This document shows positions 1 through 64,000 of a stretch of DNA of 64,000 bases, piece by piece. Under the pieces are notes generated by a model. The model did not search any database and was not told the DNA's origin. It saw nothing but the letters and a program-made list of their open reading frames with translations. The position numbers were made by a program, and so were the translations under genes. Numbering within the stretch: position 1 is the first letter of the stretch; each line of letters starts with the position of its first letter. This DNA comes from Leucoraja erinacea (taxonomy: Eukaryota). The stretch lies in NCBI RefSeq assembly GCF_028641065.1, contig NC_073380.1:81282001-81346000 (forward strand). The letters are read 5' to 3'.

Positions 1-1884
1 GCCTCAACCGTTTGTAATTCAGTCAGCTGCCAGAAAGACTAGCCAAGCAGCAGCCACACAATCCAGGCTTGTACGCAGACTCATCTCGGATCTCGATTTA
101 CCGTCTCTCTCTACAGAACTATTAACAGCTCTGCAACAGTGGTGAGTTCCATAACGCGGCTTTGATTCTTGATGGTACACGAACGACACTCGCGTTCTCT
201 GTTCGCCCTCGTGTCTTAAACTACAAAACGGCGGGATAGAGAACAGAGTTTAACTTTTTTAATTCGAAGAAGCACCTCATTGTACATTAACTCTATTTCT
301 GTCCACAGTTACTGTTTATCCTTGCTTTCGGCTGCTACTGAATTGTCTATTTTTAATTTCCTCGCATCGTTATATTTAATGTTTTATGGCGGAGACTCGC
401 GGTCCCTCCCGTTTCAGCTGTTCTCGAGCAGCCTAGTCCCTTAATGAAGGGGGCCCCGACCCGAAACGTCACCTCTCCCTTTTCCTTTCCTATATCCTGC
501 CTGAACCCGCTGAGTACTCCACACTTTGTTCTATCTATCTCGAGCAAATCTGGCTTCGTACAAATTCACAATAAATGTTAGTAGGTGTATGACAGGAATG
601 CATCTGCTTGGTTTAAACCTAAGATAGACGCATGACATTCTGGAGTAACCTCATCGGGACATTGGCTTTTGCATCTCTGGGCTAGAAGAGATGGGTGACG
701 TTTCAGGTCACGAGAACCGATTTATCGTCCTGCGTCTCAGTACGGGCCCGAGTTCTGTTCTACTCTTGCAAAAAGCGAGCATTACCAACCCTTGGCTGCA
801 GCCCTCCCGCACTCTCTGTAATTAATATAGCTGTTTAGAAGGAACCTCTCAGTTGCTGGAAAAATCCCCAGGCCACCCCAACCCTGCTCGGGAAACTCGC
901 AGTGAGCAGCATCGATGGAGCGAGGAAACTGTCGAAGATCTTTGTCGGGTCGATACCCACCTTGCTTCAGGATGCCCTTCACGCCCGAACCTACCTGTTG
1001 ACATAAGCCCATTACTAATGCCGAATATTTCTACATGTAGGGCACTGTAGGGTATAGCGATTAGCACCTCTAGGGACTACATCATCCAGTCGGATATCTA
1101 GTCCGTTAGCAGACATGGTCACGAATTTTTCTTCAATATTTACTATCATTGAAATCGTTTCCTCCGCCACATCTCTCTTTATTCGTATGCAGTCTTAATA
1201 CAAAAGCCGCTGCAGCCCTTCCCACCGGCCTCTGCGGACCACTGTCCTGAACGGCTTCATTCAAACTATTCTTCCCACTTCACAGAAAATGGCAGGTTTT
1301 CGTTGGACCTTTAGGTGATCCGTTAAATTGAGGACTGCGTCAATATTTGAGCCGTCGATATACCATCGCAGGAGAAAAGAGCCACATGTGTTAATCGAAA
1401 TGGGGTCACACAGCTGGTGGGTACCAGTGAAAGGCTGATTAAAAGGTCGTTAAAAATGCTAACCACTGACAGAGAAAGTAGATCAACCAAAAGGGACAGC
1501 CAAGGCCGCCTATTTGTTCAGGGAGTTGGTGCCATCGAGTCCACTCCAGGCGGACTGAGATGCTGCTGGCTACTGGTCTCACCACCCGCCCCCTTCTTCA
1601 CAGTCCTGCACCAGGAATTGCCGCTTCCATTTGGTGCGATGTCGTTTCCTATTCCAGCTCAGAGATAAATTTCACTGTCGCGGAAGTCTCTCGCCCTCCA
1701 CGCGCGTGGTGCGTGGGGCGCAAACAAGCGCTACAGTCTGAGTGTCAAAGTATCGGTAAATGCAATAACAGAGCCGATCCCACTTCTAGACTGGGAACGC
1801 TCCCCCTGGCAATAAACCGCGAGTTCCCAATGCTCGCACGCGAGCCAGTCGGGAAGCACTTGCCAGATAGGACTCGGCCTAGGA

Positions 1885-1928
1885 AGTTTTTGTATCGGAA
1901 CACCACTCTTCATTGCCATCACACTGTG
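1885..1928 (-). promoter_or_regulatory. Recombination signal sequence of the 1.9-kb V (CACAGTG, 28-nt spacer as read, ACAAAAACT)
   Basis: Heptamer 1928-1922 and nonamer 1893-1885 on the minus strand are near consensus. The spacer is 5 nt longer than 23. Confidence 0.8.
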
Positions 1929-2359
1929 AGACCCATCCGGCACGAAGTAATAGGTGGCGGCACTAGCAGGACAGGTCGGTGTCATATCAATCACAAGAGA
2001 GAAAGTTGAGGTCACTCCCTCGCGGCTGAGAATTTGGCGGGGTATTCCCTGATCCAGCAGCTACAGATTTCCCTTTGCTATAGCGCAGGATCCTTCTGGC
2101 GCGCCTGGGTCGCTGCGTTGTTGATACCAATGGATAGTCATCGAGACCCTTTGCCAAACACTGTATCTTCACGGTTGTGGCCACAGGCTTCGTGATCGAC
2201 ATCTGCGGCTGTTGCAAATCATTGGCAGAATATCCAGCTGTAAATTAAAAAACCATTTGGAGCTACATGGACAAGGAAAGACGGGAAAGTGGTTGTTTCC
2301 ATACAGTACTTCTTACCAAGGAAAATCCACCAGATGGTAACTAGACAACGTAGCGACAT
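1929..2359 (-). pseudogene. TRGV: TCR gamma V segment, frameshifted as read (pseudogene or sequencing-error-damaged functional V)
   Basis: Leader exon 2359-2317 (MSLRCLVTIWWIFL+G, donor GTAAGA), 79-bp intron, acceptor TTTACAG. V exon from 2237 reads (A)GYSANDLQQPQMSITKPVATTVKIQC. With frameshifts it continues IHWYQQR..., RRILRYSKGK, STFSLVID, AATYY(C)AGWV, ending at a CACAGTG heptamer. Confidence 0.85.
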
Positions 2360-4139
2360 GCTGCCGCGGTAAAACTATTCGGATGGACTAGCTCTGATCT
2401 CTGATCACAATGCAGGTTAGAATGGAATGCGAGGTGCCCCGGTTTGTGGTCTGCCCACCTTTATCTGCAACATTGATTTGTGAAATACATTTGCCCAGAG
2501 AGAGGTGGAACAGGAGTGGTTTTTACGACCAGTCCTGCAGACGGAGCACCTTCAAATAAATAAGTTGCAACATTGAAGTCATGCAGTTGATACTGGCTGT
2601 CGTGCAAGTTCTCGCTTGCTTTGGAAGCAACAGCAATAAGATCACATTCACAGTTAGACACAAAGTGCTGGAGTAACTCAGCGGGCCAGGCAACATCTCT
2701 GGAGAAAAGGAATAGGTGACGTTTCGGGCCGAGACCCTACTTCAGATTGAAGAATCCCGCATCGGAATGTCTGTCACCTGCCCTTTTCTTTCAGAAATGC
2801 TGCCTGACCCGCCGAGTTCCTCCAGCACTTTCTATCGATCTTTGTTATAAACAAGCATCTGTTGTATTTTTGTTCCTACGTTCTCGTATTCACAGTTCTT
2901 CTGTCCATGCTTGCCATCCTGGTTGCACTTTGCCTCAAACATTCCCCATGACATTATCTCGTATCTTCTTGTGATCTCCCCGTTATATTTTCAACATTAG
3001 TCCTTGCCACCTCGGTGATTATACCAAGTTCAGAAGTCTCAGTCTGGCAGCATAGCTACTGCTCGATCTGCTAAGTGCGTCCAGCGTTTTTTTTTATTTT
3101 TCCTTGCAATCACAAGTATTTGAAGGGACCTGTAAACATTGGACACTTCGGTTTATCTCTCATTGGTTTCAAATGTCATGCCAGAGAACTGAGGACATTA
3201 AAAAAATGGAGAAAATGAGCAAGAGCACGTCAGTGGTCCCTTCAACGCGTTCCCATTCATTAAGGTCACCAACTAAAGGTATTTCTCCTGGTCGCCGTTT
3301 CCTTGCACGACCCCCGACCGAGGTTCAAGGGTCAAGACGGTATAATTGGCATGATACCGACAACGGAACAATTACATTCTTACTTCCTGCAGTTTAACAG
3401 GCCGATAAATGCAACAGCACGCTGATATATATAACCATCAAAAACAGCATCACTACATAACCAAAATAATGAAAAGATCCAAGTCCGCAACGAAACCAAA
3501 GACATAGTCATAGGAACATATAAAATAGGTGCAAGAGCCTACACCGCCATTCAATATGATCATGGCTGATCATCCAACTCAGTATCCCGTACCCCGCCTT
3601 CTCTCCCATAACCCTCTGATCCCTTTAGCCACAAGGGCCACATCTAATCCCTCTCTTCTCTTAAATATAGCCACATGTTGAACTGAACTCGGCCTCAACT
3701 ACTCTCTGTGGGCAGTCAACAGAATATCATAGTTGCTGAGGTTAGTGTTGTTTAGTGCTCAAGAACTGATGGTTGCAGGGAAGAAGCTGGTCTTGAAGCT
3801 GGAGGTCATGGTCTTTAGGCTCCTGTACCTCCTTCTCGCTGGTAGTAACAAAATAGGGCACTCAAATCCAGAAATTATCCTGCATAGGCACTGAATGAAT
3901 GTAATAAGTAAGTCGCTATAGTCCATGGGACAGAGATACATATTTACAAATTGGAATGGCATGCAACCTGGAGGGGAATCTGCAGGTATCAATGCACCAG
4001 TTAAATTAATCTATGATGGAAGAGAATTGTCAGTATATGGGTTTTGAATAATTGTAGTGCATCTCATAACCTGCAGAGAAAGAGTTGCAGTTATCTGCAA
4101 TATCTTATCTGCATAACATGTCAGGTTTAATCTACAATT

Positions 4140-6597
4140 GGAGAGGGAGAAGGGTGATCGGAACGTGTCAGTGTTACAGTTTGAATAAAGGGGACTATGG
4201 GGCCATGAGGACTGGAGCTGGCCAAAGTTGACTGGAAAGATGCGCGAGTAGGGATGACAGTGGAACAAAGATGGCAGGAATTTCTAGGAATAACAGACAG
4301 AAGGTGCAGAATCAGTTCATTCCTAGGAGGAGAAAGAAAGATTTCAAGGGGGAAAAAAGGGACAACCATGGATGACAAGGGACGTCAGGGACAGGATGAA
4401 AATTAAAGTGAAGAAGTAAACGTAGCAAAGATGAGTGAGAAGCAAGAGGATTGGGTAATGTTTAAAGAACAGTAAATAACAAAAAAAAGACAATACGGGA
4501 AGAAAAGATGATGAGGTACGAAGGTAAGCTAGCCAAGAATATAAAGCAGGATAGTAAAAGCCTTCTTTAGGTATGTGGAGAGGAAAGAAAAATTAGTTAA
4601 GACCAAAGTTGGACCCTTGAAGACCGAAAAAGGTGAATTTATTATGGGGAACAAGGCCTGGCAAATGGCATCTGCCATGAGTTGAACAGGTTACTTTGGA
4701 TCTGTCTTCACTAAGGAGGGCCCAAACAATCTTCCTGATATAAAAGTGGCCAAGTGGACCGAGGGTGACGGAGGGGAACTGAAATAAATCCACATTAGGC
4801 AGGAAATTGTGTTGGATAGACTGATGGGACTGAAGGCTGATAAATTCCCCAAGGTCTGCATCCCAGGGTACATAAGGACGTGGCTATAGAAATCGTGGAT
4901 GCGTTGGTGATCATTTTCCAGTTTTCTATAGACTCAGGATCAGTTCCTGTGGATTGGTAGCTAATGTTATCCATTTTTTTAAGAAAGGTGGGAGAGAGAA
5001 AACATTGGAATTATAAACCAGTTAGCCTGACATCGGTGGTGGGGAAGATGCTGGAGTCAATTATAAAAGATGAGATAGCTGAACATTTGGATAGTAGTAA
5101 CAGTAAAGTGGGCCCCTGATGAAGTGGGCCCCCTTTGTCTCAGTAAAGTAAAGGTCCGAGTTCTTGACTAAATCTTCTGGAATATTTTTGAAGATGTAAC
5201 TAGGATAATGAATGAGGGAGAGCCAGTGGATGTAGTATACCTGGACTTTCAGAAAGCATTTGATAAGGTCCCACAAAGGAGATTAGTGGGCAAAAATAGG
5301 GCACATGGTATTGGGGGTAGAGTGCTGACATGAATAGAGAAGTGGTTGGCAGACAGGAAACAAAGAGTAGGGATTAACGGGTCTCTTTCAGAATGGCAGG
5401 CAGTGCCTAGTGGGTCTATGAAAGTAAGCATGCAGGTACAGCAGGCAGTGAAAAAGGCGGAGAGAATGAAGCAGCTGGGCTTGTACTCTGGAGTTTAGAA
5501 GGATGAGAAGGGATCTTATTGAAACATATAAGATTGTTAAGGGTCTGGACACGCTGGAGGCAGGAAGCATGCTCCCGATGTTGGGGGAGTCCAGAACCAG
5601 GGACCACAGTTCAGTAGCAGACTGGGTCTAAAAATATGGGTTGCCAGGAGACAAAGGGGGCCCACTTCATCAGGGGCCCACTTGCCATTGGGCCAAGCTG
5701 ACACCCTGGCCAGTCTGAACCGAAGACGAGAAAACACTTTTTTTTCACAATGAGTTGTGAGTGTGTGGAATTCTCTGCCTCAGAGGGCGGTGGAGGCAGA
5801 TTCTCTGGATGCTTTCAAGAGAGAGCTGGATAGGGCTCTTAAAGCGGAGTCAGGGGATATGGGGGATATGGGGGAAACAGGCAGGAACGGGTACTGATTG
5901 GCCATGATGACATTGAATGGCGGTGCTGGCTCGAAGGGCCGAATGGCCTACTCCTGCACCTATTGTCTATTGTCTATTTATAACAAGAGGACTCGAATAT
6001 AGGAGCAAAAGAGGTCCTTCTGCAGTTGCACAGAGCCCTAGTGAGACCACACCTGGAGTATTGTGTGCAGTTTTGGTCCCCTAATTTGAGGAAGGACATT
6101 CTTGCTAATGAGGGAGTGCAGCGTAGGTTTACAAAGTTAATTCCCGGGATGGCAGGACTGTCATATGCTGAGAGAATGGAGCAGCTGGGCTTGTACACTG
6201 GAGTTTAGAAGGATGAGAGGGGTTCTCATTGAAACATATAAGATTGTTAAGGGTTTGGACACGCTAGAGGCAGGAAACATGTTCCCAATGTTGGGGGAGT
6301 CCAGAACCAGGGGCCACAGTTTAAGAATAAGGGGTAAGCCATTTAGAACGGAGACAAGGAAACACTTTTTCACACAGAGAGTGGTGAGTCTGTGGAATTC
6401 TCTGCCTCAGAAGGCAGTGGAGGCAGGTTCTCTGGATGCTTTCAAGAGAGAGCTAGATAGGGTTCTTAAAAAATAGCAGAGTCAGGGGATATGGGGAGAA
6501 GGCAGTTACTGATTGGGATGATCAGCCATGATAACATGACAAGGCCCCGGATGGCTCGAGTGGCGAATGGCCTCCTCCTGCATCTATAGTCTATTGT
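4140..6597 (+). mobile_element. Two tandem CR1-type LINE fragments (~4140-5976 and ~5977-6597)
   Basis: VYLDFQKAFDKVP, LVRPHLEYCVQFWSP and FFTQRVVSLWNSLP motifs, with typical 3' ends (gaagggccgaatggcctactcctgcacctattgtctatt). Confidence 0.9.
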
Positions 6598-6599
6598 CA

Positions 6600-7106
6600 A
6601 TTTTCAATTGTTATTAAGCGCAGTTGGTGGTGAGCATAAATGTTCAGGGCGGTTGATGAGGTGGATGCTCAACAGGTCTGGCAGGACTTGGACATCATCA
6701 CGTCCTACAAGGTGACACTAAGTAGGTCGGGTGACATAGAAAGATCACTTCTGGATGAGCTCAATGTCTTCTATGTTTGCATCAAAGGGAAGAACAAAGG
6801 GCCTTCACGATTCCCCACATCCCCCATGACACTGTGATCTCAGTGTCCGAGACCAGCATCTGAAGATCCTTCGAGACTCAAGGAACTGCAGGTGCTGGTG
6901 TACAAAAAAAAGTGACTGAGTACTGGAGTAACCCAGCAGGTCTGGCAGCATCTCAGGAGGACATGGATATGTGACCTTTTGAAGATAGACACAAAATGCT
7001 GGAATAACTCAGCGGGACAGGCCGCTTCTCTGGAGAGGAGGAATGGTGATGTTTCGGGTCGAGACTCTTCTTCAGACTCATGTCTGAGATGATGTATTCT
7101 CAGCAC

Positions 7107-7147
<41 letters not shown>

Positions 7148-7990
7148 AGTTCAAGAAGGAGAATGAGAACCTTGCAACCTGGTGCCATAACAAAAAACCT
7201 TCCTTCAATGTCAGCAAGATTATGTTTTACTTCAGAAAGCAATGAGGTACACACACACACCAGTATACATTAAAGGCACTGAAGTAGAGTTCATCAAAAG
7301 TTTAAAGTTCCAAGGAATAAAGATCACTATAAATCCTTCCTTAACCAACCACATCGAAGCTCGGGCAGGGAAAGCACACCAGCATATCTGCTTACTGAGA
7401 TAGACTCAACATGCTGGTGTAACTAAATGGATCAGGCAGCATCTCCGGAGAAAAGGAATAGATGACGTTTCGGGTCAAGACCATTCTTCAGACTGCCTGA
7501 CCTACTGAGTTACTCCATCATTTTGAGCCTATCTTCGATGTAAACTAGCATCTGTACTTCTTTATTACACATTTTGTCTACTTCCTTAGAAGGCTGAGGA
7601 AGTTCAGCATGTCCCAACATCACTTACCAGCTTCTACAGATGCCCCATAGAAACCATTTTATTGGGATGCATCATAGCCTAGTTTGGGAACAGCACCATT
7701 CTTGACCACAAGAAAATTCAGAGAGTTGTGGACATAGCCTAGATCATCACGCAAACCAACATTGACTCCATCTACACTTCACATTGCCTTGACAAGGCCA
7801 CCAGCACAATCAAAAACTAGTCTCGCCTGGTCACTACCCCCTTTCCCATCAGGCAAGAGGCACAGAAGTTTGAAAACACTTTACTCCAGATTCAGGGATA
7901 GTTTCTTCCCAGCTGCTATCAAGCAACTGAATCGTCTTCTCGCCAACTAAAGTGCCATCCTGACCTCCCATCTACCTCATTGGAGACCTT
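6600..7990 (+). mobile_element. Degenerate Rex1-type LINE fragments interrupted by short repeats
   Basis: QQVWQDLDIITSYK, LLDELNVFY and PSGKRHRSLKTLYSRFRDSFFPAAIKQLN match Rex1 ORF motifs. Confidence 0.65.
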
Positions 7991-8010
7991 TGAACTATAT
8001 TTTATCATAT

Positions 8011-8410
8011 AAACATAGAAAATAGGTGTAGGAGTAGGCCATTCGGCCCTTCGAGCCTGCACCGCCATTCAATATGATCATGGCTGATCATCCAACTCAG
8101 TATCCTGTACCTGCCTTCTCTCCATACCCCCTGATCTCTATAGACACATGGGCCACATCTAACTCCCTCTTAAATATAACCAATGAACTGGCCTCAACTA
8201 CCTTCTGTGGCAGAGAATTCCAGAGATTCACCACTCTCTGTGTGAAAAATGTTTTCCTCATCTTTGGTCCTAAAAGATTTCCCCCTTATCCTTAAACTGT
8301 GACCCCTTGTTCTGGACTTCCCCAACATCGGGAATAATCTTCCTGCATCTAGCGTGTCCAACCCCTTAAGAATTTTGTAAGTTTCTATAAGATCCCCCCT
8401 CAATCTTCTA
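8011..8410 (-). mobile_element. CR1 LINE 3' fragment
   Basis: RLRGDLIETYKILKG...SRTRGHSLRI plus the CR1 3' tail. Confidence 0.88.
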
Positions 8411-9699
8411 TCAGACCTTGTCGTGCACAAAATGTTGTACCCTTCAAGCTTTACCTTTACACTGTGGACAGCTTGCTTGTAATCATGTATAGAGTTTTTT
8501 TTTACTGGATAGCCCGCAACAAAAAGCTTTTCACTGCACTTCTGTACACTTGCAATAATAAACTAAAGTAAACATAAAGCTGCAAGATATCCAATTGGAA
8601 AGAGAGGTACTGCTCTTCCAGTTTGCGTGTGGTCTTACTCTGGCATGGTGGCGGCCCAGGTCAACAAGGCCAGTATATGAATGGGAAGGGGAGTTAATGG
8701 TTAGAGGAGGTGCATTTGTCTCACCTGGAAGGACTGCTTCTGTTTCTTCTTTCATGTGGCGTGCACAATCTAAAGTTGCAGGACAACTTGTTCTATTTGA
8801 TCTTCTGTTTGTGCACGTCGAGTTGATTGCATTAATCGAAACAGGGCGGACCACGTGAAGGACCGCTAGAATCCCTGGATGGATGTAAGGGGGGAAGATA
8901 TAGGTACAGGAGGATCTTCAGAAGGATCTGAAGACCCTTCACAATCACAATCACAATAATACTTTATTAGCCAAGTATGTTTTGCAACATACGAGGAATT
9001 TCATTTGCCAAGTCAGTCATACAAATAAAAAGCAACAGAACACACAAAACACATTTTAACATTAACATCCACCACAGAGATCCCACATTCCTCACTGTGA
9101 TGGAAGGCAAAACAAAGTTCAATCGCTTCCCTTAGCTCTCGGTCGGGGGCCTCGAGCCCTCCGTTCACGGGATGATTTCCACGTCAGGGCGATCCAGCTC
9201 CTGCATCAGGGGGATGTCAGCTCCCCCCCGCGCTGGTCGATCGAACCCCGCGTCGGGGCTGGTCGAGCCTCTGCGTACGTCGGAGCTCTCGATTAGCCTC
9301 TCCCGAGATTGCAAGCTCTTGATGGTAAATCTGCAGGCCACTGTTGGAGCGATCCCTGGCAAGGGAGCAGCTCCGATATTAAGTCCATGCCCTGGGATGG
9401 GGCCCAAGGTCAGTCTGAAGAGACCTCCAGCTCCATCGATGACAGGCCGCAGAGCGACCCGAGATGCGACCTGGAAACATCGTGTCTCCTTTCAAGGTAG
9501 GAACTGAAAAAAAAGATCACCCCCCACATAAAACAAACCAGAGAACATTTACGCAAAACTTATAAAATGCACTAAAAATTAAAAAAAAGACGAAAAACAA
9601 ATAGACTGTTGGCGGGGCTGCCAATCGTTTAGCGCCCCTAGTGGTGTGGTGAGGGTGAACCCTCGGCAGGCATCCACTCCTGATGGTGTCGCTGGTCAC

Positions 9700-10070
9700 T
9701 GCGGACTAAATGGCTGGAGCTCTTGCAGACATCTTCAACCTCTTATTACAATTGTCCAAGATCCCGTAATACCAATGCCAAAGAAGAGCAAGTTATATGC
9801 CTCAGTGACTACCGACAAGTGGCATGTCTCTTGTGATGAAGTGCTTTGAGGGTTTGGTTGGGAACAGTATCAATTAATGCCTTGGTAATGACATGGACTC
9901 ACTTCAATTCACTTCAATTCACCACAGAAGATCAATAATGGATGTGACATTGTTGGCTCTCCACTCGGCACTGGACCACTTGGACAACACAAATACATAC
10001 CCTCCATCATCCCTTCCAAACCTATTGTTAAATGCAGAGAAATTGATCTCTGCTTGACACAATACAATTG
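9700..10070 (+). mobile_element. Degenerate Rex1/Babar-type LINE, 5' part, interrupted by the DIRS element
   Basis: Remnants such as DIFNL, PMPKKSK, (S)DYRQVA and IIPSK..NW align to the intact Rex1-type ORF at 31536-32720. Confidence 0.75.
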
Positions 10071-13000
10071 AATAGTAAGATTAAACGAGAACTTACCAGT
10101 TCGAAGTTTGATCATTATTTTATGAGGAGTAACGTTGAGGGATTACGTGAAGAACCCGCCAGAGCGCAAGCGTGTCATTCTTCAAAGCAGCGGTGTGAAA
10201 CCACAGATAACAGTAAATGACTGAACATAGTAAGATTAGAGAAGAGGATACCAGTTGAACTTTATGATCAAGGGTGGGAGCGGAGGGCACGTAATCCCTC
10301 AACGTTACTCCTCATAAAATAATGATCAAACTTCGAACTGGTAAGTTCTCGTTTAATCTTACTATTTTACATTGGAGTCACGTGAGTGACTACGTGAAGA
10401 TTTCAAAGCTCTGTGATTTCATGCCGTGGAAACGAGTCCATGCATCACATCTGCCTTAATTGACTAAGAGAGGAATTGTGTTAACATGTTTAAACATGAA
10501 TCTGATATTGAAAATCCATGATAAATTTATTAACAACAAACTATAGCCCCTATTTTATGGGGTGAAATCATATTACAGAACTTAAAATTGATTCTGCAAA
10601 AGTTCCAGGTTTAACCACTGGTTTATGGTAGAATTGTTGGAACGTTTTTTCCCTTGACCATCCTGCTGTCTCCAGGATTTGGTCCATCGGTACATCCAAG
10701 TCGTATTGTCCAGCCTTAACTTACGTAAAGACTGTACCCTTTGTGCTGTGACCAAAGCCATCAGCATGACTGTTTTATGCGTCAGCTTTTGCAGGGACAG
10801 AGCTGTTGCTGGAGACCAGTTCCTTAGCAACGTTAGGACAATACTCACATCCCATATTTGAGAGTACCTGGTTCTTGGGGGATTGATATTAAAAATTCCC
10901 CTCATAAGTTTGGTTACCAGGGGGCGAGTCCCAACAGAATGACGCTCTGATCCTCGCCATAGATATGTTGAACGGGCACTTCTGGCACAGTTAATGGCAC
11001 TGTAACTGGGCCCCTCATCATAATGGAGGCCTGCCAGGAATTCCAGAACAGACGTTATGTTCATCGAGCTGTAAGTGATGTTGTTTCTGTGACAATATAT
11101 CTCTCATTTCCTGATGTATACCAGATATTGTTTTTTGGTGGACTGCCTGTGAGCCGCTGAGATAATGTTCAATGTTCGGTCCGTCAGTCCCAGTTCCAGC
11201 TGAGGTCTCTTTAGACTCTACAAATTAATAAGTTTGTCGTTTTATGACATGGATGGCTATCCCCAGTTACGGGATGAACCAACAAATCTGATCGTTTCAG
11301 GATGATGATACATGGTTCTAAGACCATGTCGAGTATCACAGGGAACCATGGTTGAGTAGGCCAATCGGGCACTACCAAAATACCAGACTTGTTGTATTTT
11401 GCATAATACCCGACTGATGAGACAAAAGGAGGAAATGCATAGAAAAACAATTTCCCCCAATGCAGCGAAAAAGCATCTATCGCTGATGCCCCAGGGTCTG
11501 GTTCCCAAGAAACATAATTTGGTAACTGGTGATTGAGTCTAGATGCAAATAGATCGATATCTGGTGTTCCATACCGTGCTACAATTTCAGCAAATACTTT
11601 TATATCCAACATCCATTCGATGTTTTCATTGAATTTGCGTGACCTGGTGTCTGCCACTGAATTTAGGTTACCTGGTAGGTAAGTAGCTGATATCCAAATA
11701 TTTCTCTGGATACACCATTGCCAAATTGTATTATCCAGATTGTCACATGATGTCGATTTGATTCCACCCATATGGTTAATATATGCCACCACGGTGGTAT
11801 TGTCAATCTGTAGTCTAACATGCTGGTGATATATTCCAGAACAGTATAACTTTAGGCCATAGAATGCATCCAACATTTCCAGGTAGTTTATGCCAAGTGG
11901 CTGTAGTAATGATGCCTCCTGTGCATTCCATCTACCTCCACACTGGAGATGGAATTGGTTGCACCCCAACCAAACGCACTGGCATCAGTTTGTAGCACCA
12001 CTGAGCGGTTGCTGATAATAATAGGGCTGGAACAATGCCGAATATTATCCCTCCACCATTTTAATTCCATAATTGCTTTGATTGGTAGCTTCATTGGTCT
12101 GTCGAAATGACCCGCATTAATTTTGAATGCTTGTACTTTTGCCCTTCGTAAATTTTGATAATACAAAGGTCCAAATTGTGTGGCTGGAAAAGCAGCCAAT
12201 ATTTTGCCAATTACCATTGCTACCAATCTGATAGATGGTTCACTGATGTCAATGAGGTTGTTGCAGGCCTCAATTAAGACTGTAGCCTTGTCCTTTGGTA
12301 AAGTCACTGACATGTGAACTGAGTCAATAGTGACCCCCAAATAATCCATTATGGTGGAAGGTGTTAGTTTAGATTTAACTGGATGGATGATAAACCCCAG
12401 TTTCTCAAACAATTATTTGGTGGCTGGTACAGCTAGTTTGGCTAGTTCCAAAGTTTTGCCCACAATCAATATGTCATCTAGATAGGCCATGATCATATGT
12501 TTTTGTTTCCGAAGAAACGCTAGGGCTGGTTTCAAAATTTTTGTAAACAGCCTGGGGGCTGATGTTAATCCATTTGGTAGAGCTCTATACTGTCAGGGCT
12601 GCCCCATCCAGTTGGATTTTAAATAACGTCTGTGGTCAGTCCGTATAGGCACTGAATAGTAAGCATCTTTTGTTTGGCAGTAACTAAGGTTTCCATTTTG
12701 AAATGAATATATTGCACATATGTATTCAAGTTGGTCAAATCTATGATGATGCGACAAGCACCATCTTTTTTTTGTGTTTGGTAAAGATATTAGACACAAT
12801 TTCCAGAGAATTATTTGTTGGGATTTTTCAATTACCCCCTTTGCGTGAAGTCTCACCAGTTCAGCATGTGCTTCTAATTTTTCTTTTCGTGAAAGTACGA
12901 ACGTTCGGTTCGGTACATGCTGAACTGGGGGGCTATTTTTGTGCACAAATTCAATGGTATATCCCTGGATACTGTTTAGGATATAAGTGTCTGTTGTCAA

Positions 13001-14525
13001 TGCACTCCATGCCTCCCAAAAGAAGTGTAATCTCCCACCGATATGTGTATGATCCACACTTCCTATTATTTGTAAGGGACCAAACCCACCTACCTCCATG
13101 GTTACCAGTGGAAGGTTTACTTCTTCCTGTGTGGTCTTCGAGGAGGTTGAGGTGCCGGTGTCTGGGTTTAGGTTTGGGTTTGGGGTTTGCGCATTTTCCA
13201 CGAAGGCCGGTCTGGGCCATGGCCTAAAAAAGACCGCTGTCCTGTATGCCGTGCCTTTGAGCTTTTACCAACTTCTCCTGTTCTGCTGGTGGGTGCGTAA
13301 GGGTGCTGTTTGTGGCTGTGGGAAGTCTTTGCTGTTGTCGCCTTTATGAGCCCCAGGGTTTTTGCCTCCTCATCGAGCTCCTTAACCTGCTTGGACAGGT
13401 TTCCACCAAATAATAATATTGGTGGCTTTGTGTCTCCAGGTTTGCACAGGCCTGAAAATTTTGGATTTAAGGCAGGTCGGATGGCACTCTTTCTGACATT
13501 TCATACGGCGTATTGCAGAATAGTGCCAGTGCATCCTGTTGTTCTTGCGACATTTCCTTCCCATCCACTGTGCGAGCGAATGCTGTGATCCCTGCTGTTA
13601 GTAGTTTTAGTATTCTCTGGAGCTTGACATCCATGCTTCTAACTGCTGCTCCGACGTATTTCCAGATACAATTATTCACGACTGGAACATTCAGGGGTAC
13701 GCAATTTCCTAGTGCCAGTGGTGTCCATCACAGCCTGTTCCTGTAGTTGCTTGAATGACAGGACATCAATGCTGGCAGCTAGTTTCTGTTCTACATTCCG
13801 TCCAGTCTGATCCGGCTGTATGTAGTTGGACATCATGTCCAGTAGATTTTCGCCTTCCTGCACCCCCTACACACTTGTAGTTTGTTCAGCAAACCCCTCT
13901 TCGGGGTCAGCCCAGAATTGACCCCCAGTACTCCCCTCTGACGAGGGAGATGCACTGTGCAGCCCTAGGTGCTGCTGTGGGTGTTATATATGACCCACGG
14001 TGACTAGACTCCATCTCCCGGAGTCTGTCACGTTGGAGCATTTGCTCCATGAGCCGCTCCATCCGGCTCCAGCGCGCACGGTCGCTGGCTGCTCGCAGCT
14101 CCTCAAAGTCGGACTCCTCAGAGTCAACGGCTCCATTTGTTTTTCTTTTTGCTTTCCCACCCGGCCGCGGTGTTGATCTGGCAGGTGCGGGGGCGAAGTC
14201 GGGCACAGCTGATCCCATTACGTGTGATTCCTGTGCCGCCGGCCGCTGCTGGCTGCCCGTAACTCCGCGGTCCTCCCCCATCAGCTTTGTCGCAACTCTG
14301 GTTGATTTTTTGGATTTGTCCATCGTTTCCCCACCTGTGAAACAGTATGGGAAAAATAAAGACCGCAGAGTAACCACTTACCTGTCGGTCCCGGCTTTTA
14401 AACTTGCCGCTGCGGGGGAACGTCCTTCCACCCCGCCTGTCGTTTCACAATGCGTGTAGCGATATGACACGAATTCTCCATGGCGGGTTCTTCACGTAGT
14501 CACTCACGTGACTCCAAAGTAAAAT
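10071..14525 (-). mobile_element. DIRS1-like tyrosine-recombinase retrotransposon, decayed
   Basis: Minus-strand ORF remnants in DIRS order: gag-like (~14377-13200); RT (DAYYSVPI..., YLDDILI near 12465-12485, LGFIIHPVKS); RNase H (LQTDAS..GWG, INYLEM, IDNTTVVAYINHMGG, N..AD..SR); methyltransferase-like (IDLFAS...YAFPPF); tyrosine recombinase (11064-10600). Inverted termini and an internal complementary region are present. Confidence 0.93.
10288..10400. repeat. DIRS internal complementary region (ICR)
   Basis: 10288-10366 is the exact reverse complement of 10071-10149 (79 bp). 10364-10400 is the reverse complement of 14489-14525 with one mismatch. Confidence 0.93.
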
Positions 14526-15460
14526 CCTTAACTTCCTCATTGGCAGAACTCAATTGGTATGAATTGGCAAAGGCAACTCCTCCACACTGACCTTGAGAAG
14601 CACATGAAGACCGCATGCTCAGTCATCCCCTACCATTTCTATACTCGTGACTGTGCAGCCAGACACAGCTCCAACACAAACTTTAAATTCACACATGACA
14701 CCACCAATGTTGGATGAATAATGGTAAGGATGTCAGAGTATAGGAGTGAAAATAATAATCTGGTTGAGTGGTACCAGAACAACAAACTCGCTCTCAATGT
14801 TAGCAAGACCAATGAGCTAATTTTTCATCAGGAAGGGAAAACTGAGGTGTCCTTACACCTGTCTTCATTAGTGGGGTGGCAGTATAGAGAGTCAACAGCT
14901 TCAGGTTCCTTCATGCACAGATCTCCGATGATCTATCCTGGGCCCAGTATAATGATGCAATTACAAAATAAAACTCGCCAACATCTCTACTGCCTCAGAA
15001 TTTTGAGGAGATTTGGCATAGTACTGAATACTCTTGTGATTTACTATAGGTGGAGAGCATACAGCCTGGCAACTCTACAGATAATGACCTCTCCACCACT
15101 AACGGGATCTACAGGAGTAGATCATTAAAGATCCACACCACCTGAAACATGCTCTTGCTGTTACCATTGGAAAGAAGAGACAAGAGCCTGAAAAAGATTA
15201 GCTTCAAGAGTAGCGTTTTTCCATTATTTATCAGGCTTTTGAGTCTTATTGCACAACCTGACCTCAGCACCAAACTACTACGAACTTTCCATAAGGTTCC
15301 ACTACTTACTTTGTTTTATACTATTGTGGTCTAGCTAGCTGCTTTAACTGAGAATTTATAGTATAATTGTTCGTAGTGTTGCGTTTAATATGTCTGTAAA
15401 GCAGCAGCTTCGTTGGCCTGCTCCCTGTGCACATGACAATTAAACTCTAGACTCTTGAAT
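14526..15460 (+). mobile_element. Degenerate Rex1/Babar-type LINE, 3' part, continuing across the DIRS insertion
   Basis: ILNFLIGRTQ..., NNKLALNVSKTNEL, QHLYCLRILRRFG and SFKSSVFP..IRLL, followed by a Rex-type 3' end (catgacaattaaa...cttga). Confidence 0.75.
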
Positions 15461-15759
15461 TAAGTGATTCTTTTTCCTAGATGGTGTTGAGCTTTTTGAG
15501 AGATGTTTGGAGCTAAACTCATCCAGCCAGAAGCATTACTTTATCACACATCTGCCTTGTGCCTTGCAGGTAATGGAAAGCCCCTAAATGTCATCCCATG
15601 ATATCTAGTCTTGCACGTGTTGCCCCAGTAGTGAAGTGGCTGGTCCAGTTCACTTTTTCTGGCCATGGAATAGCGAGGATGTTTCATTAGACTCACTTGC
15701 TGTAGATTGTCACTTCTTGGTGCACTTGTTACACAGACGGAGTTCATTGATTAAACAAT

Positions 15760-16572
15760 AAGTGAGTTCGGTATTTCGAAAAACGCAAGGAAACATGGGA
15801 TTTGTCAAAGGTCGTAAGCTATAACAGTAAATAGATCTCAGCGCTATAGGGGGCTGCATGTAAGGTCATCGGGTCAAAGGGCGTGACGCACGGAGCAGCT
15901 CAATCTGTCTGGAGGACATGGCAGCCTCCCACATACACTGTTAACACACGAAACGCGTACTTTCTTACTTGTTAAAACCGCCAAAATGGTCAATTTTTGC
16001 GCTGTAAATAATTGTGGAGGGTGACTGAGCGCTCTGAACCAAATGCCCTACTATCTTTGCACTGAACCCGAACACCAAGGTGTAAGCGGCAGGGGGATAG
16101 ATGGCCGGGGTCCACGAGTGTGGATCCAGTCTGCGTGGAGTCCGGAAGCTGGGATAGAAGACGGGCCCCTTCACTGGAAGCCAGGGTAAGTGCTTACCAA
16201 AGACACGCTTACCTGCAGTTCACCGCATGTACTCCAGTTGGCGTTGCGTGGCAACAGTACGAGTCCGACTGAGGGGAGGAGGTGGAGGTGGAGGGCTGCC
16301 GGGGCCAACCCGGCGGGACAGGCAGAGCCGAGCTGGAGCCAGCGGCTGCAAGTCCAGGGTTGCCTCGCCAGCCCAGGGCCAACCAGGACACATCCAGGCA
16401 GGGACGGGACACCGGGGAGGGGACGGCCCAACAGCACCCGCAGCGACGGAGGGCCAACCCCGACTACTGACGAAACGCGCCTGCACACAATGCAGCATCA
16501 CCGTTGCCAAGGCTGTTTTATAGCTAGTGACCAATAACCTGGGCATGCGTTGTCGGAATACCGAACACGCTT
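15760..16572. mobile_element. Non-autonomous TIR DNA element, copy A
   Basis: Imperfect ~20-28 bp TIRs (left AAGTGAGTTCGGTATTTCGA; right, reverse-complemented, AAGCGTGTTCGGTATTCCGA), flanked by AT on each side. Confidence 0.7.
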
Positions 16573-16879
16573 ATTGCAGATTTCTGGGTGGAAGAAAATA
16601 GCCGTGCAGTAATGTCTTGGAACCGGGATGATGTTTTCTGACGGTCAGCGTCAGAGTCGGGTGATTGGGAACTCTGTAGGTAAAGCGAGTCCATTTGTCA
16701 CCACACCGGCCGGGCCAGTCCCTCGCCCACCGCTCCGCGGGAGGACAGCTTCCAGGAATTGGGTAACACAAGGGTCAGTCTCATCGTTGAAGCGGAAACG
16801 CTTCCTTGTAACTGGAGATCCGGGCCGTTTTAGCGGCTGCTAGTCGCTCGGACCCCAGCACCTGTCCCTGTGAGAAGCG

Positions 16880-17039
16880 GTAGGCGAGGGGTGCATCGGC
16901 GTGTTGTTCAGTAGGCGAGGGGTGCAGCGGCGGGTTGTTGCAGTAGGCGAGGGGTGCAGCGGCGGGTTGTTCAGTAGGCGAGGGGTGCAGCGGCGGGTTG
17001 TTGCAGTAGGCGAGGGGTGCAGCGGCGGGTTGTTGCAGT
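16880..17039. repeat. G-rich minisatellite, 5 copies of 31-32 bp
   Basis: Unit GTAGGCGAGGGGTGCAGCGGCGGGTTGTT(G)CA repeated five times. Confidence 0.95.
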
Positions 17040-17068
17040 CTCCGGATCAGGTGCACACAGGTGTTCTG

Positions 17069-17107
17069 GCTTTTTGTGCGGAGATTGTGTTTCTGTTACA
17101 CGCTGTG
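17069..17107 (-). promoter_or_regulatory. 23-RSS (CACAGCG, 23 nt, ACAAAAAGC)
   Basis: Heptamer 17107-17101, spacer 17100-17078 (exactly 23 nt), nonamer 17077-17069, directly after the V exon. Confidence 0.93.
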
Positions 17108-17535
17108 TAACCCAGCAGGCGCAGTAATAGGTGGCAGATTTGTCAGCCGTTAATTCAATTGCAAGGTAGAATGCGGTGTCAGTGGTTTTCCCACCGTTGA
17201 AGGAGGTCCCAAATCCCGGATCCCGCACCACGCGATTTCCAAAGTAGAGTATCCGAGCGATCGGCTGCCCGGCTTTCTGTTGGTACCAGTGAATGGGGTT
17301 GGTGTCACTAATTTGGACGTCTTTCACTTGACACCAGACTCGCACTGTTTTACCGGCAGACGAGGTTAGCGATCCTTTGGGCTGGGTCAGGGTCTGGGCC
17401 AAACACCCACCTGCAAAAAGAACAGATTTTGATTAAATCGGCGGTGCCACGGGAGAGACCGACAATACATAGCTGAAGAACCATCTGACACGCACAGCCC
17501 AAACTTAGCACGAAAAAACAGGAAAACAGCCACAT
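17108..17535 (-). CDS. TRGV: TCR gamma V segment (leader exon 17535-17490, V exon 17410-17108)
   Basis: Leader MWLFSCFFVLSLGCA+T, donor GTCAGA, 79-bp phase-1 intron, acceptor TTTTGCAG. Open V domain AQTLTQPKGSLTSSAGKTVRVWC...IHWYQQKAGQPIARILY...SATYYCACWV with both Cys and the conserved Trp. IHWY/ILY/YYCAxW plus a 23-RSS is typical of TRGV. Confidence 0.93.
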
Positions 17536-18977
17536 GTTCGCTCAGCTGGATCGCTGTTTAGAAAGTGAGAGGAATTAAGTGACTTCCCTCAACACACTCG
17601 GCCAGCTATTGGAGTCGGCGCTGAACCCGCCCCGAAACACTCTCCTCGGCTGAGCCCGCAACAATGATTCGCGTTATTCCGGTGGCGTCATGTTTCATCT
17701 CGGAGAGTGGGTGTGAGAGGTGCAAGCACACAGCGGTTCATTTCTTCCTTCCTTTCCAACCGACAAATTAGGTTGAAATTACCTCAGCCATTTCTTCCGG
17801 ACCATTGGTACAAAAGGCCATTCTGTCCCTGTGTCTGCCCCGACCTCGCCGTTTCATTCGCATTATCAGACTGATCTTTATCTAACATGGAAATCAGAAA
17901 TACTGGAGAGAGAAACAGAGTTAACGCTGCAGGTCGAAATTTCAGACATGTATTCTCATGTGCTTATCCTCTGCTGTATCTCTCCTCTGCACCAACTGCA
18001 CGACCGCCTTTCCGAGCAAGTTCTTCTACCTCCCGCTAGCATATTTCCGTGTTTAAAGCCTCTCCCGGTCGTCGGAGTTTCGATCCTCCCGACGAGAGGG
18101 CCTTAACATCGGGCCGTCGGCAGCCGTGAATGCGACGGTTCAAAGGCCTCGACCACGGGTGAATAAAGGAGGAAGATGGCTGAACTTTATTGCCTTCCTT
18201 CACAATGAGGAATGATGATTCCACTGTGGTGGATGTTTATGTTAAATTTCATATTATGTGTGTATTTTGTTCTTTTCGCTTAATATGGCTGTATGGTAAC
18301 TCAAATTTCACTGTGCCGTAATCGGTTGTGACAATAAATGCGAATTTGAACTTGACTTTATTGTCTGCGTGCCGACTGGATTAGATACGACGCATTAGAT
18401 TTTGTGTCTGTGGAGCACTGCGCCCTGCAGTGTGGGACGCGGGCTCGCCATACTACTGACTGTTAAAGTGTGTGGGAATGTGTGGGGTGGTGCTCCCCCA
18501 CATCTCCCCGCTGGTATGTTGAGAATCCGTAACCCCTGTTCTGCGTTCACGGCTGATCTTCTGCATCAGCGCCGTTTCTAGCATTATTCCCCACCTTTGA
18601 TTCCATGAATATCCTGAGTGCGGCAGCCTGCTGGAGAGTGGAGATTCCCCGCCAAATAAACCCTTCCATCACTTTAACAGCCCACGTGGATTCGCTTCAC
18701 AATCCCCTGCAGACGAGCGAAACTGTTTTCAAGAGGAGGGTCGTTAAAACAAATCTTCTCACCGTGTGATGTGAATCTCTGGAATTCTCCACCCATGTGG
18801 ATTACTGGAAGGAGACATGTTTGACAGACCATGGACGAGCTGCGCCAAGGGGTTCGTTTCTGTGTGTAGCTTTGTGAGTCTATGACGTGGAGAATTAAAG
18901 ACCGTGGAGATCCAACAAAGTGGTTGAGGCCTCGGGCAGATTAGCCGTGATCACATTGAATGGTGGGGCAGGCATGA

Positions 18978-20402
18978 AAACATAGAAACATAGAAATTAG
19001 GTGCAGGAGTAGGCCATTCGGCCCTTCGAGCCTGCACCGCCATTCAATATGATCATGGCTGATCATCCAACTCAGTATCCCGTACCTGCCTTCTCTCCAT
19101 ACCCACTGATCCCCTTAGCTACAAGGGCCACATCTAACTCCCTTTTAAATATAGCCAATGAACTGGCCTCAACTACCCTCTGTGGCAGAGAGTTCCAGAG
19201 ATTCACCACTCTCTGTGTGAAAAAAGTTCTTCTCATCTCGGTTTTAAAGGATTTCCCCCTTATCCTTAAGCTGTGACCGCTTGTCCTGGACTTCCCTAAC
19301 ATCGGGAACAATCTTCCTGCATCTAGCCTGTCCAACCCCTTAAGAATTTTGTAAGTTTCTATAAGATCCCCTCTCAATCTCCTAAATTCTAGAGAATATA
19401 AACCAAGTCTATCCAGTCTTTCTTCATAAGACAGTCCTGACATCCCAGGAATCAGTCTGGTGAACCCTCTATGGCAATAATGTCCTTCCTCAGATTTGGA
19501 GACCAAAACTGTACGCAATACTCCAGGTGTGGTCTCACCAAGACCCTGTACAACTGCAGTAGAACCTCCCTGCTCCTATACTCAAATCCTTTTGCAATGA
19601 AAGCTAACATACCATTCACTTTCTTTACTGCCTGCTGCACCTGCATGCCTACCTTCAATGACTGGTGTACCATGACACCCAGGTCTCGCTGCATCTCCTC
19701 CTTTCCCAATCGGCCACCATTTAGATAATAGTCTGCTTTCCCGTTTTTGCCACCAAAATGGATAACCTCACATTTATCCACATTATACTGCATCTGCCAA
19801 ACATTTGCCCACTCACCCAGCCTATCCATGTCACCTTGCAGTCTCCTAGCATCCTCCTCACAGCTAACACTGCCCCCCAGCTTAGTGTCATCCGCAAACT
19901 TGGAGATATTGCCTTCAATTCCCTCATCCAGATCATTAATATATATTGTAAATAGCTGGGGTCCCAGCACTGAGCCTTGCGGTACCCCACTAGTCACTGC
20001 CCTGCCATTGTGAAAAGGACCCGTTTACTCCTACTCTTTGCTTCCTGTTTGCCAGCCCAGTTCTCTATCCACATCAATACTGAACCCCCAATGCCTTGTG
20101 CTTTAAGTTTGTATACTAATCTCTTATGTGGGACCTTGTCGAAAGCCTTCTGGAAGTCCAGATACACCACATCCACTGGTTCTCCTCTATCGACGCTACT
20201 AGTTACATCCTCGAAAAATTCTATAAGATTCGTCAGACATGATTTACCTTTCGTAAATCCATGCTGACTTTGTCCAATGATTTCACCACTTTCCAAATGT
20301 GCTGCTATCCCATCTTTAATAACTGACTCTAGCAGTTTCCCCACTACCGATGTTAGACTAACTGGTCTGTAATTCCCCGTTTTCTCTCATCCCTCCCTTC
20401 TT
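18978..20402 (-). mobile_element. CR1 LINE, 5'-truncated
   Basis: [46 protein letters not shown] and FTQRVVNLWNSLP, with a (TTTCTATG)n tail. Confidence 0.93.
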
Positions 20403-22429
20403 AGGTTTACTCCTACGGCAACTGCAGTTCCTGCTCCTACCGCTGTTCCCACTCATGCTCCTGCACCAACAGCTGCTCTTGCTCCAGTTCCAGTTCCTAC
20501 AGTTGCTCCTGCTTCTAAAACTGGTCATACTCCTACACTGGGGTGGGAGATTGCAACCTTCGAAACCGTGTTTTGACTAATGCAATAACCCAACGTTTTG
20601 TTAGGCTGTGGTTAGGGGGAGGGTAGTAGACGCAAATACTCAATTTGGACACAAAAGGTTACAGACGCTGGAACCTGGAGCAATATCTAACTGCTTTTCA
20701 AACATTTCTTTCCAAATTGTGTCTACCTCTAAATGGGCAGAGAATTCCGGAGACTCACTTCCCTCTGCAACTATTAATAGCTGGAGGAACTGTGTGGAGC
20801 AGCTAGGGCGGGCGGGGGAGGGAGGGAGGGCAACTTTTCGTGTGGCGAACCTACAGCAGGACTGAAAGAGACGGTAGAAGAGGAAGGGGGAAGGCGAGAT
20901 ACGGACTAGTGGATAATAGGTAGCCTGAAGTTGGGAGAACCTTTGACGGGAGATGAAGCCATATGGGGAGGGGTTAAATTGGGAGACAGACGTGCGTGGA
21001 TACAGGCAATGAGAAAGAGGATGGATGGAGCCAAATGGAGGGAGAGGAGGGTGAAGCTGAAGACAGAGGCTAGATTGTGACACAAAGACTGGACATTGGA
21101 AACAGATAAGTAAAGAAGGTGATAATGGGGAGAGGTGAAAAGCAGAAGGAACTAGATGATGAGGGGACCCTGTGCGTGGGAGTATGTGAATGGAACCAGG
21201 AAAGGGGGAGGAGGAGTCTAGAGCAGTAATGAGGGGGCTGAGGGGTGTATGGGAAAGCCTGAGATCGGCACAAAATGCTAGAGTAACTCAGCCGGCCAGG
21301 CAGCATCTCAGGAGAAAAGGAATAGGTGACCTTTTGGGTCAGTTCAGTTTAATTTTGTTTTTGTCACGTGTACTGAGATGCAGTGAAAAGCTTTTGTTGC
21401 GTGCTATTCTGTCAGTGGAAATATAATGCATGATTACAATGGAGCCATTTACAGTGTGTAGATACATGATAAGGGAATAACGTTTAGTGCAAGGTAAAGC
21501 CAGAACAATCCGATCAAGGATAGTTTGAGGGTCACCAGTGAAATAGACAGTAGTTCAGCACAGCTTCAGCCCAAAATCATCACCTATTTCTTTATCCAGA
21601 AATGCTGCCTGACCCGCTGAATTACTGCAGTATTTAATTATTATCTTTGGTGTAAACCAGCATCTGCACTTCATTGTTTTCAAGAAGGAACTGCAGATGC
21701 TGGAAGATCGAAGGTACACAAAAATGCTGGAGAAACTCAGCGGGTGCAGCAACATCTATGGAGCGAAGGAAATAGGCGACGTTTCGGGCCGAAACCCTTC
21801 TTCAGACTGCACTTCATCTGCACTTCATTCCTCTGCACTTGTTTTGAACCTGCATGTTCTGGTATTTTAAGTTGAATTCCTGCGAAAGCCCGATCGGAGT
21901 CTTCTACATTGTGGGCCTACATAAATGTAATTTATTGTTTACATGGTCACTGGATCTGAAGCACTTATTTCTCTTTTCCCAACTCCTGATGAAGGTTTTA
22001 ACTCAAAAGGTTAACTGTTTCTCACTCCAGGGGTGCTGCCTAAACTGCTGAGCATTGCCAACATTTCCTAATTTTATTTCAGATTTTCCGAGTGTACAGA
22101 TTTTTAACTTTTTCACGAATTCGATTTTGAAAAATCGCTTATTTTCAAAAGTTGACTGCATTTCATTAACCTTCTCAGATAACGTTGAACTAAAATAGCC
22201 CAGGCCTAGGCCAAGATCCTTGGGTCAGGTATCCATCCGATTCCCTTTTTAAAGATTAAAAAAAACAGTGAATGCTAGAAATCTGAAGTCTAGAAATTGA
22301 TTGAGAAAGCATTGACTAACATTTCCACCACCCACGTAGGCAGTGAATCTTAGAATATAACGAGGCTCTGTGTAAATATATATGTTTGTCCCTGACATTC
22401 CTATTCTATCTTTTGCCTAAATAGTCAGA

Positions 22430-22915
22430 GATTGAAACAGCCTGGAAACAGGCCCTTCAGCCCAACTTTCCCCTGCCGACCAAGATGCCCCATCTATGCC
22501 AGTCCCACCTGCCCACATTTGGCTACTATCCCTCTAAAGTTTTCCTGTCTGTGTACCTTTCCTATCCAACCTGACTTTTTACATTTCGTTGTAGTACTTG
22601 CCTTAACTATCGCCTCTGACAGCTCTTTCTGGATACCCACCATCATCTGTGTGGGAAAAGTTGCCCCCAGATTCTTATTAAATCTTCCCCTCCCCTTAAT
22701 CCTATGTCCCCCGGTTCTTGATTTCCCCTACTATGGGTAAAATACTCTGTGCTTTCACCCCATCCAATCCCCTCAAGATCTTATACATGTTTAAAAGATC
22801 ACCCCTCAGCCTCCTGTGCTCCAAGGATTAAAGTCCTGGTCTGCCCATCCTTTCCATATAGCTCATGCCCTCAGCTCATGCCCTTAGGTGGAACATCCTT
22901 GCAAATCTTTTCGTA
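22430..22915 (-). mobile_element. Older CR1 3' fragment
   Basis: Diverged match to the CR1 3' ends elsewhere in the window. Confidence 0.65.
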
Positions 22916-23755
22916 AATATTAAATTTGTGCCCTGATTCTTGAGCCCTCCTTGATTAAATGAGTCATGACTGATTGAATTGAATGACACAGCATGGAAAC
23001 ATTGGCTCACTGAATCCACACCAACCATCGATCACCGGGTTCAGACTAGTTCTCATTTTTGCACATGAAAAAATAATCAAAGAAAAACGCAAATGTTGGA
23101 ATTTGAAACCAAAACTGAAAATGCTAGAAACAGCCAATGGTTCAGACCGCATCTGTGGAAAGGGAACAAAAAGTCATGTTTCAAATCAGACACTTGTTCA
23201 GAACTAAGAAGTTGAGAGAACAAGTTAAACTGCAGTGAGACTGGGAAAGGGAGGGAAAGGACAAAGAGAATATCTCTGACAGAATTATAGAATAGTTATA
23301 GCACAGCATGAGGCTATTTGTCCCATCGTGCCTGTGCCAATTATCCATCAGCTGGTTCCACCTCCTGGCCTCTCTGTATTTTTGCAAATTTTAACAGCAC
23401 CATGTATTGATCCAATTCCCTCTCAAAGGCCACAGTGGAACCCGCCCCCACCCCAAACACACACTGTCAGCGCCTTCTGGATTCCAACCACAGACTGGGT
23501 GATAAATCATTTCCCCACCAGAGGAGTAGCTGTGTGGACAAACTGTTGACAAATACGTGGTTCATAGATTAATGATAGATAGCAATTAGAGAAAGACCAC
23601 AAACAAACGGTGCAGCTGATAAAGCTGCAGCCTCAAGATGCCACAGACCCGGGTTCAACTGTGTGGAGTTTGCACAGTCTCCCAGTGACTGCATGGATTT
23701 CCTCCGGGTGTTCCAGTTTCCTACCACGTCCTAATGATATGCGAGCTTGTTTAAT

Positions 23756-24726
23756 AAACAAGTTCGGTATTCCGAAAAATGCAAGGAATCGTGGGATTTC
23801 TCAAAGTCATTAGAGAAAAAAATTGCGAATGGGGCTGCCAGGTAGCGGGAGAGCGAGGTGTACCAGCGAGAGAGAGGGGGCATATGCGAGTGGGAGACAG
23901 GGGGAGAGACTGGACCAGCGGAGAGATGGTGAGAGGTAGGGGAAAGAGAAGGGGGGTGAAAGATGTGCATGTTTGTGTTTTGCTCACAGATGTGTTTAGT
24001 TTAACATTCCACGGCGAGTGCCGGGGTTTGCACATCGGTTGGAGAGGCGGGCAATGTCCCCCAGTTCCTCCCTTCAGTCCGGGGTGGGGGGGGTGATGTG
24101 TGAGGGGATGGGATTGTCCTAGTGCCGGGGAGTTCTTGCGGAGACGGGGCATCCAGGACCTGCAGTGAAGCCGCGAGAGAGAGTTCTTCTCTCCCCATCT
24201 CTCTTCCCATCCCTGTCCCCATCTCTCTCTCTGCTGCCTCGCCTTTACCCATGGACAGGCATCGCTCTGTCAGAAGGAACTGCAGATGCTGGTTTACAGC
24301 GAAGGTAGACACAATGTATTGGAGTAACTCAGCGGGACAGGCAGCATCTTTGGAGAAAAGGATGCTGTTCAGGTCGAGACCCTTCTCCATAGATGTTGCC
24401 CGACCCGCTGAGTTACTGCAGTATTTTGTGCGAATCCCCGTTGATGACAGGTGCTCGGTTTTCGCCAGCACCGAGGAGGTCAACCGACAGCCACCGGATA
24501 AGGCGAGAGATGCAGCAGATGGCCCCCAGCCCATCGGGGAACGGTTTCCTCGGGAGTTGGAGCAGAGTTGATCTGGAGATAGCCCTGACTGTAAGCCTGG
24601 GGCCGCCACTACTCCAGGCCAGTGTCCCATCACACGCAGTTAACACGCAGCAGCTCAGCTGCTGAAAATGTTTATCGCGACTGACCTATGACCTGGGCAT
24701 GCGCAGTCGAAATACTGAACTCGCTT
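23756..24726. mobile_element. Non-autonomous TIR DNA element, copy B, inserted in a V-SINE
   Basis: Same TIRs as copy A. It splits a SINE at ttaAT|ATtggc. Confidence 0.72.
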
Positions 24727-25196
24727 ATTGGCCTCTGCAATACCCCTAGTGTGTAGGAAGTGGGTGAGTGTGTGGAATAACACATACTTGTGTGATTGGG
24801 TGATCGGTCAGCGAGGACTTGGCGAGCTGTTTCCAAGCTGTATCTATCAATCAATCAAAAAAAGGAACATACATCCTGTGGTAGACAAACATGCTGGAGA
24901 AACTCAGCGGGTGAGGCAGCATCCATGGAGCGAAGGAAATAGGCAACGTTTTGGGTCGAAACCCTTCTTCAGACTGATGTGAGGATGGGGGGGGGGGGGG
25001 GGGGGCGGGAAGAAGAAAGGAAGAGGAGGAGCCAGTGGGCTGAGGGAGAGTTGAGAAAGGGAGAAAGTAGGGACCGGGGTTTGTTCCTGTCTGTATGGAG
25101 TTTGCACATGCGCACTGTGACCGCATAGGTTTTCTCCAGTTGCTCCGTTTTCCTCTCATATTCCAAAGGCGTGCAGATTTATAGGGTATTGGCTTC

Positions 25197-25555
25197 TATA
25201 AGGGGGTTGCGCGTAAGGTAATCGGGCCAAAGGGCGTGATGCAAGAAGCAACTCAATCCATGTGGAGGACATGGCGGCCTCAGCATACACTGTTAACGCA
25301 CGAAACGCGTACTTTCTTTCCTGTTAAAAACCGCCAAAATGATCATTTTTTGCGCTGTAAATAATTGGCGGTGCGGGAAGGTATCATGTTTAAACTGGTG
25401 TTATCTCATGGTGTAGCGTATTTTACAATCCGCGACTAATAGCCGCATGCACTGTCGTGTCCAGAGAAACAGCACCATCTCGATAAGCCTTCGCTAAATA
25501 AAGTGAACTCAAAGTCAGAGCACCAAGTCTGAACCCGAGCACCAAGGTGTAAGAG
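25197..25555 (+). repeat. Interspersed GC-rich repeat homologous to 15846-16085
   Basis: Shared blocks include aaagggcgtga, ggaggacatggc.gcctc, catacactgttaac.cacgaaacgcgtactttctt, ttttgcgctgtaaataatt and tgaacccga.caccaaggtgtaag. Confidence 0.8.
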
Positions 25556-26174
25556 GCCGAAGGAGCGCATCCCTCGGGGCAGACCCCACTCTCAGCGCTG
25601 TCCGGCCATGTCTCCCCCTGTGGCCGCATTGTCAGGGGCTGTGAGTCGGCAGTGCCCACACACATGGAGCGGGGCCGGGTGGGGCTGGATGAGGTGGGGC
25701 CGTGGCTCTGGGCAGTGTCAGCTGCAGCAAGGTTGGGGACGGTCTGCTCCCTCCGCCCACCCAGAGTCACTGCACCGACACCCCGACCTCTCCCGCATCC
25801 CCGAGCGGGATCAGGAGTAGTCGGACGCAAGGCGTCAAGATCGATGGAGGGGTGAACCGGGAAGTTGCCTCCAGCGCCTAGAGAGTACAGATCGGCTGTA
25901 GTACCCCAGGACACAAAGGTGGCTTGGCATGAAGAGGGACCCTCAGTTTATCCAGCGTGTTCTTGTGTTATTAGGCCTCTGTCCAGTTTCCAGGGTTAAT
26001 ATGCGGCAGCGTCTCGGCGGCATGCGGTTCTCCCTCTCAAATATCTGGAACCTGAATTGGTAATTGGATTGAACAATTGAGACGGGAATAATGGACAGCC
26101 GGTTTAACCTGACTCGAGCGACTGTAACAACACAGCAACATAGTGTGGCAAGCTGCAGCCTCGGCTCGGCGCTG

Positions 26175-26213
26175 AGTATTTGATCTGGGCTCCCGCGGCG
26201 TTGTATCACTGTG
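26175..26213 (-). promoter_or_regulatory. 23-RSS with divergent nonamer (CACAGTG, 23 nt, TCAAATACT)
   Basis: Perfect heptamer 26213-26207. The 9-mer at 23-nt spacing (26183-26175) matches ACAAAAACC at 6 of 9 positions. Confidence 0.85.
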
Positions 26214-26658
26214 CTCTTCCAATGAGCACAGTAGTAGTCCCCCGCGTCGCTCTCGTCTATGTCTCTGATGTCCAACAGGCTCGCTTTCTCCTTCGACAAA
26301 TTCTCAGCGAAGAATTTGTCGCCGAAGCCTGGGTCCCTGACTGGCTCGGATTTCACGCTGATGTACAGGATGCGCTGCATGCCTCCGCTCACGGCGTTTC
26401 GGTACCAATGCACCTGCAGACCGTCGAAATCATCCTCGGTGTCAATGACGCAGCGAAAGCGTGCCGTCTTCCCTTTCGACCTGGTGTTGGATGCTTTTAG
26501 CTGGAGTAGAGACTGGGAAGGGCAGCAGCCTGTTGAAGGAATACCGCAGTTACTACCGACCTTTTGGGATAACATGAACCTTAAAATGAGCCAAACCTGA
26601 ACTACCTACAGAAGGAGAAGGCCAGGAGCAGCAAGGGAGCTGCGATCTCCGCACGCAT
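26214..26658 (-). CDS. TRGV: TCR gamma V segment (leader exon 26658-26610, V exon 26529-26214)
   Basis: Leader MRAEIAAPLLLLAFSF+T, donor GTAGGT, 80-bp phase-1 intron, acceptor TTCAACAG. Open V domain SQSLLQLKASNTRSKGKTARFRC...VHWYRN...RILY...RDPGFGDKF...DESDAGDYYCAHWKS. Confidence 0.93.
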
Positions 26659-27438
26659 GACTCTGCTTGATTCGCTGGTTCGTGGAAATGAAGCGGATAA
26701 CGTCTCGACACTCCTGCTGTCACCAGATGTGTCGGCTTTAAACCGACTGCGAGAGACGTTGAAATATTTCCTCCCTGACGTGGTTAGCACTGTTGGCTAA
26801 CAACGAACAGCGGCCGCGGACTCCGTGTATGATCTCAATGCTGCTGAAATGCAGGTGAACCGTTTCCAATTGGAGCGCATGGTCCCGGAAGAAGAGGTAC
26901 GTCAAATGCTTGGTTAGTGATTAATCTGTGCAAGAACTTCATTGGTTCTTCCAGGTAGGGACTCCTAATGCACCTTCTTGCGAATTACTCAACGCCAAAG
27001 ATTCATGCAAACAATGACCATGGGCGATTGGAATAATTTCACAACAGAGATATTAGCTTGTGCAGCAGCATCTATGGAGCGATGCCAAGGGTTTCGGCCC
27101 GAAACGTTGCCTAATCCTTCGCTCCATAGATGCTGCTGCACCCGCTGAGTTTCTCCAGCATTTTTGAGTACCTTCGATTTTCCAGCATCTGCAGTTCCTT
27201 CTTAAACACAAGAGATATTAGCTTTCTCACCGACGGTGGATGAGCCTCAGCCGTGTGTATCGTGGCACGGGAATTCCATTCCCATCACCTGCCCTCTTAA
27301 ATCTCCCCACCACTTGAGCCACTCCCGCCTTTAAAACCATGACTTTGGTCAGCTGTTTGACTGTATTTTGAGAACAACCGTGAGCCACCTGGGGCGTTTC
27401 ACCTTGCTAAAATGGGCATTTATTTTTCAGCATATATA

Positions 27439-28181
27439 AACATAGCAAATGGGTGCAGGAGTAGGCCATTCAGCCCTTCGAGCTTGCACCGCCATTCAAT
27501 ATGATCATGGCTGATCATCCAACTCAGTATCCCGTACCTGCCCTTTCTCCATACCCCCTGATCCATTTAGCCACAAGGGCCACATCTAACCCCCTCTTAA
27601 ATATAGCCAATGAACTGGCCTCAACTACCCTCTGTGGCAGATAATTCCAGAGATTCACCACTCTCTGTGTAAAAAAATGTTTTTCTCATCTCAGTCCTAA
27701 AAGATTTCCCCTTTATCCTTAAACTGTGACCCCTTGTTCTGGACTTCCCCAACATCGGGAACAATCTTCCTGCATCTAGCCTGTCCAACCTCTTAAGAAT
27801 TTTGTAAGTTTCTATAAGATCTTCTAAATTCTAGCGAGTACAAGCTGAGTCTATCCAGTCTTTCTTCGTATGAAAGTCCTGACATCCCAGGAATCAGTCT
27901 GGTGAACCTTCTCTGTATTCCCTCTATGGCAAGAATGTCCATCCTCGGATTAGGAAACTAAAACTGTACGCAATACTCCAGGTGTGGTCTCACCAAGACC
28001 TTGTACAACTGTAGTAGAACCTCCCTGCTCTTATACTCAAATCCTTTTGCTATGAATGCTAACATACAATTGGCTTTCTTCACTGCCTGCTGCACCTGCA
28101 TGCCTACTTTCATTGAGTGGTGTACCATGACACCCAGGTCTCGTTGCATCTCCCCTTTTCCTAATCGGCCACCATTCAGAT
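27439..28181 (-). mobile_element. CR1 LINE 3' fragment
   Basis: Near-identical to 18978-19730 (LVRPHLEYCVQF etc.). Confidence 0.9.
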
Positions 28182-28442
28182 AAAATGAGTGTATTGAGAG
28201 CACAGTTATCAGTATTTAAAAATAAAGTGGATTATCGTATTTTAGTTTTGGCTAAAGACCTCTAGGTTATAACGAGCAGCACCAGTTCTGTATCATTGCA
28301 GAGAGCGTCATACCCTTTGGGGTTGCCGTACTTTGCTGTGATCTTCTATAGGTCCCCACAACACAAAGTGTTGAAAACCATTCAAAAAGGTGGTGAGCAA
28401 ACTACAGTTTGTTCTCGCCACTTCACTTGGAATTCTCTTGCT

Positions 28443-28788
28443 ATAATAATAATAATAATAATAATAATAATTTTATTTATAGAGCACTTTAAAAACAAAC
28501 ATAGCTGCAACAAAGTGCTGTACATCACTAATCATTGACAAAAAAGTTAATACACACCAAAAATAACAATCAAAAGAAATAGTAGGAAAAGACATGTAAA
28601 ATAAAGAAACATCAAAAACACCACAAACAGAAGCAAAGCCTCAGGCATGGTCAAAAGCCAGGGAGTACAAATGCGTTTTAACACTGGATTTGAAGATGGA
28701 CAGTGAGGGGGCCTGTCTGATGTGCAGCGGCAGGGTGTTCCAGAGTGCCGGAGCAGCAACAGAGAAGGCTCTATCCCCTCTATCCCCT
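28443..28788 (-). mobile_element. L2-clade LINE 3' end with (ATT)n tail
   Basis: Minus strand encodes GDRAFSVAAPALWNTLPLHIRQAPSLSIFKSSVKTHLYSLAF, the classic L2 ORF2 C-terminus. Confidence 0.85.
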
Positions 28789-28967
28789 ATAAAGATCATG
28801 TATATTGTTTCACACCATTTACAGAAACCACGCTGATTTTCTAGAATAGGCTTCCCTCAAGGAGACTGATCAGTCTGTTAAGCAGGACTATTGTAAGAAT
28901 TTTACCAGCTGTCAATGGTAAAGAAATCCAACCCATTAATCCAGACTAATCTATTGATATAAATTGA

Positions 28968-29656
28968 CATAGAAACATAGAAAATAAGTGCAGGAGGAGG
29001 CCATTCGGCCCTTTGAGCCAGCACTGCCATTCATTGTGATCATGGCTGATCGTCACCTATCAAAAACCCGTGCCTGCCTTCTCCCCATTTCCCTTGACTC
29101 CACTAGCCCCTAGAGCTCTATCTAACTCTCTCTTAAATCCATCCAGTGACTTGGCCTCCACTGCCCTCTGTGGCAGAGAATTCCATAAATTCACAACTCT
29201 CTGGGAGAAAAAGTTTTTTTCTCACCTCAGTCTTAAATGACCTCCCTTTTATTCCAAGACTGTGGCCCTTGGTTCTGGACTCGCCCAATATTAGGACCAT
29301 TTCTCCTGCATCTAGCTTGTCCAGTCCATTTATAATTTTATATGTTTCTATAAGATCCTCCATCATCCTTCTAAACTCCAGTGAATACAAGCCTAGTCTT
29401 TTCAATCTTTCCTCATATGACAGTCCCGCCATCCCATGGATCAATTACGTGAACCTTCGCTGCACTGCCTCAATCACAAGGATGTCCTTCCTCAAAGTAG
29501 GAGACCAAAACTGTACACCATACTCCATATGTGGTCTCACCAGAGACCTATACAACTGCAGAAGAACCTCTTTACTCCTATACTGAAATCCTCTTGTTAT
29601 GAAGGCCAACGTTAGCTTTCATTAGCTTTCTTCACTGCCTGCTGTACCTGCACGCC
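28968..29656 (-). mobile_element. CR1 LINE 3' fragment (second subfamily)
   Basis: GLSYEERLKRLGLYSLEFRRM...; near-identical to 47840-48312. Confidence 0.9.
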
Positions 29657-31336
29657 ATTGTAAATTTGACACCATTAACCAGCTCATATTTGCGTTCATC
29701 TTATTTTCCATGGTATCTGCTGGATGTTAATAAACAGCCAGAAATAGGGTGTTCTGCAAACCCCAATTTCCATTTTCCTTGGTGAAAACCTTACTGCAGC
29801 ATCATTCACAGTTCGGGGTTAAGTGCGCCTAAGAAAAGGTTTGAAGCATTAACTCCATTTATCTCCATAGATGCTGCCTAGCCTTTTGTATTCCAAAAAT
29901 ATAGTCTGTGTTTTTTGTGGGATCGCAAGAAATATTTTTGCATCAGTGCACTGGGAAACTTTGGAGGAAGAACTGGAAACAGACGGGAATGACTGCCCTG
30001 TAAATAAAACATATTTCCTTCATTGACACAAAATGCTGCAGTAACTCAGCGGGTCAGACAGGAGAAAAAGGAATAGGTGACGTTTCGTGTCGAGACCCAT
30101 CAGTGTCACAAGTTCACAATCCTGGAGCTATCTCCTTGGCAACATTTCGCAAAGAGACACAAACGATTTCACATGCTGTCAGCGGGTCAGGCAAACCTGT
30201 GGAGAGAAATGGAGAGTCAACATTTCAGGTTGAACCCCTTTCCATAGACTGTGAAAGGGTCTCGTCGAGTGTCCATCTGCCTCCACCTAACCGCCAGGTT
30301 CCTCCAGCAGTCAGTATTTGAGCTGATGAAGGCATCAAGGTAAAACTGGTCTGTGGGCATCAAAGGGGCCAGAGGTTACAGTCCTATCTTGCACAAAGTA
30401 AAATGGTTGTGGTTGTCAGAAATCACTGATTGTACCCTGTGATCGCATGTGTTTACTCTGGGTACTCGGTATTCCCATATTCCCACATTTCAACAAAGAC
30501 GTGCAGGTTTGTGCCCCTAGTGTGTAAGATAGAAGTAGTATATGGGTCAGCGCGGACTCGGTGGACCATCAGGTCTGTTTCCACGACGTATGTCTAAAAA
30601 CTGTTTATAAAAATGCAAATTTCCATTTGAGTCACAAGTGTCTCAACAAATAAAGCAGCTCACGTCTGTATGCAACGAGCGTTAGACAACATTCATCATG
30701 GGCTGGTAAGTGCCAGGTAATTGACCATAAAAGAGCCAGGCAATGACCATCAGAGAATGGAGAAAATCCAACTCCCTACGCTTGATATTCAATTTCCTAA
30801 CCTCTGCTAAGTCAGACTGTATCCATGTATAGTATGTATAGTATGGCCAGACACTTACATAGACAATATGGCCAGTGAGAAGCTTGGTATCCTACTAATC
30901 TCCCAATACCCCAAATATTTCCACCATAGACAAGCCACATGTATATCATGGAGTCATGTGCTGCACTCTGTATCTTCTACTGTGCTCTACCTATTGTATT
31001 CGAGTTTGGCTTAACTGTATTTATATATAGTATATACCTGAACATAGACACAAAATGCTGGAGCAACTCAGCAGGACAGGCAGCATCTCTGGATAAAAGG
31101 AATGGGTGACATTTTGGGTCGAGACTGAGAGTCAGGAGAGAGGAGACAGAGATATGGAAGGGTAAGGTGTGAAAACGATATATGTGAACTGTTTGGGTAG
31201 CCTGCAGAACAAAGCTTTTCACTGTACTTCAGTACAGGTGACAGTAATAAACCTAAACCCAAACCTGAACCTAGAGTTGTACAACACAGAAATGGGACCC
31301 TAGACACGCCTTGGAATACCCTCTACTTGCCTAATT

Positions 31337-32720
31337 CAAGTTCAAGTTCAAGTGAGTTTATTGTCATGTGTCCCTGATAGGACAATGAAATTCTTGCTTT
31401 GCTTCAGCAGAATAGAACATAATAGGCATTGACTACAAAACAGATCAGTGTGTCCATATGCCATTATATAAATATATACACACATGAATAAATAAACTGT
31501 TAAAGTGCAAATAACATATAATGGGTTATTAATGTTCAGAGTTTTGTCGGAGCCAGGTTTAATAGCCTGATGGCTGTGGGGAAGTAGCTATTCCTGAACC
31601 TGGTCATTGCAGTCTTCAGGCTCCTGTACCTTCTACCTGAAGGTAGCAGGGAGATGAGTGTATGGCCAGGATGGTGTGGGTCTTTGATGATACTGCCAGC
31701 CTTTTTGAGGCAGCGACTGCGATAAATCCCCTCGATGGAAGGAAGGTCAGAGCTGATGATGGACTGGGCAGTGTTTACTACTTTTTGGAGTTTTTTCCTC
31801 TCCAGGGCGCTCAATTGCCGAAACCACGCCACGATGCAACCGGTCAGCATGCTCTCTACCGTGCACCTATAGAAGTTAGAGAGAGTCCTCCTTGACAAAC
31901 CGACTTTCCGTAATCTTCTCAGGAAGTAGAGGCGCTGATGTGCTTTCTTGATAATTGCATCAGTGTTCTCGGACCAGGAAAGGTCTTCAGAGATGTGCAC
32001 GCCCAGGAATTTGAAGCTCTTGACCCTTTCAACCATCGACCCGTTGATATAAACAGGACTGTGGGCCCCCCTCTTACTCCTTCCAAATTCCACAATCAGT
32101 TCCTTGGTTTTGTTGGTGTTGAGGGCCAAGTTGTTGTGCTGGCACCATATGGACAGTTGCTCGATCTCTCTTCTATACTCTGACTCATCCCCATCAGTGA
32201 TATGTCCCACAACAGTGGTATTGTCAATGAACTTGATGATGGAGTTCGCACTGTGATTGGCTACGCAGTCATGAGTATAGAGTGAGTACAGCAGGGGGCA
32301 TAGCATGCAGCCTAGAGGTGCTCCCATGCTGATTGTTATCGAGGCTGACACATTCCCACCAATACGAACAGACTGTGGTCTGTGAATGAGGAAGTCGAGG
32401 ATCCAATTGCAGAGGGATGCGCAGAGACCCAGTTCTGCGAGTTTGGTAACCAGCTTAGAGGGGATGATAGTATTAAATGCCGAGCTGTAATCAATGAATA
32501 ACAGCCTGACATATGAGTTTTTGTTGTCCAAGTGGTCCAGAGCGGAGTGGAGGGCCTGCGAGATCGCATCCACTGTTGATCTGTTGTGGCAGTAAGCGAA
32601 CTTCAGTGGGTCCAGGTTTTTGTCGAGGTAGAAGTTGATTTGTGCCATGATCAACCTCTCAAAGCACTTCATCACCACAGGTGTTAGCGCTACAGGTCGA
32701 TAGTCATTAAGGCACATCAC
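31337..32720 (-). mobile_element. Rex1/Babar-clade LINE, 5'-truncated, with a 394-aa RT ORF (31536-32720)
   Basis: [21 protein letters not shown]...[12 protein letters not shown]...YTHDC...[15 protein letters not shown]...[13 protein letters not shown], plus a 3' (CTTGAA)n tail. The catalytic FADD is mutated to FIDN. Confidence 0.88.
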
Positions 32721-33214
32721 AAATTCTCAAAAGCTTCACACACAGGCAGGACAATGCAGTCCACTGCACTGCCATTTGATCGAACATCCTAAATTTTCAC
32801 TCCCTCCAAAGGCTCACAGTGGCTGCAAAAATATACAAATGAACTCTTATACATGCAGAGTCTTCAAATCCCGTGACCTCTGCCACTGGGAAAGAAAAGT
32901 GGGGGTGCGGTGGGGGGCACAAGAGGAACACCAGTGTTGCAAGTTGTGCTCACAGTTGCTTAACGTCCAGATTTGGAATATTGTATTTATAACCCATCGT
33001 TCATCATTGCACGGGTTAAATTCGGGAACAATCTAACCATAACGTGGGAACACCTTCATCAGTGGGACTGCAGCAGGTGCAAAAGGCGACTCGCCACCAC
33101 CGTCTCAACAATGATGATGGATGGATAATACCTGTTGGCCTCTTCAATCTATCAGTTTTCAATCGAACAGTTGTGGCGAATTGGCTTTCATCAGTCAGAG
33201 TATTGTATGGCAAT

Positions 33215-34388
33215 TGAGAGGTGGTGCAGTTGTATAAGATGTTGGTGAGGCCGCATTTACAGTGTTGTGTTCAGTTCTGGGCACCATGTTATAGAAATAT
33301 GTTGTCAAGCTGGAAAGGGTACAGAGAATATTTACACAGATATTGGCAGGGCTAGAGGGTCTGAGCAATAGGGAGAGGTTGAGTAGGCTGGAACTCTATT
33401 CCTTGGAGCGCAGGAGGATGAGGGGACATCCTATTGAGGTGTATAAAATCATGAGAGGAATAGATCCGGTAGATACACAGTCTCTTGCCGAAAGTAGGCG
33501 ACTGAGGACTTGAGGACATGGGTTAAAGATGAAGGTGAAGATTCAATAGGAATCTGAGGGGTAACTTTTTCCACACAATGGGTGGTGGGTGTATGGAACA
33601 AGCTGCCAGAGGAGGTAGTTGAGGCAGGGACTACCCCAACATTTAAGAAATCGTTAGACAGGTACATGGATTAGACAGGTTTGGAAGAATATGGACCAAA
33701 TACGGGCAGCTGGGCCATGTTGGCCGATGCGGACAAGTTGGGATGAAGGGCCTGTTTCCACACTGTATCACTGTGACTCTTTTACAATGAGCGCAGTGCA
33801 GGGCTGTCTGGAGCAAGCCTGAACAATCCATCACTTGGGGGCCGGGGGCGGGGGGGGGGGGGGGGGGGGAGGAGGGGGGGGGGGAGGGGAGGATGGGGTG
33901 GGGGGGTTTATCTCTCACTGGAATGTAGGGTGAGAGGGGATCTTATAGAAACATATAAAATCATTAAAGGATTTGACAGACTAGATACAGGACAATATTC
34001 TCGATGTTGGGGGGGTCCAGAACCAGGGGTCACAGTTTAGGAATAGGAATACTTTATTATCACATGTGCCTAAGCCCAGAGATTCTCTGCTTGCATACAC
34101 AATGTATACAAATAACAGCCATTTAAGACTGAGATGAGGAAAAACTTCTTCACCCAGAGAGTTGTGAATCTGTGGAATTCTCTGCCACAGGCAGTGGAGG
34201 CCAATTCACTGGATGTTTTCAAGTGAGAGTTAGATTTAGCTCTTAGGGCTAAAGGAAACAATGGATATTGGAGGGGAAACAGAGACGGGTACTGATTTTA
34301 GATGATCAGCCATGATCATATTGAATGGTGGTGCTGGCTCGAAGGGCCGAATGGCCTACTCCTGCACCTATTTTTCTATGTTTCTATG
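33215..34388 (+). mobile_element. Two CR1 3' fragments (~33215-33785 and ~33935-34388) separated by a G-run
   Basis: CR1 C-terminal motifs and 3' tails. Confidence 0.8.
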
Positions 34389-34519
34389 ATAAACACACGA
34401 TTGTGTAGCTGGCCGTTTCATCGCAGTACTGCCTGGGACAGGCCAGGGTGGTTCTGCAATACCAGCTCCAGCCACTAGATGGCAAGATATGTTTACTGAT
34501 TGGAATTGGACTAAAACCA

Positions 34520-34990
34520 CTCCGCTCCCCTCCCGAGTCGCTCATCTCTCACCTCCCTTTCTCATCTTCCCATTCCCATTCCCCATTCCTCCCTCCCATC
34601 CCCCCTGCCGTCCTCCCACCCTGCTCCCAATTTTTCCCCATTCCCCCTCTTCCCGTCTCCCCATCTCCCCCACTATGCATCCCCATTCCCCCTCACCATG
34701 TTCCTCACTCTTCCCCTCTACATTCCCTTCTCCCGTCTCCCCATCTCCACATCACTGTCCATTTCCCATCTCCCCATCTCTCTCTCTCACCATTTGCTCT
34801 TCATCTTCCCCCAGCCTGCCCCCATCCCCCATTTCCCAATTTCACCTCGCCATATTCACCTTCTATGACCCTGCTCCCCATCTCCTCTCCCATCTCTCCC
34901 ATCGTTGTTATCATCACACTCCCCATATCCCACTCTGCCAAGTCACCCACCTTCCCATCACGGGCCTTTCTCCCAGATACTCCCGACGTC
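34520..34990. repeat. Polypyrimidine low-complexity tract (CCCAT/CTCCC-rich)
   Basis: About 470 bp with very few G on the + strand. Confidence 0.85.
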
Positions 34991-36444
34991 CTGTTCCAAC
35001 ATCTGACTCAATGGCCCGAGAGCTGGTGGTAATGTTCCTCCATCATCGTTCATTTAGTACCATCCCTCGTTCTCCCCTTTATCCGTGTGTGGAAATCCGC
35101 AACGCGTGAATCTACTCAGAATAACTCCATAGGTTTCCGCCGTGTGCTCGGATTCATCCACATCCCAAAACATGTCACCTCGTGGGTTGATTGTCCGCTG
35201 TAAATTGCCCCTGGTGTCGACGGGTGGTGTACCAAGTGGGAAGGCTGTTGCCTCAATGGTGGGAATATGAGATTGTTCCCAGTACCGCATGGACTCGATG
35301 GGCTGAACTGTCATAAATAAACATGAGAATTATGTGAATAGCGTACAGGCAAGGGAATGCACCCCCTCCCATCAACCCCTTAACTCAGCTTTGCTTTCTT
35401 TTGTTTTTACGTTGATTTTTTTTTATGAAGGAGGAAAACAGTTGTCCGCAGCCTCACCAGTCGGCGCGTAATTTTATTTAAGGCTCGTTCCCCAGAAGCA
35501 TAACGGGCCGTTGTCATTACTGGAGTCCCTGACGCTTTGCGGGGCTGCCTTAGGTCTTGAACACGCCGCAGAGTTCTCTAAAAATAACCCAAACACTGTG
35601 GAATTGTGGCATCAACTGCTCCACTGAAGGAAGTTCTGGTTTTATTGAAACAAAGATAGTAGCGTTCAGTGTGAAGTGAGGCTTTTGAGACGGGACAAAC
35701 ATGGGGTAAGAGAAAACAAATAACAACTCTGACAGTCTATTTTGTCCTTCGATTTGTATCTCCGCATGTCAAGGGCGATTTGTTTGATAATCCTGCCCAT
35801 TAGCCAGTGGTGAATTTATTTGTACAATCTCCGGTTTAATTTAGTTAATATGTTATGAATGTTCCCGGATGGGGATTATTTATTTATTTATTTATTGCAC
35901 AGTAAGTTTAAGAACCGAGCATATTTATGGATGTTATTCTTATCCGCAGGCGCATTTGCTGCACCTCACTCCCAGCTACCGATATCTCACACTTCCTCTC
36001 GTGCAGGTTCGCGGACATACTGGAGTGAACTGACGTTGCTTGAATGGACGAGATGGGCCGAAGGCACTGTTTCCTTGCTGTGCAGAGATGCGAGCATGCC
36101 CGCGCTGCATCTCGTCCAAACTCCCACCCGAGCCACTGGCCGGGCTATGTTAATAAGCTTTCAATCAAGAGAACTGGAACGCAGTATTTCAACCCCTCCC
36201 TCCCCCTCCTGTTGCTTCCATCTTCCACCACCTCTCACTCCAGTTCCATTCTTCACCTTCTTCCTATCAATTCCAGAATCAGCTGAAATTAGCTTTCAAC
36301 TTATCACCTCCCAGTCTCTGTTGCCATATCCACTCTTCTCTCCACCTGTTACCTGCCAATCAACCTCCTCACCTGTATCCATCTATCGCTTGCTAGTCCT
36401 TGCCCCAGCCCTCTCCCCACCTGTTTATACTGGCTACATAGTAA

Positions 36445-38727
36445 TATAGAAAGCAGGTGCAGGAGTAGGCCTTCGAGCCTGCACCGCCATTCAACATGAT
36501 CATGGCTGATCATCCAACTCAGTATCCTGTACCTGCCTTCTCTCCATACCCCTTGATCCCTTTACCACAAGGGCCACATCTAACTCCTTCTAAATATAGC
36601 CACTGAGACTGGCCTCAACTACCTTCTGTGGCAGAGAATTCCACAGATTCACCACTCTGTGAAAAATGTTTTTCTCATCTCGGTCCTAAAAGATTTCCCC
36701 CTTATCCTTAAACTGTGACCCCTTGTTCTGGACTTCCCCAACATCGGGAACAATCTTCCTGCATCTAGCCTGTCCAACCCCTTAAGAAATTTGTAAGTTT
36801 CTATAAGATCCCCCCTCAATCTTCTAAAAATTCTAGCGAGTACAAGCCGAGTCTATCCAATCGTTCTTCATATGAAAGTCCTGCCATTCCAGGAACCAGT
36901 CTGGCGAACCTTCTCTGTACTCCCTCTGTGACAAGAATATCTTTCCTCAGATTAGGAGACCAAAACTGTACACAATACTCCAGGTGTGGTCTCACCAAGA
37001 CCCTGTACAACTGCAGTAGAACCTCCCTGCTCCTATATTCAAATACTTTTGCTATGAATGCTAACATACCATTCGCTTTCTTCACTGCCTGATGCACCTG
37101 CATGCCTACTTTCAATGACTGGTGTACCATGACACCCAGGTCTCGTTGCATCTCCTCTTTTCCAAATTGGCCACCATTCAGATAATAGTCTACTTTCCTG
37201 TTCTTGCTTCCAAAGTGGACAACCTCACATTTATCCACATTATACTGCATCTGCCATGCATTTGCCCACTCACCCAACCTATCCAAGTCACCTTGCAGCC
37301 TCCTAGCATCCTCCTCACAGCTAACACTGCCCCCAGCTTCGTGTCATCTGCAAACTTGGAGATGTTGCATTCAATTCCCTCATCCAAATCATTAATATAT
37401 ATTGTAAATAGCTGGGGTCCCAGCACTGAGCCTTGCAGTACCCCACTAGTCACTGCCTGCCATTGTTAAAAGGACCCGTTTACTCCTACTCTTTGCTTCC
37501 TGTCTGCCAGCCAGTTCTCTATCCACATCAATACTGAACCCCCAATACCAGGTGCTTTAAGTTTGTATACTAATCTCTTATGTGGGGCCATGTCGAAAGC
37601 CTTCTGAAAGTCCAGATATAACATATCCACTGGTTCTCCCTTATCCACTCTACTAGTTACATTCTCGAAAAATTCTATAAGATTCATCAGACATAATTTA
37701 CCTTTCATAAATCCATGCTGACTTTGTCCAATGATTTCACCACTTTCCAAATGTGCTGCTATCCCATCTTTAATAACTGACTATCATTTTCCCCCACTAC
37801 CGATGTTAGACTAACTGGTCTGTAATTCCCCGTTTTCTCACTCCCTCCCTTTTTAAAAAGTGGGGTTACATTAACTACCCTCCAATCATCAGGAACTACT
37901 CCAGAATCTAAAGAGTTTTGAAAAATTATCACTAATGCATCCACAATTTCTGGGGCTACTTCCTTAAGTACTCTGGGATGCAGCCTATCTGGCCCTGGGG
38001 ATTTATCGGCCTTTGAACCATTCAATTTACCTAACACCACTTCCCGACTAACCTGGATTTCACTCTGTTCCTCCATCTCGTATGACCCCCGGTCCCCTGC
38101 TATTTCTGGAAGATTATTTATGTCTTCCTTAGTGAAGACAGAACCAAAGTAGTTATTCAATTGGTCTGCCATGTCCTTGTTCCCCATGATCAATTCACCT
38201 GTTTCTCAGTTTTTATGTTCCCTGCCAGTTTTCTTTCATAATCTACTTTCCCTTTCCTAATTAAGCCCTTTGTCCTCCTCTGCTGGACTCTGAATTTCTC
38301 CCAGTCCTCTGGTAGGCTGCTTTTTCTGGCTAATTTGTATGCTTCATCTTTTGATTTGATACTGTCCCTGATTTCCTTTGTTATCCACGGATGCACTACC
38401 TTCCCTGATTCATTCTTTTGCCAAACTGAACAATTGTTGTAGTTCATCCATGCAATCTTTAAATGCCTTCCATTGCATATCCACCGTCAACCCATTAAGA
38501 ATCAATTACCAGTCTATCTTGGCCAATTCACGTCTCATACCCTCAAAGTTACCTTTCTTTATGTTCAGAACCCTTGTTTCTGAATTAACTATGTCACTCT
38601 CCATCCTAATGAAGAACTCAACCATATTATGGTCGCTCTTGCCCAAGGGGCCACGCACAACAAGACTGCTAACTAACCCTTCCTCATTACTCAATACCCA
38701 GTCTCGAATAGCCTGCTTTCTCGTTGG
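36445..38727 (-). mobile_element. CR1 LINE, 5'-truncated (~2.3 kb)
   Basis: LGKSDHN, PWITKEI, KSPGPD.LHPRVLKE, GNYRPVSLTSVVG, FADDTKL and LVRPHLEYCVQFWSP across several frameshifted ORFs. Confidence 0.93.
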
Positions 38728-39599
38728 TTACGTTGGTTTAGAAAACTTAACTCTTTAAGTTTAGAGGAAGCATCTCAACCCAAAACTGTCCATTTGAACT
38801 AGACATTGTCTGTCTATTCTCTTTTGCATCCACTTACATTGGGGGCAATTTACAGCAGCCAGTTAATGAATCAACATAGCTCATGGGATGTGAAATTGAA
38901 GCACCTGGAGGAAACCCAAACTGCCAAAGAAAGAGCATTAAAACTCCTCACGGACAACACTGATGGCTTAGGATCAGATTGGACTCCACAGGCAGCATGC
39001 ATGGCCTCACATATACCTCTGAATCCTGAACTGCTACAGCAGGTGTCACAAGAAAAAATAAAACCGAAGGCTTCTTCGCAATGTCCGTCCATTTGGCCGG
39101 AATGGTAAGTGACTAATGGCAGTGTCCTCTCCCAGGCCCACACCCCATATCACAGGCCCAAGATCAGACCTATTGGGCCAGCCACTGCATTCAAGGATCT
39201 GAGGACAAATTGTCAGAAGAGGCTCTATTCTGTACTCTGCACGGGAAGAGATTATCAGGTGGATGGAAGAGGAGACGCAAGGATGTGGTAAAAAACCACC
39301 ATAAAGGAATGCAACTTCCCCACTGACATCTATGGATCTGTAGCAAATGACTGCTCAAGATGGGGAATGACCATTTGGGTTGCATTGAAAACCTCAAGGC
39401 CATGCACTGGGTCTACACAGAGACACTGTGTAAATTGCAACACCTCATAAACTGCCCACCCCACCTGCCCTGTCAGCCACCTCCGGCCTCATTAGCCACC
39501 TCAAAACCCACAAAATAAGAATGCCACCGAGTGGACCACAACCCTAGGGGACTGCCTGAGGAGAACGTGAAGAGGTGATCATTGGCATTTATTTTGTTT

Positions 39600-39781
39600 A
39601 AGAAGGAACTGCAGATGCTGGAGAATCGAAGATACACAAAAAAGCTGGAGAAACTCAGCGGGTACAGCAGCATCTATGGAGCAAAGGAAATAATGAAGGG
39701 TTTCGGCCCGAAACGTTGCCTATTTCCTTCGCTCCATAGATGCTGCTGCACCCGCTGAGTTTCTCCAGTTTTTTTTGTACC
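39600..39781. repeat. Fold-back short repeat of Penelope-like pLTR type (family also at ~440-720, 2655-2880, 6880-7080, 7400-7570, 21270-21810, 24270-24430, 24885-24980, 27063-27205, 30025-30100, 31045-31130, 44355-44430, 46590-46690, 62500-62680)
   Basis: Consensus aaaatgctggagtaactcagcggg.caggcagcatct.tggag..aaggaataggtgacgtttcgggtcgagacccttcttcagactg, often as inverted pairs. The Penelope assignment is inferred. Confidence 0.7.
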
Positions 39782-41309
39782 ATTGGCATTTATTTATTGG
39801 GTTCATGGTTCAAATCATAATTTATGGAAACTTCATACTTAGTCCTGGGGCACTGTAAAACATGGTTCTAATCAGTCATTTATATTTTGCATCCAACTTC
39901 ACTTCCACAGGGGTGTGGACTATTTTGATTTTGTGATGCATCTGGAGATGAAATCCAGAGTCTACCAGCCTCCTTCATACTGAAAGATCCCAGCACAGCA
40001 AGTCTCCTCACATCAACACAATGAGGAAATGAAATGTGTGTTGTGTTTTTAGACCAAAGCATGACTTCATGTGCAAGTAATCCGGCAGATAGGTGCAGAG
40101 AAAGCTTCCATCATATTAGTGGCAATGATTACATCAGCTGAAATATTCTATCAATATAGTCATCAGCCCATTTGGTCTTGTCACCTACTGCTCAGTTGTA
40201 CATCTGGAAGGCACATTTTTCACAGTTTATCATGGAAACCATTAATACAAATCCAGAATTAGATTATCCCAAAAGCACCAATCTCTGCCTCAACCCCTCT
40301 CTAAACACACTCCATGCATCAATATTCCCGAGTGTGAAAAATTATTTCATAATCATCACATCTCCATTACTATTCCACACTATTTAGGTAAGAATTTTAT
40401 ATTCAAGACTCTGACAATAACATCGCAGCCAGAGGAAATGACTATTTTCCATCATTTAAAATCTTGGTTAAAATGCTTTCTGTGGGAATAGAACCAGCCC
40501 CAACTTCTTTTCAGCGGGCTTCCTCAAAGTGAGCACCCTGATGAATTAATACGACATATTAACATTAATATTCCTTGTATATTGGAGCATGCCAAATAGT
40601 TAATGAGAACTGTTTCCTAATAAACGCTAATACCCAGTACTCATCCATGATATGCTATAACTGACACAGTTCCTAATACCCTAACGCTGATGGTTTGTTC
40701 TTGATAGCACAGCTGAACCCTGTCTCTGAGACCCTTCCCATAATACTTTGTAGCTGGGACCCTGATACTCTGGACCTAAAAACCTGCAACCAGTACCCAG
40801 TCCCTGATAATGCGTACCAATATTATAACCAGCTGATACCATTGCTTGATTATTGTACACCCTTTATCCAAATATCTGTACCTAACACATTGCACCTGGT
40901 TCAGTGTACTTGGTACCTGAAACCCTAAATCTGCTTCTACTGTTCCTGCTGGTCCTTATCGCTACACAATGCTTCCTGCCTTTTAGTAAGTCCTCTATTT
41001 ATGGCAATATCATGGGCACTTATTTTGTGATTTAACCTTTTGTGAGGTAATTTTGTCAAATGGCTTCTGGGAACCCTAAAAAATATCTACTGATTCCTTC
41101 TATGCATTCTTCCTCAAAAATGTCAATTTTTGTCAGGCTTTCTCAAAAAATGTCAATAGGTTGATAGCTTACTAATTCCCCTTCTTTCCCTGATGATAAC
41201 CCAGAGGACAGGGTTTTTTTTAGGATCCAATAGCGAAAGGTTAGAAAGTTCAAAAGAAAAGAGTAAATAGATTTTGGGAAAAAGCATGTTTGTGATATCA
41301 AAACAGACG

Positions 41310-42350
41310 CTAAGCATTTCTATATATAAATAGGAAGAAAGTGTCTAACATAAGTGTGGAACCTCTAGAGAGATGCTGTTGAATTAATAACAGGAAACAA
41401 ATAATGGCATATATATGATATATCATTTTTTGACATCAGTCTTCATCACAGAGGACACTCTAAATATCCCATAGATAAAAGATTGACCAAGTTCAAGTGA
41501 CATGGAGGAACTTGCAATAATTCAAGGAACTCGCAAGGCAAAAGGCAAACAAATTGCTGGGACCTGATGGCTTAGTCCTAACAATTTAAAGCAATTTAGA
41601 GACACTGGACTTATTGGTTGAACATTTTCAGAACTCATTAGCTTCATGGAGGGAACCAGAAAATTGGAAAACAGCCAATGAGACTGTGTTCAAGACTGAC
41701 AATGGTGAAGCATAGGGCAATTGGTTTATCACCTTTTGCTGGAAAGATGTTAGAGTTAAAAATCAAAAAGCAAATAACTGATCATTTTCAAAAGACCAAT
41801 AGCATCAAACTGCACCATCATGACTTTATGAAAGGTAAATCATATTTGATAAATTTGCTCACAATCATTGACATTGTTACAGGGAGAGTTCATAAAACGG
41901 AATGTGTAAATAGAGAGGTGTATATGGATGTATATTTAGATGTCTAAAGTGCATTTGACAAAATGCTATATAAGAGGCTGATGCATAAATTAAAAGGCCA
42001 AAGTATTGGAGGAAGTGTGTGATCATGGATTGAAAACCGGTTGCCTCATAGAAAGCAGGGAAATGGATCACTTTCAGACTGGAATAAAATAACTGGTGGT
42101 TCCCCAGGGATCATTAATCAGCCTGCAATTGTCCAGTATTTGCATGTGACCCAGAGGAAGGAATGATACCGTTTTTTAATGATACAAAACTAGGTGGTCA
42201 GGAATGTTGTAATAAAAACACTGTGATTGTGCAACTAAATAGATTGAGTGAATTTATGAAAACCTGGCAAATGGAATTTAATGTCTGGAAGTGTGAAGCT
42301 GTGCACATATGTGAGAGAAATCAAAAGGCTAATTGTTGGCTAAATAGGAG
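41310..42350 (+). mobile_element. Highly degenerate CR1 fragment
   Basis: HHDFMKGKSYLINL, MDVYLD, NDTKLGG and WQMEFNVWKCE. Confidence 0.75.
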
Positions 42351-42433
42351 AAATGGCAAATGCATGTTCAGAGATGTTCCAATTGCCTCTCACTTTTATT
42401 TACCCGGCTTTCCACCTTGTATTACGTCCTTGC

Positions 42434-42465
<32 letters not shown>

Positions 42466-42879
42466 AGGATCCTTGCTAACAAGCCTGCAAGAACATCATC
42501 CCAGTTTCACTTGCACAAGACCCACCTTCCCCAGAAGCAGCTCCAGTGTCCCACGAATCTTTTGTGTGCCTGACACACTGAAATTGTTGCCCTGATAACC
42601 AAAATATAATCCATGTGAATCGTATCTTGATGCTGATACCCAGTGCCAGGTTACTGTCCACGATGTGGTAAGCGTTATACTCTCTACCTTATACACTATA
42701 TCCGGACACTGTGTACCCGATATGATGTCTTATGCCAATTATCTTGTAAGTGCAATTCTGTGTCCACCAGCCTCCAACATACACTGCAATGGTTAAACTG
42801 AGCGGGCATATACATCAGCTGAATCCTGTAGGTGACACCATGAATCAGATACTAAAATCAGTCTGTTGGAGGAACTGTC

Positions 42880-43620
42880 AGCGTCCCCACCCGCGCCGCC
42901 TGTTTGTTGACGCGCTGGTGCGACTTTTCACAGCAGCTCCTGTGGATAAAGCGGCCACCAGCCCGCCCCTCCCGCACTCCCTCTCCAGCCAGGCCAGCTC
43001 GTAGCTGCTTCCCTCCCTCCCTCCCTCCCTCTCTTGCCGCCCGTCTGCTTGCTGTGTGTGCCCGCCCGGGACTCGCTCTGTGCCGCCGGCTGGCCTCCTG
43101 TCGATGGCTCCATGCTCGCATTCGCTCCTCCTCAGAGTGGCTTGGCTTCTCCTGGTGAACGGCGCCGGGGTCCGAGCGCACGGTCAGTCCGCACCTACAC
43201 CGCTGGGTTTGTGAGCGGCAAGCTCCTGCACCATAATGTGACAAGTTACACGGTATTTGGGAGGTGTTGGGTACTCGAGGCTCGGCTGGGTGAGAATGTT
43301 ATTACATTCATGGTGTCAAAGCTCCCGGATCCCAGCGACTCACCGCGGGAAATTGCGCCTCTTTGCCGGCTCCGTGTCCGGTCGCTTCACTCTGTGTCTT
43401 TCGCCGTTCCCGGTCGTGTTGACCACCCCTTTTGTCCCTTGTCTAGAGGTGAATTCCCCGTGGGGCGCGCCGCGTCGTGTCGTGTCGTGTCGGCCATTTG
43501 GCCCATCGGGAGCGTTAACGATACACCCAACTAAGGTGGCGTTTTAAATGATTTCACTCTCGAGAATAACGGCAGCGACTCCAATCTCTGCACATCGCGG
43601 AACCGATTCCATCCCTGGGA
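42880..43620 (+). promoter_or_regulatory. CpG island / promoter and first exon region of SUSD5
   Basis: Locally GC- and CpG-rich with GC-box-like CCCGCCC motifs around the ATG at 43104. Confidence 0.7.
43104..43182 (+). CDS. SUSD5: SUSD5 coding exon 1 (signal peptide)
   Basis: MAPCSHSLLLRVAWLLLVNGAGVRAH+G followed by donor GTCAGT, inside a CpG island. Resembles the remembered SUSD5 signal-peptide end (..VRADG), and the phase joins exon 2. Confidence 0.85.
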
Positions 43621-45368
43621 TCTATCCATCCGCAAAAAAAAAGCAAAACTGGCAACAGATGCTGGGTATCTGAAATTTTAAAAAAATCAGAAGATGCTGG
43701 AAACATTCAACAGGCTGGCCAGCATCTGTGGAGAGAGAAACATAGTTAATAGTTTAGGTAGAGATATTTAATAGTTAATAGAGTAAATAGTTTAGGTACT
43801 GTGGTGACCAAGGGTGTTGTGCCAGAAACGTTGACTCCGCTTCTCTCCCCACAGTCCTGCCCTCTCTCACTCACCCCGGCACCCAATCCAGACTTGTTGC
43901 TGTTTAATACAATCACAAAACGTACTAACATAGCCCAGAGTCCAGGAACATCGCGGCCAATTCTACTGCTTAAATCGGTTCTGTCCTCCCGCGACCTCAG
44001 GACGGGCGTGTCTCCAAACTCCAAACCCAATCCACGCCGAACAGAAATGAATCAGTTGAATCCTTTCCACCCACCCGCCCGAGTGTCACAGCACTCTGCT
44101 CTCGAATTAAGGCGAGCTACCTACCCATCGTTACCCGTGGACCCATAAATCTAGCTCCGATGATATATTCTCGCTGGTCTCTGCAAATCCTCATCTCCAC
44201 CATGTCAACTCGTTAAATCCACACAGTTCGTTCAAAGCCTTCTTTAATGCAGGGCTACAACCTGGTGGCCAGCTATGTTGCCCATAACAATCCTTCATTC
44301 CCGAATTGTGCAGACGCGCCTTTCAGAAAACGCCTTTCCCCCGACTCAGTCTTAGTCTGAAAAAGGGTCTCAATCTGAAACGCCAGAGATGCTGCCTGAT
44401 CCGCTGTTACTCCAGCTTTTTGTGTCTTTCTGTCTATTTTCAGAAAAGTTTGTATGTTAGTGTAAACCTCTGAAGTAGCGATTGATTTGGGAATATTTAT
44501 TTTTGAATCTACTTGTGTTGAACACTTCCAAGCGTTTCTTAATATTTGAAAGGGATAATGAGATTAAATCGGTTTACGAAGAACTTGGGCGATTGCTAAC
44601 CTGTTTTTCCACGCGCTAAAATAACCGAGCACAATAAAAGAACAAGTGCAGAAGGAACAGAGGGTCAGGCAGCATCTGTGGAGGGAATAGACGGCCGCAG
44701 TTTGCATTCGACCATTACATGTGCCTGCCAATTGAAAAACTTATACAGATTGTGTACTTGCTACTTTTTAGGCCGCAATTTCATTTTGAATCTTAAATGA
44801 CAGAAAGCCCACTTTAACTGAGAGAGAACAAAATACGAGTGATGAGCTTCGTCTGTGAAATAGAAAGAACCATTTTCACAGCATCGTTCATCGCCATGGG
44901 ATACCCCAAAGTTTAACAATGGGGGGAGTGCGCTTGATGTGTGTCAGCATCGCTACGATGTACTAATCGCCTCCTAAGGTCTCATGTTGTGCTTAAGAAA
45001 ACCGCTGCGCTGTCACTTTCCGCGCGCCCGAGAGAACACAGTGCCTCCCCCCTCTGGGCTGCGCGCATTGTGAGTAGGACTTGAATCCACCACCTCTGAA
45101 TCACAAACGTGACACAAGAACATAGTGAGGATGGACATGAGGGACTAGGATAATGCTGCAACGTTGGGCAGAGTTTGGAGATGGGCAGAGTGGCTGGAGA
45201 TGGATTGTAGATGAGAAGAGGGATTGGCATTGGGCAGATGGATTGTAGATGGGCATATAGGTTGGGCAGAAAGACTGGAGGTGGGCAGAGGGGTTGGGGT
45301 TTGGGGATGATTCTCAGCCAGCCCATGGATGTGAAATGGGACACTACTTGTTGCTTTTCTCATCACAG

Positions 45369-45546
45369 GCAGAATGTTTGTACTACAACCGAAGAATGGG
45401 ACCATGCAATGGGACATCTCTGCAGCCCAGGGACTGTGCGTGGAGCAGGGGGCACGCTTGGCCACAGCTGAAGAGCTGCAGAGAGCAGTGGATGAATGTG
45501 CATTCACAGAATGTACCTCAGGCTGGATTGCAGACAATCAAATCGG
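45369..45546 (+). CDS. SUSD5: SUSD5 coding exon 2 (Link domain, first half)
   Basis: CAG acceptor and GTAAGG donor, 178 nt: GRMFVLQPKNGTMQWDISAAQGLCVEQGARLATAEELQRAVDECAFTECTSGWIADNQIG, a Link-module pattern (C..GA.LAT...L......C..GW). Not in the ORF track. Confidence 0.93.
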
Positions 45547-45599
45547 GTAAGGAAAAGTTGGTTGGCGAATAACTGGTGTTGGAGAAACACCAAGTCCAA

Positions 45600-46480
45600 G
45601 CAATGTGACAAGGATCTCTGGAGATCCAAGGGCTTGGAGTTCTAGTGAGTGTGAAGAGCTCCATTCTATCTACCACAGTGCAATGCATGAATGGTTAAGT
45701 GTCATGAGAATTGCAACCATCTTGAGCCAGAGATTGCCAAGTGTCTCGAGTTCCTTCTGAGATCGATCAACACAGAAACTGGTCTCCAGCCAATTTCATT
45801 CACCTCATTTGATATCAAGTGATGCACTAAAGGCTCTGGGACCAGATAACATCACTACTGTAGTCCAGGAGACTGGTGCTCCAGAATTACTTGCAACTCA
45901 TCCACGTTCTTCCTGTACAGTTAAAATTGGTTCTATCCAACAATGTAAAACGTTGTAGAGAAATGTCTTGTTAACAACAAATCAGCTCAATCAGTCCACA
46001 TTCAGTATCAGCAAAGTAATAAACAGTGCTATCAACCAGTGCCTTCTCACTAATAACCTGCTCACAGATGCCCAGTTTGTGTTTCACCAGGACCTCTCAG
46101 CTCCAGAACTCATCACAGTCTTGGTCAAAATGATGATCCGAGATCTAAGTTAAGGAGAGAGCGACTGCCCCTGACACCAAGGCAGCATTTGAAGAAGTAT
46201 AGTATCAAGGTCCCTTGGTAAAATCATGGTCATCAAAGGTTGAAGTTATAATTGACACAGAAGTTGTGGGTTTCAGAGTCAGTTATTGCACCTTGAGAAC
46301 ATCACTGCAGTGTTGTTCAGGGCAGTGTTCTGTGCCCAAGCAGGCCCAGTCATCTTCAACAACATGATTGACATTTCTGCAGTCACAGGATCAAAGGTGT
46401 GGATGTTCCTTGATGATTGAACAATGTTCAATCCCACTCACAGCTCCTCAGCAAATGAAGCTGCCCGTGATATGGAATGG
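45600..46480 (+). mobile_element. Ancient CR1/L2-type RT remnant in SUSD5 intron 2
   Basis: NNLLTDAQFVF..DLSAPELIT and degenerate ITA.V.QGSVL.P motifs. Confidence 0.55.
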
Positions 46481-47839
46481 CCATGCATTAATGCATCACT
46501 GATGCATGGGATTGCTGCATTAATGCATCACCAGTGATGTGGGGTGCTCATACTCCCATGTACGAACAATGCATAGGATGTAATCTCCCGAAGATAGACA
46601 CAAAAAGCTGGAGTGACTCAGCGGGACAGGCAGCATCTCTGGAGAGAAGGAATAGGTGATATTTTGGGGTTGAGACACTTCTTCAGACTGGTGTCTGAAA
46701 TAACGAAGCAGAGTTGTGCACATTTGTTTAATAGAAGATACATTATGTCATTGTTCACATGAATAAAGTTGATCACTAGCTCTGGACTAGTAAGTGCCAA
46801 ATGTATGGACAGTGACTGAATAGCCTCATGTTTCTTCAGTCTCAGCACAATGTTTTTCAGTGTCAACTCTTAACACTGTTGGATGAAAATCAGCAAAGTG
46901 ATAATGTCCTCATCAGTATTTAGATCCTATCTGAAGATGTACTGTGATGACAGCACAAAATACCACTGCAATTTTTATTGCTCCATAAGCCGTTAAAGTG
47001 ACTCACCAACATGTCAATGCCATCTCAGTTCTTCCAACATCGTGCCTATCATTGAGTCCTCAATCTTGGAATGTTATTTATGTAGTGAGAAATGAACTCA
47101 TTTTTAGATTTAATAGGATGGGCAATGACGGAGAATGGTATCACATATCAACAATTTTGTCATTCGAATATCAGAAAAAAGTGGAATCAGATCCAACGCA
47201 GCGTGCATATCCAGTTTGCATTATTTACATGCTGTGTTTATGTAGGGAATAATCTTACCTTGCCAATAACATTTTAAATTAAATTTTGGTGGCAGGCTCA
47301 CTCTTTACTTGAAAAACAAAAGTGACCTGTTATATTCTGCCAAGGCTGGAGAGATCTGATCAAAGATCTAAAACTGTGTCAAAGTTTTCTATTAAGCATT
47401 GAAAACTCTCATGGGAACAGATTTAGAAGCTGAATAACCCCCCAATTTCTTGAGAATATTTCAATGATTCCCTGGCCATCTGACAATATCTAGTTGTCAG
47501 ATTGTGAACAGCTCTAAGATGTGTACATGTTTTGTGGGTCGGACCAATCTCTGATCATTCAGTCTCATTTCTCGGAAAATGTTAACAAAGGGTGAAGTTT
47601 CTTTGGTGTCAGAGGTCAGGTTTATTCTCATAGCGGGTCACAATATACTTCTCCTTAATCTTTATCTGCTTGTTTTGTTCATAACATTAATTCTGCCTTC
47701 TCTGGTGAATGACATTTCTTTCAATAGAAATACTGCTCCTTAATAATTCAATCAAAACTATTCTGGATTTTGAATTAAATTGTAAAGTTAGATCCGACAG
47801 AATTTCTTATAGTGAAGGTTCGAGTGTGTCAGTGAATTA

Positions 47840-48312
47840 CATAGAAACATAGAAAATAGGTGCAGGAGGAGGCCATTCGGCCCTTCGAGCCAGCACTGCC
47901 ATTCATTGTGATCATGGCTGATCATCCCCTATCAATAACCCGTGCCTGCCTTCTCCCCATATCCCTGGACTCCATTAGCCTCTAGAGCTCTCTAACTCTC
48001 TCTTAAATCCATCCAGTGACTTGGCCTCCACTGCCCTCTGAGGCAGGGAATTCCATAAATTCACAACTCTCTGGGTGAAAAAAGTTTTTTCTCACCTCAG
48101 TCTTAAATGATCTCCCCTTTATTCTAAGACTGTGGCCCCTGGTTCTGGACTCGCCCATCATTGGGAACATTTTTCCTGCATCTAGCTTGTACAGTCCTTT
48201 TATAATTTTATATGTTTCTATAAGATATCCCCTCATCCTTCTAAACTCCAGTGAATACAAGCCTAGTCTTTTCAATCTTTCCTCCTATGACAGTCCCGCC
48301 ATCCCAGGAATT
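47840..48312 (-). mobile_element. CR1 3' fragment
   Basis: LGLYSLEFRRMRG.LIETYKIIKG plus tail. Confidence 0.88.
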
Positions 48313-50353
48313 AGTCTGATGGACATTTCACCTCTGTTAGTTGTGTCAGATCTGAATAGTTGAATAGTTTCGTCTAAAGAAATGTACAAATAGCTCAATC
48401 TGACTCAATCTGTGGATGGTAAACATGTTCACTGAGCCTGCAGCAGAGAACATGTTTGGAGGGTGAAAATTAAGACTTGGCTAGCGGTGAACCTGGAAGG
48501 AGCAGCTGTAGTTGAGTGGCTGTGCAGAAGCAGATACAAGGCAGAAAAGTAAGCTCTATTTCTGTCCTGACCTGCCTCTGCAGCCTCTGTGGGATAAGGA
48601 GATTGCAGATTTAATCTCTGGAAGTTCATGACCTTCACCCATAACCCCCCCCCCCCCCACCCCAATTAGGGAAAGTACCTTGAATCATCTCCCACCTGAT
48701 TTGGAACCAGTGACTCACACCAATGCTCCCTCCACAAAACACTCAGCGACATCACTACTTGAGCAATCTCCCACTTCCCTCCCCTCGACACACTTCAACG
48801 TATCTGCCAGATTTCCTGCCAAGTTCTGGTGGGAAGCCATGAGATACAACAAGGAAACTATTTCCCATCACTTGGAATAGTCTTAAAATGTTCCCGAATT
48901 AAGGATTAGCCCCTTGGACTTGCTGCGTGCAATTCTAGGTGTAAATATTTTTGTTGTTTAGCACTTCTATTGGTCTCATATAATAATAGTGTTCGACTGA
49001 TGTGGATACATCATCCAGCAGGATAATGAATGCTTTCTAAATATGGGGACCAGGCGGATGCATGGTTGAGTGGCGCAGTCATGCAGCAAGCAGGGCTACT
49101 CACTTATGGCTCCATTGACTTGGCTTTGATCCTGACTTCCTGTTGGTGTCCGGGTGAAGCTAGTACGTTCCCCCAGTGATGGCGTGTGTTTCCTCCTGGT
49201 GTTCAATTTACCTCACTTGTTGCACAGATTTGCTAGGAGGTTAAATGTCCCTGTAAATTATCCCCACAGAAGGAAGGGGGGGGGGGGGGGGGGGGGGGGG
49301 GGGAGGGAATAGGGAGCGCCACAGGTGACAGAGCATAAAGTTATGTGCGTACTAAGAAATAAGAAAAAGGAAATGAGATTTTTCTGCTCGGAGCCAGCAT
49401 GAGGCTCATGGGCCAAATGGCCCCATTTTTATAGTGTAATAATTTAATTAAGAGGAAGCAATAATGAAAGTTAGAAGGTGAGACAGTTGGGGATGCAAAG
49501 TCATGTCACCAGCCTTCTTGGAAAATATTCAAGACAATTTTGTGCCCAAACTGGAATTTTGTTTCTCACCTAAGGCAAGTTTCTGGGATCTATATTTTTC
49601 TTTATGTAGTCATGTCAATGTCTCTACAGCTAGGTAAGGAAGAATCCAAGCATAATGAATATTTTGTTCCACTTCTCCAAGTTTCTATTAAATCGTCACT
49701 AGACAAATCCCAGAGGAATCTTTACTTAACTCTCAGTGGGGTGGCTACATAGGGAAGAGTGGCAAGGCACCAACTTCTTTATAGGATACTTTATTTATGG
49801 AAGAATATACAGGCACTGGAAGCAATCCAGAAGAGATTTACTAGGCTGATTCCTGAGAGGGTTGTTGGATCACAAGTGGTTAAAGAAATTAGATCTATAT
49901 CTTTGGAATTTAGGGGAATTAGATTTTATTCCCCTATCTGTAAATTATTTAGTCATATAAGATGCCACATGAACTTCACATGATGGATGCCAATATATTT
50001 CTATTAGGAATGAGTCTTAGACAAGGGGACATGGTTAAAGGATTGGGGGTGGACATCTAAGAGTATGTAGGAACTTCTCACAGATTGATGAACCTCTGGG
50101 ATTTTATGCTGCAGAAGATCATGGAACATACGTCATTAGAAGTATTTAATGCGGAAGTTTTGAAAGATTAGGGAATTTACAGTCATAGGCAATTGACACT
50201 GAAGCAGAGTCTTGGGGCAGATAAAATGAGTGGTGGGGCAGGCTTGAGTGGCTGATTGGTCTTCCCTGTTCTATTTCCTTACATTCTTATGCTTTTAGGA
50301 TTTCAGTGGAGCCTCATTATGGAAAGTCGTCAGGTCAAGTGAAGAAAACATTA

Positions 50354-50757
50354 TAGACAATAGACAATAGGTGCAGGAGTGGGCCATTCAGCCCTTCGAG
50401 CCAGCAGCGCCATTCAATGTGATCATGGCTGATCATCCCCAATCAGTACCCCGTTCTTGCCTTCTCCCAATATCTCCTGACTCCACTATCTTTAAGAGCC
50501 CTATCTAGCTCTCTCTTGAAAGCATCCAGAGATGCAGCCTTCACCACCCTCCGAGGCAGAGAATTCCACAGACTCACAACTCTCTGTGTGAAAAAACGTC
50601 TCCTCATCTCCGTTCCAAATGGCTTAACCCTTCCTCTTAAACCCTTATTTTTGTGGCCCCTGGCTCTGGACTCCCCAACATCGGGAACATGTTTCCTGCC
50701 TCTGGTATGTCCAAACTCTTTATAATCTTATATGTTTCAATAAGATCCCCTCTCATC
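50354..50757 (-). mobile_element. CR1 3' fragment
   Basis: MRGDLIETYKIIKSL plus a (TATTGTC)n tail. Confidence 0.85.
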
Positions 50758-51341
50758 CATTGCATGAACTGGGGTGAAAATAGAATATTCTGCAAAGAAA
50801 GACAGAAAATGCTGGAAATATTCACTGTCAGGTTGTATCAGGTTGTTTGCTGAAGACTCTTCATCTAGAAACACTAGCTCTGTTTCTCTTCCCACAGAAG
50901 TGGCCTGAGACACTAAGTACTTTCAGCATTTTCTATTTTCTATGTTATATTTCCAGCATCTGCAGTTTTCATGATTTTCACATTCTAGACACACTTGTGT
51001 AGCAAGCATCTTTTTACAAGAGGAGTTAATGGTTTGGATCCAAGAGTTTTTGTCCGGAATGGTGTCAAGTCCATGCACATATTTACTAAGAAATGGAAAA
51101 AGGTCATTTGGCCCATTGGCTTCATACCAATTGTCTGATTCCCATTTTACAGCAGCCAATTAACTTTGCAGCACGACTTGGGGATGTAGGAAGGACTCAA
51201 TTAGTTCAAGCCTGGTTGCGACTGTTAAAGATAGCTTAATTTTTTTTTAAAAAACATAGTTGAATGCAAATTGTAACAATGTGTAACTGGTTCAAAGTGT
51301 AACAAATCACTGAGGAAATACATTAATTCTGTTTCATTCAG

Positions 51342-51457
51342 ATCGACTGTATGCAGTGACATGGGCTTTGGCCAACAAGATAGACAAAATATCCATGTGA
51401 AAACTGAATCAGCTTCCTCAGGTGGTCGATACGATTCCTTCTGCATTAAAGACCAAG
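51342..51457 (+). CDS. SUSD5: SUSD5 coding exon 3 (Link domain, second half)
   Basis: TTCAG acceptor and GTTAGC donor, 116 nt: STVCSDMGFGQQDRQNIHVKTESASSGGRYDSFCIKDQG. Phases fit exons 2 and 4. Confidence 0.9.
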
Positions 51458-53074
51458 GTTAGCGTTGTATTTAACGTGGGAACAACCTCTAGTGCTTCTG
51501 GAGTTGTTTCAAACCATATATTTTAATGAAAAGGATTTACAAATGAATATCTTTGATGAGTGTGTTTATATTGAAATGGACAGAGGTAATAGAGAACATG
51601 AAAAGCAAGTTTAGGTTGTTCTGAGCAATGCTGGGAGCACAGAACCTGTGTTGGATAGGATTTAGATAGAGCCTCAGTGTTTGCAAGGCTGATGAGTCTA
51701 GAACTGTTTAGAAATGAGTAAAAAATTGAGAGAAAATGTGCAGTTGGGATACTATACTGATGCTTCGTTATTTATTGGAAATGGTGAGAAAGGTCTAAAA
51801 ATAAAATTACATCAAGCAAAAAGTTTGCTATGAAATAAAGTAGGTCCTGCTTTTACTCTGAACATCTCATTGATAGCTAACCTGAGAATTGGGCTTTTGC
51901 TATGGAATGTACTGAGCCTCTCTGTGGATGCGGGACTAGGCCTCTGGAGGGGCAATTAGCTACAACGAGGCTTCAGGTGTGCAAACAGGCTGTTTTCACT
52001 TGCATTTAGGAGACTGGGTTCAATCACGGTTTTTCAATGCGCAAAGATTTGAAATGGCAGGTGCAGTCGGAACAATAGAGAAGGGAATATACAAGGTTTT
52101 GGATTGCAGCTGATTCAAGGATCATGAGAACTAGACAGAAAAATGGAGCTGAGGCCAGGATCAGATCAGCTATGATCTTACTGAGTAGAGGAGCAGTTTG
52201 AGGGGTTATTCAACTCAGTTTCTAACATTCTTGTTTATCACATCCATCTCAGTGTAATGTGCTGGGAGGGATTGAGAATGGGCTGCTGGTGTGAGGGGTT
52301 GGGGGAGTGGTGGGTATATCATAAGCTTAGAGCCAGGCTGCTTGGGAGTGAAATATGAATGCAATTGGCCACAGCAAGGCCTTTGGGCAGGTAGTTGACT
52401 GGGAGCTAGAAGAAGGAGCCACTGGGACCCATCTCAATGGAGGAGAAGTCCATGTCCACTCCACCATCTGCTGTGAAGTGAAGGAAAAGTAGAGGAATCT
52501 GCCCCTCACTCAGTATGGAGTTAGGCTGACCTCCTCTAATGCAGCAATGAGCGTCAAATGAAATTGGGTAAAGATCAGCTGTGACTTGGAGTGATCATGA
52601 GACTAGGAAGCAGAGGATAGCTGTAACCCTTATCTTCTTGGGGGAAAACTGGCAAAGCACACATGTGTGACTTTGTATTTGAGATAATGCCAGTTCATAC
52701 ATCTCACAATATAGTTTGAGAGCTGGACAATTAAGCATCAGTTTCAGGGGAAGCAGGGTTAATAAAAGCTAATTGTTCTGTTAACTGCCAGCAATGAAGT
52801 TGAAGCTGCAACATGAAGCTTTGGTGCTGATGTCATTTTACCACTAGACATGATGTCTGACACTGAAATCATTTTGCCACTAGAAAATATGTAATCAGCA
52901 GAATAACACTTTTGCTAAAAAACATGAGAAGATAAATTTCCTGACACTTGGACGTGGATAGAAGCAGAAGCCCTTAGAATATTGTGTACAGTTCTGATTG
53001 CCACAGCACAGAAAGGAGGCACTAACTGCACTGCAAACCTAAAACATCATGTCTTTGTAAAGGTTTGCAAAGAA

Positions 53075-53896
53075 AGATGGCAGATGGAGTTTAATGCTGA
53101 TAAGTGTGAGGTGCTTCATCTTGGCAGGACAAATCAAAATAGGACGTACATGGTAAATGGTAGGGAATTGAAGAATGTAGGTGAACAGAGGGATCTGGGA
53201 ATAACTGTGCACAGTTCCCTGAAAGTGGAATCTCATGTAGATAGGGTGGTAAAGAAAGCTTTTGGTGTGCTGGCCTTTATAAATCAGAGCATTGAGTATA
53301 GAAGTTGGGATGTAATGTTAAAATTGTACAAGGCATTGGTGAGGCCAATTCTGGAGTATGGTGTACAATTTTGGTCGCCTAATTATAGGAAGGATGTCAA
53401 CAAAATAGAGAGAGTACAGAGGAGATTTACTAGAATGTTGCCTGGGTTTCAGCAACTAAGTTACAGAGAAAGGTTGAACAAGTTAGGGCTTTATTCTTTG
53501 GAGCGCAGAAGGTTAAGGGGGGACTTGATAGAGGTTTTTAAAATGATGAGAGGGATAGACAGAGTTGACGTGGAAAAGCTTTTCCCACTGAGAGTAGGGA
53601 AGATTCAAACAAGGGGACATGACTTGAGAATTAAGGGACTGAAGTTTAGGGGTAACATGAGGGGGAACTTCTTTACTCAGAGAGTGGTAGCTGTGTGGAA
53701 TGAGCTTCCAGTGAAGGTGGTGGAGGCAGGTTCGCTTTTATCATTTAAAAATAAAGTGGATAGTTATATGGATGGGAAGAGAATGGAGGGTTATGGTCTG
53801 AGCGCAGGTATATGGGACTAGGGGAGATTATGTGTTCGGCACGGACTAGAAGGGTCGAGATGGCCTGTTTCCGTGCTGTAATTGTTATATGGTTAT
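53075..53896 (+). mobile_element. Young 5'-truncated CR1 in SUSD5 intron 3
   Basis: About 250 uninterrupted codons WQMEFNADKCEV...FFTQRVVAVWNELP...GIWD*, with an intact 3' tail. Confidence 0.92.
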
Positions 53897-54162
53897 TTCA
53901 TTCAAGGTCAAATTATTTATAATCCTTTGTATGACTTCCCTGTGCAGTGTTTAATTCACTGTTACTTACTTCACTGTTTAATTGAGATATCTGAGACTCT
54001 GACATGCATTTACCATTTAGTAGGGAACAGCATGACTGACGTTCTTAACCACTGATAAAACTATAGGGTATGGACCAGTCACTAATTTGAGGTGTTGAAG
54101 CACCATAATAGATAACATTCCCAAAGACGGGTGGGTAAAATCTGAGGATGGGACAAAAGTGA

Positions 54163-54525
<363 letters not shown>

Positions 54526-54549
54526 TAGTATGGTGTAACAGTTTCTCAC

Positions 54550-54840
54550 GGTGTATCATCATGGTTCACACCATGCCAGTGAGTATCCCGGTTTATTCAC
54601 CCAGATATCACCCTGTCACCATATATTGTCAGATATCAACTTGTTCCAGTGGATTACAAAATATCACCATGTCACTGTGTATTATTACCAACTATCACAT
54701 GTCACGCTGTCTTATCAGATATTCCATCATTGTATATTACCATATATTACATGTCCCAGTGTATCAGCAGATATCACCATGCCACGTGTATCAGCAGATA
54801 TCACCATGTCATGGTATATCTACCAGATATTATCATGTAC
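54550..54840. repeat. Degenerate ~28-30 bp tandem repeat in SUSD5 intron 4
   Basis: Recurring CAGATATCACCATGTCA..GTGTAT units. Confidence 0.75.
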
Positions 54841-55234
54841 AGGAGTGAACCAAGTTTCAATTCATCGGTTTTTGCTGAAAGATCGTGGATCAGAACTATT
54901 AACCCTGCTTCACAGATGCTGCCTGATTTGCTGATTAGTTTTGTTATTCCTTTTTTTTTGATATTGGTGCCTGACTTCAATTTCTGGTGATCCATGATCC
55001 TTGGCCCTACCAAGATCAGGTGGATCTGCAGAGGCTGACCAGAAAGTGAGGACCAGGTCAGTACCAGTGAGACTGTGACACCCCTTGCCAGAGTAAGTTA
55101 TTTTTTGTTGGAGCACACTCTGTAACTCTGATGGCCAGGGTATGAGTCCAGAGCAGGGAAGACCAGCAGCAGCCCGGTACCTTTACTGACCCTCTGAACT
55201 CACCAGTTCCAGTAAGTTAGTGTTGCCTGTACAG

Positions 55235-55505
55235 TGGTGGCGCAGTGGTAGAGTTGCTGCCTTACATTGCCAGAGTCCTAAACTTGATCCTGACTACAGG
55301 TGCTGTCTGTACGAAGTTTGTATGTTACCCCGGGTGCTCCGGTTTCTTCCCACACTGCAAAGACGTACAGGTTTGTAGGTTAATTGGCTTTGTTAAAGAT
55401 TGTAAATTGTTCCTAGTGTGTAGGATAGTGCTAGTTTACGAGTATCATTGATCGGCACGGACTCGGTGGGCCGAAGGGCCTATTTCTGTGCTGTATCTCT
55501 AAACA
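55235..55505 (+). mobile_element. V-SINE / HE1-like SINE (other copies ~23605-23755 + 24727-24850, 25085-25195, 30430-30600, 35125-35310, 49060-49420, 55835-56035)
   Basis: Same A/B boxes, central domain and tail as 60942-61247. Confidence 0.8.
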
Positions 55506-56135
55506 AGAAAAATGATGTGGAGAACAATGGATGTAGTTAGTATCTGAGGGAGCATGGGTGGAGCCTGACATTGGTTCAGTAATATTTGGAGTCAAGTGGT
55601 GATGGGTGGAGTGGAGTAATTGGATGGGAGATGTGGGATGGAGGTGCAGGTATGGAGAGGTTAGGGTCTTTGACAAGGGGCATGGGCCTGTTCTGATTAC
55701 CAGTGGAGGAAAAACTCAAACACTGCAAATTCTCTCTCTCCTCAGTAATCCAAGCCCCATTCAAATTTCAGTGACCACTGGGTTGAGGATTGCTAGTTGC
55801 AGCTGTGGGAAGCAATTGGGTGACTTTGGGTGCAGTCTGCACTGAGTTTGTCGGTTCTCCCTGAGCCTGTGTGAGTTTTCTCCGGGAGCTCTGGCTTGTT
55901 ACCACATTCCATTTGTAGGTTAATTGGCTTCTGTAAATTGTCCCGAGTAGGATAGAAGTTGTATTTGGGTGACCACTTGTCTGCGTCGACTTAGTAAGAT
56001 GAAGGGCCTATTTCCACACTTAATCGCTAAACTAACTACCTGTAATTTGTTAACCTTCCACATTCCATAAAAAACTGTTTTCAATCACGAAATGTTCAAT
56101 GCAATGTTCAATCGAGGAAGTTGCTTGTTTTCCAG

Positions 56136-57343
56136 ACGAAGCTGAGGGCCATATTGACTATGAAGACAAGTTCTCCAATGAAGACTCCCTATCATTTTCA
56201 GACCCTGCTGAGGAGCAAGGAAAAGAAGAAGTGAAAGCTCCAGATGATGGATTAGATGAGACGGCTGATGGCTCTATAGGAGAAGGCAGCAGAGAAACCA
56301 TGCGCCCAAATGAGTCCCCGGTCTCTTTACTCAGTCAGAAGCAACTGTTTTGGTTCCCCTCAGAAGCATTCCCTGGTGTTGAGCAGCTCAACCTCAGGAA
56401 AGCAGATGTGGAGTCAAAAATGTTAACCCCTGCAAGCAATAATCAAATTGCAGTGAAGACTGAAGACGAAGGAGAGCGAACAGGGCAAGGTGAAGAGGTG
56501 CCCATTGGACCTTCCATTGTGCAGAATGAGACTAAAGTTACCAAGGAAACCATTGCTGGGACAAACAAGTCTTGGGTGGATGGTTACCCTGGTGTATCAG
56601 ACACGGTGGAAGAGAAGATTGATGGGTCCATGGAAGCACAAGTGGAAGCTCCCGACACCACAGACCATGTAAACCAGGTGGAGATCAGCAGGACAGGCAC
56701 ACCAAGCAGCACTTTGGCCAATCATCACACTCAGCCCATGACCGCACCAACTGGGCTGCCAGTTATAGACAGTAAACAAGTGGATATTGTGCAGACGTTG
56801 GCCCCTGAAGATGCCAGTGTCAGTAGAGGTGCTGAGCTCGACACAACAACTTCACTGGGCACATTGTCCAAAATGCCATGGAAATCCTCTGATGTACTTA
56901 CCGAACCCTCGCTGCCTCCCACAGACACTGGAGAAACAGTCAGTGAAGGGCTCTACCCTGCAGAGCAAGCCCCAGTGTCCACAGCAGTGGCTGGGCTTAC
57001 AACTCACTACACTGCAGTCACGGCTGAAGCAAGTGCTCAGACTTTGATAGATTTGTCAGACCTCGACATGTTTGATGACTTCACCAAAAGGGGGACCTTC
57101 AGTGATGGGTTTGAGGCCAAGCTGCTGCCGACAGTCAGGAGTTGCCGAGGCCAGGAGTGTTCCAGCTCCAACCATGGCCCCATGATAGCCACCATTGTTA
57201 CAGTGGTCAGTCTGCTGAGCCTGGCTGTAATCCTGGCCGCCTGGTGTTATAAACACAGGCACCAGAAGACATCTGTGTATGAGCTGAATGGAAAGGGACA
57301 CATGAGATGCGGTGAGCGCATTGAAATGCAGCAGAGAGTGTAA
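56136..57343 (+). CDS. SUSD5: SUSD5 last coding exon (acidic/Ser-Thr stalk, transmembrane helix, cytoplasmic tail)
   Basis: TTCCAG acceptor, then DEAEGHIDYED...QKQLFWFPSEAF..., TM MIATIVTVVSLLSLAVILAAWCY, tail ..TSVYELN..IEMQQRV*. The five exons total 1770 nt = 589 aa plus stop, in frame. Confidence 0.95.
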
Positions 57344-58342
57344 GTGGAGGTCTGCTCGTGGAGGGAGGATCGACAGCCGCAGACACATTCACAGCCGGCA
57401 TCTCGCATTGCAACATTGCACAAATTGACTTATTTCTAAAGGTGCTTTAAATAATCAATGTTACATGGAAGTATAATTGAAATATGTGAACGCTGATCAG
57501 TCAAACATACACTGCAACTGGAGAGGTCAAGTGGTGGACCCTCTCTCTCTCTCTCTCTGTAGAGGTACCCTCACTGGGTTCAGTGTTGGGGGTGCTAGGT
57601 ATCAGCTCAGACACCCATGTAGGAATCTGGTAAAAGGGAGGGTGCAGGAGGGATAAACCTAAAGTGGCCACTGCCAGGAACATGGAACAAAATGTAAATA
57701 TTTCTATTGATGTTCTGCCAACTTGCAATACCCCAATAACTATCAAGCTTTTCTTCTGAGAGCAAAGCAACATGACCCCTCACTGTCTCTGACAAACATA
57801 AGAGCAACATTAAGTGAATGTTTCCTTGCAGCAGTGCTAGCAAAGGTTTCATGCCACTATAATCCTGCCACACAAAGCATAGACTTTCCTGGAGTTTCCA
57901 GAATTTACTGCATTTTCATATACACCCAACTTTTATTCAAGGATATTGCACTGCTCTGAAGAATACCTTGAGGGACTGACTTTTTGTGCTATGAAATGTT
58001 GTCAGCTTACGTGAGGCAGCATATAGAGGTAAATAACGACAATCTTTACAGTAAGATAACATTTCTTTATTAGGTTTAAGGCACCAGCTTGGTTGTACAG
58101 GTTTTGAAACATCTTTAAAAAATTTGAACACTCAAGGGCTGTAGTGTATAAAGATTAATACTGTTACGTTTGTGTAATCATGAAAAGCAAGGTTTGCTGT
58201 AAAACACTGTGGTGCACTCTGTAGTGGCTGGGCTGACAAGCAGAGATTCAGGACTGCAATGGGGCAGAGAGTGAATTTATTCAAATTACAAATGAGTAAC
58301 CTTTGTTAAACCTTACCTGACAAACTGCTTTGAAATTTCAAA

Positions 58343-58571
58343 AATAAATCTGAGAAGTTAAATATATCCTGTCTTTCTTTGTTTGTTCAACCAGTTTAGT
58401 TTGTATGCAAAAAGGCAGCTTGTTACCCGGCGTCTACGTGGAAAGAATTTAAGAGGAACCTTTGTGGGATATTTTTGGTTGAAAATGACCAACAAAGTTT
58501 GCATTGTGATTCAAGTAACACACACCTTCTCATCATTTGCAATGGCATTTCATTTATATTTTCCTAATAAA
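58343..58571 (+). terminator. Candidate SUSD5 polyadenylation signals (AATAAA near 58343 and 58566)
   Basis: AATAAA hexamers in the AT-rich, repeat-free region 1.0-1.2 kb after the stop codon. The site actually used cannot be determined. Confidence 0.35.
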
Positions 58572-60941
58572 AACTATTTTAGAGCCATAAATATTGCAGA
58601 TTATGCAGGCTATCAAAGCAACAGTTGTTTTGTGAGAACCTCTGATCATTTATTAAGTGTAAAGAGTTGAAGGGAGTGCTTCACTGGGTTATTCAAACCA
58701 CAGGCCAATGTGTAAAAGGAATTGCTGTTTGAGGTATGGCTCACAACCAAACGTCCAGCCCGAGCAGCTGCAGTGAAAGATTGGTTGTGGGTTTTTCACA
58801 CTGACTTGCTAAAACGGCATCAAGGGTCTATGTTCAAACATTTAAAAATGAGTCAATGTTTTCTCTGGTATTGAGGCACTGTAGTTATTAGGAAACTGCA
58901 GCAGAGAATGAAACCAGTCAGGTTTAAACTCTTGCAATGGAACTATCACTGTACAGCAACTGATTTTCCAGCTATATCATTCTGTTATATCTAAAATATA
59001 TATATTTCAAACTTTGTCCAACTACTTGCAGTCACCTTCTCCTGCTGTTTGGTGTTTGCTAACATTCTGACAATCGACACAATTGCTCACTGCCTTCTAT
59101 TTTAACATTGGAGTATTGGCATTACTGTAAATGGTTTTTCATGGTGCTATTTCTCTGGTCTTGCTGGATGACAGATATAAGCAATCGATGACCAACATCA
59201 ATGTGTAGCATAAAGGAACAGCAGGTTTGCCTCATGTTAGAGCACCACATACAATGGGACTCAGGACAGTGCTCGATATGTGAAACCAGTTGATGTGTGC
59301 GGAAATACAACAGCGTGTAAGTTAAAGCTGTTGCAAGCAATCCCTGTAAGAAGCAGCATCAGACATCATCGGGACAAAGTAGGAATGAGATAAGAGGTCC
59401 CAGGGAGGAAAGGACTCTCCTGCCTTCAGCAGGCCACGAGGTTTGCACAGTGTCTGAAGGCCAGGGAAGGAGGGTGGGGAAGGGCGAGGAAGGCTATGGG
59501 AACACTGTCCTGCTGATTTCACCACTTCTAAAGCATCACTGGCTGTGTTTGAGCTTATGCACTGAAGGAGAAAGTAGCACGTGGTGGGATGCAAAGTGTG
59601 GAGGAAGAGGCATGTAGATGGAGAGGAGTTCTCGATTAGTAAGGATGTCAAGGGTTACAGGGAGAATGCAGGAGAATGGGGTTGAGAGGGGAAGATAGAT
59701 GAGACATGATTGAATGGCAGAATAGACTCGATGGGCCAAATAGCCTAAATTTGCTCCTATGTTTTGTGAACATGAGTGTTGTTGGCAATGGAAGGAGATG
59801 GAGTGTGGTGGAGGCGTGAGGGTGAGAAGGAGAGTGGGGTGGAGGAAGTTGGTAAACGATATGGTGTGAAGGGAGGGGATATTGTATTGTGGAAGGGGAT
59901 AGGGCGTGTTGGCAGGGTGGGATTTGTGTTAAAGAAGAAAGGCACATCTTTGAAAGAAAGTTTGGGGGATGTCAGTCAACACCAAAGAAATATTAAGGCA
60001 GTTAAAAAAAAAAAAGTTCTAGACATCAAGTAGAGTTTTGTAAATGTCATAGGAGCTGGACAAGGAACTTTCGTTTTTCCAGTTTTCCCAGCGCACCTAT
60101 CCTGCAGTTCTTGTTTTGTTGCTCACGTCAGCTGCCTGGAGCTTCCAGAAGGTCATCAATATATTCCAGTACTTCCCCCTGCAGCACAGACACACACTTG
60201 TTTAATTTAGGAACGCAACTATTCTAACTTTAAGAATATTTCCTCTAATTCCATCAAGCAGCAGGTTAGTCAGAGTTTGCGGGAAGAGTAATTTCAGAGC
60301 CCTCTATATTGTTTGCTGGCTATACTGATGAAGAAGGGGAAAAAAATGCGCTTGCCATACAGTTCTTTTCGTTCATCAGATGACTTGGCCATACCATGCT
60401 GGCTTGGGTTGGTGAGCTAATTACCTGCCCTGGTCTGTCTCAGAGTACAGTGATCCCCTAGGAAACCGGCAGCCCTCACCCCATTCACATCCCAGGGTTA
60501 CTTCTGCCAATGGATGTCCCTCCCACATTCTCATACGGTTAATAAATTGTAAAATAGCACTCACATTTAACCACCAAATGTGTACACATTCAGAAACACT
60601 AACGATTAAATATCCTTCAATCAATTAATTTAAATAAAGAAATAAAACTGCCACACACATTAATTTCTGACCACAGATGTCCCTTCCTATTGAAGTCATT
60701 GGTTTTGCTGGACTTTTACCAGGTTATTTAGACCCCCAGAAAGGTTAATAGAGCACATGTTCTCTGGGCATCTGTGTACCTATTTGGCCCCCATCCACCA
60801 ACCTCTTGTTCCTACAAGGGAGCGGGGTAAGCTTGGTCTACCCTTAGGAAATTGGGATGGGCAAGAGACTGAAATGTTGGTGGGTGAGACTTTTGGGTCC
60901 AGCAACCATAGTTTTATTAGCTTTAAAATAGTTTGGGATAA

Positions 60942-61247
60942 GGGCACACGGTGGTGCAGCGGGAGAGTTGCTGCTTACAGCACCAGAGACCTGGGTTCAA
61001 TCTCGACTACGGGCGCTGTCTGTACGGGATTTGTACGTTCTCCCCATGACCACGTGGGTTTTCTCCGAGATCCTCGATTTCCTCCCACACTCCAAAGACA
61101 TACAGGTTTGTAGGTTAATTGGCTTGGTGTATGTGTAAATTGTCCCTAGTGTGTGTAGGATAGTGTTAATGTGCGGGGATCGCTGGTTGGCACGCTCTTG
61201 GTGGGCCGAAGGCCTGTTTCGCGCTGTATCTCTGAACTAAACTAGAC
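60942..61247 (+). mobile_element. tRNA-derived SINE (V-SINE / HE1-like), full length
   Basis: A-box GGTGGTGCAGCGGG, B-box GGGTTCAATCT, central gtttgtacgttctcccc...cgtgggttttctcc domain, and a CR1-derived tail gggccgaaggcctgtttc. Confidence 0.85.
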
Positions 61248-61259
61248 TGGCTGTGCCCT

Positions 61260-63785
61260 AGTTCTGAATTGGGCAAAACCAACTTTGATGATATTAGACA
61301 GGAACTCGTTCAAGTTGATTGGTAGATAAGATGAAGGTGACTCCAAATATATTTTTTGTTCATTAAAAGAGAGTCACTAGAGATAAATAGGGTCCCCACG
61401 GAAACCAAAGCAGTCATTTATGTGTAGAGCCGCACAAGATGAGCAAGGTCCTCAATTAGTATTCTCTCCTCTGATGTTACTGTGGAGAAAGACATGAACA
61501 CTACGGAAAGTGACAGATAATGGAGATGCCATGAGGACAATCCATATTACGGTTAAGGAGGTGCTGGATGTCTTAAGAAAATCTCCCGGGCTTGATCTCA
61601 TATATCCAAGGACACTGTGGCAAATTAGCGAAGAACTTGCCATAGCCCTGGCTGAGATATATGATTCATCGTTAGACATGGGTGAGATGCTGGAGGATAC
61701 CTATTATTTTGCCTCTCTTTAAGAAGGGCTGCGAGGAAAAGTCTGGGAGCTATAGACCAGTGAGCCTAACATCTGTGATAGGTATGTTACTAGAGAGTAT
61801 TCTAGCATAAGATATATATTTTGTAGGTGGGAAATCATCTCATGAATTTTATTGAGTGTTTTGAAGAAGTAACCAAGAAGAATGACAAAGGCAAGTCCAG
61901 AGATGATGTCTATATGGACCAGCATGCCTTCGATAAGGTTCCACATGGTAGGCTGCCCTGGAATGTTAGGTTGCATGGGATCCATAGAGAGCTTGTTGCT
62001 TCGATACAGAATTGGCTTCAAGGAAGGAAGCAGAGGGTGTTGGAAGGTTGTTTTCAGAAAGGAAGCCTGTGACAAGTGTTATGCCTCAGGAATCAGTGCT
62101 GGGTCCATTACTGTTTGTAGTTTATATCAATGATTTAGATGAGAATGTGCAAGATACGGTTAGTAAGTTTGCAGATGACACTAAAGTAGGTGGTATATAT
62201 ATATTTAACAAAGATTGTTAACAAAAATTACAGCAGAATTTAGATCAACTGGCAAATGAGTTGAGGAATAGTAAATGGAGTTTAACACAAATAAATGTAA
62301 GGCGTTGAATTTTTGGAAGTGAAACCCAGACAGGACCTTCACAGTGAATGGCAGGGCCTTGGTGAGTGTTGTAGAGCATAGGTCTCGTAGTACAAGTACA
62401 TAATTCATTGAATGTGGAGTCACAGATGGATAACAGTGATAAAGAAGGTACCACTTTTGGCCTCAGTCAGTTAGGCTATTGAGTATAGGATGTGTAGTAA
62501 AGAACTGCAGATGCTGGTTTAAATCGAAGATAGACACATAATGCTGGAGTAACTCAGCGGTTCAGTCTGAAGAAGGGTCTCAACCCGAAAAGTTACCCAT
62601 TCTTTCTCTCCAGAGATGCTGCTTGTCCCGCTGAGCATGCTGCCTGTCCTGCCTACTCCAGCATTTTGTATCTACCTATTGAGTATAGGAGTTAGGATGT
62701 TATGTTACAGTTGTACAAGACATTGGCGAAGCTGCATCTGGTGTATTGTGTTCAGTTTTGGTCATGCTGCTAAAGGAAGCATGTTATTAAACTTGAAAGA
62801 GCGCAGAGAAGATTTATGAAGATATTGGCTGAGTACGAGTGCCTGAGCTACAGGGAGATTGGGAAGCTCTGACTTTATTCTTGGGAGCGCAGGCTAGGGG
62901 ATAATTTTATAGAAGTGTATAAAATCATGAGGGGAATTGATAAAGTGAATCCACAGAGTATTTTACCCAGAGTTGGGGAATCAAGAATCAAGGGACATAG
63001 GTTTAATTTTAAAAGGGGAAAGATTTAATAGGAACCTGAGGGACAACATTTTCATTCAGAGGGTGATGGGTATATGGAACCAGCTGCTACAGGTGATAGA
63101 TGAGACAGGTAAAATAACAAAATTTAAAAGACACATGGACAAGGGTATGGATAGTAAAGGTTTAGAGACATTTGGGAAAAATGGGGGCAAATGAAATGAG
63201 CTTAGATAGGTCGGAATGGATGGTTTCAGTAGAAGGGCCTGTTTCTGTGCTGTATGACTTGATGACTATGGAAAATGTGCAGAAATGTGCTGTGGGACAG
63301 TTGGACTTGTCTGCTTTCTTGTATATAGTCACAATGATGGGGTATGGAAGGTTCCCTGGCAAATCTTCCCCTTCCCAGATATTGAAGCTGAGGCTTTCCT
63401 ACATTTCACATTTAGTGGCTGTGTTGGAAGCATTTAATTACATTGAGAGAATTGAATTACAATTAAAATAGACTCATTGTAGACGCATTTGCACAGTTTT
63501 AAGAAATGCAGGGTTTAATTCCAAACACTGAAGTGTACAATGAGGATTCTGCACTCTGCTATATAATGTGAGATTTATATAGTTCCTAGATTACATCTAA
63601 TTGTAAATACAATAGTATGCACAGGCAGGGTTATGTTTCAATCAGACATTTGGACAGGTACATGGATAGTAAAGATTAACAAGGATATAGGCTGAACACA
63701 AGCAAATGGGACTAGCTCAGATGGGCATCTTGGTCGGCATGGACAAGCTTGGCCAAAGGGCCTGCTTTCATGCTTTTTAACTCTA
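61260..63785 (+). mobile_element. Degenerate CR1 fragments
   Basis: KSPGLDLIYPRTL, AFDKVPHGRL, PQESVLGPLLF..YINDLD and KFADDTKVGG. Confidence 0.8.
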
Positions 63786-64000
63786 TAGCTCACATACTCA
63801 AGATGCAGAAAGAGGTAAATATGATCTTGGGAAACTGAAGCCCGGTGGGAAATTGAAGCTATTGAACATACTCACCTGCCTCTTCCACTTAACCCTACAA
63901 TGTCTTGGTCAATATAGAATCTGGTTTTAAGCAAAGCTTCACGTTCATACATCTGCTGTCCTTCATGCACAGTCATTTTCTGAACAGTACGATGAACTCG

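Follow-up and report, generated by a model that had tools for sequence, protein, structure and literature searches.

A damaged extra TRGV segment in the Leucoraja erinacea assembly is an assembly artefact, very probably a noisy false copy from a V4-J1-rearranged lymphocyte

Does the broken T-cell receptor gamma V (TRGV) segment at positions 1885-2359 of the window, the 64,000-nucleotide stretch of Leucoraja erinacea DNA analysed here (C4:81,282,001-81,346,000; the segment is on the minus strand), represent an unannotated gene, a decayed pseudogene or a product of the assembly itself? The earlier note on this DNA had taken it for a hidden additional V of a third subgroup, damaged by sequencing noise rather than by evolution. 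Our analysis, which also covered the adjoining 150 kb on the left of the window and 50 kb on its right, shows that the damaged extra V is an assembly artefact and not a new gene. Very probably it is an insertion-filled false second copy of an intact TRGV, derived from a single uncorrected read of a lymphocyte in which V4 had been rearranged to J1. V5 denotes the fifth V segment counted from the J side, of which the intact copy lies left of an assembly gap and the noisy copy in the window (Table 1).

Table 1. Features of the TRG locus and of its second copy (plain ranges are window positions; those headed C4 are positions on C4).
Feature	Position	Strand	Remarks
Repeat of C4:81,240,840-81,273,026 (V4-V7), offset 41-42 kb	1052..32022 (about 81,283,071-81,314,022)		Probable false duplication of the second haplotype
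Noisy copy, J1-C intron	1..994	-	Extends beyond the left edge of the window, across the C exons, up to the gap at C4:81,273,371-470
Noisy J1 copy, about 10 nt trimmed at 5' end	995..1039	-	Splice donor at 994; intact J1 at C4:81,194,4xx
V-J junction; about 14 nt that align poorly to both sides	1040..1054	-	Probably N-additions plus read errors
Noisy V4 copy without downstream flank, joined to J1	1055..1515	-	Intact at C4:81,240,841-81,241,285
Recombination signal, V5 noisy copy	1885..1928	-	Heptamer CACAGTG 1928-1922, 28-nt spacer, nonamer ACAAAAACT 1893-1885
V exon, V5 noisy copy	1929..2237	-	309 nt vs 291 nt intact; 14 insertion events (19 bases), 1 deletion, 4 substitutions
GT-AG intron, V5 noisy copy	2238..2316	-	79 nt vs 75 nt in intact copy; 4 inserted bases
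Leader exon, V5 noisy copy	2317..2359	-	43 nt, 14 codons; identical to intact copy
V6 second copy	17069..17535	-	8 substitutions, no indel vs left copy over 501 nt
V7 second copy	26175..26658	-	Protein identical to left copy over 110 aa
V segments (7)	C4 81,208k, 81,221k, 81,236k, 81,241.0k, 81,241.8k, 81,257k, 81,267k	-	Open frames, 23-nt-spacer signals
V4 intact copy	C4:81,240,841-81,241,285	-	
J segments (3)	C4 81,194.4k, 81,194.6k, 81,195.8k	-	12-nt spacers
C1 exon	C4 81,191.3-191.6k	-	
Transmembrane exon with one Lys, TCR-type C	C4:81,187,7xx	-	
Three MENTAL-domain exons	C4:81,155,875-81,162,203	+	STARD3NL-type gene, downstream of C, opposite orientation

The layout of a TRGV (leader, GT-AG intron, V exon, heptamer, nonamer) is present at window 1885-2359 as had been described before, and the motifs LQQPQMSITKPVATTVKIQC, IHWYQQ, RILRY, AATYY and AGWV are found in it with the frame shifting between them. 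The copy is frameshifted and the Cys-Trp-Cys of the V-set domain does not lie in one open frame; neither of the two pieces into which the ORF track divides it matched Pfam (0/2). A motif scan of the window gave V-like frames at the V5 copy and at a V at 17 kb, and the strict scan for recombination signals matched these two only. The window was previously thought to hold three V segments; it has four, the fourth being the V4 copy joined to J.

A genome-wide DNA search with window 1880-2400 returned two matches, the window itself and C4:81,241,613-81,242,092, about 42 kb from the window copy, where an intact V5 is 92% identical to it over 509 nt, which is far beyond chance. Intact V5 consists of a 43-nt leader, a 75-nt intron and a 291-nt V exon; its spliced frame is open, the leader and GT-AG intron are in frame with the V exon, the first Cys, the conserved Trp and the second Cys fall within one open frame, and the V-set domain is recognized by Pfam (PF07686, E 2.5e-13). 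Its 3' signal reads CACAGTG-23-ACAAAAACC, as judged by the commonly known consensus of such signals. The open frame and 23-nt-spacer signal that had been supposed to underlie the damage are seen in this intact copy, and what had been read as a hidden additional gene is a falsely duplicated second copy of it. V5 is only 56-59% identical in nucleotides to the other six V genes and therefore constitutes a subgroup of its own, as had been proposed. From its sequence, the real V5 likely functions as an ordinary TRGV, joining to one of the three J by 12/23 deletional recombination and being spliced to the single C.

Compared with intact V5, the window copy carries 29 inserted bases, 1 deleted base and 6 substitutions in total, the inserted bases being distributed over the V exon (19, in 14 events), the intron (4), the signal spacer (5, making it 28 nt vs 23 nt) and the end of the nonamer (1). 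The damage thus goes beyond the two insertions that the earlier note had named. A 79-bp intron of the same length as that of the 17-kb V had also been noted. This match is coincidental, since the 79 nt include four inserted bases and the true V5 intron is 75 nt, and kinship of the two segments on that ground was rejected; the intron of the 17-kb V may itself be 79, 85 or 94 nt via three in-frame donors.

Independent public sequence was searched for both forms of V5. Window 1880-2700 is partly present in 10 of the 24 runs listed, the best of which holds 0.29 of the sampled words, and 237 of the 791 31-mers of this stretch (0.30) also occur in the intact copy. Four of the 24 runs were aligned to window 960-2640, namely X1, X2 and X3 (DNA or unlabelled) and X12 (RNA); X1 and X2 are one sample, X3 has another organism label and comes from another study, and the Logan contigs drop rare variants and may stem from individuals other than the assembled one. 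The inserted bases of window V5 are missing from the covering contig in all three DNA or unlabelled runs, whose contigs over V5 show 94-110 gaps each against the window, and public contigs have the shorter form of the V exon. Confirmation of the frameshifts and the 28-nt spacer by independent sequence, which had been named, together with a lack of rearranged transcripts, as the sign of a true pseudogene, was not obtained, the public contigs being without the extra bases. Over window 1159-2640 (1482 letters) the X1 contig has 1382 letters, exactly the number in the intact copy, and the X2 contig 1381; the X3 contig has 974 over its span vs 975 in the intact copy.

Substitutions point the same way where alignment is secure: among the 40 listed of 62, the intact copy's letter is found in 12 of the 13 that lie at least 5 columns from a gap and in 5 of the 27 near gaps, where gap placement differs between aligners. 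Seventeen of these 40 agree with our own alignment column for column, and 22 of the 23 others are at most 4 columns from a gap. Three Logan proteins carry V5 and its signal unbroken (P0005 equals the intact copy from residue 2); the contigs behind two of these are probably those of X1 and X2, whose lengths they share, and hence add no support. Some letters of the window are real: positions 1737, 1739 and 1754 have its letter in X2, positions 1754 and 1953 have it in X3, and at the 2151 site P0004 shares its Lys. Since such letters occur as alleles in public sequence, the window copy is best understood as another allele overlaid with insertion noise. In RNA, run X12 (about 1% of the run read) gave 0 reads on the noisy V5 copy, and no RNA holders of the V5 window sequence were found among the runs listed. 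A protein search for V5 relatives of V-J-C length passed 0 of 32 candidates, which is weak evidence, and a PDB search with V5 gave generic antibody V only among the 60 matches listed.

The damage to V5 is part of a wider pattern. A single run of 100 N (C4:81,273,371-470) lies between two TRG copies, with the window just right of it. The right contig repeats C, J1, V4, V5, V6 and V7 without J2, J3 and V1-V3, the part at 81,273,471-81,282,581 corresponding to the C-J1 region 88 kb away; probes for J2, J3, V1, V2, V3 and the 3' flank of V4 found no second copy (6/6), each being present left of the gap only. In 1-kb bins, the right copy is 81-88% identical to the left copy in the first 11 bins and 94-98% thereafter, reaching up to 99.7% beyond window position 10 kb. 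Where the left contig ends, three bins drop to 87-91%, and there it is the left copy that has the extra bases. The bin with the V5 copy has 90 inserted bases, 6 deleted bases and 21 substitutions. In the noisy parts the transition/transversion ratio (ts/tv) is 0.24 and 0.43, with 52 insertion events per kb that are mostly single bases, and in the region farther out it is 1.3-1.4, with 7.4 and then 1.3 insertion events per kb. Insertion-rich error is typical of one long-read chemistry; a literature search on this point returned no paper. The error spectrum together with the intact public contigs bears out the view that the damage is sequencing noise rather than evolution, and on these grounds a true pseudogene was rejected.

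Noise likewise marks the end of the left contig (C4:81,269,000-81,273,370), which breaks off inside a G-rich tract, the likely cause of the coverage break there. The two copies would be two alleles, each contig tapering to very low depth at one end. A gap between copies, low depth and erroneous k-mers count as signs of false duplication (PMC9516828).

The origin of the noise is suggested by a jump of 46.4 kb, from J1 to V4, that the noisy stretch makes at window 1040-1054. By split alignment, the J1 match breaks off at 81,194,456-457, about 10 nt downstream of where the J1 coding sequence begins; the V4 match breaks off at its coding end, 81,240,841, or runs another 10 nt into the signal. Each breakpoint is thus no more than about 10 nt away from the coding end of its segment, a V with a 23-signal (V4) and a J with a 12-signal (J1). 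As a rough null, a random deletion in the locus would have both ends within 10-25 nt of V and J cutting sites with a probability of 3e-6 to 2e-5. The junction insert of about 14 nt is long. Keeping the V4 heptamer and 3 nt more in the alignment raises its score by 3 points over that of the clean coding-end reading; 880 of 3000 random 14-mers gain as much, and a heptamer kept at the joint was rejected as no better than chance. V4 is unjoined in the public contigs, which drop rare variants and may be other individuals: P0006 (2 Logan contigs) equals the left copy and runs from V4 straight into the germline signal, and the X1 and X2 contigs, judged by their length, go on for about 280 nt after V4 coding sequence ends and reach the edge of a repeat. 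The V-J joint likely comes from one rearranged lymphocyte.

In the course of events that we favour, RAG would have cut at the 23-spacer signal of V4 and the 12-spacer signal of J1 in one cell, deleting 46.4 kb, and one read of the rearranged molecule would have become the start of the second-haplotype contig. Because germline reads could not extend across the joint, depth there would have remained near one and read errors would have been kept, leaving V5, 0.9 kb away, uncorrected. Errors would have faded over the next several kb as more reads joined, and scaffolding would have set both haplotypes in tandem. The error pattern suggests that the noisy stretch of about 11 kb originates from one read.

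Three other explanations were weighed against this one. A real tandem duplication of TRG, whose proximal part including V5 had decayed to pseudogenes, would fit two copies lying in tandem and an outer 25 kb that differs by about 15 substitutions per kb at a ts/tv of 1.3-1.4, and cassette duplications with pseudogenes are recorded for mammalian TRG (PMC7349638). Decay, however, would not yield single-base insertions that are one-sided together with a ts/tv of 0.24-0.43, and it would not make identity climb from 82% to 99% within a single duplicate; the copies are moreover separated by an assembly gap, the inserted bases are in no contig aligned from the three runs (3/3), and the genome has a single intact C1 exon at E<=1e-10, all of which makes a real duplication very unlikely.

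The joint itself might have been inherited, as a germline-joined V4-J1 allele on the second haplotype of which only the base errors are artefact. Its presence in a reference assembly and its position at both coding ends speak for this, as does a report that RAG-like activity joins shark Ig genes in the germline (PMC2193156), and if true it would extend germ-cell RAG joining from shark and skate Ig to a translocon-type TCR locus. A heterozygous inherited joint, however, should be crossed by about half of the reads and be no less clean than the allele-like region, and the noise is instead centred on the joint; the X1, X2 and P0006 contigs continue past the end of V4, and the public runs covered here gave no joint at allele frequency in bulk genomic DNA. 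We regard an inherited joint as extremely improbable. Hardly any probability, finally, is left for a false duplication with noise in which a chimeric read, or a misjoin where the heptamers of V4 and J1 are briefly similar, rather than RAG produced the 46-kb jump. The heptamer-like letters in the junction and a V-side alignment that can be extended 10 nt into the signal are what such a chimera would leave, yet the extension does no better than random sequence (the 880 of 3000 above), a heptamer-to-heptamer join would leave J1 with its first 10 nt, of which there is no clear trace, and a random chimera is very unlikely to land on both coding ends.

The closest systems already described resemble the present case in part. 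False heterotype duplications in long-read assemblies (Ko et al. 2022; PMC9516828) likewise show copies on one scaffold with a gap between them, allele-level divergence, error-rich ends and false gene gain; here, unlike in those cases, one contig end also carries a V-J joint, and that study used read depth and linked reads. V(D)J-rearranged sequence is reported in assemblies made from lymphoid DNA, for human IGH in lymphoblastoid lines (PMC7539625), and there too a somatic rearrangement entered the assembly with the intervening segments removed, although the source was clonal cell lines and here it is apparently one TRG molecule in a fish, at raw-read quality. The germline-joined Ig light chain genes of sharks and skates (PMC2193156, PMC2192082) resemble the present case in having a fused V-J in genomic sequence, whereas they are inherited, accurate and in cluster-type loci, and here the joint is noisy and V4 is unjoined in public contigs. 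No fish TRG case came up in literature searches on rearranged TCR reads in assemblies. Searches by title or abstract start, with most subscription journals outside their scope, found neither a germline-joined TCR nor a description of the skate TRG locus.

The germline locus, left of the gap (C4:81,187,700-81,267,750), forms a complete translocon on the minus strand, with 7 V, 3 J and 1 C. The Lys in its transmembrane exon was recognized by a widely known motif pattern. The intact C1 exon is the only one genome-wide at E<=1e-10, and a PDB search with it gave generic Ig C1 only among the 60 matches listed, with no discrimination of C type. No D-like signal pairs were found in C4:81.13-81.40 Mb at strict thresholds. 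The C1 exon (L012:9267-9599) contains an 8-residue direct repeat, VAKVETDS occurring twice, and the noisy second copy apparently also has this longer form. J3 (C4:81,195,740-81,195,860) has the unusual motif FGFGIKLAV and a weak signal, CACCATG-12-TCACACACC, and judging by these it may rearrange poorly. The V7 nonamer, TCAAATACT (window 26175-26658), is three bases off consensus and the same in both copies.

The STARD3NL-type gene downstream of C agrees in position with STARD3NL as the 3' border of TRG loci (PMC7349638). A second MENTAL gene is on C27, and none of nine BAR-domain matches was on C4, where AMPH might be expected upstream of V, in a search that scores the best candidates only. 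In the sandbar shark, TRG is a translocon of 5 TRGV, 3 TRGJ and 1 TRGC (Chen et al. 2009, as given in PMC7349638). In layout the skate locus is similar in being a single V(n)-J(3)-C translocon with 23-spacer V, 12-spacer J and no D found, and in having mostly single-member V subgroups; it differs in having 7 V, of which V2/V4 (75% identical) and V3/V6 (74%) are near the subgroup border.

In the assembly one finds 11 TRGV-like segments and two copies each of J1 and C, compared with 7 V, 3 J and 1 C in the germline, and counting both copies would invent a TRGV expansion and pseudogenes in annotation. Among 53 genome matches, other clusters of V segments are at C25:22.3-23.0 Mb, C8:16.5-17.2 Mb and C29:17.4 Mb and on C977, C1316, C1433 and C1519; they are probably further TCR and Ig loci, and similar rearranged or duplicated contigs could occur at them. 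What is frozen in this reference genome is likely the rearrangement of a single lymphocyte, and antigen-receptor loci are exposed to this hazard when the tissue used for assembly includes lymphocytes. As a by-product, the analysis provides a usable map of the intact TRG locus in a skate.
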